DNA of 64,000 bases, taken from the NCBI GenBank assembly GCA_946529215.1, contig CAMMZC010000004.1, forward strand, positions 1,618-65,617, written 5' to 3'. The position numbers and the translations under genes were made by a program. Position 1 is the stretch's first letter. Each line of letters starts with the position of its first letter. Of the stretch, positions 1 through 64,000 are shown one piece after another. Source of the DNA: an uncultured Clostridia bacterium. GTDB taxonomy: Bacteria > Bacillota > Clostridia > TANB77 > CAG-508. A model generated the notes under the pieces. That model was not told the DNA's origin. It was given only the letters and a program-made list of their open reading frames with translations, and made no database searches.

Positions 1-1
1 G

Positions 2-2068
2 GGATCTTCCAGTATGATGAGTTCTTTCTCATCTTCGGTTTTTTCTCAAATGATAGATGATAAAGAAACTTTAAACAACTCTTATGATGTTTTGGCAGGA
101 CATTGGCCACAAAAATATGATGAAATGGTGATTGTACTTTCAGAAAGAAGCACAATTTCAGATTTGTTGGTGTATTCGTTAGGATTTAGAGATACAGAAG
201 AATTAAATGATATTGTTAAAAAAATAATGAGTGGGGAAAAAGTTAAAATAAAAAATGATGCAATGACATTTACTTATGAAGATTTGATGAATAAAGAATT
301 GAAGCTCATAATGCCTTCAGATACTTACAAATACAATAAAAAATATGATATTTATGAAGATATGTCTGAAGATGAAAAATATATGAAAAAACTTTATGAA
401 AAGGCAATGAATTTAAAAATAGTTGGTGTAGTAACAGCTAAAGAAGGTGTTTCGTCAATGGCTTTAAATCCGGGAGTTGCCTATACAAGTGATTTGGTGG
501 ATTATATAATCGAAGAATCTTCAAAAACAGATATAGTAAAAAAACAACAAAAAAATGAAAAAATAGATGTGCTTTCAGGTAAAAAATTTGATGAAAAGAA
601 AAGTGATTTAGGACTTGATTTTAAAGACTTAATGGAAGTAGATACAGATAATTTAAAAAAAGCATTTAATATAAAAATAGATGAAAATGCTATGAAAAAA
701 CAAACAGAAAAATATATGAAAGAAATTAATAATGCAATTACGACAAATACATCACCTGCAAAAAAAGCATTTTCAAATAATTTAAATACATTAGCAGACG
801 GAATGTTTAATAGTATTAAAGGTGAATTTACATTAGATGATATAGATAAAAAAGTAGATAATTATTTAAAAAGCAAAGAAGCTACAAAATCTTTAACAGG
901 GTTAGAATCCAAATATGTAATACCTAAAAATACTTTCAAAACAGCTTATTCGGGATTATTAAAAGGATTATTACAAGTATATGTTGCATCATACACTGCT
1001 GCAAATTCAGCTATGCAACAGAATATACAAAATGTTAATCCACAGAATATACAAGATTTACAAAATGGTAGTCTACAAAATATGGATCCTGCAATGTTAG
1101 AACAAATGCAAAAAGCAATGGCAAATAATTCATCAACAAAAAGTGAAAAAAATGTGAATACAAAAGCAAAAATTGATAAAGAAATTACAAAAAAAGTTTT
1201 AAAAGAATATACAAAAAGTACTGCAATACAAAAAACAATAGATACTATGGGAACTGCAATGACAGAAGCTAAGATGAAAAAAACTGTACTTACAAAAGTA
1301 GGAGAACTTACAGCAAATATTACAAAAAGTTTTGCTTCAGCATTTAATGTGGACCAAGATAAAATTGCAGGTTCATTTAAAATGAAGATGACAGAAGAAG
1401 AAATAACTAGAGTAATAACTGCAATGCTTACAGATACAGAAACAAATGCAAAAATTAATCTTACAAAATTTGGATATCAAGACAAAGAAGAACCAACATA
1501 TATTTCGTCCTATTTTAGAAGTTTTGATGGAAAAGAACATTTTAAAGATTTTATAAATTCATATAACGAAAAAGTAAAAGCAGATGGAGATGAAGATAAA
1601 GAAATCAATTATACAGATACAACAGGAATTCTTATGGGTTCAGTAAAAACAATTGTAAATGCTGTAACTTATGTTTTAATAGCATTCATATCTATATCAC
1701 TGGTAGTTTCTTCAATTATGATAGGAATTATAACATATATTTCTGTATATGAAAGAACAAAAGAAATAGGAATTTTAAGAGCAATTGGTGCTTCAAAGCA
1801 CAATATTTCGTCAATATTTAATGCAGAAACATTTATTATAGGTCTTTTATCAGGATTATTTGGAATAGGATTTACTTACGCAGTTGTACCACTTATAAAT
1901 AAAGTGCTACATCATTTTATTGGAAATATTCCACTAAATGTAACATTCTATTTCAAAAATGCGGTCGTGTTAGTTATTTTAAGCGTTATTTTAACTTTAA
2001 TTGGTGGATTAATTCCTGCAAAAGCGGCTTCTAAGAAAGATCCAGTTATTGCACTTAGAACTGAATAA
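2..2068 (+). CDS. ABC transporter permease, FtsX/MacB family, 5'-partial (the open frame runs off the window start)
   Basis: The frame is open from nt 2. The C-terminal ~120 aa form a multi-TM FtsX-type domain (IGIITYISVYERTKEIGILRAIGASKHNISSIFNAETFIIGLLSGLFGIGFTY). The N-terminal part is a long hydrophilic Lys/Asn-rich extracytoplasmic region. Confidence 0.7.
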   Translation, partial: GSSSMMSSFSSSVFSQMIDDKETLNNSYDVLAGHWPQKYDEMVIVLSERSTISDLLVYSLGFRDTEELNDIVKKIMSGEKVKIKNDAMTFTYEDLMNKELKLIMPSDTYKYNKKYDIYEDMSEDEKYMKKLYEKAMNLKIVGVVTAKEGVSSMALNPGVAYTSDLVDYIIEESSKTDIVKKQQKNEKIDVLSGKKFDEKKSDLGLDFKDLMEVDTDNLKKAFNIKIDENAMKKQTEKYMKEINNAITTNTSPAKKAFSNNLNTLADGMFNSIKGEFTLDDIDKKVDNYLKSKEATKSLTGLESKYVIPKNTFKTAYSGLLKGLLQVYVASYTAANSAMQQNIQNVNPQNIQDLQNGSLQNMDPAMLEQMQKAMANNSSTKSEKNVNTKAKIDKEITKKVLKEYTKSTAIQKTIDTMGTAMTEAKMKKTVLTKVGELTANITKSFASAFNVDQDKIAGSFKMKMTEEEITRVITAMLTDTETNAKINLTKFGYQDKEEPTYISSYFRSFDGKEHFKDFINSYNEKVKADGDEDKEINYTDTTGILMGSVKTIVNAVTYVLIAFISISLVVSSIMIGIITYISVYERTKEIGILRAIGASKHNISSIFNAETFIIGLLSGLFGIGFTYAVVPLINKVLHHFIGNIPLNVTFYFKNAVVLVILSVILTLIGGLIPAKAASKKDPVIALRTE

Positions 2069-2070
2069 AA

Positions 2071-2110
2071 AGATGGAAAAGGGATATGTTTCTCTTTTCC
2101 ATCTTTTTAA
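2071..2110 (+). terminator. Rho-independent terminator after the permease gene
   Basis: Hairpin agatggaaaaggg...ctcttttccatct followed by a T-run (ttttt), directly after the stop at 2068. Confidence 0.6.
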
Positions 2111-2181
2111 AAAATCTATTGACTATAGAAAGAAAAAGAGATAAAATACTATGTAGGAAAAATAAAGGAGGAATGGTGTAA

Positions 2182-4875
2182 ATGAGAAGTTTTTTGAAAC
2201 AAAAAAGAGGTAAGCTTTTAGTTCTAATTTTAACAATTATGTTATTATTAGGAGTAGCAAGTATTGTTAAAGCTGCAGGTTTACCAGAAGCACAAGATGG
2301 TGTAATAACACTTACAGAAGATGTTACATTAGATGAAGATGTAACTGCGAAAATTGTAGTTCCTTCAGGAAAAACAGTTACTATAGATTTAAATGGTCAT
2401 ACAATAACAGCAACATCAAAACAAGTTGCAATTACAAATGAAGGAAAATTAACAATTAAGGGTGAAGGAAAAGTAGTTGCAGATGGAAATTATGCTGTAT
2501 TAAATCATGGCGAATTATTAACAATTAATGGAGGAAATTACTCAAAGACAGATGAAAAAGCTACACAATCTTTAATTTCAAATGGTTGGTATACTAATTC
2601 ACAAAATACTAGTGGTGCAATATCAAATATGATAATCAATAATGGAACATTTGATGGAGGGTCTTATACAGCACTAAAAAATGATAGTTATGGAAATATT
2701 ACTATAAATGGAGGAACATTTACTAGTACACAATCTACAGCAGGTGTTCAAGAAACAGGAAATGGTATTACAATAAATGGTGGTACATTTGATGCAGTGG
2801 TTTATGTACAAAATTATACTTCTGTAGACGGTGTTTCTAAAGAAGCACATTTTAATGGAGGAACATTTAATAAAGCTGTTAAATGTGAAGAAGGAAATAC
2901 TTCATCGCCTAAAGCATCAAGTGTAAAAGTATTTATAGAAAAAAAGGCAGAATTTAACAATAATTTATCAATTTTAAATTCTTCTGCAAAAACAGGAACA
3001 ATTCCTTTTGCAGTTGAAAAATTTGATGTGAAAAATATTGGTGGTTCATTAACTTTCGCAGGAAAGAATGCAGATTGTAAATTACCAGCTTTAAATTTAG
3101 ATGGATTGACAATTGGAGGTGGACTAACTTTAAGCTATGTAGAAAAAAGTGTAATTAGCAACACTATAGTAAATGGATCGGAAATAAAAGCAGGAAATGT
3201 AGTTTTAAAAAATGTAACTGCAAAGATGTTTACAAATAACGCCAAAAATGCAATTGCATCATTTGAAGAAGGTACAAAAATCACAAAAATAAAAGAAACA
3301 TCTAACATTGGAAACTCAATAGTTATAGATGGAGCAACTATAGATTCTATAGTTAATACAGGAAAAACAAAAATGATGGGATTCGATTCTATTACTGTAA
3401 AAAATGGAAATGTTGGAACAATAGACACAAGTAAAGGTGATATTGAAATAACAGGTGGTAAAGTTGAAAAAATTACAATAGTCGATAAATTCGTAAAAGC
3501 AAATCCTGTAAATGTAACAGTATCAGATGGTGCATTTATAGATGTTATAGACAATCAAAGAGATGGAGATGATAACGCTACAGTAGAAACCAATATAAAT
3601 CTTCCAGAAAATTGTACTATTTCAGAGGAAGGAAAAGTACTTATAAATATTTCTTCAGTAATAGTTTCAAATATTGAAAAAAAATATACATACACAGGAG
3701 AGAATCTAGTACCTGAACCAACAATAAAAAATGAAAATGAAAAACTTAAAAAAGATACAGACTATACAATTGAATATAAAGATAACAAAGAAGTAGGAAA
3801 AGCTACAATTACTATAACAGGAAAAGGAAAATATACAGGAACAAAAGAAGTTAGTTTTAATATAGAAAAAGCTACGTATGATATGAGCAATGTGAAATTT
3901 GAAGACTTAACAGTTACCTATGATGGAAAATCTCATATAATTACTGCAACAGGACTTCCTAGTGGAGTAAAAGTAGAATACAAAAACAATGAAAAAATAG
4001 AAATGGGAGAATACACTGCAACTGCTGTATTTATAAGCGATTCAGAACATTATAATGCTATTGCAGATATGACGGCTACATTAAAAATAATTGGTAAAGA
4101 CATTTCTAATTTTACAGTATTAAAGATTGATAATCAATTATTTACAGGAAAAGAAATAAAGCCTAGTGTAGAAATAAAAGATGGGGATGTAGTCTTAAAA
4201 AATGGAACAGATTATACTGTATCATACAGTAATAATATAAATACAGGTAAGGCAACAGTAACTATAACAGGAAAAGGAAAATATTCAGGAGCAAAAACAA
4301 CTACATTTAATATTACTCCAACTAAATTAAAGAAATTAAAAATAAAATCACAAAAGAATAAAAAAATTACATTACAATGGGCAAAAAATGATGGTAAAGT
4401 AACAGGATATAAAGTTTATATGTACAGTTCTAAAACGAAGAAATATGAATATGTAGGAAAAACAAAAGATACAAAATATACAATTAAAAATCTTAGAGCA
4501 GCTAAAAAATATAAGTTCAAAGTAAGAGCATACAAAAATATAGATGGTACACAGTATTTGGGCTCTTGCACAAAAATTACTGCTTATACAGCACCTTCTA
4601 CTCCAGTTTTAAAAAGGATAACAACATATAAAAAACAAGTGGCTTTAAAATGGAGTAAAGTAAAAGATGCAATTGGATATAAGATTTATAGATCAACTGA
4701 TGGTAAGAATTATAGTAGAATGAAAACATTATCTAATAAAAATGCAACAGACTATTTGAGATGGGGATTGAAAAAAGGTAAAACATACTATTTCAAGATC
4801 AGAGCATTTATTACTAAAAACGGAAAGCAAATTTTTGGTTCATATAGTAATGTGAAATATATTAAAGTTAAATAA
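2182..4875 (+). CDS. Secreted or cell-surface protein with a signal peptide, beta-helix-like repeats, Ig-like (Big_3-type) repeats and Fn3-like C-terminal domains
   Basis: N-terminal signal peptide (KLLVLILTIMLLLGVASIVKA). Repeated TINGGTF/NGGTF motifs typical of a parallel beta-helix. Duplicated ...GKATITITGKGKYTG... / ...GKATVTITGKGKYSG... Ig-like modules. C-terminal tandem ~90-aa units with W..A....V.GYK.Y...K.K.Y......KDTKYTIKNL...KKYKFKVRAY (Fn3-like). RBS aaggagg precedes the ATG. Confidence 0.7.
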   Translation: MRSFLKQKRGKLLVLILTIMLLLGVASIVKAAGLPEAQDGVITLTEDVTLDEDVTAKIVVPSGKTVTIDLNGHTITATSKQVAITNEGKLTIKGEGKVVADGNYAVLNHGELLTINGGNYSKTDEKATQSLISNGWYTNSQNTSGAISNMIINNGTFDGGSYTALKNDSYGNITINGGTFTSTQSTAGVQETGNGITINGGTFDAVVYVQNYTSVDGVSKEAHFNGGTFNKAVKCEEGNTSSPKASSVKVFIEKKAEFNNNLSILNSSAKTGTIPFAVEKFDVKNIGGSLTFAGKNADCKLPALNLDGLTIGGGLTLSYVEKSVISNTIVNGSEIKAGNVVLKNVTAKMFTNNAKNAIASFEEGTKITKIKETSNIGNSIVIDGATIDSIVNTGKTKMMGFDSITVKNGNVGTIDTSKGDIEITGGKVEKITIVDKFVKANPVNVTVSDGAFIDVIDNQRDGDDNATVETNINLPENCTISEEGKVLINISSVIVSNIEKKYTYTGENLVPEPTIKNENEKLKKDTDYTIEYKDNKEVGKATITITGKGKYTGTKEVSFNIEKATYDMSNVKFEDLTVTYDGKSHIITATGLPSGVKVEYKNNEKIEMGEYTATAVFISDSEHYNAIADMTATLKIIGKDISNFTVLKIDNQLFTGKEIKPSVEIKDGDVVLKNGTDYTVSYSNNINTGKATVTITGKGKYSGAKTTTFNITPTKLKKLKIKSQKNKKITLQWAKNDGKVTGYKVYMYSSKTKKYEYVGKTKDTKYTIKNLRAAKKYKFKVRAYKNIDGTQYLGSCTKITAYTAPSTPVLKRITTYKKQVALKWSKVKDAIGYKIYRSTDGKNYSRMKTLSNKNATDYLRWGLKKGKTYYFKIRAFITKNGKQIFGSYSNVKYIKVK

Positions 4876-4882
4876 TAAAAAA

Positions 4883-4906
4883 GGATGCAAAACTGCATCC
4901 TTTTTT
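4883..4906 (+). terminator. Rho-independent terminator
   Basis: ggatgcaaaactgcatcc hairpin followed by tttttt, immediately after the stop at 4875. Confidence 0.65.
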
Positions 4907-4977
4907 AAAAATTTTCATTGTTTTTTTATATTAGATATATTATAATAAAAGTAGAAAATTTTTTTAGGAGAAAAATT

Positions 4978-6090
4978 ATGGGTACAAAAGAGTTAGTAAA
5001 AAGCGAAGTAGAAGAATATGCCAAATTTGATTTAATAAGATATGCACAAGTTTGGGAAGATGCAGATATCTTATTAGAAGCTTTGCAAATAAACGAAAAT
5101 GACAATATTCTATCAATTGCATCTGCAGGTGAAAATGCTCTTGCAATGCTTACAAAAAATCCAAATAAGGTTTATGCAATAGATTTAAATTCAAATCAAA
5201 TAGCATGTACAGAATTAAAAAAGATTGCATATAAGTTTTTAAATTATGAAGAATGTATGCAATTAATAGGTGTTTTTGATTGTAGTAATAGAACTGACAT
5301 ATATGACAAAATTAAAAAAGAATTAAGTGATGAATCACAAAAATATTTTGATGAAAATATAGAGATTATAAAAAAAGGAATAATACACACAGGAAAGTTC
5401 GAAAAATATTTTCTAATCTTTGGGCAAAAGGTATTGCCACTAATACATAACAAAAAAACAAGAAAAGAATTATTAGAAAAAAAGACAAAAGAAGCAAGAA
5501 TTGTTTTTTATAACAAAAAATGGAATAACATAAGATGGAATTTATTGTTTAGAATATTTTTCTCAAGAACTGTAATGGGCAAGTTAGGTAGAGATAAAGC
5601 ATTTTTTAGATATGTAAATGTAAATGTTGCTGAGCATATTTTAGCAAGAACAAAATATGCAATAACAGAGTTAGATACCTCAGAAAATCCCTATTTACAT
5701 TATATAATAAATGGTAAATATGAAAATGTGTTACCATTAGCATATAGAAAAGAAAATTTTGAAACGATAAAAAGAAATATAGACAAATTAGTTTTATTAA
5801 AAGAATCAGTAGAGACATTTATAGAAAGAGATGATATAGACTATATTAGCAAATACAATTTAAGTGATATTTTTGAATATATGGATGATACTCAGATGTG
5901 TAAGATATTTGAAAAAATGAATATAAAGTCTGGAAAAGGAACAATTATTGCATATTGGAATATGCTTGCAGACAAGAGATTATCAAAGTATTTTCAAAAC
6001 CTTGAATTTAAAGAAAAAGAGTCAGAGGAATTACTAAAAAGAGATAAAGCATTCTTTTATAGTAAATTTATTGTAGAAGAGATTATTTAA
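4978..6090 (+). CDS. DUF3419/BtaA-like protein (S-adenosylmethionine:diacylglycerol 3-amino-3-carboxypropyl transferase family)
   Basis: The likely start is ATG 4978 (MGTKELV) after the RBS aggag. The track ORF starts upstream at 4918. The segment IRYAQVWEDADILLEALQINENDNILSIASAGENALAMLTKNPNKVYAIDLNSNQIACTELKKIAYKFLNYEE matches, as I remember it, the conserved N-terminal core of BtaA/DUF3419 proteins. Confidence 0.55.
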   Translation: MGTKELVKSEVEEYAKFDLIRYAQVWEDADILLEALQINENDNILSIASAGENALAMLTKNPNKVYAIDLNSNQIACTELKKIAYKFLNYEECMQLIGVFDCSNRTDIYDKIKKELSDESQKYFDENIEIIKKGIIHTGKFEKYFLIFGQKVLPLIHNKKTRKELLEKKTKEARIVFYNKKWNNIRWNLLFRIFFSRTVMGKLGRDKAFFRYVNVNVAEHILARTKYAITELDTSENPYLHYIINGKYENVLPLAYRKENFETIKRNIDKLVLLKESVETFIERDDIDYISKYNLSDIFEYMDDTQMCKIFEKMNIKSGKGTIIAYWNMLADKRLSKYFQNLEFKEKESEELLKRDKAFFYSKFIVEEII

Positions 6091-6105
6091 AGAATGGAGA
6101 AATAA

Positions 6106-7452
6106 ATGATAATAGAATGGAAAAGCATATTATTAATAATAACAATAATATTTGTAATGCTTTTAATTATAAAATTAATAGATAAAAAAAGAAAACTAAA
6201 TGGGGAAGTAAAAAGAAAATTATTCCATACTAGTATGGGAATATCAATGCTTTTATTGCCACATATTTTTACTTCAACATTATCTGTAGGTGTGCTTGGA
6301 ATTATTGCATTAGTAATAATGTATTTTTTGAAAAATACGAAATTAAAAAATTGTCTTGGCACAATACTTTATGATATTGATAGGGAGTCACTAGGAGAAG
6401 TATTTTTTGTGATCTCGGTTTTTTCAATTTTCTATTTATCAAAAGGAGATAAGATTTTATATAGTATTCCAATACTAATATTAACATTTGCAGATAGTAC
6501 GGCAGCACTTATTGGAAAAAATTATGGAAAAAATAACTTGGCACAATTTAATGAAGATACTAAAAGTTTAGAAGGCAGCTTTATGTTTTTTATGGTTGCT
6601 TTTATGACAACACTTGTTCCAATACTTCTATATACTAATGTAGGAAGAGAGGAAACTTTAATAATATCTGCAATAGTTGGTTTTAATGTTGCACTAGTAG
6701 AAATGATTTCACATTCTGGAAATGACAATTTATTAATTCCTTTAACAACTTTTGCTTTTGTATCCACACATATAGGATATGATTTGCAAACATTAAGATT
6801 ACATTTAATATTTTTTATAGCAATATTTTTACTTGTTACAATTGCAAATAGAGTTAAAGCATTAAGTAAGTTAGCAATTGTAGAAGCAATAGTAGTGGGG
6901 TATTTAACTACAATACTTTATGGAGGTTATGCAATTATTCCACCACTAATTTTGATAATGACTGTAATGAGATTACCAAAAAGAAGACCTAATGAAAAAG
7001 AAAACATATATGATGCTAGAATAATAGAAACTAATGTACTTATCCCAATAGCGATTTGTGGACTTGTTGCAATAACAGGTTGGAAAAAAGAATTTTTTAT
7101 GATTTATGCTACAGCATATGCTATGCATTTAATAGTAAATACCTTTGTCAGACTTAAATACTATATTAATTTATCAGAGACAGATAGTATTTTACTTTCA
7201 ATAGCAAAAGGATTTGGACTCATTTTCATACCAAGCTTAATCATACAAAAATTAGTATTTAATGAGATGATAAATTTTATAATGTTTATTACAATGATTA
7301 TTGCTATGGTTTTAAGTGCAGTAATGATTTATATAAAAAAGAAAAATGTGAAAATAGAAGAAATATCAATAGACAATGGTTTTATGCATATGAAAATAGT
7401 GTTTATTCTAACAATGGCAATAGGAGCAGTACAATTAATTCAAATACTTTAG
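6106..7452 (+). CDS. Polytopic membrane protein with an N-terminal CTP-transferase (CdsA/dolichol-kinase/phytol-kinase-like) domain
   Basis: About 12 predicted TM helices. The motif DSTAALIGKNYGKNNLAQFNEDTKSLEGSFMFF resembles the K...KT.EG signature of the CTP_transf_1 (PF01148) family. It sits 15 nt downstream of the previous gene. Confidence 0.5.
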   Translation: MIIEWKSILLIITIIFVMLLIIKLIDKKRKLNGEVKRKLFHTSMGISMLLLPHIFTSTLSVGVLGIIALVIMYFLKNTKLKNCLGTILYDIDRESLGEVFFVISVFSIFYLSKGDKILYSIPILILTFADSTAALIGKNYGKNNLAQFNEDTKSLEGSFMFFMVAFMTTLVPILLYTNVGREETLIISAIVGFNVALVEMISHSGNDNLLIPLTTFAFVSTHIGYDLQTLRLHLIFFIAIFLLVTIANRVKALSKLAIVEAIVVGYLTTILYGGYAIIPPLILIMTVMRLPKRRPNEKENIYDARIIETNVLIPIAICGLVAITGWKKEFFMIYATAYAMHLIVNTFVRLKYYINLSETDSILLSIAKGFGLIFIPSLIIQKLVFNEMINFIMFITMIIAMVLSAVMIYIKKKNVKIEEISIDNGFMHMKIVFILTMAIGAVQLIQIL

Positions 7453-7468
7453 AGAAGAAAGGGTTTTT

Positions 7469-8392
7469 ATGGAATTTAAAATAGATAAGCAAGGAAAAGA
7501 TATTAGAGTAGCTTTAATTAATGAAGAAAAAGAAATAGCAAAAGCAACTTGCTATTTTGAAAATACTCCTATGGTTGATGATAAAAATATAGGATGTATA
7601 GGAGAATTTGAAACAGAAGATAAAGAAGCAGGAGTTAAAATTTTAAACAAATGTGAAGAAATTTTAAAAGAAAAAAATGTTAGCTTAATTGTTGCTCCGA
7701 TGAATGGGAATACATGGAAAAAGTATAGAACTATGAAATATACAAACGGAGATAGTTTGTTTTTATTAGAAAATGTGAATCCTATAGAACATAATGAAAT
7801 ACTGAAAGAAGCGGGATTTGAAGAAATTGATACATATACTTCAACAAAAGGATTTATAAAAGATGCATATAAGTCAGAAGCATTAGATTTAGCAGAAGAA
7901 AATTTGAAAGAAGAAAATATTATAATTAGAAATTTTAACAAACAAAACTACATTACGGATTTAAAGAAGATTTTTAATGTTTCCAAACAAAGTTTTACTA
8001 GAAATCCATTTTATACACCAATAGAGGAGAATGACTTTTTGAAACAGTATGAACAATATGTTGCTATGTGTGATGAAGAATTAATTTTATTAGCTGAAAA
8101 AGATGGACAAGAAGTAGGTTTTGTATTTTGTGTTCCAAATTTTAATGAGGCTAAAGAAGGTAAGAAAATTGAGACACTTATTCTAAAAACTATAGCTGTT
8201 TTACCAGAATATGAGTATTTAGCAATTGGAAATGTGTTATTAAACAAAATTTCAAAAGTTGCTGAAAATAAAGGATTTTTAAAATGGATTTTTGCATTTA
8301 TGTATAGTAATAATACTTCTCAAAAAATGGCAAAAAGAAATGGAACAGAGATAATTAGAGAATATGCACTATATGGAAAGAATTTTGCCTAG
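7469..8392 (+). CDS. GNAT-fold acyltransferase-like protein (possible N-acyltransferase)
   Basis: 307 aa, cytoplasmic. The C-terminal part VLPEYEYLAIGNVLLNKISKVAENKGF resembles a degenerate GNAT motif A. It lies inside the operon, 16 nt after the previous stop. Confidence 0.4.
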   Translation: MEFKIDKQGKDIRVALINEEKEIAKATCYFENTPMVDDKNIGCIGEFETEDKEAGVKILNKCEEILKEKNVSLIVAPMNGNTWKKYRTMKYTNGDSLFLLENVNPIEHNEILKEAGFEEIDTYTSTKGFIKDAYKSEALDLAEENLKEENIIIRNFNKQNYITDLKKIFNVSKQSFTRNPFYTPIEENDFLKQYEQYVAMCDEELILLAEKDGQEVGFVFCVPNFNEAKEGKKIETLILKTIAVLPEYEYLAIGNVLLNKISKVAENKGFLKWIFAFMYSNNTSQKMAKRNGTEIIREYALYGKNFA

Positions 8393-8433
8393 CAATACTT
8401 GCTTCTTGTTTTAATTTAAGGAGGAATTTTATA

Positions 8434-9927
8434 ATGAACCTAGCAAATCAATTGGTTATAAATCGCAATAATAGGCCAAATAAAATTTGTTTAATTCAGA
8501 ATAACAGAAGAATTACATATGATGATTTATATAAAAAAGTATCAAATTTTAAAAAATATATTGAGCAAAGAGGAATAAAAAAGGGAGATAAAGTATTGGT
8601 TTTAGCTCCGATGTCAGTAGACTTATATGTTACTCTTCTTTCTGTTTGGGCACTTGGTGCAACAGTATGTTTTATGGATGCTGGATTTATAAAAAACGGA
8701 ATGAAGAAAAATGAATTTGATGATATAAATGCAGTTATTGGAATAAGTAAGTATATTTTATACTCAAACATAAATAAAAATTTAAGAGGACTAAAGATAA
8801 AAATAAATACAAGTGTAATTGAGAAATTAAATGAAGAAAGCTTATTAGAAAATCAAGAAGTAGATAAAGATTTTCCAGCTATTATGACATATACAAGTGG
8901 AACAACAGGAAAACCTAAAATAGCAGCAAGAAGTCATGAATTTTTAGAATGTCAAGCAAACATTTTACAGAAACATTTGAATTATGAAAGTGAAGATATT
9001 GAGCTTTCTTCAATACCAATTTTTACATTATCTAATATAGATATAGGAATTACTACTGTTATAGCAAATGCAAATTTTTCTAATTTAGGTAGCTCAAATT
9101 CAAGAAAACTTATTAATCAAATAATAGAAAACAAAATAAATAGATTAATGGCAGCTCCAGGTGTACTTAATTTAATAATTAATTTTTGTTTAAAATATGA
9201 TATTACATTAAGCAATATAAAAAAGGTTTTTACAGGAGGAGGGGCAATATTTTTAGATTTTATAGAAAAATTAAAAAAAGTTTGTCCAAATGCAAAAATA
9301 TATACACTATATGGTTCTACAGAAGCGGAGCCAATTGCAGAACTTGATATTGATGAGATGACTTTTAAATATTATGAAGATACAAAAAATGGAAAAGGTA
9401 TTTTGGCTGGAAATATAATTGGTGTAGATGATTGCCGAATTATAAAAACAGGAGTAAATGAAATAGGTAGTATTACAGAAGAAGAATTTAAAAATATGCA
9501 AACTGATGAAGTTGGAGAAATAGTTGTAACAGGAAGTAATGTGCTTAAAGGATATGTAAATGGAATTGGTGACAAGGAAAATAAATTTAAAGTAAATGAT
9601 AAAATTTACCATAGAACAGGCGATTTAGGTTTAATAGATGAGAATAATAAATTATGGCTTAGAGGTAGAATTAAAGAACCATATTTTAACATAGAAGCAT
9701 GCTTACATGCAAAATTAAAAATTGGTAAGACTGCTATTTTTAAATATAATGAAAAACTTATTTTAGTTTTAGAAAAAAGTGATTTTAACACTTTAGAAGA
9801 AATAAAAGATGCAATTTCATTTGCAAAAATTGATGAAATAAAATATGTAAAGAAGATTCCTGTTGATAAAAGACACAGTACAAAAGTAGATTATAAAGAA
9901 TTAAAGAGAATTTTAGGAATGGAGTAA
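8434..9927 (+). CDS. AMP-dependent synthetase/ligase (acyl-CoA or acyl-ACP synthetase-like adenylating enzyme)
   Basis: Adenylation core motifs: MTYTSGTTGKPK (A3), YGSTEAEP (A5), YHRTGDLGLIDENNKLWLRGR (A7/A8) and a C-terminal Lys. RBS aaggagg precedes the ATG. Confidence 0.8.
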   Translation: MNLANQLVINRNNRPNKICLIQNNRRITYDDLYKKVSNFKKYIEQRGIKKGDKVLVLAPMSVDLYVTLLSVWALGATVCFMDAGFIKNGMKKNEFDDINAVIGISKYILYSNINKNLRGLKIKINTSVIEKLNEESLLENQEVDKDFPAIMTYTSGTTGKPKIAARSHEFLECQANILQKHLNYESEDIELSSIPIFTLSNIDIGITTVIANANFSNLGSSNSRKLINQIIENKINRLMAAPGVLNLIINFCLKYDITLSNIKKVFTGGGAIFLDFIEKLKKVCPNAKIYTLYGSTEAEPIAELDIDEMTFKYYEDTKNGKGILAGNIIGVDDCRIIKTGVNEIGSITEEEFKNMQTDEVGEIVVTGSNVLKGYVNGIGDKENKFKVNDKIYHRTGDLGLIDENNKLWLRGRIKEPYFNIEACLHAKLKIGKTAIFKYNEKLILVLEKSDFNTLEEIKDAISFAKIDEIKYVKKIPVDKRHSTKVDYKELKRILGME

Positions 9928-9929
9928 TT

Positions 9930-10832
9930 ATGAATTTTATTAAAAAATGGTATACATATCAAAAGGAAAGATTTCCAGTATTAATGTATGGAATATATAT
10001 TTTTGCAATAGTATTTTCTACATATAGTTTTGTGAATTGGTTAAATAACTCATTGTCATATTCAAGTGTAATAATAAAACCATTTGAATTTAAATGGAAT
10101 ATTGTAGGAATAATGTTTATTGTTGCTTTTTTACAGTTTTTAATGGTACGAATTATAGATGAATTTAAAGATTATGAAGAAGACTGCAAATACAGACCAT
10201 ATAGACCAGTACCAAGAGGCTTAGTTACTTTAAAAGAATTAAGAGTGTTATTCATAATATGTGTAATTATACAATTTTCAATAACAGCGATTTTTTGTGC
10301 AAATGCAATACCATTTTTAATTGCAGTGTGGATATTTTTTGCTATTATGAGTAAAAGTTTTTTTATAAAGAAAATAGTAGAAAAACATATATTACTAGAG
10401 GTGGCATTAGATGAGATATTAATGCCAGTTTTAGTTGTATATTTATCTATTTTTCCACTAAAACAAATTGTAATTGATAAATACTTTTTCTTATTTTTAA
10501 TTATGACATATATAATTTCTTGGATAGTTGAAATAGCAAGAAAAGTAAGATGCAAAGAGGATGAAGAAAAAGGTGTAAAAACTTATACAGCAGTATTTGG
10601 AATTAAAAAAGCTACTCTACTTTTGAGTGCACTAGAAATAATTTTAGCATGTATTCAAGGTATAATATTAAAAAAATATACTATTTCAGTTATATGCTTA
10701 ATTTTGGCAGTTATTTTAATTAATATTGGATTTATAACAAAACAAAATAAAAAGTTTGCAAAACTTACAGAATTATCAGCAAATATGTATATTTTCCTTG
10801 TTTATTTTAGTATGGGATTATTATTAATTTAA
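9930..10832 (+). CDS. UbiA-family prenyltransferase-like integral membrane protein
   Basis: 300 aa with about 8 TM helices. DEFKDYEEDCKYRPYRPVPRGLVTLKELRVLF is very similar to the UbiA motif NDxxDxxxD...RPLPSGxVTxKEAxxLF. Its start overlaps the preceding stop (9927/9930). Confidence 0.55.
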   Translation: MNFIKKWYTYQKERFPVLMYGIYIFAIVFSTYSFVNWLNNSLSYSSVIIKPFEFKWNIVGIMFIVAFLQFLMVRIIDEFKDYEEDCKYRPYRPVPRGLVTLKELRVLFIICVIIQFSITAIFCANAIPFLIAVWIFFAIMSKSFFIKKIVEKHILLEVALDEILMPVLVVYLSIFPLKQIVIDKYFFLFLIMTYIISWIVEIARKVRCKEDEEKGVKTYTAVFGIKKATLLLSALEIILACIQGIILKKYTISVICLILAVILINIGFITKQNKKFAKLTELSANMYIFLVYFSMGLLLI

Positions 10833-10846
10833 GGAGAACGAAAGAT

Positions 10847-13800
10847 ATGAAATATGTATTAGAAAGTGATAGTAATAATTACGAACTTATGGGTGGAAAG
10901 GCAACAGCTTTGTCTAGAATTGGAAAAGTGTTAGATAATATTCCAGAATGGTTTGTTGTAGCATATACTGGATTTAATAAAGAAACCAGAGTTATTGATG
11001 ATGAGGCAAAAAAAGAAATAGAACAAAAGCTAAAAGAGTTTTCTGAAGGTGATTATTTTGCAGTTAGATCTTCAGCAGGAAATGAAGATTCTAGTGATAA
11101 CTCTTTTGCAGGACAATTTGACACGTTTTTGTATGTAAAAAAACAAGATGTAATTCAAAAAGTATGTGATGTATATTTATCAGCATTTTCTGATAGAATT
11201 GATACATATAGAAAAGAAAATAATATAGAAGAAATAATGATTCCATCTGTTATAGTACAGAGAATGGTAAATTCGGAAAAAGCTGGAGTTGCATTTGGAG
11301 CAAATCCAGTTAATTCTAATATAAAGGAAGTTGTGGTATCAGCAGTTTTTGGATTAGGAAGTGGGCTTGTAGATGGAATTGCAACTGCAGATACATATAA
11401 GATAGAAAACAATAAATTAAAAAAAGAAATTGTTTCAAAAGATTTTATGCATGTTTTAGATGGAAAAGATGTAATTCAAAAAGAGGTTAGCAAAGAGCAA
11501 AAAGATGTACAAGTATTAAGTGATAAACAAATTTTAGAAGTAAAAGATTTGGTAAAAAAAGCAAGTGAATTTTTTGGAAGATATCAAGATATTGAATGGG
11601 CTTATGAAGGAGAAAAACTATATTTACTGCAATCTAGACCTATTACTACTTTAACAAGTAGTAAAGAAGGAAAAATAAATGTATTTGATAATAGTAATAT
11701 AGTAGAAAGCTATGGAGGAATTACAACACCTTTAACTTTTTCTTTTATAAGAATGGTATATGAAAATGTTTATATAGAATTATGCAAAATATTTAATGTA
11801 AAACAAGAAAAAATCGAGATGAACTCTAGTATGTTCAAAAATATGCTTGCACTTATTGATGGAAGAGTTTATTACAATTTGTATGGATGGTATGGCTTAC
11901 TTTCTATGTTTCCAGGACTTGGAAGCAATAAAAAATTTATGGAACAAATGATGGGAGTAAAAGAATCTTTGCCAGATGATTTATTCCCTGTACCTCAAGC
12001 TACTTTTAAAGATAAAATAGGACTTGTAAATACAGGATGGGGGTTGGTAAAAGGCTTTTTAAAAATTAGAAAAATGACAGATAAGTTCTATGACAGACTA
12101 AATGATGCATTGGAAGATAAAGACATAAATAGTATGGATTTATACGAGTTACACGATTATTATTATGAGCTTGAAAAAAAGTTATTACATAAATGGGACG
12201 CACCACTTGTAAATGATTTTTTAGCTATGATTTTTTATGGACAATTAAAAGAACAATGTAAAGAACTTTTTCAAGAAGAAGGAAATATGGTACATAATGA
12301 CTTATTGTGTGATGAGGGTGGAATAATTAGTAGTGAGCCTGCAAAAAGAATTAAAGAAATGGCCAAAATCGCAAAAGATAATGATGAACTTATAAAACTT
12401 TTAGAAAATAAAGATTTTTTATATGTTCAAAAAGAGCTTCCAAAATATGAAGAATTCAATAAAATGCTTAATGAGTATTTAGATAAGTTTGCAGATAGGT
12501 GTTTAGAAGAACTTAAATTAGAAACGCTTACACTTAGAGATAATCCTTCAAGTTTATATTCATCAATTGCGACATTTGCAAAAAGAATAAAAGAAAAAGG
12601 ATTAGAAGAAATAGACGAGAAAAAGAATAGGGAGAATGCAGAAAAAAGAGTAAGAGAAAAATTAAGATTTAAATTTACAAAAAAAGCTAAATTTGATTTT
12701 ATTTTGAAACAAGCAAGATACACAGTAAAAAATAGAGAAAATCTTAGATTTGAAAGAACTAGACTTTTTGGAAGGGTAAGAGAGCTATTTTTAAGAATAG
12801 GTTTTATTCTAACTTCTATGAATGTAATTGAAGATAAAAGAGATATTTTCTATTTAGAAGTAGATGAAATATTATTTTATATAGATGGAAAATCTACTAC
12901 AAATAATTTAAAGGAATTAATAAGTATAAGAAAAGAACAATATTTGAAATATCAAAATATGAGCCCAGATGACAGATTTTATTCTTATGGAGCAGTTAAT
13001 ATTGGTAATACCTTTAAAAGAGAAAGTGATGTACAAGGTGATAAAAAAGCAAAATTAGAATTAAAAGGAATTGGAGCATCACCAGGAAAAGTAACAGGTA
13101 GAGTAAGAGTAATTAGAAATCCTGAGAATGCGAAATTAGAACAAGGAGAAATTTTAGTTGCAGAATTTACTGATCCTGGATGGATAATGCTATTTCCAGC
13201 TGCAAGTGGAATATTGGTTGAAAGAGGAAGTTTACTTTCACATTCAGCTATAGTTTCTAGAGAACTTGGAATACCAGCAGTTGTTGGAATAACAGGATTA
13301 ATAGATACTTTAAAAGATGGAGATATTGTTGAACTAGATGGAACTTCTGGAATAGTAAAAGTAAAAAATCAAGAAATAAGAAATTTAAGAGAATTATTGT
13401 ACAATTCTGCAAATGAATATGGAGATAATGTATTATATCCAGAAAACAATATTACATATAAAGAATTTAAAGAAAGAGTAACTTCATTAAGTGGTTATTT
13501 AGTAGATAAAGCATTTAAAAATATTGCTATTTTATCTGAAAATAGATATGAGTGGGAAATGACATTTTTTGCAATAGTTTGCTGTGGAAAAATTGTTATA
13601 CCAATAGATAAAAGTTTGCCTAAAAAAGAAATTGAAAATATTATAAATAGTGCAAAAATAGAAGCAGTATTTTGTTCTGGAAAATATGAAAATGAAGTAA
13701 AAGAGATTAAAGAAAGTAATCAATATTTAAAAAACATTATATCTTTTGATAGTAATGATTTTGCTAATTTAATTAATCAAGAACCAAGAGAACAAGATAG

Positions 13801-15112
13801 TATAGAAATAGAAGAAGATGATATTTGTGCAATCATATTTACTTCTGGAACAACAGAAAATCCTAAAGGTGTAATTCTAACTCATAGAAATATATGTTCT
13901 AATGTAGTAAATGTTTCAAAAGTATTTGAAATAACACAAAATGATAGATGCTTATCTGTAGTGCCACTAAATCACGTATTAGAAGGATTATTTTGCTTTT
14001 TACAATCTTTTTATAAAGGCGCACAAAGAGTATTTTGTAACGAATTAGATGAAATAATAAACTATATAAAAAAATACAAGATTACATTTATGGGAGCTGT
14101 TCCAGCAATTTATGAATATTTATATAAACAAAAAGAAGAATTAAAACAAGAAATAAATCATATAAATATGTTTATGAGTGGAGGAGCTAAATTACAAGAA
14201 AATCTTATTAAAGGATATGAAGAAATCGGAATACAATTAGTGCAAGGATATGGTTTAACAGAATGTTCTCCAGTTGTAAGTATAGAAAATAATACTAGTA
14301 GTAAAATGGGCTCGGTCGGAAAAGTAATACCAGGAGTAGAAGTGGTAATAAAAGATCAAGATGAAGAGGAAATAGGCAAAATTTTAGTAAAAGGAGAAAA
14401 TATAACAAAAGGCTATTTCGAAAATGTGGAAGATACTCAAAAAACAATAATTGACGGATGGCTACATACAGGTGATTTAGGTAAAATAGATGAAGAAGGA
14501 TACTTATTTATATGTGGAAGAAATAAAGATTTAATAGTACTTGAAAATGGTAAAAAGATTTTTCCAAGTGAGATAGAAGGTTTATTAAATAAAATAGAAA
14601 ATGTAAAAGAGTCACTTGTTTATGAAAAAGAAAATAAGTTATATGCAAAAATAATTTGCTCAAAAGATATTTTTGAAAATAAAGAAGAGAAAGAAATATA
14701 TCAATTTTTGAATGACGAGATTGAAAAGATAAATGAAAATCTTCCTCAGTTTAAGCGAATTAACGACATTGTTTTATCTACTGAAGAATTGGAGAAAACA
14801 GTAACAGGCAAAATAAAGAGAAACGCTGAATTAGATAAAATTTTTAAAGAAGAACCTATTGATAATAGTGAAAACAATGAAGCTACTTATTTTGGAAAAA
14901 TTAAGAGCATTTTAACAAAACAACTAGGAAATAAAGAAATAAATCTTGAGTCTGAATTATTAAGAGATTTAGGTGCAGATTCTTTAGATTTGGTAGAAAT
15001 ATTTCTTTCTTTAGAAAAAGAATTTAATATAAAAATTACAAAAGAACAAAGAATGAGTGTTAAAAAGGTTAGAGATATTTTGAATATATTACAAAATATC
15101 GAAAAACAATAA
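10847..15112 (+). CDS. Tri-module fusion protein: PEP-utilizing / rifampin-phosphotransferase-like (PPDK_N ATP-grasp plus phosphohistidine swivel domain), an acyl-AMP ligase (adenylation) domain, and an acyl carrier protein
   Basis: aa 1-330 carry PPDK_N motifs (GGKATALSRIG, FAVRSSAGNEDSSDNSFAGQFDTFLYV, QDIEWAYEGEKLYLLQSRPITTL). aa ~730-810 form a PEP-utilizers mobile domain with a catalytic His (GEILVAEFTDPGWIMLFPAASGILVERGSLLSHSAIVSRELGIPAVVG). aa ~870-1330 form an AMP-binding domain (IIFTSGTTENPKGVILTHRN, GYGLTECSP, GWLHTGDLGKIDEEGYLFICGRNKD, TVTGKIKR). The C-terminus is an ACP with a phosphopantetheine-attachment site (LGADSLDLVEIFLSLEKEF). Confidence 0.8.
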   Translation: MKYVLESDSNNYELMGGKATALSRIGKVLDNIPEWFVVAYTGFNKETRVIDDEAKKEIEQKLKEFSEGDYFAVRSSAGNEDSSDNSFAGQFDTFLYVKKQDVIQKVCDVYLSAFSDRIDTYRKENNIEEIMIPSVIVQRMVNSEKAGVAFGANPVNSNIKEVVVSAVFGLGSGLVDGIATADTYKIENNKLKKEIVSKDFMHVLDGKDVIQKEVSKEQKDVQVLSDKQILEVKDLVKKASEFFGRYQDIEWAYEGEKLYLLQSRPITTLTSSKEGKINVFDNSNIVESYGGITTPLTFSFIRMVYENVYIELCKIFNVKQEKIEMNSSMFKNMLALIDGRVYYNLYGWYGLLSMFPGLGSNKKFMEQMMGVKESLPDDLFPVPQATFKDKIGLVNTGWGLVKGFLKIRKMTDKFYDRLNDALEDKDINSMDLYELHDYYYELEKKLLHKWDAPLVNDFLAMIFYGQLKEQCKELFQEEGNMVHNDLLCDEGGIISSEPAKRIKEMAKIAKDNDELIKLLENKDFLYVQKELPKYEEFNKMLNEYLDKFADRCLEELKLETLTLRDNPSSLYSSIATFAKRIKEKGLEEIDEKKNRENAEKRVREKLRFKFTKKAKFDFILKQARYTVKNRENLRFERTRLFGRVRELFLRIGFILTSMNVIEDKRDIFYLEVDEILFYIDGKSTTNNLKELISIRKEQYLKYQNMSPDDRFYSYGAVNIGNTFKRESDVQGDKKAKLELKGIGASPGKVTGRVRVIRNPENAKLEQGEILVAEFTDPGWIMLFPAASGILVERGSLLSHSAIVSRELGIPAVVGITGLIDTLKDGDIVELDGTSGIVKVKNQEIRNLRELLYNSANEYGDNVLYPENNITYKEFKERVTSLSGYLVDKAFKNIAILSENRYEWEMTFFAIVCCGKIVIPIDKSLPKKEIENIINSAKIEAVFCSGKYENEVKEIKESNQYLKNIISFDSNDFANLINQEPREQDSIEIEEDDICAIIFTSGTTENPKGVILTHRNICSNVVNVSKVFEITQNDRCLSVVPLNHVLEGLFCFLQSFYKGAQRVFCNELDEIINYIKKYKITFMGAVPAIYEYLYKQKEELKQEINHINMFMSGGAKLQENLIKGYEEIGIQLVQGYGLTECSPVVSIENNTSSKMGSVGKVIPGVEVVIKDQDEEEIGKILVKGENITKGYFENVEDTQKTIIDGWLHTGDLGKIDEEGYLFICGRNKDLIVLENGKKIFPSEIEGLLNKIENVKESLVYEKENKLYAKIICSKDIFENKEEKEIYQFLNDEIEKINENLPQFKRINDIVLSTEELEKTVTGKIKRNAELDKIFKEEPIDNSENNEATYFGKIKSILTKQLGNKEINLESELLRDLGADSLDLVEIFLSLEKEFNIKITKEQRMSVKKVRDILNILQNIEKQ

Positions 15113-15119
15113 TTTAATA

Positions 15120-15148
15120 TTGACAAACAATAAATTTTATGATAAGAT
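15120..15148 (+). promoter_or_regulatory. Sigma-A-type promoter (TTGACA-N17-TAAGAT)
   Basis: ttgaca at 15120-15125, a 17-nt spacer, then taagat at 15143-15148. It lies upstream of the DUF2975-like gene. Confidence 0.4.
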
Positions 15149-15253
15149 ACTTCCATAATAAAAGTGGAGGTATTTTTATATTGCGCTAATATATGGGGAC
15201 CGATTTGTCGAGCAAGAAAATACCTTAAATAAAAAAGAAAGGATTTGATTATT

Positions 15254-15721
15254 ATGGAGTTAACAGGAAAAAAAGGAATAGGTAATTTATTAAAAATATT
15301 TTTACAAGTATGTTTTTATGTAGGAATATTGGTTTTAGTAGGATTACCATTTGTTTTAAATTTAATGGGACTAAACCTTAATGCATGTATGTTTGTCATA
15401 TATCCAAATGGAATTGTCTTATTAATTATAGCAAAAAAATTTATTAAATTATTTGATAGCTTGAAAAATAATGAACCATTTAGTGAAAAAAATGTAAAAA
15501 TCTTAAAAAGAGCAGGTATAGCAGCTTTAGTAGGCTCATTTTTGTGGCTATTAGATTTTCTTTATGAAGTTTTTCTTGCAAAATCAGAAACAATAGTATC
15601 TAATTTAGCACTAATATTTTTGTGCATATTATTTTTAGGAGTTGCAATTGCTTTATACATTTTATCAGAATTATTTAAACAAGCAACTGAGTACAAACAA
15701 GAAAATGAATTAACAATATAA
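15254..15721 (+). CDS. Small multi-TM membrane protein (DUF2975-like)
   Basis: About 155 aa with 4 hydrophobic helices. It is followed immediately by an XRE-type HTH gene, the usual DUF2975-XRE pair arrangement. ATG 15254 follows the RBS aaaggat. The track ORF starts at TTG 15245. Confidence 0.45.
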   Translation: MELTGKKGIGNLLKIFLQVCFYVGILVLVGLPFVLNLMGLNLNACMFVIYPNGIVLLIIAKKFIKLFDSLKNNEPFSEKNVKILKRAGIAALVGSFLWLLDFLYEVFLAKSETIVSNLALIFLCILFLGVAIALYILSELFKQATEYKQENELTI

Positions 15722-15760
15722 TTTGATAGAACAATTACACATAATGTGAAGGAGGAGACG

Positions 15761-15970
15761 ATGATAATAGTTAATTTAGATGTAATGATGGCAAAAAGAA
15801 AAATTTCATCTTATGAACTTGCAGAAAAAGTTGGAATAACCCCAGCCAATTTATCTATATTAAAAACTAATAAAGGAAAAGCTATAAGGTTTTCTACATT
15901 AGACAAAATATGCGAAGTTTTAGATTGCAAGCCGGGTGATATATTGGATTATGAAGAAGAAAATAATTAA
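15761..15970 (+). CDS. XRE/Cro-C1 family helix-turn-helix transcriptional regulator
   Basis: MIIVNLDVMMAKRKISSYELAEKVGITPANLSILKTNKGKAIRFSTLDKICEVLDCKPGDIL is a typical small HTH_XRE protein. ATG 15761 follows the RBS aggagg. The track ORF starts at GTG 15746, inside the RBS. Confidence 0.75.
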   Translation: MIIVNLDVMMAKRKISSYELAEKVGITPANLSILKTNKGKAIRFSTLDKICEVLDCKPGDILDYEEENN

Positions 15971-16051
15971 GTAGATTTTTTATAGGAATTATTATGAAAA
16001 TTCTAAAGTGGATTTGTAAAAAAGTATTCAATTGAAAGGGATGATGATAAA

Positions 16052-17527
16052 ATGACTGATATATTTTTAGGAGCAATAATTTTTGCTATATGGAGTGTAT
16101 CACTTTTTTATGGTAAAGCAATAGGTCTTTCTATGTTGCTGTATATAGTACCAATCACTTTATTTATACTTCATATTATAGAAAAAAGAAATAATGATAT
16201 TAATAAAAATGCAAAATTTTTAATGATACCAATTGTACTTTTATCAAGTACATATTTTATATATAACAATTTATTTTTTAATGGATTAAATACATTAATA
16301 ATACCTACATTAATTGTGTTAATGATTTTAGGATTATTTAAAGAAAAATTTGAGATAAATTTAAATATATTTGCAAAACTATTTAAAGTATTTTTTAAAC
16401 CATTTGATAATATTGGAGAAGCTTTAAAAAAATCAAGAAAGATTTTTAATCAAAAAGAAAATACAAATATTGATTTAGAAAAAAGAAAAAATGTAAAAAG
16501 AGTTATAAAAGCTTTAATAATAACAATACCTGTAGTATTTGTAATAGTTTGTCTTCTTTCAAGTGCAGATCAAATTTTTGGAAATGTATTTGGAAACATC
16601 ATAGACAATATTTTTGAATTAATTAGAGGAATTCAGTTTTCTACTGTAACAGAAATTACAATTCTTATAATATTTGCATTTTTCTATTTATTAGGATTTT
16701 TCTACTATATTTCTTCAAAATATGAAATAGATAATAAAGAAAAAATAGACAAGAAAAAAGATAGTTTTACAATAAAGATGATACTTGGAGCTTTAAATGT
16801 AATTTATCTAATATTCTGTTATATACAAATTAAATCCTTATTTATGAGACAAACAAATCTTAATTACGCAGAATATGCAAGACAAGGATTTTTTCAATTA
16901 ATGATAGTATCTTTAATAAATCTATATACTATATTGCTTGCAAAAAAAAGAGAAATGCAAGATGAGACTAAAAATAAATATATAAAAATAATGAGCTTAG
17001 CAATGGTGATATTTACATTTATTATACTAATTTCTGCAGCATATAGAATGTACCTTTATGAAAGTGCTTATGGTTATACATTTTTAAGGCTTTTGGTATA
17101 TTGCATATTATTTACAGAAGCGGTTATGCTAATTCCAACAATTTTGTATATTATAAACAAAAAGATAAATCTTCCAATTGTTTATTTTTCAATAGTTATA
17201 AGTGTATATATATGTATGAATTTTGCGAATTTTGAAAATATAATTGCAAAAAGAAATGTAGATAGATATCTTCAAACAGGAAAAATAGATTTGCTTTATT
17301 TGGAAATGGATACAGGAACAGATGCAATTAAACAAATTGTGAGAATATTAGATGCAAATGAAAATGAAGTAGGAATAAAGCCAGAGACTAGAAGATATTT
17401 ACAGGAAATGTATTTAGATTTAGAATCAGAAGAAATGGATATTAGAGATTTCAATCTTTCTAAAATATTGGCTAAGAAAAAGATAAGTGAGAGATTGGAA
17501 GAAATAGGGGGATTAATGGATTATTAA
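16052..17527 (+). CDS. Polytopic integral membrane protein, function unknown
   Basis: 491 aa with at least 10 hydrophobic segments and no recognisable catalytic motif. Confidence 0.55.
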   Translation: MTDIFLGAIIFAIWSVSLFYGKAIGLSMLLYIVPITLFILHIIEKRNNDINKNAKFLMIPIVLLSSTYFIYNNLFFNGLNTLIIPTLIVLMILGLFKEKFEINLNIFAKLFKVFFKPFDNIGEALKKSRKIFNQKENTNIDLEKRKNVKRVIKALIITIPVVFVIVCLLSSADQIFGNVFGNIIDNIFELIRGIQFSTVTEITILIIFAFFYLLGFFYYISSKYEIDNKEKIDKKKDSFTIKMILGALNVIYLIFCYIQIKSLFMRQTNLNYAEYARQGFFQLMIVSLINLYTILLAKKREMQDETKNKYIKIMSLAMVIFTFIILISAAYRMYLYESAYGYTFLRLLVYCILFTEAVMLIPTILYIINKKINLPIVYFSIVISVYICMNFANFENIIAKRNVDRYLQTGKIDLLYLEMDTGTDAIKQIVRILDANENEVGIKPETRRYLQEMYLDLESEEMDIRDFNLSKILAKKKISERLEEIGGLMDY

Positions 17528-17658
17528 AGAGAAAAAGTGTAGACATATTTGATAATATATTGTATAATATATTATATAAGAATAAAGATTGGAAAATAAT
17601 TAAGAAATAAATTATTCTAATTATATTTATGTTTTAGAAGAAAAGGAATGTAATAAAA

Positions 17659-18543
17659 ATGGATAAAAATCAAATTATTGAATTTCTTGGAAGTGAAGAA
17701 ATATATGAAAAGTATAGAAAGCTTGTAATTGATGAACTTAAAAAACAAATAGAACTTTTAGGGCTTACTACTCATTTTGAAGGGACAAATGTATATGAAC
17801 AATTTGCGGATTTTTATATACAAGGCTGGTTATATTCAAATCAGAGAGCTGTAGATAAAATATGTGAATTGAAGAATAAAAATTTTAGTCAAGAAGAAAT
17901 AAAAGAATATATAAATAAAAATCCAATTATACCAGATGATATACAAAGAATAATAAGTGAAGAATTTATGTATATATTTGACGATAAAGACATATCTACA
18001 GAAAAAAAACAAAAAAAAGAAGATTATTTTAAAAATCCAGAATTGTTATCTGAAGAAGAGGCATTAAATTTAATGAAAAAAGATAACCAAGAGGAAGTAT
18101 TTAAAACAATGGAATTCTTTAATTTACAAAGCTTTAAAGATGAATTAAATTTACAAAAAAGACATTTTTTAAATATTAACTCAGATCCAAAAAATGTAGG
18201 ATTTGGTAGAAAAGGAATAAAAAGTGTAATAAGGGAAAATACAGGATCTAAGCCATCGATGAGAGAGCTACCTGAAAATGAAGAATATGATTATGATGTA
18301 AATTCAGATCAAATTTTTATAATAGGTTTTCCAAAAGGATATCCTTATGTTTATGCATATATTCCTAATAAAGAATACCCAAAAGGAACATTACGTAGCA
18401 CATTAATTCAAAATGAAATAGATTCTAAATGTACTGATGAGTTAGAAAGTTTATATAAAAAATATCAAGGAAAAGTAGATTTTGGTGGTATATATAGACA
18501 AGTTATGGAAAGAGTTAATATTAATGGAATGGGAAAAGAATAG
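17659..18543 (+). CDS. Hypothetical cytoplasmic protein
   Basis: 294-aa ORF with the RBS aaaggaatg upstream. No family recognised. Confidence 0.5.
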   Translation: MDKNQIIEFLGSEEIYEKYRKLVIDELKKQIELLGLTTHFEGTNVYEQFADFYIQGWLYSNQRAVDKICELKNKNFSQEEIKEYINKNPIIPDDIQRIISEEFMYIFDDKDISTEKKQKKEDYFKNPELLSEEEALNLMKKDNQEEVFKTMEFFNLQSFKDELNLQKRHFLNINSDPKNVGFGRKGIKSVIRENTGSKPSMRELPENEEYDYDVNSDQIFIIGFPKGYPYVYAYIPNKEYPKGTLRSTLIQNEIDSKCTDELESLYKKYQGKVDFGGIYRQVMERVNINGMGKE

Positions 18544-18567
18544 ATAAAATGAAAGGATATTAAAATA

Positions 18568-19014
18568 ATGACATATGAACAAGTATTAAGAGAAGTAGAC
18601 TATATAATACAGAATATGCCTATTGAAATTCAGAATAAAATACCAAATGATTTTAAAGGTGCTATAACGAATAATATGGATATAAATTATATTCCAAAAC
18701 CTTTTAATGGGGCAAAATCATTAGATGAACAAAATATTTCTGAAGAAACAAAAAAAATATTAGCATTAATTTATAGAAACTATATAGTTTCAAATGAAGA
18801 AAGAAAAAAGTTACTTATTGAAGAAGATAAGATTTTAAAAAAATCTGAAGATGAAAAGAAAGAAAAATTTAATACAAAAGATATATTTAATAATACAAAG
18901 AATTTTCAAAATATTAATCAAAATGAAGGTGAATCAAAAATAATAGAATTTAAAAATGAAAAATGGTATAAAAAATTTTTTGAAAAAATATTTAGTTTTT
19001 TAACTAAAAAATAG
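18568..19014 (+). CDS. Hypothetical Lys/Glu-rich protein
   Basis: 148-aa ORF starting 24 nt after the previous gene. No family recognised. Confidence 0.45.
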   Translation: MTYEQVLREVDYIIQNMPIEIQNKIPNDFKGAITNNMDINYIPKPFNGAKSLDEQNISEETKKILALIYRNYIVSNEERKKLLIEEDKILKKSEDEKKEKFNTKDIFNNTKNFQNINQNEGESKIIEFKNEKWYKKFFEKIFSFLTKK

Positions 19015-19033
19015 AAGAATATAAAAATAATAT

Positions 19034-19062
19034 TTGCATATAATAAAAATTTATATTATAAT
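19034..19062 (+). promoter_or_regulatory. Near-consensus sigma-A promoter (TTGCAT-N17-TATAAT) with no obvious coding target
   Basis: ttgcat at 19034-39, a 17-nt spacer, tataat at 19057-62. Downstream is a GC-rich structured ~60-nt segment (ggcggcagaagtcttcggacgatgcc, with a UUCG tetraloop hairpin) and then a T9 run. Confidence 0.4.
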
Positions 19063-19133
19063 ATATAAGGATGGCGGCAGAAGTCTTCGGACGATGCCTA
19101 GGGGAAGTAGATAATATGTCTATTTCTTTTTTT

Positions 19134-19172
19134 TTGTTGTATAGGAAAAATCGAATTTTTCCTATACAACAA
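19134..19172. terminator. Perfect 16-bp-stem hairpin flanked by a T-run and an A-run (bidirectional terminator-like element)
   Basis: ttttttttt-gttgtataggaaaaatcg-a-atttttcctatacaac-aaaag. A second hairpin (gaaattttc-taac-gaaaatttc) and the palindrome ttcgcgcgcgaa follow at 19185-19215. Confidence 0.5.
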
Positions 19173-19316
19173 AAGCTTTGCACAGAAATTTTCTAACGAA
19201 AATTTCGCGCGCGAACAAAGACAGAGCGTGTAAATAATTTAAAGACAATAAAAATTTAATCACGCTCCTTTTGTTCTACATAATAATAGTCAAATCATAA
19301 AAAATCTAATTAATTA

Positions 19317-19345
19317 TTGACAAATTTAAAAAAATAGAATATAAT
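19317..19345 (+). promoter_or_regulatory. Consensus sigma-A promoter (TTGACA-N17-TATAAT) for the abiEi-abiEii operon
   Basis: ttgaca at 19317-22, a 17-nt spacer, tataat at 19340-45, about 60 nt upstream of the AbiEi start. Confidence 0.55.
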
Positions 19346-19408
19346 GTTATTATAAAGTACACAATATACAATAATAATTACTAAATAATAACAAAGAAGG
19401 TGAAAGAT

Positions 19409-20053
19409 ATGAATATTTGTAAGACTGTTTTGGAGTGTATAGATCAATATCCTCAAGATGAACCAATATTTATTGAAGACATAAAAAGATATGTAATACA
19501 AAAGTGCAAAAATGAAGAAAAACAAAATGTTTCAAAAAATATAAATGTTATTTTAAATAGATTAAAAAACGAAGGTATTATTAGAGCAGAATATAAAGGT
19601 GTATATTATAAGCCTGTGTATACTATATTTGGAGAAATGGGGTTAGATACTAATAAATTAAGAAAACTAAAATATTTAGAAGATAGAGATGGGAATATAA
19701 AAGGTTATATAATAGGAGCAAAATTATTCAATATGCTTGGTTTAACAACTTTAGTACCCAATGTTACAGACATAGTTACAAATGAATGTAAGTATCATAA
19801 ACAATATGATGAAAAACTAAGAACCTATATAACAAAGCCTAAAATAGAAATAACAAATGAAAATTATAGGTACTTGCAGTTTATAGATATATTAGAAAAC
19901 AAAGATAATATTTATATTGAAGCTGATAATGCAAATGAAATTTTATATAGTATTATTGAAGAATGTAAATTAGATTTTGAAAAAATAATAAAATATGTTA
20001 GAGAAACAAATAGTAAAAATGTATTAGACAAGTTGTTAGTTCTAGCAAGATAG
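19409..20053 (+). CDS. abiEi: AbiEi-family antitoxin / transcriptional regulator (type IV toxin-antitoxin, abortive infection)
   Basis: About 215 aa. The central motif GYIIGAKLFNMLGLTTLVPN resembles the GY.sg.sAL..hGL AbiEi signature. It sits immediately upstream of a DUF1814 nucleotidyltransferase. ATG 19409 follows the RBS agaagg. The track ORF starts at GTG 19400. Confidence 0.6.
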   Translation: MNICKTVLECIDQYPQDEPIFIEDIKRYVIQKCKNEEKQNVSKNINVILNRLKNEGIIRAEYKGVYYKPVYTIFGEMGLDTNKLRKLKYLEDRDGNIKGYIIGAKLFNMLGLTTLVPNVTDIVTNECKYHKQYDEKLRTYITKPKIEITNENYRYLQFIDILENKDNIYIEADNANEILYSIIEECKLDFEKIIKYVRETNSKNVLDKLLVLAR

Positions 20054-20064
20054 GAGAACAGATA

Positions 20065-21021
20065 ATGCAATTTCATTTGAAAGAACAGGATTTTAAAAAA
20101 TTTATTAATGATATGAGCAAAAATATCAATATTGATGCAGACATAATCGAAAAGGACTATTATGTTTGTTCTGTATTAAAAGAATTAGCTGAAAAACAAG
20201 ATTATTTAAAAGCTTATTTTAAAGGTGGAACTGCTGTATATAAAATATTAGATACGATGAATAGATTTTCAGAAGATATTGATTTAACTGTTGAAGTAAT
20301 AAAAGAAGCTTCAAACAATAGCAATAAAACAAGATTAAAAAAATCTGCATTAGGATATAAAATACCTGGCTTAGAATTGGATAAAGATAAAACAAAAGAT
20401 GTTAAACAAAGTGTTACAGCATATTATAAATATAAATCTTTTTTTGAAAATGTAAAAAATCAGTTACATAAGGCAGGAGAAATACAAGTTGAAGCGACAT
20501 CATTTACAATTAGTGAACCTACAGAATTATATGTAATAGAACCTATTTTATATAAATATGCAAACGAAAGAGAAAGAGAGATTTTAGCAAAAGAATTTGA
20601 TATAAAACCTTTTGAAATAAAAGTTCAAAAATTAGAAAGAATCTTTATAGACAAGCTATTTGCAGCTGAACTATATTTTGAAAAGCAAATGTATATTGAT
20701 TTATCAAAACATTTATATGACTTAACTATATTGTTTAAAACAAAGAGGATACAAGATTTTTTACACAATAAAAAAGAGTATTTAAAAATTGTTAATTATA
20801 AAAGAGAAGAAGAAATCTATAGAAAAGGTGGAGTAGATAGAAAAAATAAAATTAAAGATTTTGGCTACTTTGATATGGAATATAATGATGATTTCTTAAA
20901 AGCCTTTAAATTAATGCAAGATAAGTATATTTTTAAAGATGAATATAGAATAACAATAGAAGATGTGAAAGAGGTGTTAAATGAAGTTAGAGAGTGGATA
21001 ATAAAATTAGAGAGGATGTAA
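20065..21021 (+). CDS. abiEii: AbiEii-family nucleotidyltransferase toxin (DUF1814)
   Basis: YFKGGTAVYKILDTMNRFSEDIDLTVEV matches the AbiEii KGGTAL...RFSEDxDxT nucleotidyltransferase motif. It starts 11 nt after the AbiEi stop. Confidence 0.75.
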   Translation: MQFHLKEQDFKKFINDMSKNINIDADIIEKDYYVCSVLKELAEKQDYLKAYFKGGTAVYKILDTMNRFSEDIDLTVEVIKEASNNSNKTRLKKSALGYKIPGLELDKDKTKDVKQSVTAYYKYKSFFENVKNQLHKAGEIQVEATSFTISEPTELYVIEPILYKYANEREREILAKEFDIKPFEIKVQKLERIFIDKLFAAELYFEKQMYIDLSKHLYDLTILFKTKRIQDFLHNKKEYLKIVNYKREEEIYRKGGVDRKNKIKDFGYFDMEYNDDFLKAFKLMQDKYIFKDEYRITIEDVKEVLNEVREWIIKLERM

Positions 21022-21034
21022 TGAGGCATCCTCT
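21013..21034 (+). terminator. Stop-codon-overlapping hairpin (gaggatg-taatgagg-catcctc) followed by tttaattaa
   Basis: Inverted repeat seen directly. It is a weak terminator because the T-tract is only ttt. It is near-identical to the hairpin at 33266-33292. Confidence 0.35.
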
Positions 21035-21374
21035 TTAATTAAGTGTGACAGGAATTTCGACTCCCAAAATATTTAATAAAACAATATAAAAATAATCATA
21101 AAATCACTATGCAAATTGGAATAAATGTGATATAAATATTATTAGAAAGACTTATATAATTAAAAATTGAAATGGTAGATTTTAATGAAATATTATACGA
21201 AGAAATGATACAATTATTGAACCAAAATCAAATGAAGAAGCAAAGAAAATAATAGAAGAACAATATTATAAAGAATTAGAAGAATCATATCAGAATGGGC
21301 TAAGATATTCAAAGGAAAACTATCCTAAGTTTGTTAGTGATGAAGTAGATGAAAGATTTTTAGCTTTACATTTA

Positions 21375-21806
21375 ATGCCAAAAAGTATTTTTAAAGAATT
21401 AAAAATATATGAAAAAGAAAATCAAAAAGAATTTGAAAAAATTGAAGAAGAGGCAGAAAAAGAATTAAGTAATCAAAATATACCTGAAGATATATTAAAT
21501 ATATTTTTTGAATTTCATGATGGAAATATAAAAGAATTAGCACAAAATGGTGAAGACATTGTTTTAACAATAGAAACTGAAGAAGAGCAAATAAAAATAG
21601 TGAATTTTAAAAACGGTGTATTTTTAGAGAATGAAATCGAAGAATACACAAAAAAAGATATAAATGAGTATTGTGTTTGGTTATATTATGAATTATATAA
21701 AAGAAATGATAAGTATGAATTACATATTTTAATTCAGAAAGAAGAAGGGTTAAAATATGTTACAATTAAATGTGATAATATTCAAAATGTGATAGAAAGA
21801 AACTAA
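21375..21806 (+). CDS. Hypothetical acidic protein; probably the downstream part of a frameshifted gene that begins at ATG 21172
   Basis: The frame of this ORF stays open upstream to 21187 with no ATG. An ORF in another frame (21172: MVDFNEILYEEMIQLLNQNQMKKQRK*) ends within the a-rich run ccaaaatcaaatg. This is consistent with a 1-nt frameshift or a sequencing error. Confidence 0.4.
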   Translation: MPKSIFKELKIYEKENQKEFEKIEEEAEKELSNQNIPEDILNIFFEFHDGNIKELAQNGEDIVLTIETEEEQIKIVNFKNGVFLENEIEEYTKKDINEYCVWLYYELYKRNDKYELHILIQKEEGLKYVTIKCDNIQNVIERN

Positions 21807-21846
21807 AAATAGACGCCTGGTATATATGACAAAGGAGGAAAGATAG

Positions 21847-23451
21847 GTGAAAGAATTACTAAAAGTAGTAGCAAAGAAATTATTTATATGGTCAATTATT
21901 GTTAATATGATATATTCTATAGCAGATTATGGAGAATCATTTGCACTATCATATTTTGGTACTAGTCCATTGTTATTAAATAAGTTAATTGTTCTAACTA
22001 TAGTATTGATTGCGATTGAATTGATAAAATTAATAACATGTAAAATTGGCTCATATATAGATAATATAAATGACACAAAAACACAAACTGCGATAGAAAA
22101 ATACTATTTTAGAAAATTGCAATCTATGACAATGAAGCAAATTTCAAATATTCATACAGGATATATACATAAGTTAATAACAAATGTATCAAGATATTTT
22201 TTTGAAATTACTTGGCAATTTGAAATTAGTGTAATTCCATTGATAATAGGCGGAACGTCAATATTTATTATGATTTGCAAAGAGTCAATTTTAACAGGAG
22301 TAATATGCATTATAATATCAGCTTTAGCAGTATTTACAAAATATAAAATGATTAGAAATATGCAAAAATATCAAAAAAATGTAAATGATGCATCATCAAA
22401 ATATAATGCAAAATTTATAGATTTTATACAAAATATTATAGCTGTAAGAAAACTTAATATTGGAGATTTTTGCGAAGATAAAATTACAGAAAATTCTAAT
22501 GAGTATTTAAAAGCTACGAAATTAAATGAAAGAAAAAGATCAATGACTAATGGTGTATTTACTGGGCTAATGGATTTATTATATTTAGTAATTTTAATAG
22601 TTGCAATTACGATGACAAAAAATGGACAAGATGCACTTCCATATATATTATTTTTTATAACAGCGTTGGGTAAATTATATTCAAACTTGAATAGTTTGGT
22701 TAAATTGATAGATATGTGCGAAAGATTTAAGACATCAAAAAAACAGTTAGACGAATATTTTAAAAATAGTAAAGAAACAAATATTGTTAAAGACTTTCAA
22801 GAGATAAAATTGCAAAATGTTATATTTTCATACGCGAAAAATTCAGCAAAAATAAAAATTCCAGAATTTATATTAAAAAGAGGAGAAAAAATTAGCATAA
22901 TGGGAGAGTCAGGACAGGGAAAGACAACTATAATGAACATACTTGCTGGACTATATCCTTTAGAAAATGGAAAGCTATTAATAAATAGTAATGAGATTAA
23001 AGACACTAGATTAGATTTAGTTTTTGTATCACAAGAAGTTGATTTATTCGATTTAAGTATAAGAGATAATTTGTGCTTAGGTAAAGAAATATCAGATGAA
23101 AAAATACTAGAATTAATAAAAGAAGCAGGATTAATTGATTGGTATAATGAATTACCACAAGGTTTAGATACGATGGTTGGAGAAAGAGGAATAAAACTAT
23201 CTGCAGGGCAAAAACAAAGATTAAATATAATTAGAGGGATTTTAATAGATAAGGATTTATACTTTTTTGATGAACCTACTTCTAATTTAGATAGTTTGTC
23301 AGAGGAAAAAATAACGAATATGATTGAGAAATATTTGAAAGACAAAACATATGTAATTGTAACACATAGACCTAAACTAAAATATTTATGTAATAGGCAT
23401 TATATATTTGAAAATCATATGATGAAAGAAGTAGTAAAAATTGTAATTTGA
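21847..23451 (+). CDS. ABC exporter, fused six-TM permease plus ATP-binding domain
   Basis: GTG start after the RBS aaggagg. An N-terminal TM domain is followed by Walker A (IMGESGQGKTT), the ABC signature (LSAGQKQRLNIIRGIL) and Walker B (LYFFDEPTSNLD). Confidence 0.8.
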   Translation: MKELLKVVAKKLFIWSIIVNMIYSIADYGESFALSYFGTSPLLLNKLIVLTIVLIAIELIKLITCKIGSYIDNINDTKTQTAIEKYYFRKLQSMTMKQISNIHTGYIHKLITNVSRYFFEITWQFEISVIPLIIGGTSIFIMICKESILTGVICIIISALAVFTKYKMIRNMQKYQKNVNDASSKYNAKFIDFIQNIIAVRKLNIGDFCEDKITENSNEYLKATKLNERKRSMTNGVFTGLMDLLYLVILIVAITMTKNGQDALPYILFFITALGKLYSNLNSLVKLIDMCERFKTSKKQLDEYFKNSKETNIVKDFQEIKLQNVIFSYAKNSAKIKIPEFILKRGEKISIMGESGQGKTTIMNILAGLYPLENGKLLINSNEIKDTRLDLVFVSQEVDLFDLSIRDNLCLGKEISDEKILELIKEAGLIDWYNELPQGLDTMVGERGIKLSAGQKQRLNIIRGILIDKDLYFFDEPTSNLDSLSEEKITNMIEKYLKDKTYVIVTHRPKLKYLCNRHYIFENHMMKEVVKIVI

Positions 23452-23496
23452 TTAAATATGATATAAATATAGTTAGAATGAAAACAAGGTGGAAGA

Positions 23497-23754
23497 ATGG
23501 AACGAGAATTAGAAAATAAAATATTTATGGCAAACGAATATACCAATAAAGATGATATGGAAGAAAAAATAAAAGAATATATAGAAGTATTAAAATTTAA
23601 ATATCCAAATGCTATTATTACTAGAGAATTTTATAAAGGTCAAAATGTTCTTATCAGAGCTACAGAAGTAAGTAATAAAGTAATTGCTAATAAACAAGTA
23701 AATAAGGAAAGAGAAATAGACGATTGGTATATAAGACAAAGGAGTGAGAGATAA
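23497..23754 (+). CDS. Hypothetical small protein (85 aa)
   Basis: ORF with the RBS aaggtggaag. No family recognised. Confidence 0.35.
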   Translation: MERELENKIFMANEYTNKDDMEEKIKEYIEVLKFKYPNAIITREFYKGQNVLIRATEVSNKVIANKQVNKEREIDDWYIRQRSER

Positions 23755-23961
23755 ATGGACGAGTATATTTGTAAAATAGCAACACTTGAAGAAATGGAAA
23801 AGAATTGGAATTATTTAATTGAAGTACATCCAAATAATAACGCATGGAAAATTTATAAAGAGGAAGCTATAAAAAATATGAAAGAGAAAAACACCATAGT
23901 ATACTATGGGATTTTAAATGGAACTATTATGCTAATCAAATATTTAATGGCATTATATTGA
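23755..23961 (+). CDS. Hypothetical small protein (68 aa)
   Basis: Its start abuts the previous stop (taaATG). No family recognised. Confidence 0.3.
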   Translation: MDEYICKIATLEEMEKNWNYLIEVHPNNNAWKIYKEEAIKNMKEKNTIVYYGILNGTIMLIKYLMALY

Positions 23962-24071
23962 TATTTGAGATATAGAATGGAAAGAGAATATTAAAGGGAA
24001 AAATTGAGGTATGGTATTATTTTAAGAAAGACAATTAACAACAAAATAGAATTATGTGAATCGAAAGAGGC

Positions 24072-24100
24072 TTGACATTAGTTGACATAAATGATATAAT
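24072..24100 (+). promoter_or_regulatory. Consensus sigma-A promoter (TTGACA-N17-TATAAT) upstream of the tandem-Nudix gene
   Basis: ttgaca at 24072-77, a 17-nt spacer, tataat at 24095-24100. Confidence 0.5.
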
Positions 24101-24146
24101 ACTTTTGGAAATTTATTTACATCAAATATAAAATGGAGGTACTCAT

Positions 24147-25367
24147 ATGTCTAATCAATTAGATGATTTTTTGAAAGAATATAAAAGTAAAGAAATCGGA
24201 AAAGCAGAGATAGGTAAAAGCTCTGACGGATTAAATACACATAAAGTCAAGTTTCCAGATGGTACTATACAATATAGAGAATTTGTAAAAAAGAAACCAA
24301 CTGCAATTTTACTAGCTAAAACTAGGGATGGCCAAACAATTTGTATAGGGAAGACAGCTGCAAATTGTTCTGAAGGTGCGTTACTTAAACTTCCTTCAGT
24401 AGAGTTAGAAGAAGAGAACGAAGAAGCAATAAAAGTAGCTTTGAGAAAAATTTTGAAAGAGGTAGGTTTTGAAACTGGAGAAATCATTCCTATAGGTTTT
24501 CACTATCAAGATCCAGGGTTAAGTGGGGAAAGAGTATATGAGTATTGTGCGATTGATTGTTATCAGGTTTCAGAACCAGGATTAGCTAAGGAAAAGAATG
24601 AAAAGACAATTTTTTTATCTCAAGAAGATATAAAAAAAGCTATTATAAAAAATAAGTTACTTGATGCAAGTTCTTTAATTGTTTTGATGAGAACACTATT
24701 ATTAAATGAAAAAATTCAAAATGCAGAAGAAAAAGAAAATTATAAATTGGATGAGCTTTTAGAAAAGTGCAAATGTACACAATTAGGAGAAACACTATCA
24801 GGAGGAAGTTTTTATAAAATTATGGAACGTATGGTTCAACTACCTGATGGTACCAAACAGAAAACAGTATTTGTGAAAAAGAAACCTGCTGCAATAGTAC
24901 TAGCTATAACTACAAAAGGAGAAATAATTTCTATTGTTCAACCTATTGCCAATTGTCCTGAAGGTTCATTGCTTGAATTTCCAGCTGGCTATTTGGAGGA
25001 GACAGAAGAAGCTACAAAAGCGGCTTTGAGAGAACTTCTTGAAGAAACAGGATTTGAAACAAAAAAAGTTATTTCTTTAGGTTATCATTATCAAGATTCG
25101 GAATTAAATGGAGAAAGAGTATATGAGTATTGTGCAATTGATTGCAGTCAAGTTTCAGAACAGGTATTAGATAGGGGAGAATATATTAAAACAATTCTTT
25201 TATCACAAGAAGAAATAAAGAATGCTATTATCAGTGGCAAGTTACTTGATGCTAATTCTTTAATAGCTTTTATGAAAGTACTTTTATTAAATGAAAGAAT
25301 TAAAATTTTAGAAAATAGAAAAGGAGAACCAGATGGTGTATTACCCCACCAAAAAGGAGAACGTTAG
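24147..25367 (+). CDS. Tandem-Nudix protein (two NudF/ADP-ribose-pyrophosphatase-like domains; the first Nudix box is degenerate, the second intact)
   Basis: Clear internal duplication of ~190 aa (DGTIQYREFVKKKPTAILLAKTRDGQ... and DGTKQKTVFVKKKPAAIVLAITTKGE...). The second repeat has a canonical Nudix box, GYLEETEEATKAALRELLEETGF (GX5EX7REUXEEXGU). The first has SVELEEENEEAIKVALRKILKEVGF, lacking the G and the REx2EE residues. Confidence 0.7.
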   Translation: MSNQLDDFLKEYKSKEIGKAEIGKSSDGLNTHKVKFPDGTIQYREFVKKKPTAILLAKTRDGQTICIGKTAANCSEGALLKLPSVELEEENEEAIKVALRKILKEVGFETGEIIPIGFHYQDPGLSGERVYEYCAIDCYQVSEPGLAKEKNEKTIFLSQEDIKKAIIKNKLLDASSLIVLMRTLLLNEKIQNAEEKENYKLDELLEKCKCTQLGETLSGGSFYKIMERMVQLPDGTKQKTVFVKKKPAAIVLAITTKGEIISIVQPIANCPEGSLLEFPAGYLEETEEATKAALRELLEETGFETKKVISLGYHYQDSELNGERVYEYCAIDCSQVSEQVLDRGEYIKTILLSQEEIKNAIISGKLLDANSLIAFMKVLLLNERIKILENRKGEPDGVLPHQKGER

Positions 25368-25445
25368 ATTAATAATGGGAGTTATAAGTATTATTTAAAA
25401 ATATAATTAAATAGGGATAAAAAAAAATTAGAGATTTATGTAAAT

Positions 25446-25474
25446 TTGACAAAACTAAAATAATATGTTAAAAT
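25446..25474 (+). promoter_or_regulatory. Sigma-A promoter (TTGACA-N17-TAAAAT) for the GNAT / ABC-2 gene cluster
   Basis: ttgaca at 25446-51, a 17-nt spacer, taaaat at 25469-74. A ~150-nt untranslated leader follows. Confidence 0.55.
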
Positions 25475-25579
25475 AGAAAACATAATTTAAGAGTTTATCT
25501 AGGATTGCCTAAATCCGAGCGATAAAGGACAATTATAATAGAGATTGTTTACACGATGTAAGATATATAAAAAGTCTTG

Positions 25580-25620
25580 CAAAGGAGTCTTAAAAGATTC
25601 TTTTGTGAGGCTTATTTTTT
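25580..25620 (+). promoter_or_regulatory. Leader hairpin (12-bp stem with two G-U pairs) followed by a U-tract; possible attenuator or riboregulatory element
   Basis: caaaggagtctt-aaa-agattcttttg, then tgaggcttatttttt, just upstream of the first GNAT start (GTG 25634). Confidence 0.3.
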
Positions 25621-25633
25621 ATTATAAGGGGAA

Positions 25634-26161
25634 GTGATTGAATTGGATATTATAATCAGAACAGCGACAATTAATGATGCTGAAAAGGTTGCAAAAATCA
25701 AAATAGAAGGTTGGCAAACAGCATATAGAGGTATTATAGATGATGAATTTCTTGATAATATGAACTTAAATGAAGAAATAGAGAAAAGAAAAGATAATAT
25801 AAAAGATGGTGAAGATATTATTGTAGCAGAATTTAACAATGAAATTGTAGGATTCTGTTTATATAGAAATTACATTAAAGATCCTGAAAGCTATCCTAAT
25901 GCAGATTGTGAAATATCATCTCTTTATGTAAAAAGTTCATTAAAAAGAAAAGGAATAGGCACAAAATTAATGCAATATGTAATTCAAAAACTACAAAATC
26001 AAGGAAAAACTAAAATGATTTTAGGTTGCTTAAAAGGAAACTATCCTTCAAGAGCTTTCTATGAAAAAATGGGAGGAAAACTTTTAAAAAAAGAAAAAAT
26101 TACATTTGGAAATAAAGAATATGAAGAAGTAATATATGAATATGATATTGCTAAAATGTAA
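25634..26161 (+). CDS. GNAT family N-acetyltransferase
   Basis: GTG start after the RBS aaggggaag. GNAT motif A: VKSSLKRKGIGTKLMQYVIQK. Confidence 0.75.
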   Translation: MIELDIIIRTATINDAEKVAKIKIEGWQTAYRGIIDDEFLDNMNLNEEIEKRKDNIKDGEDIIVAEFNNEIVGFCLYRNYIKDPESYPNADCEISSLYVKSSLKRKGIGTKLMQYVIQKLQNQGKTKMILGCLKGNYPSRAFYEKMGGKLLKKEKITFGNKEYEEVIYEYDIAKM

Positions 26162-26182
26162 AAATGAAGGGAATGAAAATAT

Positions 26183-26599
26183 ATGGATTATAAAATTGAA
26201 AATAATATAACTCCAGAAGAATATAATGAATTAAGAAATTCGGTAGGCTGGGATTCAAAAGAAAAACATATAATACAAAACGCATTAGATAGTAGCGTTG
26301 TAGTAAAGAAAGTAATTTTTGAAAATAAAACAATAGGAATGGCTAGAGCAATTGGAGATGGATTATATTACCTAATTGTAGATGTTGTTGTTCATTCAGA
26401 TTATCAGAAAAAAGGTATAGGTAAATTATTAATAGAATCAATCGTTAAATATATAGAAGAACGTACTGAAATAGGACAAAAGTGCAGTATAAATTTAATA
26501 TCTATGAAAGGAAAAGAAAAATTTTACGAAAAATGTGGATTTAGAACAATACCTTTTGATTACACAGGGTATGGAATGACATTGAGAATTGAAAAGTAA
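26183..26599 (+). CDS. GNAT family N-acetyltransferase
   Basis: 138 aa. VHSDYQKKGIGKLLIESIVKYI is GNAT motif A. Confidence 0.75.
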   Translation: MDYKIENNITPEEYNELRNSVGWDSKEKHIIQNALDSSVVVKKVIFENKTIGMARAIGDGLYYLIVDVVVHSDYQKKGIGKLLIESIVKYIEERTEIGQKCSINLISMKGKEKFYEKCGFRTIPFDYTGYGMTLRIEK

Positions 26600-26613
26600 G
26601 GAGTGAGTAATTA

Positions 26614-27171
26614 ATGGAAATTAAAAGTAAAAGACTTATTTTAAGAAATTGGGAAGATGGAGATGTAAATGATATAGTAGAAGGATTAAATAATATAGAG
26701 GTTGCAAAATGGTTGGCTAGTGTTCCTTATCCATATACTGAAAATGATGCTAGAAATTTTATTGAAAGAGCTAAGAATAATGATGAAAATGTAAAAATAG
26801 CATTAGCAATTGTTTTAAAAGAAAGCAATAAAGTAATCGGTGGTACAGAAATTAGAAATATCAATAAAAAAGATGGAACAGCAGGTGGTGGAATATGGCT
26901 TAATGAAAAATATCAAAAGAATGGTTATGGAACTGAGGCTTTCAGTAGCAGAAATAAATATTGTTTTGATGTTTTAGGTTTAAGAAGAATTGAAAATGGC
27001 TACTTTCCAGATAATGAAAAATCAAGAAAAATGCAGATGAAATTAGGTTATAAAGATGAGGGAATAAGAAGAAAGAAATTCCTATGTTTAGCAACAAATG
27101 AATATGTAGATGAATGTATAACAGGATTGTTGAAAGAAGAGTTTATAGAATGGAGTGATAAAAATGTATAA
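26614..27171 (+). CDS. GNAT family N-acetyltransferase (RimJ/RimL-like)
   Basis: 185 aa. LNEKYQKNGYGTEAF plus the RimL-like layout (MEIKSKRLILRNWEDGD...). Confidence 0.7.
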   Translation: MEIKSKRLILRNWEDGDVNDIVEGLNNIEVAKWLASVPYPYTENDARNFIERAKNNDENVKIALAIVLKESNKVIGGTEIRNINKKDGTAGGGIWLNEKYQKNGYGTEAFSSRNKYCFDVLGLRRIENGYFPDNEKSRKMQMKLGYKDEGIRRKKFLCLATNEYVDECITGLLKEEFIEWSDKNV

Positions 27172-28012
27172 GAAAATAGAACCTAATAATAAAATTTTTG
27201 AAAATGCTGAATATCAAAAAGATAAATATAAATTTAATATTGTATCTAAAATTTTAGCAGGAGAAGAAGTATTACTATATAGTGATGAACAAAATTACTT
27301 TTTAGCAAGAAACAAAGTAGGAATGCCAACATGGATTTGGACAAAAGATGGATTAGAAGATAAACAAATACTTGAAGAAATAAAAGAAGCAATGAAATTA
27401 TTTTTAACAGATTTAGATTGTGATCAATTTACTTGTAAAAAAGAATATTATAATTATCTAATGCAAACTAGTTATGATAAACTTAATAATGAAGATTACT
27501 TTGAGTTAGGATTTTTAACTTGTAATAAAGTGAAAAGCGTAAAACAAACAGACGGAAAGATGATGATGTGTACAAAAGAAGATTACGAAACTCTTTTGAG
27601 TCTTTTTGTACAATTTACTGAATTTATGAATAAAACAACAAATAATAATAGTAAAGCCAATATAGAAGAATTAAAAGAAGAAATGAATAGTCAAATAGAA
27701 CAAAATCACTTATTTTGTTGGAAAAATAAGGAAGAAAAAATAGTTTGCATTGCAAATTTTCAGGTGTTGGGAGATACTGCTAGAATAGGGCATGTTTTCA
27801 CATTAGAAGAAGAAAGAGGAAAAGGTTATGCTGCTAATTTGGTTCATGATTTAACAGAAAGATTATTAAATGAAGGATTACAGCCACTATTATATACAGA
27901 TTATAATTATCCGGCATCTAATAAAGCATATATTAATGCAGGATATGAAGATAAAGGAATACTAGTTAATTTTAGCTGTAGTAGAGAAAAAAGAAAAGTG
28001 AAACAGAAATAG
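27164..28012 (+). CDS. Two-domain protein with a C-terminal GNAT acetyltransferase domain
   Basis: The C-terminal part, GHVFTLEEERGKGYAANLVHDLTERLL, is GNAT motif A. Its start overlaps the previous stop (ATG 27164, or GTG 27155). Confidence 0.6.
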   Translation: MYKKIEPNNKIFENAEYQKDKYKFNIVSKILAGEEVLLYSDEQNYFLARNKVGMPTWIWTKDGLEDKQILEEIKEAMKLFLTDLDCDQFTCKKEYYNYLMQTSYDKLNNEDYFELGFLTCNKVKSVKQTDGKMMMCTKEDYETLLSLFVQFTEFMNKTTNNNSKANIEELKEEMNSQIEQNHLFCWKNKEEKIVCIANFQVLGDTARIGHVFTLEEERGKGYAANLVHDLTERLLNEGLQPLLYTDYNYPASNKAYINAGYEDKGILVNFSCSREKRKVKQK

Positions 28013-28082
28013 TTTTATAAAAGGAATTTTGGACAAAAGAACCGTCCCTTTGTCCACTTTGTCTAGGGAGGAAGTGATTAAA

Positions 28083-29063
28083 TTGAATATTATAGAAGTA
28101 AACAATCTTTCAAAAGATTATAAATACAAAGTAAAAAACAAAGAAAGAGGATTTTTATACAATCTATTTAATGAAAAAGAGAAAGTCGTAAAAGCTGTAG
28201 ATAATATTTCTTTTAATGTAGAAGCTGGAGAAACTGTTGCATTTATAGGACCAAATGGTGCAGGCAAATCAACTACTATTAAAATGCTAACAGGTATTTT
28301 GTATCCAACAGAAGGAAATATTAAAATATGTGGATGTACTCCAATAAAAGATAGAAATAAATTAGCTTACAATATTGGAACAGTATTTGGGCAAAGGAGT
28401 CAATTATTGCCAAACTTACCATTAACAGAAAGTATGGAAATGTTTGGTGCTATGTATGATGTGAATAAATCTGCAATAAAAAATAGAATAGAGGATTTAT
28501 CAAAATTATTTGGTTTAGAAGATTTTATTCAGCAACCTGTCAGAAAACTTTCGCTAGGACAGAGAATGAGAGCAGAAATTGCAACTTCATTAATACATAG
28601 TCCAAAAATAATATTCCTAGATGAACCAACAATAGGACTAGATGTTGTTTCAAAAAAGAGTTTACGAGATTTACTACTAAAAATAAATAGAGAAGAAAAT
28701 GTAACTATATTTCTAACAAGTCATGATACAGAAGATATCCAAAGTATATGTGATAGATGCATAATAATAAATCACGGAAAAATAATTATTGATACTGCTA
28801 CAAATAATTTAATGAGTGAATATATAAAAAATAAAAATATAATAATAACTCCAAATGTTGAATTTAATGAATTCCCAGAGTTGAAAGAAGGAATGGAATA
28901 TGTCCAAAAAGATACTAACCAAATAAATGTAAGTGTAGATACAGAAAAAATAGATATCAAAGATGCTTTACGAGAATTGATTAAGACTCATGATATTGAT
29001 GATATAAACATAATAAACGAATCACTTGAAAGCATAATAAGGAGTATTTATGAAAAAAATTAA
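28083..29063 (+). CDS. ABC transporter ATP-binding protein (ABC-2 exporter type); start codon uncertain (TTG 28083, GTG 28074 or ATT 28077)
   Basis: Walker A (GPNGAGKST), signature (LSLGQRMRAEIATSL), Walker B (IIFLDEPTIGLD). The RBS agggagg lies at 28065-71. A hairpin, ggacaaa-N9-tttgtcc, lies at 28031-55 just upstream. Confidence 0.75.
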   Translation: MNIIEVNNLSKDYKYKVKNKERGFLYNLFNEKEKVVKAVDNISFNVEAGETVAFIGPNGAGKSTTIKMLTGILYPTEGNIKICGCTPIKDRNKLAYNIGTVFGQRSQLLPNLPLTESMEMFGAMYDVNKSAIKNRIEDLSKLFGLEDFIQQPVRKLSLGQRMRAEIATSLIHSPKIIFLDEPTIGLDVVSKKSLRDLLLKINREENVTIFLTSHDTEDIQSICDRCIIINHGKIIIDTATNNLMSEYIKNKNIIITPNVEFNEFPELKEGMEYVQKDTNQINVSVDTEKIDIKDALRELIKTHDIDDINIINESLESIIRSIYEKN

Positions 29064-29847
29064 GTATGCTTTTACAGTAATTAGAATTTTTATGAAAAAT
29101 CAAATACAAGATCGAACAAATTTAATATTAGATGTTTTCAATATGATTGCAAGATGTTTTATTGTGTTCTTGTTATATGCTTACATATTTGAATTAAATG
29201 GTGGTAGAATTAATGGAGTTGATTATAAAACAACAATGTGGAGTATGTTTATATATTTTTGTATTATGATTTTTAATGTTAGAAGATTAGACAATATAAT
29301 AATGACTGATGTAAGAAGCGGAAATGTTGAAATGTTTATGAATAAACCATCTAATTATCTTACAATAAGCTTTATGAATGTTATAGGAAAAGGCATTTTT
29401 TCATTTTTATTCATAAGCATATTAGGAAGTATTATTATGGCATTTGCTGTAGGTGTTCCAAATTTAAATTTACCTGTATTTATTCCTACATTTTTCATAG
29501 TATTAATTCTAGGCCAAATTTTAGGATTATTAGTGTATGGAATTATAGGTCTTATGGCATTTTTTATACAAGATATCAGACCTATCCATTGGATAGTTGA
29601 TAAAATTGTTATGATACTTGGGGGGAGTTATTTACCTATATCAATGTTTCCTAACTTTATGAAATTATTTGCATTTGTAAGTCCTTTTGGAGCAATAAAT
29701 TTTGCATCTAGCACTGTATATGAATCATGGAATAACGAATTTATTATTAGAATTGTTTTACAGCTTTTTTGGATAGTAGTATTTGGAATTTTATTAAGAT
29801 ATGTGTATAAAAAATCCAAAGAAAAAGCTATGATAAATGGAGGTTGA
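29050..29847 (+). CDS. ABC-2 family transporter permease
   Basis: 265 aa with 6 TM helices. Its start overlaps the ATPase stop. Confidence 0.6.
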   Translation: MKKIKYAFTVIRIFMKNQIQDRTNLILDVFNMIARCFIVFLLYAYIFELNGGRINGVDYKTTMWSMFIYFCIMIFNVRRLDNIIMTDVRSGNVEMFMNKPSNYLTISFMNVIGKGIFSFLFISILGSIIMAFAVGVPNLNLPVFIPTFFIVLILGQILGLLVYGIIGLMAFFIQDIRPIHWIVDKIVMILGGSYLPISMFPNFMKLFAFVSPFGAINFASSTVYESWNNEFIIRIVLQLFWIVVFGILLRYVYKKSKEKAMINGG

Positions 29848-29850
29848 TTT

Positions 29851-30642
29851 ATGAGAAGCATAAAGTTAGCTTTATTAAATATTAAGAAAAATATAAAAAA
29901 TGAAAAAGAATTAAAAAGTTCATTTATAATCTCAGTTGTAGGAATGATGTTAAACAATATAGCATTTTTAATTCTGTGGTATTATTTTGGAAAAACAGTA
30001 GGAGAATTAAATGGATGGAAACCAATGGATATATTTGGATTATATGGATTTTCTTGTACTAGCTTTGGAATAGTGGCTTCATTATTTTATGGATTGTTTG
30101 AGATACCAAACTATATAAGTACAGGTAATTTTGATAAATACTTATTAACACCCAAAAATATTCTTTTAAAAGTTTCAACATCAAAAATATCAACAAGTGC
30201 ATTTGGGGACTTATTATTTGGAATTACTTGTTTTATAATATTTTCAGTATATAGTAAAATATCTTTAATACAATTGATGTTAGCAATTTTTTTAATTATT
30301 ATATCATCAATAGTGTTTTACGCATTTTCACTAGTATGTATGAGTATCTCATTTTATCTAATGGATGGATATAATGTTTCTCAAGGCTTATATGGAATGT
30401 TTGTAAGCAATTCAATTTACCATGGAGGAGCATATACAGGGGTATTAAGAATTGTTTTTACTTTTGTAATGCCATCACTATTATTAGGTGCGATACCAGT
30501 TGAAATTATAAAAAATATATCTTTAAAAAGTATAATAATGATTGTATTATTAGCAATTTGCTGGTTGATTTTTTCAATTGGATTTTTTTATAAGTCATTA
30601 AAAAAATATGAAAGTAATAATTTATATGGATTTGGTGGATAA
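29851..30642 (+). CDS. ABC-2 family transporter permease
   Basis: 263 aa with 6 TM helices. It starts 3 nt after the previous gene. Confidence 0.6.
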   Translation: MRSIKLALLNIKKNIKNEKELKSSFIISVVGMMLNNIAFLILWYYFGKTVGELNGWKPMDIFGLYGFSCTSFGIVASLFYGLFEIPNYISTGNFDKYLLTPKNILLKVSTSKISTSAFGDLLFGITCFIIFSVYSKISLIQLMLAIFLIIISSIVFYAFSLVCMSISFYLMDGYNVSQGLYGMFVSNSIYHGGAYTGVLRIVFTFVMPSLLLGAIPVEIIKNISLKSIIMIVLLAICWLIFSIGFFYKSLKKYESNNLYGFGG

Positions 30643-30695
30643 TTGGACAAAGGTATGTTTCTTTTGTATAAAGAAAAAAAGGAGGTTGATCATAA

Positions 30696-31258
30696 TGAAA
30701 TATTTTAAAAAATTAATAGGAGAAAGAATATATTTATCTCCAATGAATATAGAAGATGCAGAAAAATATGTGGAATGGTTTTGTGATTTTAAAATGACAG
30801 ATGGAGTTGGAAAAAGCAGTAGCATTACAACAGTTCAATCAGAAATAGAGTGGATTGAAAATAATAATAAAAATGGTGATTTGAATTTTGCAATTGTTAA
30901 TTTAGAAAATGATGAACTAATAGGAAACTGCGGAATTATGCATATAAATCATAAAGATAGATGTGCAGAAGTAGGACTATTTATAGGAAATGAGGAAAAC
31001 AGAAATAAAGGATATGGAGCAGAAACTTTACAACTACTATTAGATTATGGTTTTAATTATTTAAACTTAAATAATATTCATCTTGGAGTTATGGCTTTTA
31101 ATGAGAGGGCTATAGCATGCTATAAAAAAGTTGGATTTAAAGAATATGGAAGAAGAAGAGAAAGCTATTTCTTAAATGGAAAATACTATGATCACGTTTT
31201 TATGGATATTCTTGCAAGAGAATTTGATGGAAGCTATATAAAAAATAAAAATGCATAA
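30696..31258 (+). CDS. GNAT family N-acetyltransferase (RimL-like)
   Basis: The RBS aggagg precedes ATG 30696 (MKYFKKLIGERIYL...). The track ORF starts upstream at 30608. Motif A: NEENRNKGYGAETLQLLLDYGF. Confidence 0.7.
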
Positions 31259-31341
31259 TTATACCTATTTTGAATACAATATAAATATCCGTAAAAAAAT
31301 TACGGCAAATATTGACAAATGCAAAACGAAGGAGTATAATT

Positions 31342-32472
31342 ATGATAGGTGATAATATGTTAGAAAAATTTAGTGTAAAGAATTATAAAAATTTTAAAGA
31401 TGAAATAACTATAGATTTCAAAGAAAAGCACGATTATCAATTTAACAAAAATTGTATAAAAGATGGAGTTTTAAATAAGGTCATAATATTTGGAAATAAT
31501 GGCGAAGGAAAGAGCAATATCGGATATGCAATATTCGATATTGTTGGAACATTAACAGATAAATATACTATTCCGCCACAAGCAAATGACTTTCTTAATG
31601 CAGATAGTGACTGCAAAGAAGCTGAGTTTTCATATACATTTAAATTTGGAGATATTATTGTACAATATAATTATAAAAAAAGTGAATTTAAAAAGATGAC
31701 ATTTGAAGAATTATATATTAACAATGAAAAAGTATATGAATATGATTTTGTAAAAAAGAGTTTTAATCATCAAAATATGAAAATGATTGAGGCTGAAACA
31801 TTAAATTTTGAATATTATGAAGCCAATATAGCTGTCCTAAGATATATTGCAAACAATACAACTCAAACAGATGAGTCAATAGTTAAGAAAATAATGCAAT
31901 TTGTAACTAGAATGTTATGGTTTAGATCATTAAGGGATAATAGTTTTATTGGAATGGAAATAGAGAATACAGATATAGCAGAATGGATTATATCGAACAA
32001 TTTAGTTAAAGAGTTTAATGAATTTTTAAGAGAAAATGCAAATTTGAATTTAAATGTAGGAAATGCGGAATTAATGGGAACTAAAAATACTAATATTTTA
32101 ATAGAAAAACATAAACATAGACCATTAGTGTTTAATAATGTTGCATCATCTGGAACTAATTCTCTATTATTGTATTTTTACTGGTATAAACATTTTAAAG
32201 ATGTTAAATTTCTATTTATAGACGAATTTGATGCATTTTATCATTTTGAATTGTCTAGAAATATCATAAAAAATTTGCTTAAATATGACAATATGCAAAC
32301 TATACTGACATCACATAACACCTATTTAGTGGATAATAATTTATTAAGACCAGATTGTTATTTTATATTAAAAGATGGAGCTTTGAAGTCATTTGCGGAT
32401 AGTACAGATAGAGAATTACGAGAAGGCCATAATCTAGAAAAAATGCTAAGACAAGGGGAATTTAATGGATAA
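31342..32472 (+). CDS. AAA_21/ABC-type ATPase, AbiLi/RloA-like, the ATPase of an OLD/PARIS/AbiL-type defense pair
   Basis: N-terminal FSVKNYKNFKD...KVIIFGNNGEGKSNIGYAIFDIVG (Walker A). The C-terminus has LFIDEFDAFYH (Walker B) and TSHN (D/H-loop). The RBS aaggag precedes ATG 31342. The track ORF starts at 31312. Confidence 0.65.
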   Translation: MIGDNMLEKFSVKNYKNFKDEITIDFKEKHDYQFNKNCIKDGVLNKVIIFGNNGEGKSNIGYAIFDIVGTLTDKYTIPPQANDFLNADSDCKEAEFSYTFKFGDIIVQYNYKKSEFKKMTFEELYINNEKVYEYDFVKKSFNHQNMKMIEAETLNFEYYEANIAVLRYIANNTTQTDESIVKKIMQFVTRMLWFRSLRDNSFIGMEIENTDIAEWIISNNLVKEFNEFLRENANLNLNVGNAELMGTKNTNILIEKHKHRPLVFNNVASSGTNSLLLYFYWYKHFKDVKFLFIDEFDAFYHFELSRNIIKNLLKYDNMQTILTSHNTYLVDNNLLRPDCYFILKDGALKSFADSTDRELREGHNLEKMLRQGEFNG

Positions 32473-33217
32473 AAAGAATTTGCTATTTATAACAGAAGGA
32501 GAAATCGATGAACCAAAGTTTATAGAAAAAATGTTAAAAAAATGCCTACCTAATGTAGAATATAATGTTTATTCGTATACTACAACTATACATACATTAG
32601 CAAGAAAACTATTTAGCAAAAATGGAGAGATTGATGAAGATTTGGATATTAAAGGTGTTTTAAAAGAAGAAGAAACTGATTTGTCTAAAAGACGAATATT
32701 AGAAAAAAGTTATACTGATATAATTTTAGTTTTTGACTTTGAGCCACATTGCGATTCTCCTGAATTTGAAAAAATAAAAAAGATGCTACAATACTTCACT
32801 GATTCATCAAATATGGGAAAGCTATATATTAATTATCCTATGATGCAATCATATAAACATTTAAAAAAAATGCCAGATAATGATTTTATGAATAGAAAAA
32901 TAGCAAGGCAAGATGCATCAAAATATAAAGATATAGTAAACGATGAAAGCTTTTACAAAAATTTAAGCAAATATAATTATCCAATTTTTATGGGAATAAT
33001 AGGTCATCATCTTATGAAAGCAAATTATATATTAAACAGAAAATATGAGTTAATGAGTAGGGATGAATTTATAAATTTGGATTACATTAAAATATATGAT
33101 AAAGAATGGAGGTCTAATAGAAAAGATGGTGTAGTAGATGTTCTAAATACTTTTGTATTTTTTATAGTTGAATATAATTCAACAAGAATGATAGAAAAAG
33201 TAAAAGAGTTTATGTGA
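32465..33217 (+). CDS. RloB-like / AbiLii-like Toprim-family protein, partner of the preceding ATPase
   Basis: It starts with an 8-nt overlap on the ATPase stop (ATGGATAA). The N-terminal LLFITEGEIDEPKFIEKML resembles the RloB signature (i.cEGktE..Yf), and the later ILVFDFE sits at the vvfDrD position. Confidence 0.55.
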   Translation: MDKKNLLFITEGEIDEPKFIEKMLKKCLPNVEYNVYSYTTTIHTLARKLFSKNGEIDEDLDIKGVLKEEETDLSKRRILEKSYTDIILVFDFEPHCDSPEFEKIKKMLQYFTDSSNMGKLYINYPMMQSYKHLKKMPDNDFMNRKIARQDASKYKDIVNDESFYKNLSKYNYPIFMGIIGHHLMKANYILNRKYELMSRDEFINLDYIKIYDKEWRSNRKDGVVDVLNTFVFFIVEYNSTRMIEKVKEFM

Positions 33218-33265
33218 AAAAGACTATAGAGTTTATTATATATTTTAAAACTGGAATATATTATT

Positions 33266-33292
33266 AGAGGATACAATCACGTATCCTCTTTA
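33266..33292. terminator. Hairpin (agaggatac-aatcac-gtatcctct) followed by ttaattat; a sequence relative of the hairpin at 21013-21034
   Basis: Inverted repeat seen directly. Two more hairpins follow: ggaaagt-tac-actttcc at 33301-17, and ggtttttt...aaaaacc near 33382-33402. Confidence 0.4.
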
Positions 33293-33427
33293 ATTATATA
33301 ATAGGAAAGTTACACTTTCCATTAAAAAAATTTAATTTTATTTTCACTTCGAGTTGCGTAGCTACTTTAGAAGCTTTATAGGGTTTTTTATTATATAAAA
33401 CCTGATGCGTAAAATATTTCTTCAGCC

Positions 33428-34567
33428 TTACAAAATAGCCCCTAAAACAAATATACCCAAAATATCATTATAAATAGTATCAAACTGAGATATTGGAAGC
33501 GGGTTTTGACCTTCACCTACTTCAACAGTATATCCTGGTCTATTGTAATCTTGAATAAACCAATCTTTGTATCCTGCAAAGCTTGAATTAAATGGAGTTT
33601 TTTCTAAAGAATAGCCACTTACTCTTGCAAATTCATTTCCAATGAATAAGGCTCTTGGTGGATTATAGTTTTGAAATTGCCAAAAGATTACTTCACCTTG
33701 AGTATGAAATGCTATAACTAAGCTAAAATTATGTTGTAAAGTAAAGTTATAAATAGCTAAAGATTCTGGTTCTGTTAGTGGACCAAATCCTACAAAATCT
33801 CGTGGAGCAGGTGAGGTGAATCCTTGAGAAAATTTAATCTGTCTTGCTTGTTCCCAACCTGCAGGAAATTGCAGATTTAGGTCAATTCCGCCCGGATATT
33901 TGCTTTCCAACCATCAGGGAAAGGAATATTTGGGTAACGGCTAGCAATAAGCTCTGTATTTGTATATAAAGAGGAATTTGGGCTTATTTCTCCTGTGACT
34001 AGATCAACTCCATCAGGATTAACCATTGGCATAATATAAATTGTGCAATAATTATAAATGTTTCTTGCATTTACTTCATAAATTGGCAGATTATTTGTGT
34101 AGCAGTAACAATAATCAGCTAAGAATTTCATAATCAAAGGGGTACAAATCCATTCGTTTGCGTGGAACGAGCTTGAGTAAAATACCTCTCTAGAACCATT
34201 TCCAATTTTTATAACAGGAAGTGGTTTACCAAGCACACTTCTTCCAACAGATGTAATTTCTATAAAAGGATAAAGTCTTTTTAAGCTATCTAGATTTATT
34301 TGCAAAATAGATGAGCTATAACGAATATTGGTTGGAACAATAAATCCTAAACCACCATCTATGTATGGACGAAGTGCAAACCAAGTACGAGGACCAACAA
34401 TCCCATCTGCAACTAGATTGTTTTGCTTTTGAAACTGGGTTACTGCGTTTTTTAAATTAGGACCAAAAATGCCATCAATTTTTCCACGATATAGTCCTAA
34501 ATAAATAAGTATATTTTGCAGAAATTCTACCATCGGACCGAGTAGATCCAATTCTTAAAGTTTTCAT
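33428..34567 (-). pseudogene. Frameshifted gamma-D-glutamyl-L-diamino-acid endopeptidase (peptidoglycan-binding domain plus M14 zinc carboxypeptidase), at least two frameshifts
   Basis: Three minus-strand frames encode one protein. ATG 34567 gives MKTLRIGST... and then a stop. The TTG-initiated 224-aa ORF has the PG_binding_1 motif (GPNLKNAVTQFQKQNNLVADGIVGPRTWFAL) and the M14 Zn motif (SSFHANEW). The overlapping 160-aa ORF (33428-33910) continues the M14 domain in another frame. Confidence 0.6.
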
Positions 34568-34818
34568 TTAAAATATCATTCCTTTCTTGCTTAACTTAAA
34601 GGCATATGTAGCTATGGAAGACTATTTCTTTCAAACTAATTACCTAAAATATTATATGCATTAATTATTGCATAGTGTCTTTGATAAAAAAATTTAAAAA
34701 ATTTGCATAAATTGACTTTTTTTATATTTTATGTTATATTTTATATTAATAGGAATAATGTTTAAAATTTATAGTTATATGACGTAATAAATGAAAATTA
34801 GAAAGGAATGATTTTAAT

Positions 34819-35343
34819 ATGGAGAAAAAATCAATAGAAGAATTTAGAAAAAAAATTAGAGAAGCGGTTCATAAATTACAAACAACATTACCAAACCCAT
34901 TGACAAAAGAAGAAGAAGTATCAATAACTGCACTTATAAATATATTTGCTGCATACACAATAGAGAGTGGATGTGGAGGAACATTTGACTTACTAGATTT
35001 AATAGGGATGCCAATTTCGGAGTATGAAGATAATTGTATAGATGAAAATAAAGATAATACAAAAGAATATGACAGATATATAGAAACAATTGAAGAAATT
35101 ATAAAAAATAGTCCACCTTTATTATCATCAAGTAAAAATGAACAAGAAATAGCTGAAAAAATACCCTATCTTCATATACTTATAGATGATGATTTAAAAA
35201 TAGTAAATCATGCAAGTCAATTTTTGTATAGTACAGATAAAAATGATAAAGTAATAAATGATTATTTTGTAAAGTCGCATGCACAACATATTAGAGATAT
35301 AGGAAAAGAAAAAAGTGATAGATTAGAAGATATAACTATCTAG
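34819..35343 (+). CDS. Hypothetical protein (174 aa)
   Basis: ORF with the RBS aaaggaatg upstream. No family recognised. Confidence 0.45.
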   Translation: MEKKSIEEFRKKIREAVHKLQTTLPNPLTKEEEVSITALINIFAAYTIESGCGGTFDLLDLIGMPISEYEDNCIDENKDNTKEYDRYIETIEEIIKNSPPLLSSSKNEQEIAEKIPYLHILIDDDLKIVNHASQFLYSTDKNDKVINDYFVKSHAQHIRDIGKEKSDRLEDITI

Positions 35344-35365
35344 GATTTTAAAAATTATAAAATTT

Positions 35366-35394
35366 AAAACAAGTAGGATATTCCTACTTGTTTT
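35366..35394. terminator. Bidirectional terminator hairpin between convergent genes
   Basis: aaaacaagtaggata/ttcctacttgtttt is a perfect 13-bp stem flanked by A and T runs. It lies between the + gene ending at 35343 and asnB, which ends at 35393 on the - strand. Confidence 0.55.
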
Positions 35395-37240
35395 AAATTT
35401 TTACTTCTGGTTCATACCTTTCAAGCCACATATTTACCTGACAAAGATAAGCCATAAGTTGAGGACCTGTCATTAGCTGACCAAACCAAGGTCTTGAAAA
35501 AGCCTTTCCATCTGTTTCTAATATTTCCAAAATATAGTTTCTATTTAAAAGATAATTTATAGGAGCATTTGAATCAGACATTATTTTAGAAAGCATTTCT
35601 TTAACTTTTGCAAGATAAGTAGGATTGTGAGTTTTAGGGTATGGAGATTTTTTTCTTTCTACAATTTCTTCAGGTAAGAAGTCTTTGCACACATAACGAA
35701 GCAAGCCTTTTTCACGTCCATTTAAAGCTTTCATTTCCCAAGGCACATTCCACATATATTCAGCTAAACGATAGTCGCAAAATGGTACACGAATTTCGAG
35801 TCCATTATACATTCCCATTCTATCAGTTCTCTCTAGCAAAGTTTGCATAAACCAATTTATTGTTAAGTAAGAAATTTTTCGCTTTTCAGCGGTTTCTTTA
35901 GAGTCGCAATCTAAAATTTCTACTTCACTTAGACTTTCATTATATCTGTAATCAATATAGTCTTTTAAATTCACTTCTTTTGCAATAGATGGATTTAAAA
36001 TATGTTGTCTTTCTTTAATTGCAATTGACCAAGGAAAAGTACCAGATTCTAGTGCGTCTTTTCTAAAGAACCAAGGATATCCTCCAAAAATCTCATCTGC
36101 ACATTCACCCATTAAGACTACAGTTTGCTCTTGCTTCACAGTTTTGCAAAATAAAATCAAAGAAGAGTCGACATCAGCCATTCCAGGCACATCTCTTGCA
36201 AGCATTGCATCTTCCAAATATTTTGCTAAATCAGGAGTATCTAAAACTACTTTTTGATTTACAGAATAGCTATTTTCAGTCATCAAATTTATATAGTAAT
36301 TATCTGAATTTGGTTGAAAATCAGATTTTACAAAATTTTTATCATTATCCACATAATCCACAGAATATGTAGAAATTGGGGATAAGTTATTTGATTTTCT
36401 ATAGTTTCCGATAAGTTTTGTTAAAATACTTGAGTCAAGACCACCTGAAAGAAATGTACAAAGTGGAACATCAGAAACAAGTTGTCTATTAATAGAATCT
36501 TCAAGCAAGCTTCTTAAATGCTCACAAGTATCGTGAAAACTTTCTGTATGTGGTTTACTTTCAAGTTTCCAATATCTTTCAATATGAAGACCAGATTTAT
36601 TTAAAACTGCAAAATGTGCAGGTTTTATTTCAAAAATATTTTTATAAACAGTAAATCCTGGGGTATGTGCAGGGCCAATACCAAATAGCTCAGAAATTCC
36701 TTGCTTATCTATAGTTTTAGGCATATTTGGAAATTTAAAAATTGCCTTTAGTTCAGAAGCAAATATAAATGTATCATCAAAAATAGCATAAAATAAAGGC
36801 TTTACACCAAAGTGGTCTCTTGCTAAAAACAATTCTTCTTCACGTGAGTTCCAAATTGCAAAACTAAAAATTCCATTTAAATGATGAACTACATCTTTAC
36901 CATAGTGAATATAGCTTTTTAGTAAAACTTCTGTATCTGAATGGCTTTCAAATTCAAAACCATTTTCTTTTAGTGTTTCTCGCAGTTCTTTTGTATTGTA
37001 TATTTGACCATTATACACAATTACATATTCTCCAAAAGAGTATTTTTTTATCATTGGCTGTTTTCCGCCTTCTGGGTCAATTACAATAAGCCTTTTGTGT
37101 CCTAATGCTACATGCTCTTTTAAATAATATCCATCTTCATCAGGACCTCTTTTACTAAGCTCATTTGTCATTTGAGTTAATACGTTTTTGTTAGTTGAAA
37201 TATTTTTTTTATAATTTACAAATCCAACAATTCCACACAT
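35393..37240 (-). CDS. asnB: Asparagine synthase (glutamine-hydrolysing)
   Basis: N-terminal MCGIVGF (class-II glutamine amidotransferase Cys2), the SGGLDSS PP-loop and a typical length of 615 aa. Confidence 0.9.
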   Translation of the reverse strand: MCGIVGFVNYKKNISTNKNVLTQMTNELSKRGPDEDGYYLKEHVALGHKRLIVIDPEGGKQPMIKKYSFGEYVIVYNGQIYNTKELRETLKENGFEFESHSDTEVLLKSYIHYGKDVVHHLNGIFSFAIWNSREEELFLARDHFGVKPLFYAIFDDTFIFASELKAIFKFPNMPKTIDKQGISELFGIGPAHTPGFTVYKNIFEIKPAHFAVLNKSGLHIERYWKLESKPHTESFHDTCEHLRSLLEDSINRQLVSDVPLCTFLSGGLDSSILTKLIGNYRKSNNLSPISTYSVDYVDNDKNFVKSDFQPNSDNYYINLMTENSYSVNQKVVLDTPDLAKYLEDAMLARDVPGMADVDSSLILFCKTVKQEQTVVLMGECADEIFGGYPWFFRKDALESGTFPWSIAIKERQHILNPSIAKEVNLKDYIDYRYNESLSEVEILDCDSKETAEKRKISYLTINWFMQTLLERTDRMGMYNGLEIRVPFCDYRLAEYMWNVPWEMKALNGREKGLLRYVCKDFLPEEIVERKKSPYPKTHNPTYLAKVKEMLSKIMSDSNAPINYLLNRNYILEILETDGKAFSRPWFGQLMTGPQLMAYLCQVNMWLERYEPEVKI

Positions 37241-37463
37241 AAGCTCCTCCTATTAAGTACAATTCACAGTTTAATATATTTATTATATTAACTTTGAGTA
37301 GTACTATGATTAGCAGTGAATTGCAAATCTTTATAAAGTATTATATGCAATATTTTGAAAAATGTTATTGATATTTAAGAAAGATTATAGTAAAATAGGT
37401 TTAAAAAGAAAAAGTAAATTTGAAATAACAAAATATTTAACATAAATAGAATGGAGGAGCACA

Positions 37464-38327
37464 ATGAGACCTGTTGTACCTCAAAAAAAAATAAACATTA
37501 AATTATTAATTGTATATATAATAATATTTGTGGCTTGTGTAGTTGGAATTGCCTTTGCACTAGCAAAAACAGAATATTTTGAAGAAGAAAATGTAGGAAG
37601 AGCTTTAGGAATAATAGACAAAGATTCTGAAAAAGAAGATGAATATAACGAACTAAAAAATGATTTTGATACAATTTTTACAAATCAAATAGAAAATTTA
37701 CAACAAGGAAATATCAATATACAAAAAATCAGTAATGATTATGATGTAGTAGTTACAGCATTTAATTATAAAGAAGATAAAGAAAATTGTGCAATAGATG
37801 TTTCGATACCATATATAAATGTTAATCATTCGTCAGCAAAAGAGTTTAATAAAAGAGTAAAACAGATATACAGGCAAAAAGCAGAAATTTTAAAAAATCA
37901 AACAAGTAGTATGAATATTATCTACACTGTACAATATAAAGCTTACTTACAAAATAATATTCTATCTTTAGCAATTCGATCTGAATATAAAGAAGGTGAA
38001 AAAAGCCAAAAGATTATGGTAGACACTTTTAACTACAATGTCGTAGAACAAAGAAAAGTTACGATAGATGAGATTTTAAAAATTAAAAATTTAAGAAATA
38101 CAGAAGCAACAAATAAAATTCGAAATGAAATAAAAGCTATACAAGAGCAAAATCAAGCATTAATAAGTTCAGGATATTCGATATATCAAAGAGATTATAA
38201 TTCTTCAATATATGATGTTTTAAACTGCAAGCAATTTTTGTATGGAAAAAATGGAATGCTATATGTTATTTATCCGTATGGAAATGAAGATAATACAAGC
38301 GAGACAGATATTGTAATCTTTGAATAA
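37464..38327 (+). CDS. Membrane-anchored hypothetical protein (single N-terminal TM, large extracytoplasmic domain)
   Basis: N-terminal LLIVYIIIFVACVVGIAFALA forms a TM helix. The rest is hydrophilic. No family recognised with confidence. Confidence 0.5.
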   Translation: MRPVVPQKKINIKLLIVYIIIFVACVVGIAFALAKTEYFEEENVGRALGIIDKDSEKEDEYNELKNDFDTIFTNQIENLQQGNINIQKISNDYDVVVTAFNYKEDKENCAIDVSIPYINVNHSSAKEFNKRVKQIYRQKAEILKNQTSSMNIIYTVQYKAYLQNNILSLAIRSEYKEGEKSQKIMVDTFNYNVVEQRKVTIDEILKIKNLRNTEATNKIRNEIKAIQEQNQALISSGYSIYQRDYNSSIYDVLNCKQFLYGKNGMLYVIYPYGNEDNTSETDIVIFE

Positions 38328-38508
38328 AAAAAATCCAGCTGTCTGTATAAACTGCTGAATTTTTGAAAATAAAAGGGGATGTAAGTTAGTTATTATTTTT
38401 AACTAACATATAATAAAATAATAAACTAGTTTTTTGTTCAAATTGTGAATAAAAAGTGAAGTTATTGTTATATATTCAAATCAATATAAAAAGTAAAGGA
38501 ATGATTGT

Positions 38509-39075
38509 ATGAATAAAACTAAGAGAAAAATTTTTGAAACTTCTATGAAGTTGTTTGCAAAAAAAGGGTATGATGCAACAAGTATAGAAGACATAACAGA
38601 AACAGTAGGAGTTGCAAAAGGAACTTTATATTATCATTTTACAAGCAAAGAAGAGATTTTTGATTTTTTAATTGAAGAAGGAATTAAGCTTTTACAAAAT
38701 AGTGTAGATATAAAAACTGCAAAATATACAAATTATTTAGATAAAATAAAAGCAATAGTTTTGATTCAAATAAAAATAGTAAATAAATATGAAGATTTAA
38801 TTAACATTATACTTACGCAACTATGGGGAAAAGAAAAAAGAAATCTAAAATGTCAAAAACTAATTTATGATTACATAGATAAAATCGAAGAGATTGTAAA
38901 ATTAGGGATAGCTAATGGGCAAATAAAAAAAGGAGATTCAAAAATTATTGCATCAGAAATATATGGTTTAATCTGTTCAACATTAGTGTATAAAATGAGA
39001 GAGCAGGAAAAATTTAATATAACAGATATGTATAATATTTTCGAAATAACTCTTATAAAAGGACTTAAAAAGTGA
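38509..39075 (+). CDS. TetR/AcrR family transcriptional regulator
   Basis: N-terminal HTH KRKIFETSMKLFAKKGYDATSIEDITETVGVAKGTLYYHFTSKEEIF. Confidence 0.8.
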   Translation: MNKTKRKIFETSMKLFAKKGYDATSIEDITETVGVAKGTLYYHFTSKEEIFDFLIEEGIKLLQNSVDIKTAKYTNYLDKIKAIVLIQIKIVNKYEDLINIILTQLWGKEKRNLKCQKLIYDYIDKIEEIVKLGIANGQIKKGDSKIIASEIYGLICSTLVYKMREQEKFNITDMYNIFEITLIKGLKK

Positions 39076-39195
39076 AAGTATTTTGACAAGTCAAAAAAGC
39101 AATTGCCCTAAAAAATGTATAAGTTAAATAAAAATAATGATATAATAAATTAAAATTAAGAACGCTTAAGCTGCTAGTACGTAGGGATAAAAGAA

Positions 39196-39256
39196 ATATT
39201 ACAAAAATATTACAAAAATGAAATAAAAGTGTAATAAAAATGTTACAAAAATGTAA
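39196..39256 (+). repeat. Tandem direct repeats of an 11-mer (ATTACAAAAAT x2, then the degenerate copies GTAATAAAAAT and GTTACAAAAAT) in the upstream region of the next gene
   Basis: Seen directly: aatATTACAAAAATATTACAAAAATgaaataaaagtGTAATAAAAATGTTACAAAAATgtaaac. A TTGTAG-N17-TATAAT promoter follows at about 39270-39305. Confidence 0.4.
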
Positions 39257-39350
39257 ACAAGAAAAAACGCCAATTTACTTGTAGAAATTTGCAACTTGTT
39301 GTATAATCAAAGTAGATTATGTAGTATAAACAAAGGAGGGAACTTTACAA

Positions 39351-40465
39351 TGTCTAAATTTGGCATAGTAAATATGAGCATGGTAATTACGGAGGAAAAG
39401 ATTTTATCAAATATTGATAAAGTTCAAAAACTTATAAATCCAAATAGTAAAAAACAAATAATAGAATTAGAAGAAGATTCTGACTTTAAAGATTTAGTAG
39501 AATCTATAAAAACATATTTAATAGAATATCCAAAGAAGAAAAATTTTCCAGTCAGTGTATATAAAGCTGCTTACGGATTAGTTGAGTTTGCTACATCACA
39601 ATTTGAAGAAAATACTAAAAAGATAGAAGGACTTATTAAGCAAAGAGAAGAAAATATTATTTTATCTGGTATTTTAAAAGATACATTAGGAATAGTTGAA
39701 AATGGAGAAGAAAGTTGGGAAGAACAAGTTGCTAAAGTTTCTAGCAAATTTGATGATGAAACAATAACTAATTTAAATAATATAGGAACTATTGAAGATA
39801 CTGATTCTACTGAATATAAAAACGCTGTGAAAAAAGTAAAAGCAAGAATAAATAATTTAGAATCTAATTTACATATAGAAATAGATATGGAAAGACTAGA
39901 AGATAGTTCTAAAGCTTTAAGTTACATAGGAATCGAAGTCGCAGATGCATTAAAACTAATACCTGCACCAGAAGAACAATTAGAAGCTGTTGCTGAACAA
40001 AATGCGATAGATGAAAAAGCTAAGACAACAGAACTTGCGATTTCTAAAGAAACTGAAACAGAAGAAACATTAGAACAATTAGTAAATGAAACATTGGCTG
40101 AGACAACCACAACATCTACTGTTTCTACTACAGCTGGAGCAACAAGAAAAGCAAAAGTTGCAAAAACAGGAGTTACAGGAACAGTTGCAACAGCAGGAGT
40201 AACAAATGGTGTAGTAGGAGCAACTGAGACAGCTAGCACTGTAGCAGGAACAACTAATGTTGGTGGAACAACTGGAATTCAAGAAACATTTAAAACAGAG
40301 CAACAACAATATATTGAGGAAACTACATTTGAAGCTAAGCCATCATTATGGCAAAGATTTAAAAATAGTAAATTTGTTAGAGCAGCAACTTATGTGTTTA
40401 GAATTAAAGTTAGAATTGAATTACCAAGTAATGCACTTCCAGAAGGAAGAGGAGAAAATAGGTAA
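39351..40465 (+). CDS. Hypothetical protein with a Thr/Ala/Gly/Val-rich low-complexity region
   Basis: ATG 39351 (MSKFGIV) follows the RBS aaaggaggg. The track ORF starts at 39296. Residues ~250-320 are TTTSTVSTTAGATRKAKVAKTGVTGTVATAGVTNGVVGATETASTVAGTTNVGGTTG. It is followed by a strong terminator. Confidence 0.5.
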
Positions 40466-40506
40466 TTACTATATGTAAAAAAATAAATATTTTTTATAAA
40501 GCATTG

Positions 40507-40534
40507 CAGACACTCGTGTGGGGTGTCTGTTTTT
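40507..40534 (+). terminator. Rho-independent terminator
   Basis: cagacac-tcgtgtgggg-tgtctg followed by ttttt. Confidence 0.65.
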
Positions 40535-40671
40535 GATAGGTGCAAAAAAATATGTTTACAAAATGAAAAAAAAATGATATTATATAGAAAATAAAAACGT
40601 GCAGAGAAGAACTGGTTTCAACTGGACTAAAAAAGAACTGGTCTCTTTTGCACAGAGAGGAAGTAATAAAT

Positions 40672-41340
40672 ATGGGATTTGTTGTAGCAATAGATGGACC
40701 TGCTGGTTCAGGGAAAGGAACAATAACAAAGTTAATAGCAGAAAAAAGGAACCTAGTATCAATAGATACAGGCGCAATGTATAGATGTGTAGCTTTAGAT
40801 TGCTTAAATAAAGGGATAAAGCCTAATGACATAGAAGGAATAAAGGCTATTTTAGAAAATATAAATATAGAGTTAACAAAAGAAAATGGAGAACAAAAAG
40901 TGTTTCTAAATGGAGAAGATGTAAGTAGAGAAATAAGAGAGCCAAGAGTAAATGAAGCAGTTTCTCCTTTTTCAGCTATTAAAGAAGTAAGAGACATAAT
41001 TACTCCAATGCAAAGAAAAATGGCGGAGAAACAAGATATAATTATGGAAGGAAGAGATATTGGTACTGTTGTATTTCCAAATGCAGATGTAAAAATATTT
41101 TTAGATGTTTCTCTTGAAGAAAGTGCTAGAAGAAGATATAAACAAAATCTAGAAAATGGAATAGAGACAACTTATGAAAATGAATTAGAAAAGTTAAAGC
41201 AAAGAAACAAATATGATTCAGAAAGAGATATTGTGCCATTTGTAAAAGCTGAAGACGCTATATTAGTAGATTCTACAAATATGAGCATAGATGAAGTAGT
41301 AGAAACAATTTTAAAAATAATAGATGAAAAATTAAAATAA
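40672..41340 (+). CDS. cmk: Cytidylate kinase
   Basis: MGFVVAIDGPAGSGKGT P-loop and a typical length of ~220 aa. The RBS agagagg precedes ATG 40672. The track ORF starts at TTG 40648. Confidence 0.9.
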   Translation: MGFVVAIDGPAGSGKGTITKLIAEKRNLVSIDTGAMYRCVALDCLNKGIKPNDIEGIKAILENINIELTKENGEQKVFLNGEDVSREIREPRVNEAVSPFSAIKEVRDIITPMQRKMAEKQDIIMEGRDIGTVVFPNADVKIFLDVSLEESARRRYKQNLENGIETTYENELEKLKQRNKYDSERDIVPFVKAEDAILVDSTNMSIDEVVETILKIIDEKLK

Positions 41341-41352
41341 GAAGGAGATAAC

Positions 41353-41952
41353 ATGAAAGTTATTAAAAATATTAGAAAAGCAATAGTTAGAGGTGCAATC
41401 TATTTGTATTGCAAAATTGTATATAGAGCAAAAATTACAGGAACTGAAAATATTCCTAGAAGTGGAGCAATTTTGCTTTGCGCAAACCATAAAAGTTTTT
41501 TAGATCCACCATTAATTGAGTCTACATGCAAAAGACCAGATGTTAGATTTTTAGCTAAAAAAGAACTTGCAAAAAGCAAATTTTTAGCACATATGGGAAA
41601 TCTATTCGGAGAAATTTTAGTTGAAAAAGATGCGAAAGATATGAAAGCTGTAAAAGAAGTTTTAAAAGCATTCAAAAACAATGAAGCAATTGCAATTTTT
41701 CCAGAGGGAACAAGAAATGGCTTAGCTAAAGGAGAAAAGGTTAAAGATGGAGCTGCTTTTTTTGCACTTAATTCAGATGCTATAGTTATTCCTGTTGGAG
41801 TAAAAGGCGGAGATAAACCTTTTCAAAAGGCTTATGTTACTTATGGTAAGCCAATAGATTTTTCTGAAGAGAAGAAAAATAGAAAAGACAAGGAAGTAGT
41901 AGAGAAAACTACAGAAAAAATAATGGAAGAAATTTTAAAATTGACAAAATAA
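41353..41952 (+). CDS. plsC: 1-acyl-sn-glycerol-3-phosphate acyltransferase
   Basis: Acyltransferase motifs CANHKSFLDPPLI (HX4D) and FPEGTRN. It sits directly downstream of cmk, as in many Firmicutes. Confidence 0.8.
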   Translation: MKVIKNIRKAIVRGAIYLYCKIVYRAKITGTENIPRSGAILLCANHKSFLDPPLIESTCKRPDVRFLAKKELAKSKFLAHMGNLFGEILVEKDAKDMKAVKEVLKAFKNNEAIAIFPEGTRNGLAKGEKVKDGAAFFALNSDAIVIPVGVKGGDKPFQKAYVTYGKPIDFSEEKKNRKDKEVVEKTTEKIMEEILKLTK

Positions 41953-42189
41953 ATTGAGGGAATATATATTATTTATCAAAAAAATATTAAATCGCGCGCG
42001 ATTAAATCGTGCACAATTTAATTATTTTCTACATAAAAATATAATTTTGGTAAAATCAAAGTTTTTGACAACAATTTATTATAAATCATATAATGATTTG
42101 TAATTAGCAAAGCAACTGACACAATCATTATAGAATAGAAATATAACAATACTGACTTTTAGCAATGATAGAAAGGAATTGGGTTTAAT

Positions 42190-45090
42190 ATGAATGACAA
42201 AATAGTAATAAAGGGAGCCAAGGAGCATAATTTAAAAAATATAAATGTTGAAATTCCTAGAGACAAGATGGTTGTAATAACAGGCTTATCAGGTTCTGGT
42301 AAGTCTTCTTTAGCGTTTGATACAATTTATGCAGAAGGACAAAGAAGATATGTAGAAAGTTTATCTTCGTATGCAAGACAGTTTTTAGGAGTAATGGAAA
42401 AGCCTAATGTTGATAAGATAGAAGGACTTTCACCTGCAATTTCAATAGACCAAAAAACAACATCAAAAAATCCTCGTTCAACAGTTGGAACAGTTACAGA
42501 AATATATGACTATATCCGTCTTTTGTATGCAAGAATAGGTGTACCATACTGTCCAAATTGTAACAAAAAAATTGAAAAACAAACTTTAGACCAAATTGTT
42601 GATAAAGTTTTAGAATTAGAAGAAGGAACAAGAATTCAAGTTCTTGCGCCTGTTGTTCGTGGTAAAAAAGGTGAATACAAAAAAGAATTAGAAAGCTACA
42701 GAAAAGCAGGATTTGTAAGAGTTCAAATTGATGGACAAGTTTATGATTTATCAGAAGATATTCAAATAGATAAAAACAAAAAGCATTACATAGAAATTAT
42801 TGTAGATAGATTAGTAATTCGCGAAGATATAAAAAGCAGGCTTACAGAATCTGTTGAAACAGCACTTTCTCATGCAAATAAATTAGTTGTAATAGAAGTT
42901 GCAAATAAGTTAGAAGAAAACAAGAAAAAATTAAATGATTTAGGTGCTAGAGATACTGCAAGTAGCAAAATGAAAGATGCAGAAACAAATGGCTCAAAAC
43001 AAATATTATTTAGTTGCAATTACGCTTGTCCTGATTGTGGATTTAGTTTTCCGGAAATAACTCCAAGAATGTTTTCTTTTAATGCACCAATGGGGGCTTG
43101 TCCATTATGTTTAGGTATTGGATATCTTATGAAAATGGACGAAGACTTAATTATTCCAGACAAAAACAAAACATTATATGATGGGGTAAAAGCATTTGGA
43201 GCAAGTACAATGAAACGTGGAGATACAATGGCAAAAATGTATTTTGAATCAATTGGAAGACACTATGGTGTAGATATTAAGAAGCCAATTAAGAAGCTTC
43301 CAAGAGAATTTTTAGAAAAAATCCTTTATGGAACAGGTGATGAAGAAATAGATTTTGAATATGAATCAAGTATTGGAACAAGACAATTTACTGCTCCATT
43401 TGAAGGTGTTATTCCAACACTAGAGAGACGTCATAATGAGACAAAATCTCAAGGAATGAGAGATTTTTATGAGATGTATATGAGCAATTCTGATTGTCCA
43501 ACATGTAAAGGTGCAAGACTTAAAAGAGAGGTTTTGTCAATTAGAATAGGGGATAAAAACATAAATGAATTAACATCAATGTCTATTGAAAAAATTCAAA
43601 GTTATTTAAGAAGTGTAGAACTTTCACAAACAGAAAAGCTTATTGCAGAAATGATTTTAATAGAAATAGACAAAAGACTTCAGTTTTTAATAGATGTAGG
43701 ATTATCTTATTTAACACTTTCAAGAAGTGCAGGAACATTATCTGGAGGAGAGGCACAAAGAATAAGGCTAGCAACACAAATAGGTTCAGGACTTACAGGA
43801 GTTTTATACATCCTTGATGAACCAAGCATAGGACTACATCAAAGAGATAATGCAAAATTAATTGCAACTCTTAAAAAATTAAGAGATTTAGGAAACACAC
43901 TAATAGTTGTAGAACATGATGAAGACACAATGTATGCAGCAGACCAGATTATAGACATTGGACCAGGTGCAGGAGTTCATGGAGGAAACCTAATTGCACA
44001 AGGAACCGCAGAGGAAATTAAGCAAGTAGAAGGTTCAATTACAGGAGCATACTTAAGTGGAAGAAAGAAAATAGAAATACCTAAAAAACGTAGAAAACCG
44101 GTTAAAGGCAAAAATATAGAAATAGTGGGAGCAACAGAAAACAATCTTAAAAATATAAGCGTAAAATTCCCACTTGGAGTATTTAACTGTGTTACAGGAG
44201 TTTCAGGTTCTGGAAAATCAACACTTGTAAATGAAATATTGTACAAAACAATTGCAAGAGACCTAAATGGTGCAAACGAAAAGCCTGGAAAATGCAAAGA
44301 AATAAAAGGTTTAGAAAATATAGACAAAATAATAAACATAGACCAATCTCCAATAGGAAGAACACCACGTTCAAATCCAGCAACATACACAGGAGTTTTT
44401 GATGATATAAGAGATATCTTTGCTAGCACAAATGAAGCAAAACTTCGTGGATACAACAAAGGAAGATTCAGCTTTAATGTTCCAGGAGGTAGATGTGAAG
44501 CTTGTAATGGAGATGGAGTTCACAAAATAGAGATGCACTTTTTAGCAGATGTTTATGTACCATGTGAAGTATGTAAAGGAAAAAGATACAATTACGAAAC
44601 ATTAGAAGTAAAATATAAAAACAAGAATATTGCAGATGTGCTAGATATGACAGTTGAAGAAGCATTAGAATTTTTTGATAAAATACCAAAAATAAAACAA
44701 AGAATTCAAACTCTATATGATGTAGGATTAGGATATATCAAACTTGGACAACCTTCAACAACTTTATCTGGTGGAGAAGCACAAAGAGTAAAACTTGCAA
44801 CAGAGCTTTCAAAGAGAGCAACAGGGAAAACTCTATACATATTAGATGAACCTACAACAGGGTTACATATAGCAGATGTTCATAGATTAATAAATATCTT
44901 GCAACGTCTTGTAGATACAGGAAATACAATAATTGTAATAGAACACAATTTAGATTTAATAAAAACTTGTGACCACATAATAGACTTAGGACCAGAAGGC
45001 GGAGATGGAGGAGGAACAGTAGTTGCAATTGGAACTCCTGAGCAGGTTGCAAAAAATGAGAAGAGCTTTACTGGGGAATTTTTGAGATAA
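42190..45090 (+). CDS. uvrA: Excinuclease ABC subunit A
   Basis: Two ABC ATPase modules ([28 protein letters not shown]; [17 protein letters not shown]), zinc-finger CxxC pairs and a length of 966 aa. Confidence 0.95.
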
Positions 45091-45115
45091 TTTTCTGAAT
45101 TTTAAGTGAACATAG

Positions 45116-45154
45116 CAAAAACAACTCTTTACATTGTAGTAGGGAGTTGTTTTT
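45116..45154 (+). terminator. Rho-independent terminator of uvrA
   Basis: aaaaacaactc-N17-gagttgttttt. Confidence 0.6.
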
Positions 45155-45207
45155 GTTGATAAGTACTGTTTTTTCCTGTTTCAACAGGAGACATTTTTTA
45201 TTGCATA

Positions 45208-45229
45208 GGAAAAATCGCTAGATTTTTCC
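45208..45229. repeat. Hairpin ggaaaaatc-gcta-gatttttcc, sharing its core with the hairpin at 19134-19172
   Basis: Both loci contain ataggaaaaatcg...atttttcc...(g/a)caacaa, and in both a promoter and a suspected accessory module follow within ~150 nt. Confidence 0.35.
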
Positions 45230-45417
45230 GGAGCAACAAGGTTAAGTTTCTTTGATTCGTGCGGTTGCCAAGCAACCTGCACATGTGTCGAAGCCACTTT
45301 TCTTATTTGTAATATTTCTGTAATCAAAACTTAATATAAAAAAGTAATAAATTTATTGAAAGATAAAAAGTAAATTGATATAATACAAGTATAGTAATAG
45401 AAAAAAGGATGTGTACT

Positions 45418-48400
45418 ATGGAAAAATTAGATTTACAAACGTTTAGAGAACTAAAACAAGAAGTAATTGATATGATAAATAAATATAAAGAAGCAGATGA
45501 CAGAGGAGAATATCTTTCTGATGAAGAAGTACAACAATTTTTAACAAGATATAAAGAAATTATAGAAATATTATCAGAACATGATTTAAGTGATATAGAT
45601 TTTGAAGAATGGCGAGGAATGTATATCGGAACCAATGATGATTTTCCAATAGATTTCTCAAAAACAAAGGCAAATTTAGATTTTTCGATTATTGAATATG
45701 AAGACTTTTCTGATTTTGATTTTCCAAATTTTAGAGGTTGTCAAATAAAAAATTTTGACTTTGATAAATACAAATATAGCCCAGAGATGTTTGATGAGGG
45801 ATTTAGAAAAGAAAATGAAGGAAGATTCTTAAGTGAAAATATACCAGAAGATATTAGGGACAGATTTTATACTGGAAAACTTACATTAACAGATATAAGA
45901 AATAATCCTGAATTAGCTAACAAAATTTCAGAAAAAAATATAGATTATGAATTGAGATATATTTATAATTTTTTAGGTAGAGAAGAATTTTGTAAATTAG
46001 ATGAAGCCTTTATAGATGGTACATTTGGTTACAGTTGGAAAGAAGTATTAGAACAAAATCCTGATAAAAAAACAGCAAACGAAATTATGCCTATTTTATA
46101 TAAAGCGGCGAGAGAAAAGATAATTGGATATCGTGATGTATACCCATTTAACAGATTTGATTATTCACAAGAGCAATTAGGGCAGAAGTTTAAAGAGTTG
46201 AATCCAGATTTATTTTTACCTGAAGAAACACCTGATATTATAAAAGAAAGATATTATCACCATATCTTGTCAATTTTAGAATTTTCTGAAAATTTAAAAT
46301 ATTTTGAAGGGAAAAAAATTTCACAAGCATTTGTAAATGGATTTTCAACAGAAGGCATAAAACTAGTATCTCTTTATGGAGATAATCTATATCAACTTTT
46401 TAGTAAATATAAGCCAATAATGGATAAAATAATAACTACTAGCATAATTAGAATTATTGAAATACCAAATGGACCAATAACAGAGGAACAAAGAACAGAA
46501 ATAATGAAAACAATTGTAAAAGAATGCTTTGGGGGATATAATAGAATTGATGGAGTAGAAGATTGGTCAATGTTAAAGATGGTGCTAGATTTCGTATCTT
46601 TAACGGATCTAGTAGGAGCTGATATCAGAGCACAAGCTCTATTAGGAAAATATAATATTGATGATTTAATTGAAGCTGGTTTAGAGTTCAATGAAACTTA
46701 TAGTGAAGGAAAACTTGTTACTAATTTAGAAAAATTAAAAAAGTTATCTAATATTATTCAGCCAGAAGATATGATTCATTTATGTGGCTTAACAAAATTG
46801 ATCTTAATCGAAAAATATGGAATAGATAAACTAATAGAATATGGAATAAAAGATTTAGATGAATTATCAGAAACAATAAATGATTTATATAAAATTAAGG
46901 AAATGCTTGAAAAAAGACCTATAGAGCTAATTAATATGGGAGGTAATTATTCACAACAAAATAGAAAATTTATAGAGAAATATGGAATAGATAATATTAT
47001 TGCTTTAGACGAAGAAACAAATGGAATGTTTTCTCATCAGCTATGGCATAATGATATTTTTTTATCGATGATGGCTATTGCAGATAGTAGAACTCCTGAA
47101 AAAGAAAATGATAAACAGCTTACTTATAATCAATTTAGAGATAGAATGTATGAAATTTTGCTACATGCAAGAGATGAAAGAGGGGTATTAACTTCAAGAG
47201 ATTTCCAAGATTACGATTTTATTCAAGGTAAATTCAGAGAGGAACATCAAGAAATATTTATAGACGAAGATCTTCCAGAAGATGTAAAAAGAGCTTTTTA
47301 TACTAGACATATGACAGCAGAAATGGTAATGCAAAATCCTGAACTTATTCAATTACTACAAGGAAAAGATTTAAGCAGAGCATTTCCACAAAATATGACA
47401 GCTGGTCTTGCTTTATTACAGAAAGATAAAGAGGGAAATATAATCGGAGGAATTCCCAATACAGTAAATATGGCTGAGTGCCTTTCACAAAAATTAGGAC
47501 AAGAAGAATTTTTGAAAATATGTGCTGATTATGGAAAATGTTTAGATGAAATTAATTTATTTATTGGAGATGAAAAAACACCTGAAGAGATTAAAATGCT
47601 TATAGAACATACAATTTATCTAGATATAAAACAAAGAGGAATAGAGTATTTTGAAGAATTACCATTAAGTTTTCAAAAAAAACATCCAGAATTATTCCTT
47701 CCAAAAGAAGTTGATGAAGAATTAAGAAGTAAATTCTATGCTGGAAAATTATCTTTTGAAGATATAAGAAAAAATCCACAATTAAAAGATATTTTACGCA
47801 CAAAGGATGTTAGTGTAGGCTTTGGTAGAATAAAATATGTACAGCCAACGCTTTTTAGAAATGTTCAAAGAGATGTTAAGCCAATGTGGGAAATATTATC
47901 TGAGCAAGAAATTATGGATTTCGCTGAAGAATATGGAAGATATTTAAATGATGTCGACCAAAGTATTTTTATTGAAGGACAAAGCAAAGAAGAAATAAAA
48001 AAAGCATTAGAAGCAAATATTGAGCAAAATATTTTAGACAGAAAATCTTTATTTGCTCCAAGTGTACCATCATTTTTTAAACAAATTCACCCAGACATGT
48101 TTTTAGATAGTAATGCTCCTGATGAACTAAAATCTGTTTTTTATGATGCCTCAAGAATACGTAATAGAATTTATGGTGGAGAAATTGATTTTCAGCTAAT
48201 AAAATACCATCCAGAATGGAGAGAATTTTTACAAGGTAAAGATTTAAGTAGAGCATTTTCGAGCGAGTATAGTGAACTATTTAAAAGATTTGATAGTAGT
48301 ACTCTTATGAAATTAGGAACAAGAAATCCAGAGACTATAGAAAAAATGGTGCAAAATCATATGGAAGATGTCTTAGAAGGTTGGTATAAATCTACAGGAG

Positions 48401-50340
48401 GAAAATACGTTCCTCATCATGTGGTTATGCTTAACTTCCCAGAGGGCGAAATAGATAGTTTTATTAGCAATAGCAAAAGATGGTCACAACTAATGAGAAT
48501 AGATAACTATAGTTTGAATGATGATGGAAAAGCGGCTATATTAAAAGCAGCATATGCTATGGGAGTATTTCAAGGCAATGATGATGGATTTAATAAAACT
48601 ATGAAATTATTTATCGATGTTCCTCAAGAATTAACACAAGAAGAATATAGAAAAGTGACATGTATGATTGTTAGAGAATTTGATCCATTTAGGTGGAGTG
48701 GAAATTATAGTGATCCACAGAAAAAAAATGAAGAAATGAAAAGCTTATTTGAACAAGCATATACTTTAAATGAAAATGGTAAATATGTCTTTAGTATGGA
48801 TAAGCAAAAGAATAAAGACCGTGTTAGAATGGTAAGAGAGATATTAGAAAAAGCACAAATACCAAGAATTTTAACACCAATAAAGGCACATCAAATGTTT
48901 GATTCTTTTGCAATGGAATATAATCCTGACTTTGTTAGATTTTTTAACGAAAATGTTGAAGAAATTTTATCTAATCCAGAATATACAAAAAATATTGCAA
49001 CAATACAAAGACAATTTAAAGATATTGTGAGAACAAATGCTGGTAGAAGATTAACTCTTGATGTAGCACTAGATTATATTAAAAGTATTGTATATACAGA
49101 TATTGAAGTTGGAAATGAGGGAGTTGCAGAGCAAGCAAAAATTGCTGGATATTCTCAAAAAGATTTTGAAACAATACAAAGTCTATTTAATGAAGGCGAA
49201 GTAAGAGATTTTTCAAGTATTCCAAGAATACAAGGAAGTACAAAAGGATACACTTATGAAATGCTTAGATGTGATGATCCATTAGCATTAACAATTGGAA
49301 CTCTTACAGATTGTTGCCAAGAAATACATGGAGCTGGACAAACAAGTATGGAACATAGTGTTGTATCTCCAGATGGAAGAGTATTTGTTGTAAGAGATGC
49401 AGAAGGAAGATTAGTTGCACAAAGCTGGTTCTGGAGAAATCAATATACAGGCTGTTTTGATAATATTGAAATACCTCATAGAATATTTGAAATATATGAA
49501 AAAGAGCATCCAGATGTTGGTAGAAAAGGATTAACTACTGATGTATTAGAAGTTTATAAAAAAGCAGCTCAAGACTTAATGCAAGAAGATGCAATAGTAT
49601 ATCAAGAATTATTGGAAAATGGAATTATAACTCAAGAACAATATGATGCATTATTATTAGGAAAAGTGACAATTGGATTAGGTTATAATGATATTGCAGA
49701 TGCTATTAGAACTGATAAAACAATACATCAAGAAACAGATAAGGTTGGAGTAAAAGCTACAGATAGGTTACCACATCCATATACAGATGCGAGTACACAA
49801 TATACAATTGCAGAAAGAGAAGGTATAGTAAAGTCAGAATATGAAAATTTATATGTTCATCAAGATGATATACCTGTGTATGATGGAACAAATATGTCTA
49901 ATACAGTACTACTAACAATGAAGAGAATGGAACAGGGGACAGACAGAGATAATTTAGCGTATTTAGGTGAAAGAAGTGATGAAAAAAACTTACCAAAATC
50001 ACAAAGAATTATCAATAGCATAGCTAGAGAATATGGACTAGATCCAAATGATACACGAGTAATGGCTACTGCAAGAATAGCTCTTATATATAGTAAAGAC
50101 AAAGATAATAATGTAATAATTAGTGATTTATTATTTTCACCATTGAAAAAAGGATTAACTGAAGAACAAAAACAAAAAGTTACAGCACATATAATGCATC
50201 AAGTAAAAAAGGCATTAAAACAAATAGGTGTACAAGATTCTAAAGTTGATATATCATCATTAAGTGAAGAACAGAGGCAGATGCTACAATCTGTTATGCA
50301 AGAAATAGAAAAAGAAAATGATGAAAGAGGTGAAAGATAA
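45418..50340 (+). CDS. Very large (~1640 aa) cytoplasmic protein with internal ~300-aa repeats and a Cys/His-containing C-terminal core; function unknown
   Basis: ATG 45418 follows the RBS aaaggatg. Repeated units contain F(L/I)PxExPE(D/E)xKxxFYxGxL(S/T)xxDIRxNPxL...L(Q)GKDLSRAF; KDLSRAF occurs twice, at DNA 47361 and 48232. The C-terminal region has ...YEMLRCDDPLALTIGTLTDCCQEIHGAGQTSMEHSVVSPDGRVFVVRDAEGRLVAQSWFWRN.... No signal peptide or TM segment. Confidence 0.6.
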   Translation: MEKLDLQTFRELKQEVIDMINKYKEADDRGEYLSDEEVQQFLTRYKEIIEILSEHDLSDIDFEEWRGMYIGTNDDFPIDFSKTKANLDFSIIEYEDFSDFDFPNFRGCQIKNFDFDKYKYSPEMFDEGFRKENEGRFLSENIPEDIRDRFYTGKLTLTDIRNNPELANKISEKNIDYELRYIYNFLGREEFCKLDEAFIDGTFGYSWKEVLEQNPDKKTANEIMPILYKAAREKIIGYRDVYPFNRFDYSQEQLGQKFKELNPDLFLPEETPDIIKERYYHHILSILEFSENLKYFEGKKISQAFVNGFSTEGIKLVSLYGDNLYQLFSKYKPIMDKIITTSIIRIIEIPNGPITEEQRTEIMKTIVKECFGGYNRIDGVEDWSMLKMVLDFVSLTDLVGADIRAQALLGKYNIDDLIEAGLEFNETYSEGKLVTNLEKLKKLSNIIQPEDMIHLCGLTKLILIEKYGIDKLIEYGIKDLDELSETINDLYKIKEMLEKRPIELINMGGNYSQQNRKFIEKYGIDNIIALDEETNGMFSHQLWHNDIFLSMMAIADSRTPEKENDKQLTYNQFRDRMYEILLHARDERGVLTSRDFQDYDFIQGKFREEHQEIFIDEDLPEDVKRAFYTRHMTAEMVMQNPELIQLLQGKDLSRAFPQNMTAGLALLQKDKEGNIIGGIPNTVNMAECLSQKLGQEEFLKICADYGKCLDEINLFIGDEKTPEEIKMLIEHTIYLDIKQRGIEYFEELPLSFQKKHPELFLPKEVDEELRSKFYAGKLSFEDIRKNPQLKDILRTKDVSVGFGRIKYVQPTLFRNVQRDVKPMWEILSEQEIMDFAEEYGRYLNDVDQSIFIEGQSKEEIKKALEANIEQNILDRKSLFAPSVPSFFKQIHPDMFLDSNAPDELKSVFYDASRIRNRIYGGEIDFQLIKYHPEWREFLQGKDLSRAFSSEYSELFKRFDSSTLMKLGTRNPETIEKMVQNHMEDVLEGWYKSTGGKYVPHHVVMLNFPEGEIDSFISNSKRWSQLMRIDNYSLNDDGKAAILKAAYAMGVFQGNDDGFNKTMKLFIDVPQELTQEEYRKVTCMIVREFDPFRWSGNYSDPQKKNEEMKSLFEQAYTLNENGKYVFSMDKQKNKDRVRMVREILEKAQIPRILTPIKAHQMFDSFAMEYNPDFVRFFNENVEEILSNPEYTKNIATIQRQFKDIVRTNAGRRLTLDVALDYIKSIVYTDIEVGNEGVAEQAKIAGYSQKDFETIQSLFNEGEVRDFSSIPRIQGSTKGYTYEMLRCDDPLALTIGTLTDCCQEIHGAGQTSMEHSVVSPDGRVFVVRDAEGRLVAQSWFWRNQYTGCFDNIEIPHRIFEIYEKEHPDVGRKGLTTDVLEVYKKAAQDLMQEDAIVYQELLENGIITQEQYDALLLGKVTIGLGYNDIADAIRTDKTIHQETDKVGVKATDRLPHPYTDASTQYTIAEREGIVKSEYENLYVHQDDIPVYDGTNMSNTVLLTMKRMEQGTDRDNLAYLGERSDEKNLPKSQRIINSIAREYGLDPNDTRVMATARIALIYSKDKDNNVIISDLLFSPLKKGLTEEQKQKVTAHIMHQVKKALKQIGVQDSKVDISSLSEEQRQMLQSVMQEIEKENDERGER

Positions 50341-50341
50341 T

Positions 50342-51637
50342 ATGGATAATATAAGAGAAATATTAGGAAATGCAACAATGGCTTATACTAATATGGAGGC
50401 AAATATAGATGGGAAAAAGGTAGCTCAAAATATATTTGAATTATTAGATGAAAATAAGGAAGGTATTGAAAAAGCAAATAAAATAGATGTAAAAAATAAT
50501 AATGGATTTAAAATAAACTTTGATATGTTTCAAAAACTAGATAATGAAATTAATGATACCCAAGATGTTTATAGAAAAGTTTTATCTATGAAAAAAAATG
50601 AAAATAATTATTTAGAAGGAAAGCAAACAGATAATTTAGGAACTATTTGTCTTGTTTATGATGGAAATACATATTGCTTATTAGAATTAGTTTTAAAAGC
50701 AATATTGACACATAATAGCATAATTATTACAAGTGAATCTGACTATATGAAAGCTACAAATGAACTAATAGTAATTTTAATTCAAAGAATATTAGAGGCA
50801 TATAGCATAGATAAAAACTTAGTACAAATATTATATACAAGCAGATTAGAAGAACTTTTGTCAAATAATACAAGCATAAATAAAGTAATTGCTATTGGAA
50901 ATAGAAATTTTCAAAACAAAATAAGAAAAATTTCAAAAGTAGAAGTTATTTGCAAGGGATACAACAACTTTGATTTATACATAGAGGATTTGACAAATTT
51001 AAGTTTTATAAAAAATATAATAAAAGAAGAGGAAAATATAGATATATATGTAAAGAGTGGCTTAAAAGTTCCTTTTGAAGACTATATTGAAGTAGAAGAT
51101 ATTGATGAGGCAATAGCACAAATAAATTTTAATACATCAGGCTATAGTAGTAGCATATTTACAGATAATAATCAGAACGCATCTGAATTTTTAAGAGAAG
51201 TTAAAACAAAGAACGTATCTGTTAATAGTAGTCCACTAATCAAAGGGAGTGTGGATTTAGATATTAATTTACTTCTAACAAGAAAAAATATGTTTTATCC
51301 AAATCCATTGACTGAGGGTACAGAAAAAAGTAAGTTTGAGTTTCCAACAGCAAAAGCTATTCTTGAAAAAAATAAAAGTAAAGAAGAAAAAATGAGGATA
51401 GAAGAAATGCAAAAAGAAAACACAAAATTAATAGAAAATAGTGAATATATACAGAAACAGTCAAAAATACAATTGGATAAAAAAGAAATGGAAGTAAAGG
51501 AATTACAAAGACAATTATCAGAATCTCAAAACCTAGCAAATAAGTATATGAACATTTTTAGAAAATCATTTTTTAGTAGATTATTTGGTAGATTAAAAAA
51601 AGAAGAAATTGAGAATGACACAAAATTGCTTTCGTAG
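50342..51637 (+). CDS. Degenerate ProA-like (gamma-glutamyl-phosphate reductase / ALDH-fold) protein with a C-terminal coiled-coil extension; likely non-catalytic
   Basis: It is translationally coupled to the upstream giant gene (the track ORF start at 50318 overlaps its stop; ATG 50342). The N-terminal ...EGIEKANKIDVKNNNGFKINFDMFQKL..., the core LGTICLVYDGNTYCLLELVLKAILTHNSIIITSESD and the region IDEAIAQINFNTSGYSSSIFTDNNQNASEFLREVKTKNVSVNSSP run parallel to ProA ILNANAQDV...[48 protein letters not shown] and [45 protein letters not shown]. The segment around the catalytic Cys is missing or shortened. The last ~90 aa are heptad-like (EEKMRIEEMQKENTKLIEN...KELQRQLSESQNLANKY). Confidence 0.55.
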   Translation: MDNIREILGNATMAYTNMEANIDGKKVAQNIFELLDENKEGIEKANKIDVKNNNGFKINFDMFQKLDNEINDTQDVYRKVLSMKKNENNYLEGKQTDNLGTICLVYDGNTYCLLELVLKAILTHNSIIITSESDYMKATNELIVILIQRILEAYSIDKNLVQILYTSRLEELLSNNTSINKVIAIGNRNFQNKIRKISKVEVICKGYNNFDLYIEDLTNLSFIKNIIKEEENIDIYVKSGLKVPFEDYIEVEDIDEAIAQINFNTSGYSSSIFTDNNQNASEFLREVKTKNVSVNSSPLIKGSVDLDINLLLTRKNMFYPNPLTEGTEKSKFEFPTAKAILEKNKSKEEKMRIEEMQKENTKLIENSEYIQKQSKIQLDKKEMEVKELQRQLSESQNLANKYMNIFRKSFFSRLFGRLKKEEIENDTKLLS

Positions 51638-52106
51638 CAAGTGTGTTGATAATAGGAACTGATTTTATTTTGATAGTGCGATTAGTGAAATTTTGATATT
51701 CAATGGTACCAGTTCTTTACCAGTACGTTTTGTCGAAAAATGTAGAATAATGTTGATAAAAAGTTTATTTTTAGTTAGATTTTTTATTGACATTATTCTT
51801 TTTTTATGTTAATATATGTATATGTTAGTTTTTATAGCCTAAAAAAATATAGCTATGAATTATAAAGTTTATATGCAATAAATGTTTTAAATATTGCAGA
51901 TCGTTTTTTTAAAAATATTTAATATCATTAATTGAATTTTTATGGGGAAGTTTAATTCGATTTTTGTATTCAATAGATTAATGTTTAAAGGGGCAGAATG
52001 TTTTTCTAATATCAAGCAAAAATTTTGGAAAGGTAGGTGTAATTAATAATATAAGTAATAATTATATATTTATAGCAGAATTAAAATAGAGAAAGAAGAA
52101 ATAAAA

Positions 52107-52858
52107 ATGGATTTAGAAATTATTAATAACACCTCAGATATTATAAAATGTCAAAACACAGATGATGTATTAAAAGATGTATGCTATATTATAGACTCAG
52201 AGAACAATATGCACATCGTTCAGTAAATATTGCATTAGTTCAAAGAAATTGGTTTATTGGATATAGAATTGCAGAAGAAGAATTAAAGGGAAAAGATAGA
52301 GCAGATTATGGAGAAAAAATAATAAAAAAATTATCAAAAGAATTAACAAAAAAATATGGAAAAGGCTTTGATAGAAGACAATTATATTATTGTTTAAAGT
52401 TTTACAAAACTTTTCCTGAAATTGTGAACGCAGTGAGTTCACAATTTAAAAGATTATTATCATGGACACATTACAGAATTCTATTACAAGTTTTTGATAA
52501 AGAAGCAAGAGATTGGTATGAAAAAGAAGCTTTAAAAGAAAGCTGGGGAACAAGAACATTACAACGAAATATTGATACGCAGTATTACTATAGACTTCTA
52601 AAGTCACAAGCAAAAGAACCTGTAATAAAAGAAATGCAAGAAAACACAAAAGAATTTGAATTAGAAAAGAAATTAGAATTTATAAAAAGTCCTGTAATAG
52701 CAGAATTTTTAGGATATTCATTAGACAGTAAAGTAAATGAAACAGAACTAGAAAAAAGTATAATAAATAATTTACAAAAGTTTATGATGGAATTAGGAAA
52801 GGGATATGCTTTTGTTGCAAGACAACAACAGTTAAAAAAAAGCAATCACAAATTGTGA
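52107..52858 (+). pseudogene. DUF1016/YhcG-family (PD-(D/E)xK nuclease) gene remnant with an N-terminal frameshift and a C-terminal truncation
   Basis: The 52181 frame gives ...REQYAHRSVNIALVQRNWFIGYRIAEEELKGKDRADYGEKIIKKLSKELTKKYGKGFDRRQLYYCLKFYKTFPE, matching the YhcG N-terminal domain (ARQQAARAVNSELVQLYWNIG...RADYG...GRGFSKRNL). The first ~25 codons lie in another frame (52107: MDLEIINNTSDIIKCQNTDDVLKDVCYIIDS). The ORF stops at ~225 aa, before the nuclease domain. Confidence 0.55.
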
Positions 52859-52893
52859 CCGCATATCAAAATAAAAAGAAAGGAGAAAATTAT

Positions 52894-53757
52894 ATGGAAA
52901 ATAATAAATTAGAAACAATAACAAAGTTATTTGAAGGAAAAGAGATAAGAAGTGTATGGGATGCTGAAAAGGAAGAGTATTTTTTTAGTGTAGTAGATGT
53001 AATAAGTGCACTAACTAATAGTACTGAACCAAGAAAATATTGGTCAGTTTTAAAAAGTCGATTAAAAAAAGAGGGCAGTGAAGTGACAACAAATTGTAGT
53101 CAGTTGAAAATGTTAGCTCCAGATGGAAAAATGCGTTTAAGAGATGCGATGTCAACTCGTGATATTTTTAGACTTATTGAATCTGTACCAAGTAGCAAAG
53201 CTGAGCCTTTCAAACTATGGCTAGCGCAAATGGGAAGTGAAAGAATTGATGAAGTTTTTGACCCAGAAATAGCAATAAAAAGAGCAGTAAATTATTACAG
53301 AAATAGAGGATATAGTGATAAGTGGATAGAAGCAAGACTAAAAGGAATACTAACAAGAAATAAACTAACAGATGTATGGAAAGAAAACGGAATAGAAAAA
53401 GATTATGAATATGCAATACTTACAAATGAAATATATAAAAGTTGGTCAGGAATGAAAGCAAGTGAATACAAAAAGTATAAAAACATAAGAAAAGAATCTT
53501 TAAGAGATAATATGACTGATATAGAAGTTGCGCTAACTGATTTAGGTGAGATTGCTACGAGAGAATTAGCGAAAGAACATAAACCTTATGGGTTAGAACA
53601 GAACAAAAATATTGCGAAAATGGGAGGACATGCTGCAAAAGTTGCAAGAGATGATTTAGAAAAGAACTTAGGAAAATCAGTTATAAGTCATAAAAATGCT
53701 TTGGATTATCAATATGAAAAGACAAAGGAGTTAAATGAAGGGGAAAATCACCACTAG
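52894..53757 (+). CDS. DinD-like / Bro-N-domain DNA-damage-inducible-type protein
   Basis: ATG 52894 follows the RBS aaaggagaaaa (MENNKLETITKLFEGKEIRSVWDAEKEEYFFSVVDVISALTNS...). This resembles the Bro-N/DinD N-terminus (F..ir.v..g.ewfsa.Dva.aLg). The track ORF starts at 52855, overlapping the yhcG remnant. Confidence 0.45.
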   Translation: MENNKLETITKLFEGKEIRSVWDAEKEEYFFSVVDVISALTNSTEPRKYWSVLKSRLKKEGSEVTTNCSQLKMLAPDGKMRLRDAMSTRDIFRLIESVPSSKAEPFKLWLAQMGSERIDEVFDPEIAIKRAVNYYRNRGYSDKWIEARLKGILTRNKLTDVWKENGIEKDYEYAILTNEIYKSWSGMKASEYKKYKNIRKESLRDNMTDIEVALTDLGEIATRELAKEHKPYGLEQNKNIAKMGGHAAKVARDDLEKNLGKSVISHKNALDYQYEKTKELNEGENHH

Positions 53758-53816
53758 ACAACATTAAAAAAAAGTGATAAAATTCTTAAAAATAGAAAAA
53801 CAACAAGGAGGAAATT

Positions 53817-56072
53817 TTGGAACTAGAAGGAGAAGTTACATCAATAATATATCAAAATGAAGTAAATAGCTACACAATTGCTGAGATGTATGTAGATGAA
53901 ATAGATGGAAAAGAAGACAATTTGATAACAATTGTAGGGTATTTGCCTTTTGTAGTTGAGGGAGATGAGCTTAAAGTTACAGGCAAATTTGTTGAGCATA
54001 AAGAATATGGAAGACAGTTTAAAGTAGATACTTTTGAAAAGCTTATGCCACAGACTTTAGAGGCGTTAGAAAGATATCTTGGAAATGGAATGATAAAAGG
54101 TGTAGGACCTGCAACTGCAAGAAAAATTGTAGAAAAATTTGGAGATGAAACAATTAGCACAATTAAATTTCAACCTTTAAAGCTTTCACAAATAAAAGGA
54201 ATTACGAGAGAAAAGTCGTTAGAAATTTCTGAAAGTTTTATAGAACATTGGGAAGTTTGGCAAATAGTTGGATTTTTAGAGAGGTTTGGAATAGGTGCGG
54301 AAAATTCCAAAAGAGTCTACGACGAGCTTGGCACAAATGCAATTGAGCAAATTGAAGCAAATCCATACATTTTAATAGATATTGCAAGAGGCGTAGATTT
54401 TAAGCAAGTTGATAAAATGGCAATGGATTTAGGTATAGAAGAAAATAATGATAAAAGAGTTAAAAGTGCTATAAAATATGCTCTTATAAGAATTACTTAT
54501 AACGGACATTGTTGCACACTTGAAGAAAATTTAATAGAGTATGTAAGAAGCTTGTTAGGAATTAATCTAGAAGATATTGAAAATAGTTACATTAACCTTA
54601 AAGCTACAGGAGAGATTGTTGAAGAAGAACGTGAAAATGGCGAAATATGGGTGTATTTGGCAAACTTTTTTGACACAGAAAATGCAATAGCAAATAAAAT
54701 TATAGATTTAAGTAATGCTCAAAACACCAAATATATTAAAAATATTAAAAAAGAACTTGGTAAAATTGAGATTATAGATGATATTGAGCTTTCAGAAAAA
54801 CAAAAAGAAGCAATAGAAGCTGTAAATGACAATAATGTAAGTATTATAACAGGAGGGCCAGGTACTGGAAAAACAACAATTATAAAATCTATTATTCATA
54901 TTTACGAGTCAAAAGGCAAAAAGATCGTTTTAGCGGCTCCAACAGGAAGAGCTGCAAAAAGAATTACAGAAACTACAGGAGAAGAGGCAAGCACACTTCA
55001 TAGACTTTTAGAAATTGGTAAATTTGATGATAATATTTTTTTGAAAAAACAACAAGAATATCAAGGAACTCCAATAGATGCAGATGTTGTAATAGTTGAT
55101 GAAGTTTCAATGGTAGATATGTTTTTGATGAATTATCTTGTAAGTTCTTTATATAAAGGGACAAAACTAGTTTTGGTAGGAGATAGTGACCAACTTCCAT
55201 CTGTAGGACCAGGCAGTGTTTTGAAAGATTTAATTGAATCAGAAGTTATAACAACAATTCATTTGGACAAAGTTTTTAGACAAGCTGCAAAAAGTCAGAT
55301 AGTTGTAAATGCACATAGGGTAAATGAGGGAGAATATTTCTTGCCAAAAGAAGAGTTAGAAGAAGATTCTAAACATGATTTTTTTGTTATAAATGAAAAA
55401 AATCAAGAAAAAATACTATATCAAGTTTTATCTTTATGTACAGGAAGACTTCAAAATTATGGAGATTACGATTTTTTCAAAAATATTCAAATACTTACAC
55501 CTACCAAAAAAGGAATGCTTGGAACAAAAGAACTAAATGCATATTTGCAAAATGCATTAAATCCTGAAGATAAATTTAAAGATGAAAAACGTGCAAATGG
55601 AGCAATTTACAGAGTTGGCGACAGAATAATGCAAGTTAAAAACAATTATGATATAACTTGGGAAAAAGAAAATCCTTCAAAAGAAGATGGCATAGAATAT
55701 GGAACAGGCGTGTTTAATGGAGAAATTGGAACTATTGTAGAAATAGATGAAAGAGAAAAAAGTGTTACTATAAAATTTGATGACGAAAAGGTAGCTATTT
55801 ATGCATACACAGATTTAGAACAAATAGAACATAGTTATGCTATAACTATCCACAAAGCACAAGGAAGTGAGTTTGATGTTGTTATAATGTGTGTTCCAAG
55901 AACTGCTCCAGTGCTTCTTACAAGAAATTTGCTATATACAGGAATTACAAGAGCAAAAGAACTTTTAATTATTGTGGGAGATAAAAATGTTACAGAATTT
56001 ATGATTAATAATGTGGATAGTAAGAAGAGAAACACAGGTTTAAAATATAAACTTATGCGATTAAAAAATTGA
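53817..56072 (+). CDS. recD2: ATP-dependent RecD-like DNA helicase (RecD2)
   Basis: TTG start after the RBS aaggagg. N-terminal RecD2-type OB/HhH region, Walker A (ITGGPGTGKTT), the DEVSMVD Walker B and C-terminal SF1B helicase motifs (QGSEFD, TRAKE). Length 751 aa. Confidence 0.85.
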   Translation: MELEGEVTSIIYQNEVNSYTIAEMYVDEIDGKEDNLITIVGYLPFVVEGDELKVTGKFVEHKEYGRQFKVDTFEKLMPQTLEALERYLGNGMIKGVGPATARKIVEKFGDETISTIKFQPLKLSQIKGITREKSLEISESFIEHWEVWQIVGFLERFGIGAENSKRVYDELGTNAIEQIEANPYILIDIARGVDFKQVDKMAMDLGIEENNDKRVKSAIKYALIRITYNGHCCTLEENLIEYVRSLLGINLEDIENSYINLKATGEIVEEERENGEIWVYLANFFDTENAIANKIIDLSNAQNTKYIKNIKKELGKIEIIDDIELSEKQKEAIEAVNDNNVSIITGGPGTGKTTIIKSIIHIYESKGKKIVLAAPTGRAAKRITETTGEEASTLHRLLEIGKFDDNIFLKKQQEYQGTPIDADVVIVDEVSMVDMFLMNYLVSSLYKGTKLVLVGDSDQLPSVGPGSVLKDLIESEVITTIHLDKVFRQAAKSQIVVNAHRVNEGEYFLPKEELEEDSKHDFFVINEKNQEKILYQVLSLCTGRLQNYGDYDFFKNIQILTPTKKGMLGTKELNAYLQNALNPEDKFKDEKRANGAIYRVGDRIMQVKNNYDITWEKENPSKEDGIEYGTGVFNGEIGTIVEIDEREKSVTIKFDDEKVAIYAYTDLEQIEHSYAITIHKAQGSEFDVVIMCVPRTAPVLLTRNLLYTGITRAKELLIIVGDKNVTEFMINNVDSKKRNTGLKYKLMRLKN

Positions 56073-56170
56073 TTAATATATGAAATTTTTCAATTTATAT
56101 ATTAATCAAAAAAGTTTATAAGGGAGGAAACTATATAATTAGCAAAATATTAGACATAATTTATCCACCT

Positions 56171-56782
56171 GTGTGTGGATTTTGTGGAAAACTAGATAAA
56201 AATTCTTTATGTAATAAGTGTAAAATTAGAATACAAAAAAATGCTATTTACAAAATAGAAGATTACAGAGAAACAACAAGTTTTTTTGATGAACATTTAT
56301 ATTTATTTCAATATGATGGGGAAATAAGAGATGCAATTTTGAATTTTAAATTTAATGAGCAAACTTACATTTATAAGTCTTTTTTAGAATTTTTAAAAAA
56401 TAATGAAAAAATTTGTACACAAATAAAAAAATATGATATAATTATGCCTATACCGATAAGCAAAAAAAGATATAAGCAAAGAGGATATAACCAAAGTGCA
56501 TTAATTGCAAGAAATTTGACTAAAATACTAAATGTTGATTATAAAGAAAATGTTTTGGTTAAAATAAAGAATAATAAACCACAAAGTGAGTTAGGACAAT
56601 TTGAAAGAAGTACAAATGTTAAAGGTGTATATAAGCTTAAAGAGACAGGAAAGATAAATAAAAAAAAGATCTTATTAATAGATGATATTTTTACAACAGG
56701 AAGTACAGCAAACGAATGCGCAAAAGTTTTAAAAGAACATAATGCAAATGATGTGGGGATTTTTACTTTAGCTAAGGACTAA
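56171..56782 (+). CDS. comFC: ComF family protein (ComFC-type phosphoribosyltransferase-domain competence protein); the true start probably lies upstream at about 56135 with a non-ATG codon
   Basis: N-terminal Cys pairs (CGFCGK...CNKC) and a C-terminal PRTase motif (LLIDDIFTTGSTANE). The reading frame stays open upstream through ISKILDIIYPP, and the RBS gggagg lies at 56122-27. Confidence 0.7.
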   Translation: MCGFCGKLDKNSLCNKCKIRIQKNAIYKIEDYRETTSFFDEHLYLFQYDGEIRDAILNFKFNEQTYIYKSFLEFLKNNEKICTQIKKYDIIMPIPISKKRYKQRGYNQSALIARNLTKILNVDYKENVLVKIKNNKPQSELGQFERSTNVKGVYKLKETGKINKKKILLIDDIFTTGSTANECAKVLKEHNANDVGIFTLAKD

Positions 56783-56863
56783 TATATCTTGGGTTATATT
56801 TTGAGTTAAAAATATATTAATAATTGCAAACAAAAAAAGTGCTAGATTAAAGGAGAGAAGCTT

Positions 56864-58810
56864 ATGGATGATTTATTAGAAAGTGTATTAGATTATGTTA
56901 GATCAGATTACACAGATTATGCAATAATGATAAATGGAGAATGGGGTTCAGGAAAGACATATTTTTGGAATAATCAAATAAAAAGAAAAATAGAGTCATT
57001 AAGTTTAAATGGAAAGAGATATAAAACCATATATATGTCTTTGTATGGAATTTCTAACTTAGAAGAAATAAGCAAAAAAATTTTTATAGAAACAACTCAA
57101 CTTATGGACAAAGATTTAAGAAGATATATGCAAACACATGAGCATGACGGAATACCAGAATATGCAAAAACAAGCATAGATATGGCAAATCTTTTCGGAG
57201 TTTCAAAAAGTGGAGAGAAAATAGATTATGATGAATTTTTTGCTGTTACAGATAAAGTTTTATGTTTTGATGACCTAGAAAGAGCAAATGTTGATGTTAT
57301 AGACATTTTGGGTTATATTAATAACTTCGTTGAACATGATCATATGAAAACAATAATTATTTGTAATGAAAAAGAATTGGCAACAAAGATGAAAAGTGAA
57401 AATTTAGAAATGAAGACTTTTATTGCAACATATCTTTTAGATAAACAAGGTGAATTAAATAACAATGATTTACCTATGGTTGAGAAAATAAAAGATAGAA
57501 TAGAAAAAGTCTTTGAAAGAACAAATGATTATGAAAGAATTAAAGAAAAGCTTATAGGAGAAACTTTTGAATATGCACCCAAATTTGATTATATAATTAA
57601 TGGAATTCTTATGAGGTATGAATCTAATCCATCACTTTTAAAGTTTTTAAGAGAAAATTCAAGTTATATAATGGCAACATTTAAAAGAAGTGGTACGAGA
57701 AATCTACGTATTTTAAAACAAGCTTTAAATGATTTTAAAAAAATTTATGAGATGACGGAAAAGCTTTATCCAAATACTAATAGACGTGTAATGCAAACAA
57801 TGCTTATATTTACTATTGCGGCATCTTTTGAAATTAAAGCAGGAAAAATAACAAAAGAGAAATTTAAATATATAGAGGATAATGAAGAATATAAATCAAT
57901 TTTAGTTTCTTCAAGAGTTTTGATGGATAACAAACAATTTTATATAAAAGAATTTGATAGTAATTATTACTACAATTTTAAAGCAGAATATAGATTTTTT
58001 AAATTTATAGAGTACTATATTAGAACAAGAATTTTTGATATGAAACTATTTAAAAAAGATATGGAAGAAGCTGAACTTGCTTCAGGTGGTGAAAAAGATA
58101 TGCCTGCATACAAGAAAATTTTGGTGGAGGAATATTGGAAAATTCCTGATGACAAATTTTTTGATGTAGTGTATGAAGCTCTAGAAGACGTAAAAAAAGG
58201 AAAACTTCAGTTAATTGAAATTGCAAAATTATTTGTTTATTATATTTATTTTTACAATAATAATTTAATAAGCTATGATTTAAAAACATTAAAAGAAGAC
58301 TTTATAACAGGAATGAATATAGCAGTTGCACATTCAAGATATTTTCCAAATGTACGTGAAGAACTTGAAAAAATATCTATTTACAACAATTCTTCTGATG
58401 ATATAAATGATGTGGTAAGTAGTTTTAATCAACTTAATGATGAATTGCTTGAAAAAGAATATGAAATAAAAGCAGAAGAAATATTCAAAAACATTCCTAT
58501 GAAAATGGAACAATTTTATGAAAGATTTGATGCTGAATGTATGGATATACCAATCTTTAAATATTATGATCCATATCAAATTTTACAAAGAATTTCTTGT
58601 GCACCAAATGAAGATATAGTTATTATAAAAGAAAGAATGATAAAAAGAGCTAATCAACATCCAGAAGTATTAAAAGAAGAAATGAAAAATATGAATTCTT
58701 TAAAACGTATGATTACAGACTACTTAAAAGGCAAAGATACCACAATTAAAACTGTAATTATGAAAGGATTTGCAAAAGATTTAGAACAAATTATTGCTGA
58801 GGAAGACTAA
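56864..58810 (+). CDS. KAP-family P-loop NTPase
   Basis: N-terminal YAIMINGEWGSGKTYFWNNQI is the KAP Walker A (G.WGsGKS/T). A Walker B-like CFDDLER is also present. Length 648 aa. The RBS aaaggagag precedes the ATG. Confidence 0.7.
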   Translation: MDDLLESVLDYVRSDYTDYAIMINGEWGSGKTYFWNNQIKRKIESLSLNGKRYKTIYMSLYGISNLEEISKKIFIETTQLMDKDLRRYMQTHEHDGIPEYAKTSIDMANLFGVSKSGEKIDYDEFFAVTDKVLCFDDLERANVDVIDILGYINNFVEHDHMKTIIICNEKELATKMKSENLEMKTFIATYLLDKQGELNNNDLPMVEKIKDRIEKVFERTNDYERIKEKLIGETFEYAPKFDYIINGILMRYESNPSLLKFLRENSSYIMATFKRSGTRNLRILKQALNDFKKIYEMTEKLYPNTNRRVMQTMLIFTIAASFEIKAGKITKEKFKYIEDNEEYKSILVSSRVLMDNKQFYIKEFDSNYYYNFKAEYRFFKFIEYYIRTRIFDMKLFKKDMEEAELASGGEKDMPAYKKILVEEYWKIPDDKFFDVVYEALEDVKKGKLQLIEIAKLFVYYIYFYNNNLISYDLKTLKEDFITGMNIAVAHSRYFPNVREELEKISIYNNSSDDINDVVSSFNQLNDELLEKEYEIKAEEIFKNIPMKMEQFYERFDAECMDIPIFKYYDPYQILQRISCAPNEDIVIIKERMIKRANQHPEVLKEEMKNMNSLKRMITDYLKGKDTTIKTVIMKGFAKDLEQIIAEED

Positions 58811-58843
58811 GGTTCCTTTTGGGGAGTGAGGAAAAAAGGAACC
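58811..58843 (+). terminator. Hairpin terminator after the KAP NTPase gene
   Basis: ggttcctttt-N13-aaaaggaacc, immediately after the stop. Confidence 0.5.
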
Positions 58844-58981
58844 TCAGAGTTACTTTTGGAATGAAAATAAAATTCAATTTCGAAATGTTATATTTTAGGA
58901 TGAAAGTAAAAGTATAATTAAAATAATAAAGAAAAGGTTTATGAAGGCAAAAATACCTGCCAACATAGACCTTATTTTGAA

Positions 58982-59200
58982 CTATGTTTCATTATCTTTA
59001 TCTTCAACAATACATAGCAATTCATCAAAAGTACAGTTTAAATTTTTACAAAATCCTTCAAGATATTTATACGAAATGGACTTTTTACCACATTTTAAAG
59101 CTTTATTTAAATTATAAAAAGTAATATCCATCTCATTACATAACCAAGATTTTGTTTTTCCTTGCTTTTTTAAAAGTTTTTCTACATTTAAAATTATCAT
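58982..59200 (-). CDS. Small XRE/Cro-type HTH regulator (72 aa)
   Basis: ...KKQGKTKSWLCNEMDITFYNLNKALKCGKKSISYKYLEGFCKNLNCTFDELL is HTH_XRE-like. It is convergent with the KAP gene. Confidence 0.55.
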   Translation of the reverse strand: MIILNVEKLLKKQGKTKSWLCNEMDITFYNLNKALKCGKKSISYKYLEGFCKNLNCTFDELLCIVEDKDNET

Positions 59201-59324
59201 TATAAAGAACCTCTTTTCAATATTACAATTATACTCGGAAACTCCGTAATAGTAGTTGGTTTCAGCAAATATATTTTATAATATTGTATTTACAAGTACT
59301 AGCACTTGTAAGTGAGGCTTACTT

Positions 59325-59918
59325 CTATTCATGCATTAATTTTCTTATTGCGTCATACAAAAATGGCTTATATTCTTCAATTGGAAGAGGCTCATTATAT
59401 AAAATAGAATTAAAGCATGTTGAGCTGACTAATTCTATAATCATATATAAAGTAACATCTGGATTTTTTAGCTTAATATTTTGTTCTTTTATACCTTTTA
59501 AAAATAGTGTATGTATGCCATCTTCTTCAGATTCTGATTTTTGATAAAGCTTGTTTACAGTTTTGCTATAAACTCCCCATGACAAGTTTTTTGAGATGAA
59601 TTTTAGCAATATTGTATTTTTAGAAAGCTCATTTATTATATGATTTACAATAAAAATTATTTGGTCATCTAAAGATTTAATGTAGTTTTTTCTTAACTCA
59701 CTTACCGCATCTGAAAAAAGCTTTTTTGACTTTTTTTCTATTAAAATATCTCTTAATTCATATTTGTCTTTAAAATATAAATAAAAAGTACCTTTGGCTA
59801 CATTTGATTCATCTACAATTCCTTGAATAGAAGTATCTTTTAACCCTTTTTCTGTAAAAAGTTTAAAAGCACTTTCTAATAGTCTGTTTTCTTTTTCTGG
59901 ATCTTTCTCTCTTTTCAT
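59325..59918 (-). CDS. TetR/AcrR family transcriptional regulator
   Basis: N-terminal HTH LLESAFKLFTEKGLKDTSIQGIVDESNVAKGTFYLYFKDKYEL. It is divergent from the MMPL transporter gene. Confidence 0.8.
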   Translation of the reverse strand: MKREKDPEKENRLLESAFKLFTEKGLKDTSIQGIVDESNVAKGTFYLYFKDKYELRDILIEKKSKKLFSDAVSELRKNYIKSLDDQIIFIVNHIINELSKNTILLKFISKNLSWGVYSKTVNKLYQKSESEEDGIHTLFLKGIKEQNIKLKNPDVTLYMIIELVSSTCFNSILYNEPLPIEEYKPFLYDAIRKLMHE

Positions 59919-60561
59919 ATTTATTGTCAGTCCTTTCCTTCAAAATACAAGATTTAATAAAAAGAATCTATAGCAAATTTTTACTAAACTATTTATATTA
60001 TTGCACAAAAAGGGCGAGTAGTCAACTTGAAAAAGTTACAATTCACAGCTAGATAAAAAATATTAATAAGACAATTCATATTATTTTATTATAAATTTGA
60101 TGAGTAATAATATATTTTTATAAAAATTTGTAAAGCATTTTTCGAACCAAACAAAGTTTATGAAACATACTGAAATGTTTAGCCTATTACTTTCGAAAAT
60201 CAAAAATAAGCATTTTTTATAAAGTGGTCTAATTCTTTTGACTAAAATAGTCGTTAAAATTTATTGTGAGTAATTCTCAGCTTGCTATCAAAAAAAGGGG
60301 TGCGTAGAAATATATTGTAAAAATAAATATATAATGCTTCTTTTCAAATTATAATCAACAGTGAAGCGTAAATTAAAAATGACTTTTGGTCAAATTTTTT
60401 GAAAAAACATATTGACTAATGGTCATTTTTGTAATATAATCTTAATATAATAATAAGTAATAGATAGACTTAGTTGTTTATATAAAAAAAAGAGAAAAGT
60501 CCCAAAATCAGAAAAAATTAACACAATTTGACTTAAACCAACACAGAAAGGAAGGTAAAAA

Positions 60562-62619
60562 ATGAGTAAATTTATAGTAAAGCACAGTAAATTAATTCTT
60601 GTAATCGCAATTATTTTGCTTATTCCAGCACTAATTGGATATAAGGCAACAAGAATTAATTATGATATTTTGACATATTTGCCAGATACAATAAAAACAG
60701 TACAAGGAGAAGATATACTTTCAGAAGATTTTAAAACAGGAGCATATTCGATAGTTGTATTAGACAATATGCCTACAAAAGAAATTTTAAAACTAGAGGA
60801 TAAAATAAAACGAGAAATAGATAATGTTGAGATTTGCGCAAGCATTGCAGATGTTGTAGGGGAGGAAATTCCTATCGAAATGTTACCAGATGAAATAAAA
60901 GACAAAGTGTATAAAGATGGTTCAACACTTATGATGGTTACATTTAAAGATGCAATTTCATCTGATGAAACAATGCAATCTATTGAAAAATTAAGAGAGA
61001 TAACTGATGAAAGATGCAAAATAAGTGGAATGTCTGCCACTCTTTTAGATACAAGAAGTTTATCAGAATCAGAAATCCTAATTTACGTAATAATTGCAGT
61101 TGCACTTTGTTTAATTATTTTACAACTAGCTTTAGATTCTTATGTTGCACCAGTGTTACTTCTTTTAAATATTGGTTTTGCAATACTTTACAATATGGGA
61201 ACAAATATATTTTTAGGACAGATTTCATATATTACAAAAGCAATAAGTGCGGTTTTACAATTAGGTGTTACAATGGATTTTGCAATATTTTTGTATCATA
61301 GTTTTGTTGCAGAAAAAGAACACACAAAAAATATTAATGAAGCAATGAGTATTGCAATTTCGAAAACAATGACATCTGTTATAGGAAGTTCTTTAACTAC
61401 TATTGCAGGCTTTTTAGCATTATGTAGTATGGATTTAGGACTTGGAAAAGATATAGGAATTGTAATGGCAAAAGGTGTATTATTTGGACTTGTATGTGTT
61501 ATTACAGTTTTACCAGCATTAATACTTACATTTAATAAAGCTATTGAAAAAACAAAACATAAAGAAGTTTTACCTAAATTTAAAACAATTACAAAATTTG
61601 TTACAAAACACTATATAGTTCTTGCAATTGCATTTGTTGTAATTCTTCCAATTGCATATTATGGTTATAAAAACACAAAAGTATATTACAAATTAGATAG
61701 CTCTTTACCAGATACTTTGGCGAGTGTTTCTGCAAATAATGAAGTAAAAGAAAAATTTAAAATTGTATCTCCAGAAATACTTTTAATAGATAGTAATTTA
61801 AGTGATGAAAAAGTAAATAAAATGCTTGATGAAATAGATAATTTGGAAGGTATAGATTGGTCTTTAAGTTTATCTAAAATTTCAAAAGCAGGTATTCCTA
61901 CAGAGATGTTACCTGAGGATTTAACTAAAAAAATAAAAAATGACAAATATCAGTTAGTAGTTATAAATTCTAAATACGAGATGGCTACAAATGAGCTAAA
62001 TAAGCAAATAGAAGAAGTAAATAAAATACTTGAAAAATATGATAAAAACGCAATTCTTGCAGGAGAAGGACCTTTAATGAATGACTTAGTAGAGGTATCT
62101 GACCATGACTTTAATAGTGTAAATACAGTATCAATTGGTATTATATTTTTAATAATGATGTTTGTACTTAAATCTATTTCATTGCCAGTAATTTTAATAT
62201 GCATAATTGAATTTGCAATATTTATAAATATGGGAATACCATTTTTTACAAATACTACATTGCCATTTGTTGCCTCTATTGTAATTGGAACAATTCAGTT
62301 AGGAGCTACAATAGATTACGCAATTTTAATTACAACAAAATATATTGAGATGAGAAAACAAGGAAAAAATAAACATGAAGCAGTTGAATTCGCAGTAGGA
62401 ACTTCTGTAAACTCTATATTTGTAAGTGGTTTGTGTTTCTTTGGAGCAACATTTGGAGTTGGAGTTTATTCGAATATAGAAATGATAGGATCACTTTGTA
62501 CTTTAATGGCAAGAGGTGCGATTGTAAGTACAATTACAGTTGTTTTAATGCTTGCAGCATTTTTGATGATTTTTGATAAGGTGATTTGTAAAAGTACAAT
62601 TGGCATGAAAAATATATAG
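60562..62619 (+). CDS. MMPL-family (RND-superfamily) membrane transporter
   Basis: 685 aa with 12 TM helices in two 6-TM bundles, each followed by a large extracytoplasmic loop (MMPL architecture). The RBS aaaggaagg precedes the ATG. Confidence 0.8.
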   Translation: MSKFIVKHSKLILVIAIILLIPALIGYKATRINYDILTYLPDTIKTVQGEDILSEDFKTGAYSIVVLDNMPTKEILKLEDKIKREIDNVEICASIADVVGEEIPIEMLPDEIKDKVYKDGSTLMMVTFKDAISSDETMQSIEKLREITDERCKISGMSATLLDTRSLSESEILIYVIIAVALCLIILQLALDSYVAPVLLLLNIGFAILYNMGTNIFLGQISYITKAISAVLQLGVTMDFAIFLYHSFVAEKEHTKNINEAMSIAISKTMTSVIGSSLTTIAGFLALCSMDLGLGKDIGIVMAKGVLFGLVCVITVLPALILTFNKAIEKTKHKEVLPKFKTITKFVTKHYIVLAIAFVVILPIAYYGYKNTKVYYKLDSSLPDTLASVSANNEVKEKFKIVSPEILLIDSNLSDEKVNKMLDEIDNLEGIDWSLSLSKISKAGIPTEMLPEDLTKKIKNDKYQLVVINSKYEMATNELNKQIEEVNKILEKYDKNAILAGEGPLMNDLVEVSDHDFNSVNTVSIGIIFLIMMFVLKSISLPVILICIIEFAIFINMGIPFFTNTTLPFVASIVIGTIQLGATIDYAILITTKYIEMRKQGKNKHEAVEFAVGTSVNSIFVSGLCFFGATFGVGVYSNIEMIGSLCTLMARGAIVSTITVVLMLAAFLMIFDKVICKSTIGMKNI

Positions 62620-62836
62620 TTTTCAAATTATTAATTGAATATATAAGATATTTTTCAAATAATCTTAGCTAACTTGCGTTTAACGCTAAAAAATTCTAAT
62701 TAATTTTGCAAGCACCCTCAAAAAATTTTGTTTTGAGATTCCCTTGCAAAATTACTAAGAATTTTTAAGCTACTTAGTTAAATAAGATTGTTTTAAAAAT
62801 ATTTATATATTCAAAAAAAGAAAGGATGATAATTTT

Positions 62837-64000
62837 ATGAAAAGTTTTTTTAAAAGTGCAATTTCGCTAATTGCAATAATTACAACAATTGCTTATGTTT
62901 CACCAGTATATGCAATTTCAAATAAAGAGACAATTTATAGCAAAATGGATTCAAATGGTGAAGTCTATAAAACTATAATTACAACAAAAGATGGGGAAGA
63001 TGTAAAACAAGAAGAAACAGAAAAAGATTTGCCTATAGAGACAAAAATTTCTTATGAATTAGATGGAAAAGATATTAAACCAGAAGATTTGACAGGAAAA
63101 AGCGGAAAAGTAAAAATTAAAATTGAATATAAAAATAAATCTTCTAAAAATGTGATTATAAATGGCATAAGTCAAACAATGTACACACCTTTTATGGTTA
63201 CATTAGGCACAGTTATAAATAACAAAAATAATAAAAATATAAAAGTTTCAAAAGCGGGAAGAATTGTTGAAAATGGCGAAAAGACAATAGTTGTAGGAGT
63301 AGTATTTCCAGGACTTGAAGAAAGTTTAAATTTAGGAGGAAGACTTGCGAAAGTTGATGTGCCAGACTCAATAGAAATTACAATGGACTCAAAAGATTTT
63401 GAAATGTCAAATATAATTACATATGCAACTCCAAAAGTTTTAACAGAGGACATTGATTGGAGCGAATTAGATGAGTTATTTGATAAAGTAAATGAACTTC
63501 AAAATGGGATAAATAAAATCGAAGATGGGGCAAAAGAGTTAAATAAAGGAACAAGCAAGTTAGATAATGGAGCAAAAGACCTAAAAAAAGGAACTTCTAA
63601 AATTTATGAAGGAAGCAAGGAAATCAAAAATCAAGTTTTAAATTCAGTAAAAGCTATGGAAAATAACAAAGAAAAAGTACTTGATGAAAAAACTTTAAGT
63701 TCAATTGGAAAAAAAGCAATTAAACAAGCTTCTACAAGCATAGAAAAAAAAGTAGATGGAATAAAAGATTTGGCAGAAAAAGGAGCTATAAAAGAAGTAA
63801 AAAAACAAGAAGATATGATTTTAAATGGAGTAATGAGTTTAATAAAAAATAAGATTGAAACTAAAATGCCAGAACTAGTTGCAGGAATAAGTAAAGGCGT
63901 TACAAAAGCTATGGAAACACAACTTGAAACATTAGAAAAACAAGCAGTACAAGTAGGTACAAGCTCAATAGATTTAAGTGGATTATCTAAAAATGCAAAA
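62837..64000 (+). CDS. YhgE/Pip-like secreted or membrane protein, 3'-partial (runs off the window end)
   Basis: Signal peptide or N-terminal TM (SAISLIAIITTIAYVSPVYA). It then has repeated ...G.KEL.KGTSKL..G.K.L.KGTSK... heptads typical of the YhgE/Pip N-terminal domain. The frame has no stop before nt 64000, so it is absent from the supplied ORF list. Confidence 0.5.
   Translation, partial: MKSFFKSAISLIAIITTIAYVSPVYAISNKETIYSKMDSNGEVYKTIITTKDGEDVKQEETEKDLPIETKISYELDGKDIKPEDLTGKSGKVKIKIEYKNKSSKNVIINGISQTMYTPFMVTLGTVINNKNNKNIKVSKAGRIVENGEKTIVVGVVFPGLEESLNLGGRLAKVDVPDSIEITMDSKDFEMSNIITYATPKVLTEDIDWSELDELFDKVNELQNGINKIEDGAKELNKGTSKLDNGAKDLKKGTSKIYEGSKEIKNQVLNSVKAMENNKEKVLDEKTLSSIGKKAIKQASTSIEKKVDGIKDLAEKGAIKEVKKQEDMILNGVMSLIKNKIETKMPELVAGISKGVTKAMETQLETLEKQAVQVGTSSIDLSGLSKNAK

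Follow-up and report, generated by a model that had tools for sequence, protein, structure and literature searches.

Gamma-glutamyl-phosphate reductase (ProA, or GPR; ALDH18; TIGR00407; PDB 1O20, 8ZOK) is the nearest match, in both sequence and structure, of the protein described here. In the Thermotoga maritima enzyme the catalytic residue is Cys255 (PMC4271523). The family that we describe is linked to the gene of a giant protein and not to proB. Elsewhere among the aldehyde dehydrogenases (ALDHs), vertebrate ALDH16A1 and the ALDH-like domain at the C-terminus of PutA and ALDH16 have an ALDH-type fold but lack the catalytic triad, and such non-catalytic proteins are thought to work via protein-protein contacts or oligomerisation (reviewed in PMC12041015). 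On the side of the giant protein, two described groups are relevant: the polyvalent proteins known from phages and conjugative elements, which are cytoplasmic, combine many domains in one very large chain and come from mobile elements of Firmicutes, some with GNAT domains (Iyer, Burroughs, Anand, de Souza and Aravind 2017, PMC5512222), and the cyanophage MaMV-DC ORF68 family (BFVD A0A7G9A3X2), uncharacterised hypothetical proteins of ~650-700 aa.

We analysed a 64,000-nt stretch of DNA from an uncultured Clostridia bacterium (contig CAMMZC010000004.1, positions 1,618 to 65,617), hereafter called the window, in which a ProA-like gene directly follows a 1640-aa open reading frame. Our main reading, to which we assign a probability of roughly 0.5, is that the ProA-like product is a non-catalytic, ProA-fold partner subunit of the giant acyltransferase-like protein, within an accessory and probably mobile module. 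The features of the ProA-like gene on which the first part of the argument depends are as follows.

50323..50332, + strand: Shine-Dalgarno sequence GAAAGAGGTG of the ProA-like gene, within the giant's final codons, where it encodes a conserved Glu-Arg-Gly
50342..51637, + strand: ProA-like pseudoenzyme gene, 431 aa plus stop (homology searches, AlphaFold2, Foldseek)
50342..51307, + strand: globular ProA/ALDH-fold domain, aa 1-322 (confident AlphaFold2 model; Foldseek)
51029..51034, + strand: junction of the Cys-loop deletion, E230/E231 (alignment with full-length ProAs; two-stretch matches to ProA structures)

Two start codons are available to this gene. The longer form (50318-51637, + strand) begins at an upstream ATG and gives the 439-aa product reported in the initial annotation; the ATG at 50342 is better supported, since it lies 1 nt past the TAA of the giant gene (50338-50340) and 9 nt past the Shine-Dalgarno sequence. 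An identical public protein (P0001) is also called at 431 aa. The figure of 439 aa therefore belongs to the upstream ATG, and the favoured product has 431 aa.

The protein is clearly homologous to ProA and folded as ProA. A phmmer comparison with T. maritima ProA (1o20) gave an E-value of 1.3e-10, and a profile of the family searched against the PDB reached E. coli ProA (EcGPR) at 1.6e-33 and 1o20 at 5e-32. The AlphaFold2 model has a mean pLDDT of 89.1 over its whole length, with per-10-residue block means mostly >90 over aa 1-320, and its best Foldseek matches were all ProA (E 6e-21; including 1o20 and EcGPR 8zoo/8zon/8zok), with GPR or P5CS occupying ranks 1-16 throughout. The resemblance to ProA that had first been noticed in the sequence is thus far above chance, and the motifs cited for it (DEAIAQIN, SSSIFT, NASEFLREV and VSVNSS) are all present in the translation. 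Kept from ProA are the N-terminal helices, the Rossmann-type domain, the INxxxxGxSxxIxT and VNxS motifs and the C-terminal strand. The PHROG search gave weak matches only, to ALDH-type C-terminal motifs.

These top sequence and fold matches, and the public name of a close homologue (one source labels it 'gamma-glutamyl phosphate reductase [Clostridium sp. CAG:571]'), favour a housekeeping proA that encodes a working reductase, as public annotation has it. The catalytic elements argue otherwise, and leave this reading a probability close to nil. The match to ProA is split in two stretches, with 1o20 chain residues ~257-330 skipped both by phmmer and by the family profile. In our comparison of catalytic residues, which covered 38 aligned family members together with an alignment to full-length ProAs, the ProA Cys loop TQRPSxCNA corresponds in all members to a 9-residue gap between E230 and E231, and ~57 further residues of the catalytic domain are absent just downstream of this junction. 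The shortened centre without an evident catalytic Cys, pointed out in the initial annotation, is thereby confirmed, as is the absence of an intact catalytic Cys on alignment with ProAs; the only Cys residues of the protein are at 103, 112 and 204.

Further elements are replaced or lost throughout the family. The ProA ESRPN motif reads DGNxY (D107-G-N-T-Y111), placing Tyr111 where the E(S/A)RPN motif has the Asn that, by analogy with the ALDH superfamily, forms the oxyanion hole, and the GNCH of the GxGNCH motif reads NNFD (ending D211). Among the elements expected to bind NADPH, the RGG that follows the KxGN strand reads TSE (T130-S-E), the PRGG loop reads AIGN (A-I-G186-N) and the segment EEDxxTE(F/Y)LD before the VKxV strand is deleted, while the Rossmann core, N125 and G186 are retained. 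The C-terminal active-site loop FTDG..GAE..STQKLHAR, which holds the Glu equivalent to E. coli E383, is also deleted. No family member has the Cys loop, the oxyanion Asn or the active-site loop near the C-terminus, and the ProA-like protein, judged from its sequence, therefore cannot act as a gamma-glutamyl-phosphate reductase. The NCBIfam equivalog models for proA score far below their cut-offs (TIGR00407, 58.6 bits vs 317; NF001221, 58.4 vs 289). The window ORFs scanned contained neither a ProB domain (AA_kinase) nor a ProC domain (P5CR), in agreement with the earlier remark that no proB is adjacent, and the conserved neighbour is the 1640-aa protein and not a proline-pathway gene.

The ProA-like family is small, with members of ~320 aa from uncultured low-GC gut Bacillota. 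Across the family the mean column identity is 32%, with ~20 polar or aromatic positions invariant or nearly so, and the dN/dS ratio is 0.14 in the globular domain, 0.27 in the stalk and 0.14 in the C-terminal motif described below. The dN/dS of 0.14 indicates that the gene is functional and under purifying selection, and not a decaying pseudogene.

The invariant polar residues of the family (D49, N125, N140, Y213, Y236, N262, N295 and K315) might line a new pocket for a ligand or for catalysis. One alternative is that the ProA fold has acquired a new use, either in sensing small molecules or as an enzyme whose active site is new, and that its ligand (e.g. nucleotide, NAD(P)-derived or CoA-type) would switch a giant effector on or off. 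Besides the low dN/dS and the near-invariant polar or aromatic positions that persist despite such low overall identity, this idea draws on five residues of the Rossmann-type part (D49, G100, N125, G186 and N295) that are invariant both in the family and in true ProAs, and a partner with an acyl-CoA-type fold would make chemical sense. We nevertheless consider it rather unlikely: the ProA cofactor contacts, which by analogy with the ALDH superfamily would be RGG, the PRGG loop at its second Gly and the segment matching the ALDH Glu399/Phe401 region, look changed or deleted, and the conserved residues are equally compatible with a protein-protein interface.

Unlike ProA, the ProA-like protein of one clade, to which the window belongs, carries a C-terminal extension of ~100 aa, with two features.

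51350..51565, + strand: predicted 72-residue helix, aa 337-408, forming a charge-rich stalk (AlphaFold2; one subclade)
51527..51634, + strand: C-terminal motif L.ES..LA.KYMNIFR.SF.SRLFG.LKKEE...D.KLLS, aa 396-431 (conserved among homologues)

AlphaFold2 models this tail as a disordered linker (324-336), a continuous helix (337-408) and two short helices. In the best heptad register, hydrophobic occupancy of the a/d positions is 0.25-0.62, and 30 of the 72 stalk residues (42%) are charged, with 10 i/i+4 opposite-charge pairs; given the model, a coiled coil is plausible and a single stable helix equally possible. The coiled-coil tail proposed earlier thus stands as far as the long predicted helix is concerned, but its heptad signal is moderate, and it marks a subclade and does not define the family. 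The helical tail occurs only in the window's subclade and in L019, is missing in the close relatives L013, L014, L016 and L017, and is absent from all the ~320-aa family members. The C-terminal motif is kept in P0121, P0124, P0131, P0147 and L019, down to ~40% identity. A membrane-targeting amphipathic helix at the C-terminus was considered and ruled out, the hydrophobic moment being 0.03-0.28 across the segment FRKSFFSRLFGRL.

Upstream of the ProA-like gene, two features define the beginning of the pair.

45356..45384, + strand: promoter-like site TTGAAA-17-TATAAT with upstream TG, ending 34 nt ahead of the giant ORF (consensus match 11/12, the highest for this region)
45418..50340, + strand: giant ORF, 1640 aa (1643 aa from the ATG at 45409; ORF call, with an identical public protein, P0271, of 1640 aa)

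The promoter-like site is the likely start of a two-gene operon, and a terminator-like hairpin (45172-45191) follows uvrA, ahead of the giant ORF. The initial annotation had described the ProA-like gene as coupled to the giant ORF, and comparison across genomes upholds this, with overlap or adjacency of the two genes being kept. Where a long upstream ORF could be scored (58 loci), the spacing of the giant's stop codon and the ATG of the ProA-like gene ranges from -41 to +1 nt in 54 and is most often -11 nt (31 loci) or +1 (14 loci). The same Shine-Dalgarno sequence precedes the ProA-like start in most loci, and R1637 of the giant is invariant in the giant alignment.

The two families are the only ones conserved around the locus (ProA-like in 72 loci, giant in 67). 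The cross-genome co-occurrence proposed as a check was indeed found: a homologue of the giant is present in 67/74 related genome loci, down to ~30% identity, and almost always lies directly upstream. Pairwise identities of the two proteins are correlated (r = 0.90 over 1225 pairs). The ProA-like gene occurs without the giant in L023, L024, L054 and L067, and a giant without a ProA-like gene was not found among the related genome loci; in L016 and L017 the gene order is reversed. Since this gutted ProA look-alike is tightly coupled to the giant in dozens of gut species, the pair points to an undescribed two-protein module and not to a metabolic enzyme.

Two distant family members, P0182 and P0221, come after large proteins of another kind, in which homology to the giant could not be detected, so the partner may be a class of proteins and not the GNAT-like domain as such. 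Neither hhalign nor BLASTP found homology between the giant and the large upstream proteins of the distant loci L078 and L080. Short SHOCT-like motifs (Y..G.I....D/E-L) are all that the giant and the L078/L080 proteins have in common.

The giant belongs to no Pfam, NCBIfam, PADLOC or PHROG family; phmmer and profile searches against the PDB gave nothing significant, none of its 141 homologues carries a name, and a profile of its core domain matched unnamed fragments only. Two of its features can be delimited.

45805..45942, + strand: first copy of the giant's repeat motif F..HPELFLP.E.PEELK..FY.G.L(T/S)..DI..NPEL (regular-expression search and inspection)
49102..49719, + strand: most conserved region of the giant, a GNAT-fold core, aa 1229-1434 (invariant signature)

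Further copies of the repeat lie near aa 610-660, 755-800 and 895-945, with columns F895, L896, P901, L904, Y909, Y774 and P787 conserved among homologues. The term 'repeat protein' used in the initial annotation undersells a protein whose conserved core is a GNAT-fold domain. This core has the GNAT (acyl-CoA N-acyltransferase-like) fold, for which a mixed beta-sheet with a beta4/beta5 splay and four helices are diagnostic, and the order of its secondary-structure elements fits the canonical topology, beta1-alpha1-alpha2-beta2-4-alpha3-beta5-alpha4-beta6. At the sequence level it stands apart: its signature, G..T.CCQ ... M.HS ... AQSWxWRN ... CFDNIEIP ... G.IT.EQY ... K.T.G.G.ND, contains in CCQ / AQSWxWRN / CFDNIE no known GNAT motif, Acetyltransf_* Pfam models do not match the giant or homologous C-terminal regions at E <= 1-10, and hhalign of the core against two GNATs of the same window gave a probability of <1%. 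The sole candidate in the giant for the acetyl-CoA motif Q/RxxGxG/A is GRKG(L/F)T, which is partly conserved and is absent from distant homologues. The core's Cys/Cys/His/Cys set is a candidate Zn site.

The genomic surroundings of the pair vary, with flanking genes that differ even between loci 72-89% identical. Serine recombinases lie within a few kb of it in 11 loci, and Mob_Pre relaxases, TraG/VirD4 and RhuM/Fic adjoin it at several; no recombinase or relaxase was found near the pair in the window itself. We read the pair as an accessory module, probably a mobile one. Neither protein was found among the PLSDB plasmids, and the IMG/VR viral contigs scanned held no ProA-like copy. The sole 'phage' match of the ProA-like query, MT839215.1, proved to be a normal proA of bacterial origin, whose contig also carries miaB and further housekeeping genes.

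These data also bear on a purely structural alternative, in which the giant and a stalked ProA-fold protein build a large cytoplasmic assembly, as a lineage-specific cytoskeletal or structural module of small-genome gut Bacillota that would be unconnected with either conflict or mobile elements. The lack of plasmid or viral copies in the collections scanned would agree with such a module, as would the retention of the pair, seemingly as one copy each, by 67 species-level genomes, divergence bands that track labelled lineages (72-89% in the CAG:571 group, 33-46% in 'Bacilli/Tenericutes' MAGs) and the long helical stalk of one clade. It seems unlikely, however, given a genomic position that varies even among close relatives, mobility genes adjacent to the pair in >11 loci, a stalk that close relatives dispense with, and a giant core that has invariant Cys, His, Asp and Glu residues and resembles an enzyme fold and not a structural repeat.

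A large protein followed by a smaller gene is also a layout reminiscent of polymorphic toxin loci, and GNAT-fold toxins of the TacT and AtaT types exist. The pair could on this account be a toxin-immunity or toxin-antitoxin pair, with a GNAT-type toxin at the C-terminus of the giant and the downstream gene encoding its immunity protein. The mobile-element context at several loci and the defence or TA-type genes in the window's neighbourhood (AbiEii; PADLOC candidates PDC-S02, S13 and S49) lend this some appeal, but several features make it very unlikely. The giant showed neither a signal peptide nor a domain for secretion or trafficking, such as LXG or RHS, and its conservation is highest in the C-terminal region and lowest in the N-terminal half, the opposite of polymorphic toxins. 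The downstream protein, of 320-430 aa, with a dN/dS of 0.14 and present in many species, is unlike small, fast-evolving immunity proteins, and it is the ProA-like gene, and never the giant, that was found alone.

PADLOC assigned neither the ProA-like protein nor the giant to a known defence system. A more ambitious proposal, which we put forward tentatively and judge to be on the unlikely side, is a two-protein conflict module (defence, anti-defence or establishment) on integrative elements of gut Bacillota, in which a ProA-fold pseudoenzyme, sensing a ligand or target, would gate a giant effector whose GNAT-like catalytic domain (CCQ/AQSW/CFDNIE), not recognised before, cyanophages also use. 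If true, this would contribute an effector domain and a kind of regulatory subunit that are both new.

Returning to the non-catalytic partner subunit as our main reading, the ProA-like protein would descend from a ProA that lost its catalytic machinery and kept the fold, and would now serve the giant as a scaffold, adaptor or regulator. One promoter and coupled translation of the two genes would provide matched amounts of the proteins. The GNAT-fold core of the giant would be the likely effector activity, with the ProA-fold subunit holding or regulating the giant, perhaps via oligomerisation strands kept from ProA; the helical stalk of the window's subclade, with its conserved basic-aromatic end motif, could reach a further partner. 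The pair would behave as an accessory cassette that shifts its chromosomal position between close relatives and often adjoins mobility genes. We infer the physical complex, the non-catalytic role, the acyltransferase activity and the conflict or mobile-element role, and the structural, sensor or adaptor role suggested for the ProA-like protein in the initial annotation likewise goes no further than what we infer, although it fits the data.

Accepting the GPR name would lead metabolic reconstructions to credit uncultured, small-genome gut Bacillota with a step of proline synthesis for which this protein is not equipped. The family would also be a clear bacterial instance of an enzyme fold that became a non-enzyme when whole catalytic loops were excised and that purifying selection then maintained, and its coupling gives a handle on an unannotated 1640-aa family and on a new GNAT-like domain that cyanophage proteins share.

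One of the closest matches to the giant core among described proteins is the MaMV-DC ORF68 family (28% identity with a BLASTP E-value of 6e-15; Foldseek E 5e-11), with which it has in common the invariant residues of T.CCQ, AQSWTW.N and CFDN.E. The ORF68 proteins are much shorter than the giant, belong to phage of a different phylum and have no neighbouring ProA-like gene. PcfJ-like phage proteins also appeared among the fold matches of the giant (E 3e-4 to 3e-2, TM about 0.16); membership of PcfJ (PF14284) was rejected, with no Pfam match for the giant or 13 homologous C-terminal regions at E <= 10. Some loci of the pair adjoin relaxase, TraG or serine recombinase genes, but many, that of the window among them, have no mobility genes nearby, and the polyvalent hallmarks (ArdC, methylase, SNF2, peptidase and LPD) were not detected in the giant, which has one assignable domain, the GNAT-like one; 'aldehyde dehydrogenase' is not mentioned in the polyvalent-protein paper (PMC5512222).

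Our literature searches on ProA turned up no account of such a ProA-derived protein. None of the non-catalytic ALDHs compared is known to stand alone in bacteria as the product of a gene coupled to that of a giant partner. The non-catalytic ALDHs represent the same kind of evolutionary outcome as we propose for the ProA-like protein, a comparison made at the superfamily level, since ALDH16A1, PutA and ALDH16 come from ALDH families other than ProA/ALDH18. They differ in how that outcome was reached, being fusions or full-length proteins with point substitutions, whereas in the ProA-like family whole catalytic loops have been excised.

The ProA-like gene lies directly downstream of the gene for the giant protein, in a window with 24-31% G+C (2-kb windows) and nearly all of its genes on the plus strand. 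The features in and around the pair are:

42190-45090, uvrA (ORF list)
45356-45384, strong promoter-like site, TTGAAA-17-TATAAT with TG (sequence match)
45409-50340, plus strand, giant ORF in its longest form, 1643 aa (ORF list)
50318-51637, plus strand, ProA-like ORF in its longest form, 439 aa (ORF list)
52181-53757 and 56864-58810, plus strand, three PADLOC candidate-defence matches (PDC-S02, S13 and S49)

Public gene calls start the giant at 45418 (1640 aa), and coordinates 50342-51637 give a 431-aa ProA-like product, with the same start as in public calls for the identical protein P0001. A single spacer base separates the giant stop (50338-50340) from the ProA-like ATG at 50342, the junction reading GAAAGAGGTGAAAGATAA-T-ATG. 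Given this junction, the Shine-Dalgarno sequence 9 nt upstream of the ATG, and the promoter-like site placed after a terminator-like hairpin behind uvrA, the two genes look like one operon.

The resemblance to ProA (gamma-glutamyl-phosphate reductase, GPR) noted in the initial annotation is real. ProA structures were matched in two stretches with ~75 residues skipped between them, a profile of 38 family members retrieved the E. coli (E = 1.6e-33) and T. maritima (E = 5e-32) ProAs, again in two stretches, and the top structural matches to the AlphaFold2 model (mean pLDDT 89) were ProA/GPR entries. The model comprises a globular part (residues 1-322), a disordered segment (324-336), one helix (337-408) and two short helices. 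Alignment with full-length ProAs revealed three excisions: the 9-residue loop TQRPSxCNA, site of the catalytic Cys (Cys255 in T. maritima ProA; PMC4271523), ~57 more residues of the catalytic domain, and the 20-residue loop FTDG..GAE..STQKLHAR. In addition, several ProA motifs are swapped (ESRPN to DGNTY, RGG to TSE, PRGG to AIGN, and GNCH to NNFD), and both excisions and swaps are alike in every family member examined. For the NCBIfam proA equivalog the protein reaches 58.6 bits, where the cut-off is 317, and no ProB or ProC domain was found among the window ORFs scanned. Judged by sequence and predicted structure, it is a ProA homologue, yet does not pass the tests by which ProA function is defined; there is virtually no chance that it is a genuine ProA, for all its homology. 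The shortened central region, the lost Cys, the missing adjacent proB and the pseudoenzyme reading proposed initially were thus all borne out. A decaying pseudogene is ruled out by low dN/dS among nine close relatives (globular part, 0.14; helical stalk, 0.27; C-terminal motif, 0.14).

Separately, three full-length ProA-like representatives of 410-420 aa (P0262, P0266 and P0270) have a loop that is intact except for the missing catalytic Cys (VDPAEGNAAE, QNSLADNSIS and GHPEAVNAVE), and further ProA-derived pseudoenzymes may exist, for example among these.

Searched exhaustively with HMMER, 1.84 billion cluster representatives yielded only 177 matches to the family. The strongest are mostly ~290-340 aa long and match in a single stretch across residues 1-320, while genuine ProAs (~410-440 aa) match in two stretches and with E values no better than 1e-8. 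The C-terminal tail is limited to a subclade (the window group, P0121, P0124, P0131, P0147 and the member at L019), is absent in the close relatives at L013, L014, L016 and L017, and ends in the conserved motif L.ES..LA.KYMNIFR.SF.SRLFG.LKKEE...D.KLLS, for which membrane binding was rejected, its amphipathicity being too low. The coiled-coil tail first described holds as a long helix in the AlphaFold2 model; it was overstated in view of its restriction to the subclade and of a charge-rich stalk in which the best a/d heptad positions are at most 62% hydrophobic. A coiled coil is possible, and equally so a single stable helix.

Coupling to the giant, proposed from the window, extends across genomes. 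Among GTDB representatives, with each species represented by a single genome, our survey located 74 loci. Every one belongs to an uncultured gut member of the Bacillota, under the labels Clostridium sp. CAG:571/710/914, Mycoplasma sp. CAG:877, Tenericutes, Bacilli and Candidatus Coprosoma. A giant homologue was found by tblastn in 67 of these, down to ~30% identity, and its end nearly always lies just ahead of the ProA-like start. Three of the other seven were not assessable, the ProA-like match lying at the contig start, and in four (L023, L024, L054 and L067) the gene is genuinely solo; gene order is reversed in L016 and L017. Clustering of flanking ORFs identified only two conserved families, the ProA-like proteins (72 loci) and the giant (67 loci). 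Next in frequency came ABC ATPases of generic type, in 14 loci, and serine recombinases, in 11. Of the 58 loci scored for the gap from giant stop to ProA-like ATG, three being copies of the window sequence, 31 have -11 nt and 14 have +1 nt; in 54 the value falls within -41 to +1. Across 50 loci, pairwise identities of one protein correlate with those of the other (r = 0.90), and the pair is therefore inherited as a unit. A lineage-specific structural module, which would fit the presence of the pair in 67 of the genomes, is rather unlikely beside the variable surroundings of the pair.

The Shine-Dalgarno sequence GAAAGAGGTG of the ProA-like gene is embedded in the giant's last codons, and because of this overlap the conserved terminal Glu-Arg-Gly of the giant may reflect an RNA signal rather than protein function. 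In the window, GAAAGAGGT (50323-50337) comprises both the ribosome-binding site and the Glu-Arg-Gly codons; R1637 is invariant in giant homologues.

The distant ProA-like members P0182 and P0221 are encoded directly 3' of large proteins that lack Pfam domains, of 862 and 786 aa respectively, and the loci L078 (422-3924) and L080 (5628-8897) hold members of 24-25% identity 12-20 nt downstream of these proteins. The 862- and 786-aa proteins showed no detectable homology to one another or to the giant; all three have in common only short, repeated SHOCT-like motifs (Y..G.I....D/E-L). P0221 belongs to a spore-former, with Spo0A, SpoIIID and SipL nearby in L080.

Searches of Pfam, NCBIfam, PADLOC and PHROGs gave nothing significant for the giant, nor did sequence and profile searches of the PDB, and it carries no name in any source among its matches. 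It contains repeats of the form ...HPELFLP.E.PEELK..FY.G.LT..DI..NPEL, and conservation is maximal at residues ~1230-1430, a core with the invariant signature CCQ, M.HS, AQSWxWRN, CFDNIEIP, G.IT.EQY and K.T.G.G.ND. Neither GNAT nor PcfJ sequence models matched this core, and the most fitting description is a new family with the GNAT fold; it may be catalytically competent, to judge from the Cys, His, Asp and Glu residues that are invariant in it. Among viral models, it came closest to a phage protein of 656 aa (E = 5e-11), and PcfJ-like proteins ranked next with weak matches. By sequence, the core domain with the same invariant residues occurs in a cyanophage and six IMG/VR contigs (L082-L087), with no ProA-like gene adjacent in any of them:

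L077, 2660-4753, ORF68 of Microcystis phage MaMV-DC, core-domain homologue

The cyanophage proteins (~650-700 aa, all annotated hypothetical) end in the CCQ / AQSWTW.N / CFDN.E domain. Near the giant's N-terminus (aa ~45-125, window 45550-45792), the conserved pattern DLSDI..EEW...DFSKT.ANLDFS....NF.GC.I.N recalls pentapeptide-type repeats, although no Pfam model matched it.

Flanking genes vary even where ProA-like proteins are 72-89% identical to that of the window. In 11 loci a serine recombinase gene is located no more than a few kb away. Adjacent to the pair in some loci are Mob_Pre relaxases (L021 and L009), TraG/VirD4 coupling proteins (L047 and L063) and a RhuM/Fic protein (L033). No recombinase or relaxase was found near the pair in the window, PLSDB plasmids contained neither protein, and IMG/VR had no copy of the ProA-like gene. 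One candidate phage copy, L081 (MT839215.1, 'UNVERIFIED: Bacteriophage sp.', 4.5 kb), was rejected as an ordinary bacterial proA with intact Cys loop; inspection of ORF translations suggests a MiaB-type radical-SAM methylthiotransferase, 5-formyltetrahydrofolate cyclo-ligase and dCMP deaminase as neighbours, and the record is probably bacterial DNA.

Downstream of the pair in the window lie a DUF1016/YhcG nuclease (PDC-S02), a Bro-N protein (PDC-S13) and a 648-aa KAP NTPase (PDC-S49), with recD2 and comF between. Of the 157 positions in the PDDEXK nuclease model, the DUF1016/YhcG protein matches just the initial 57 and is taken to be truncated; its ORF overlaps the start of the Bro-N gene. The window is rich in toxin-antitoxin and defence-type genes, and other features include:

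20065-21021, plus strand, AbiEii-type nucleotidyltransferase toxin gene (domain match)
31312-32472, AAA_21/SMC_N ATPase (domain match)
33877-34551, minus strand, M14 carboxypeptidase, PG_binding_1 and N-terminal half
33428-33910, minus strand, M14 carboxypeptidase, C-terminal half

A 217-aa ORF without Pfam match (19400-20053), upstream of the AbiEii-type gene, may be its AbiEi partner. The peptidoglycan-binding carboxypeptidase, split into two overlapping ORFs (33428-34551), is probably a frameshift or pseudogene, and GC skew flips around it. A compact plus-strand cluster (4918-15112) looks biosynthetic: it encodes DUF3419, an unknown 448-aa protein, GNAT, an AMP-binding enzyme, UbiA prenyltransferase and a 1421-aa fusion of unusual architecture (PPDK_N, PEP-utiliser mobile domain, AMP-binding domain and carrier protein). 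For the ProA-like gene and the giant themselves, tight linkage amid such neighbours could suggest a toxin-immunity pair; with the ProA-like gene standing alone in four loci, we consider this quite unlikely.

Since catalytic loops are lost and the fold is kept, under purifying selection, with conserved overlapping gene order and co-divergence, we favour, at a probability of about 0.5, a ProA-fold subunit that has no catalytic role, is produced in concert with the giant and acts on it or together with it, with the GNAT-like core as the probable effector and the pair as an accessory mobile cassette. A dimerising or scaffolding role would be plausible because a C-terminal strand from ProA's oligomerisation domain is retained (AlphaFold2 model, ProA alignment). 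Its variable location and the mobility genes beside it suggest that the pair is an accessory cassette that moves horizontally, possibly with a role in conflict. The kept fold and its selection would also suit a repurposed ligand sensor or a new enzyme, which, set beside the excised loops, seems possible though doubtful. The initial observation is confirmed and considerably extended; the structural, sensor or adaptor role of the pair stands as a proposal from sequence.

In the ProA literature searched, neither a ProA-derived pseudoenzyme nor a ProA-like/giant gene pair is described. The giant is similar to the polyvalent proteins that mobile elements of Firmicutes encode, a group that includes carriers of GNAT domains (PMC5512222, in whose text 'aldehyde dehydrogenase' was not found), although no hallmark polyvalent-protein domains were detected in it. 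The ProA-like protein is read as an ALDH-fold pseudoenzyme whose gene pair matches no described system; its closest functional analogy lies in non-catalytic ALDH-superfamily proteins such as ALDH16A1 and the PutA C-terminal domain (PMC12041015), which come from other ALDH families and are differently organised.
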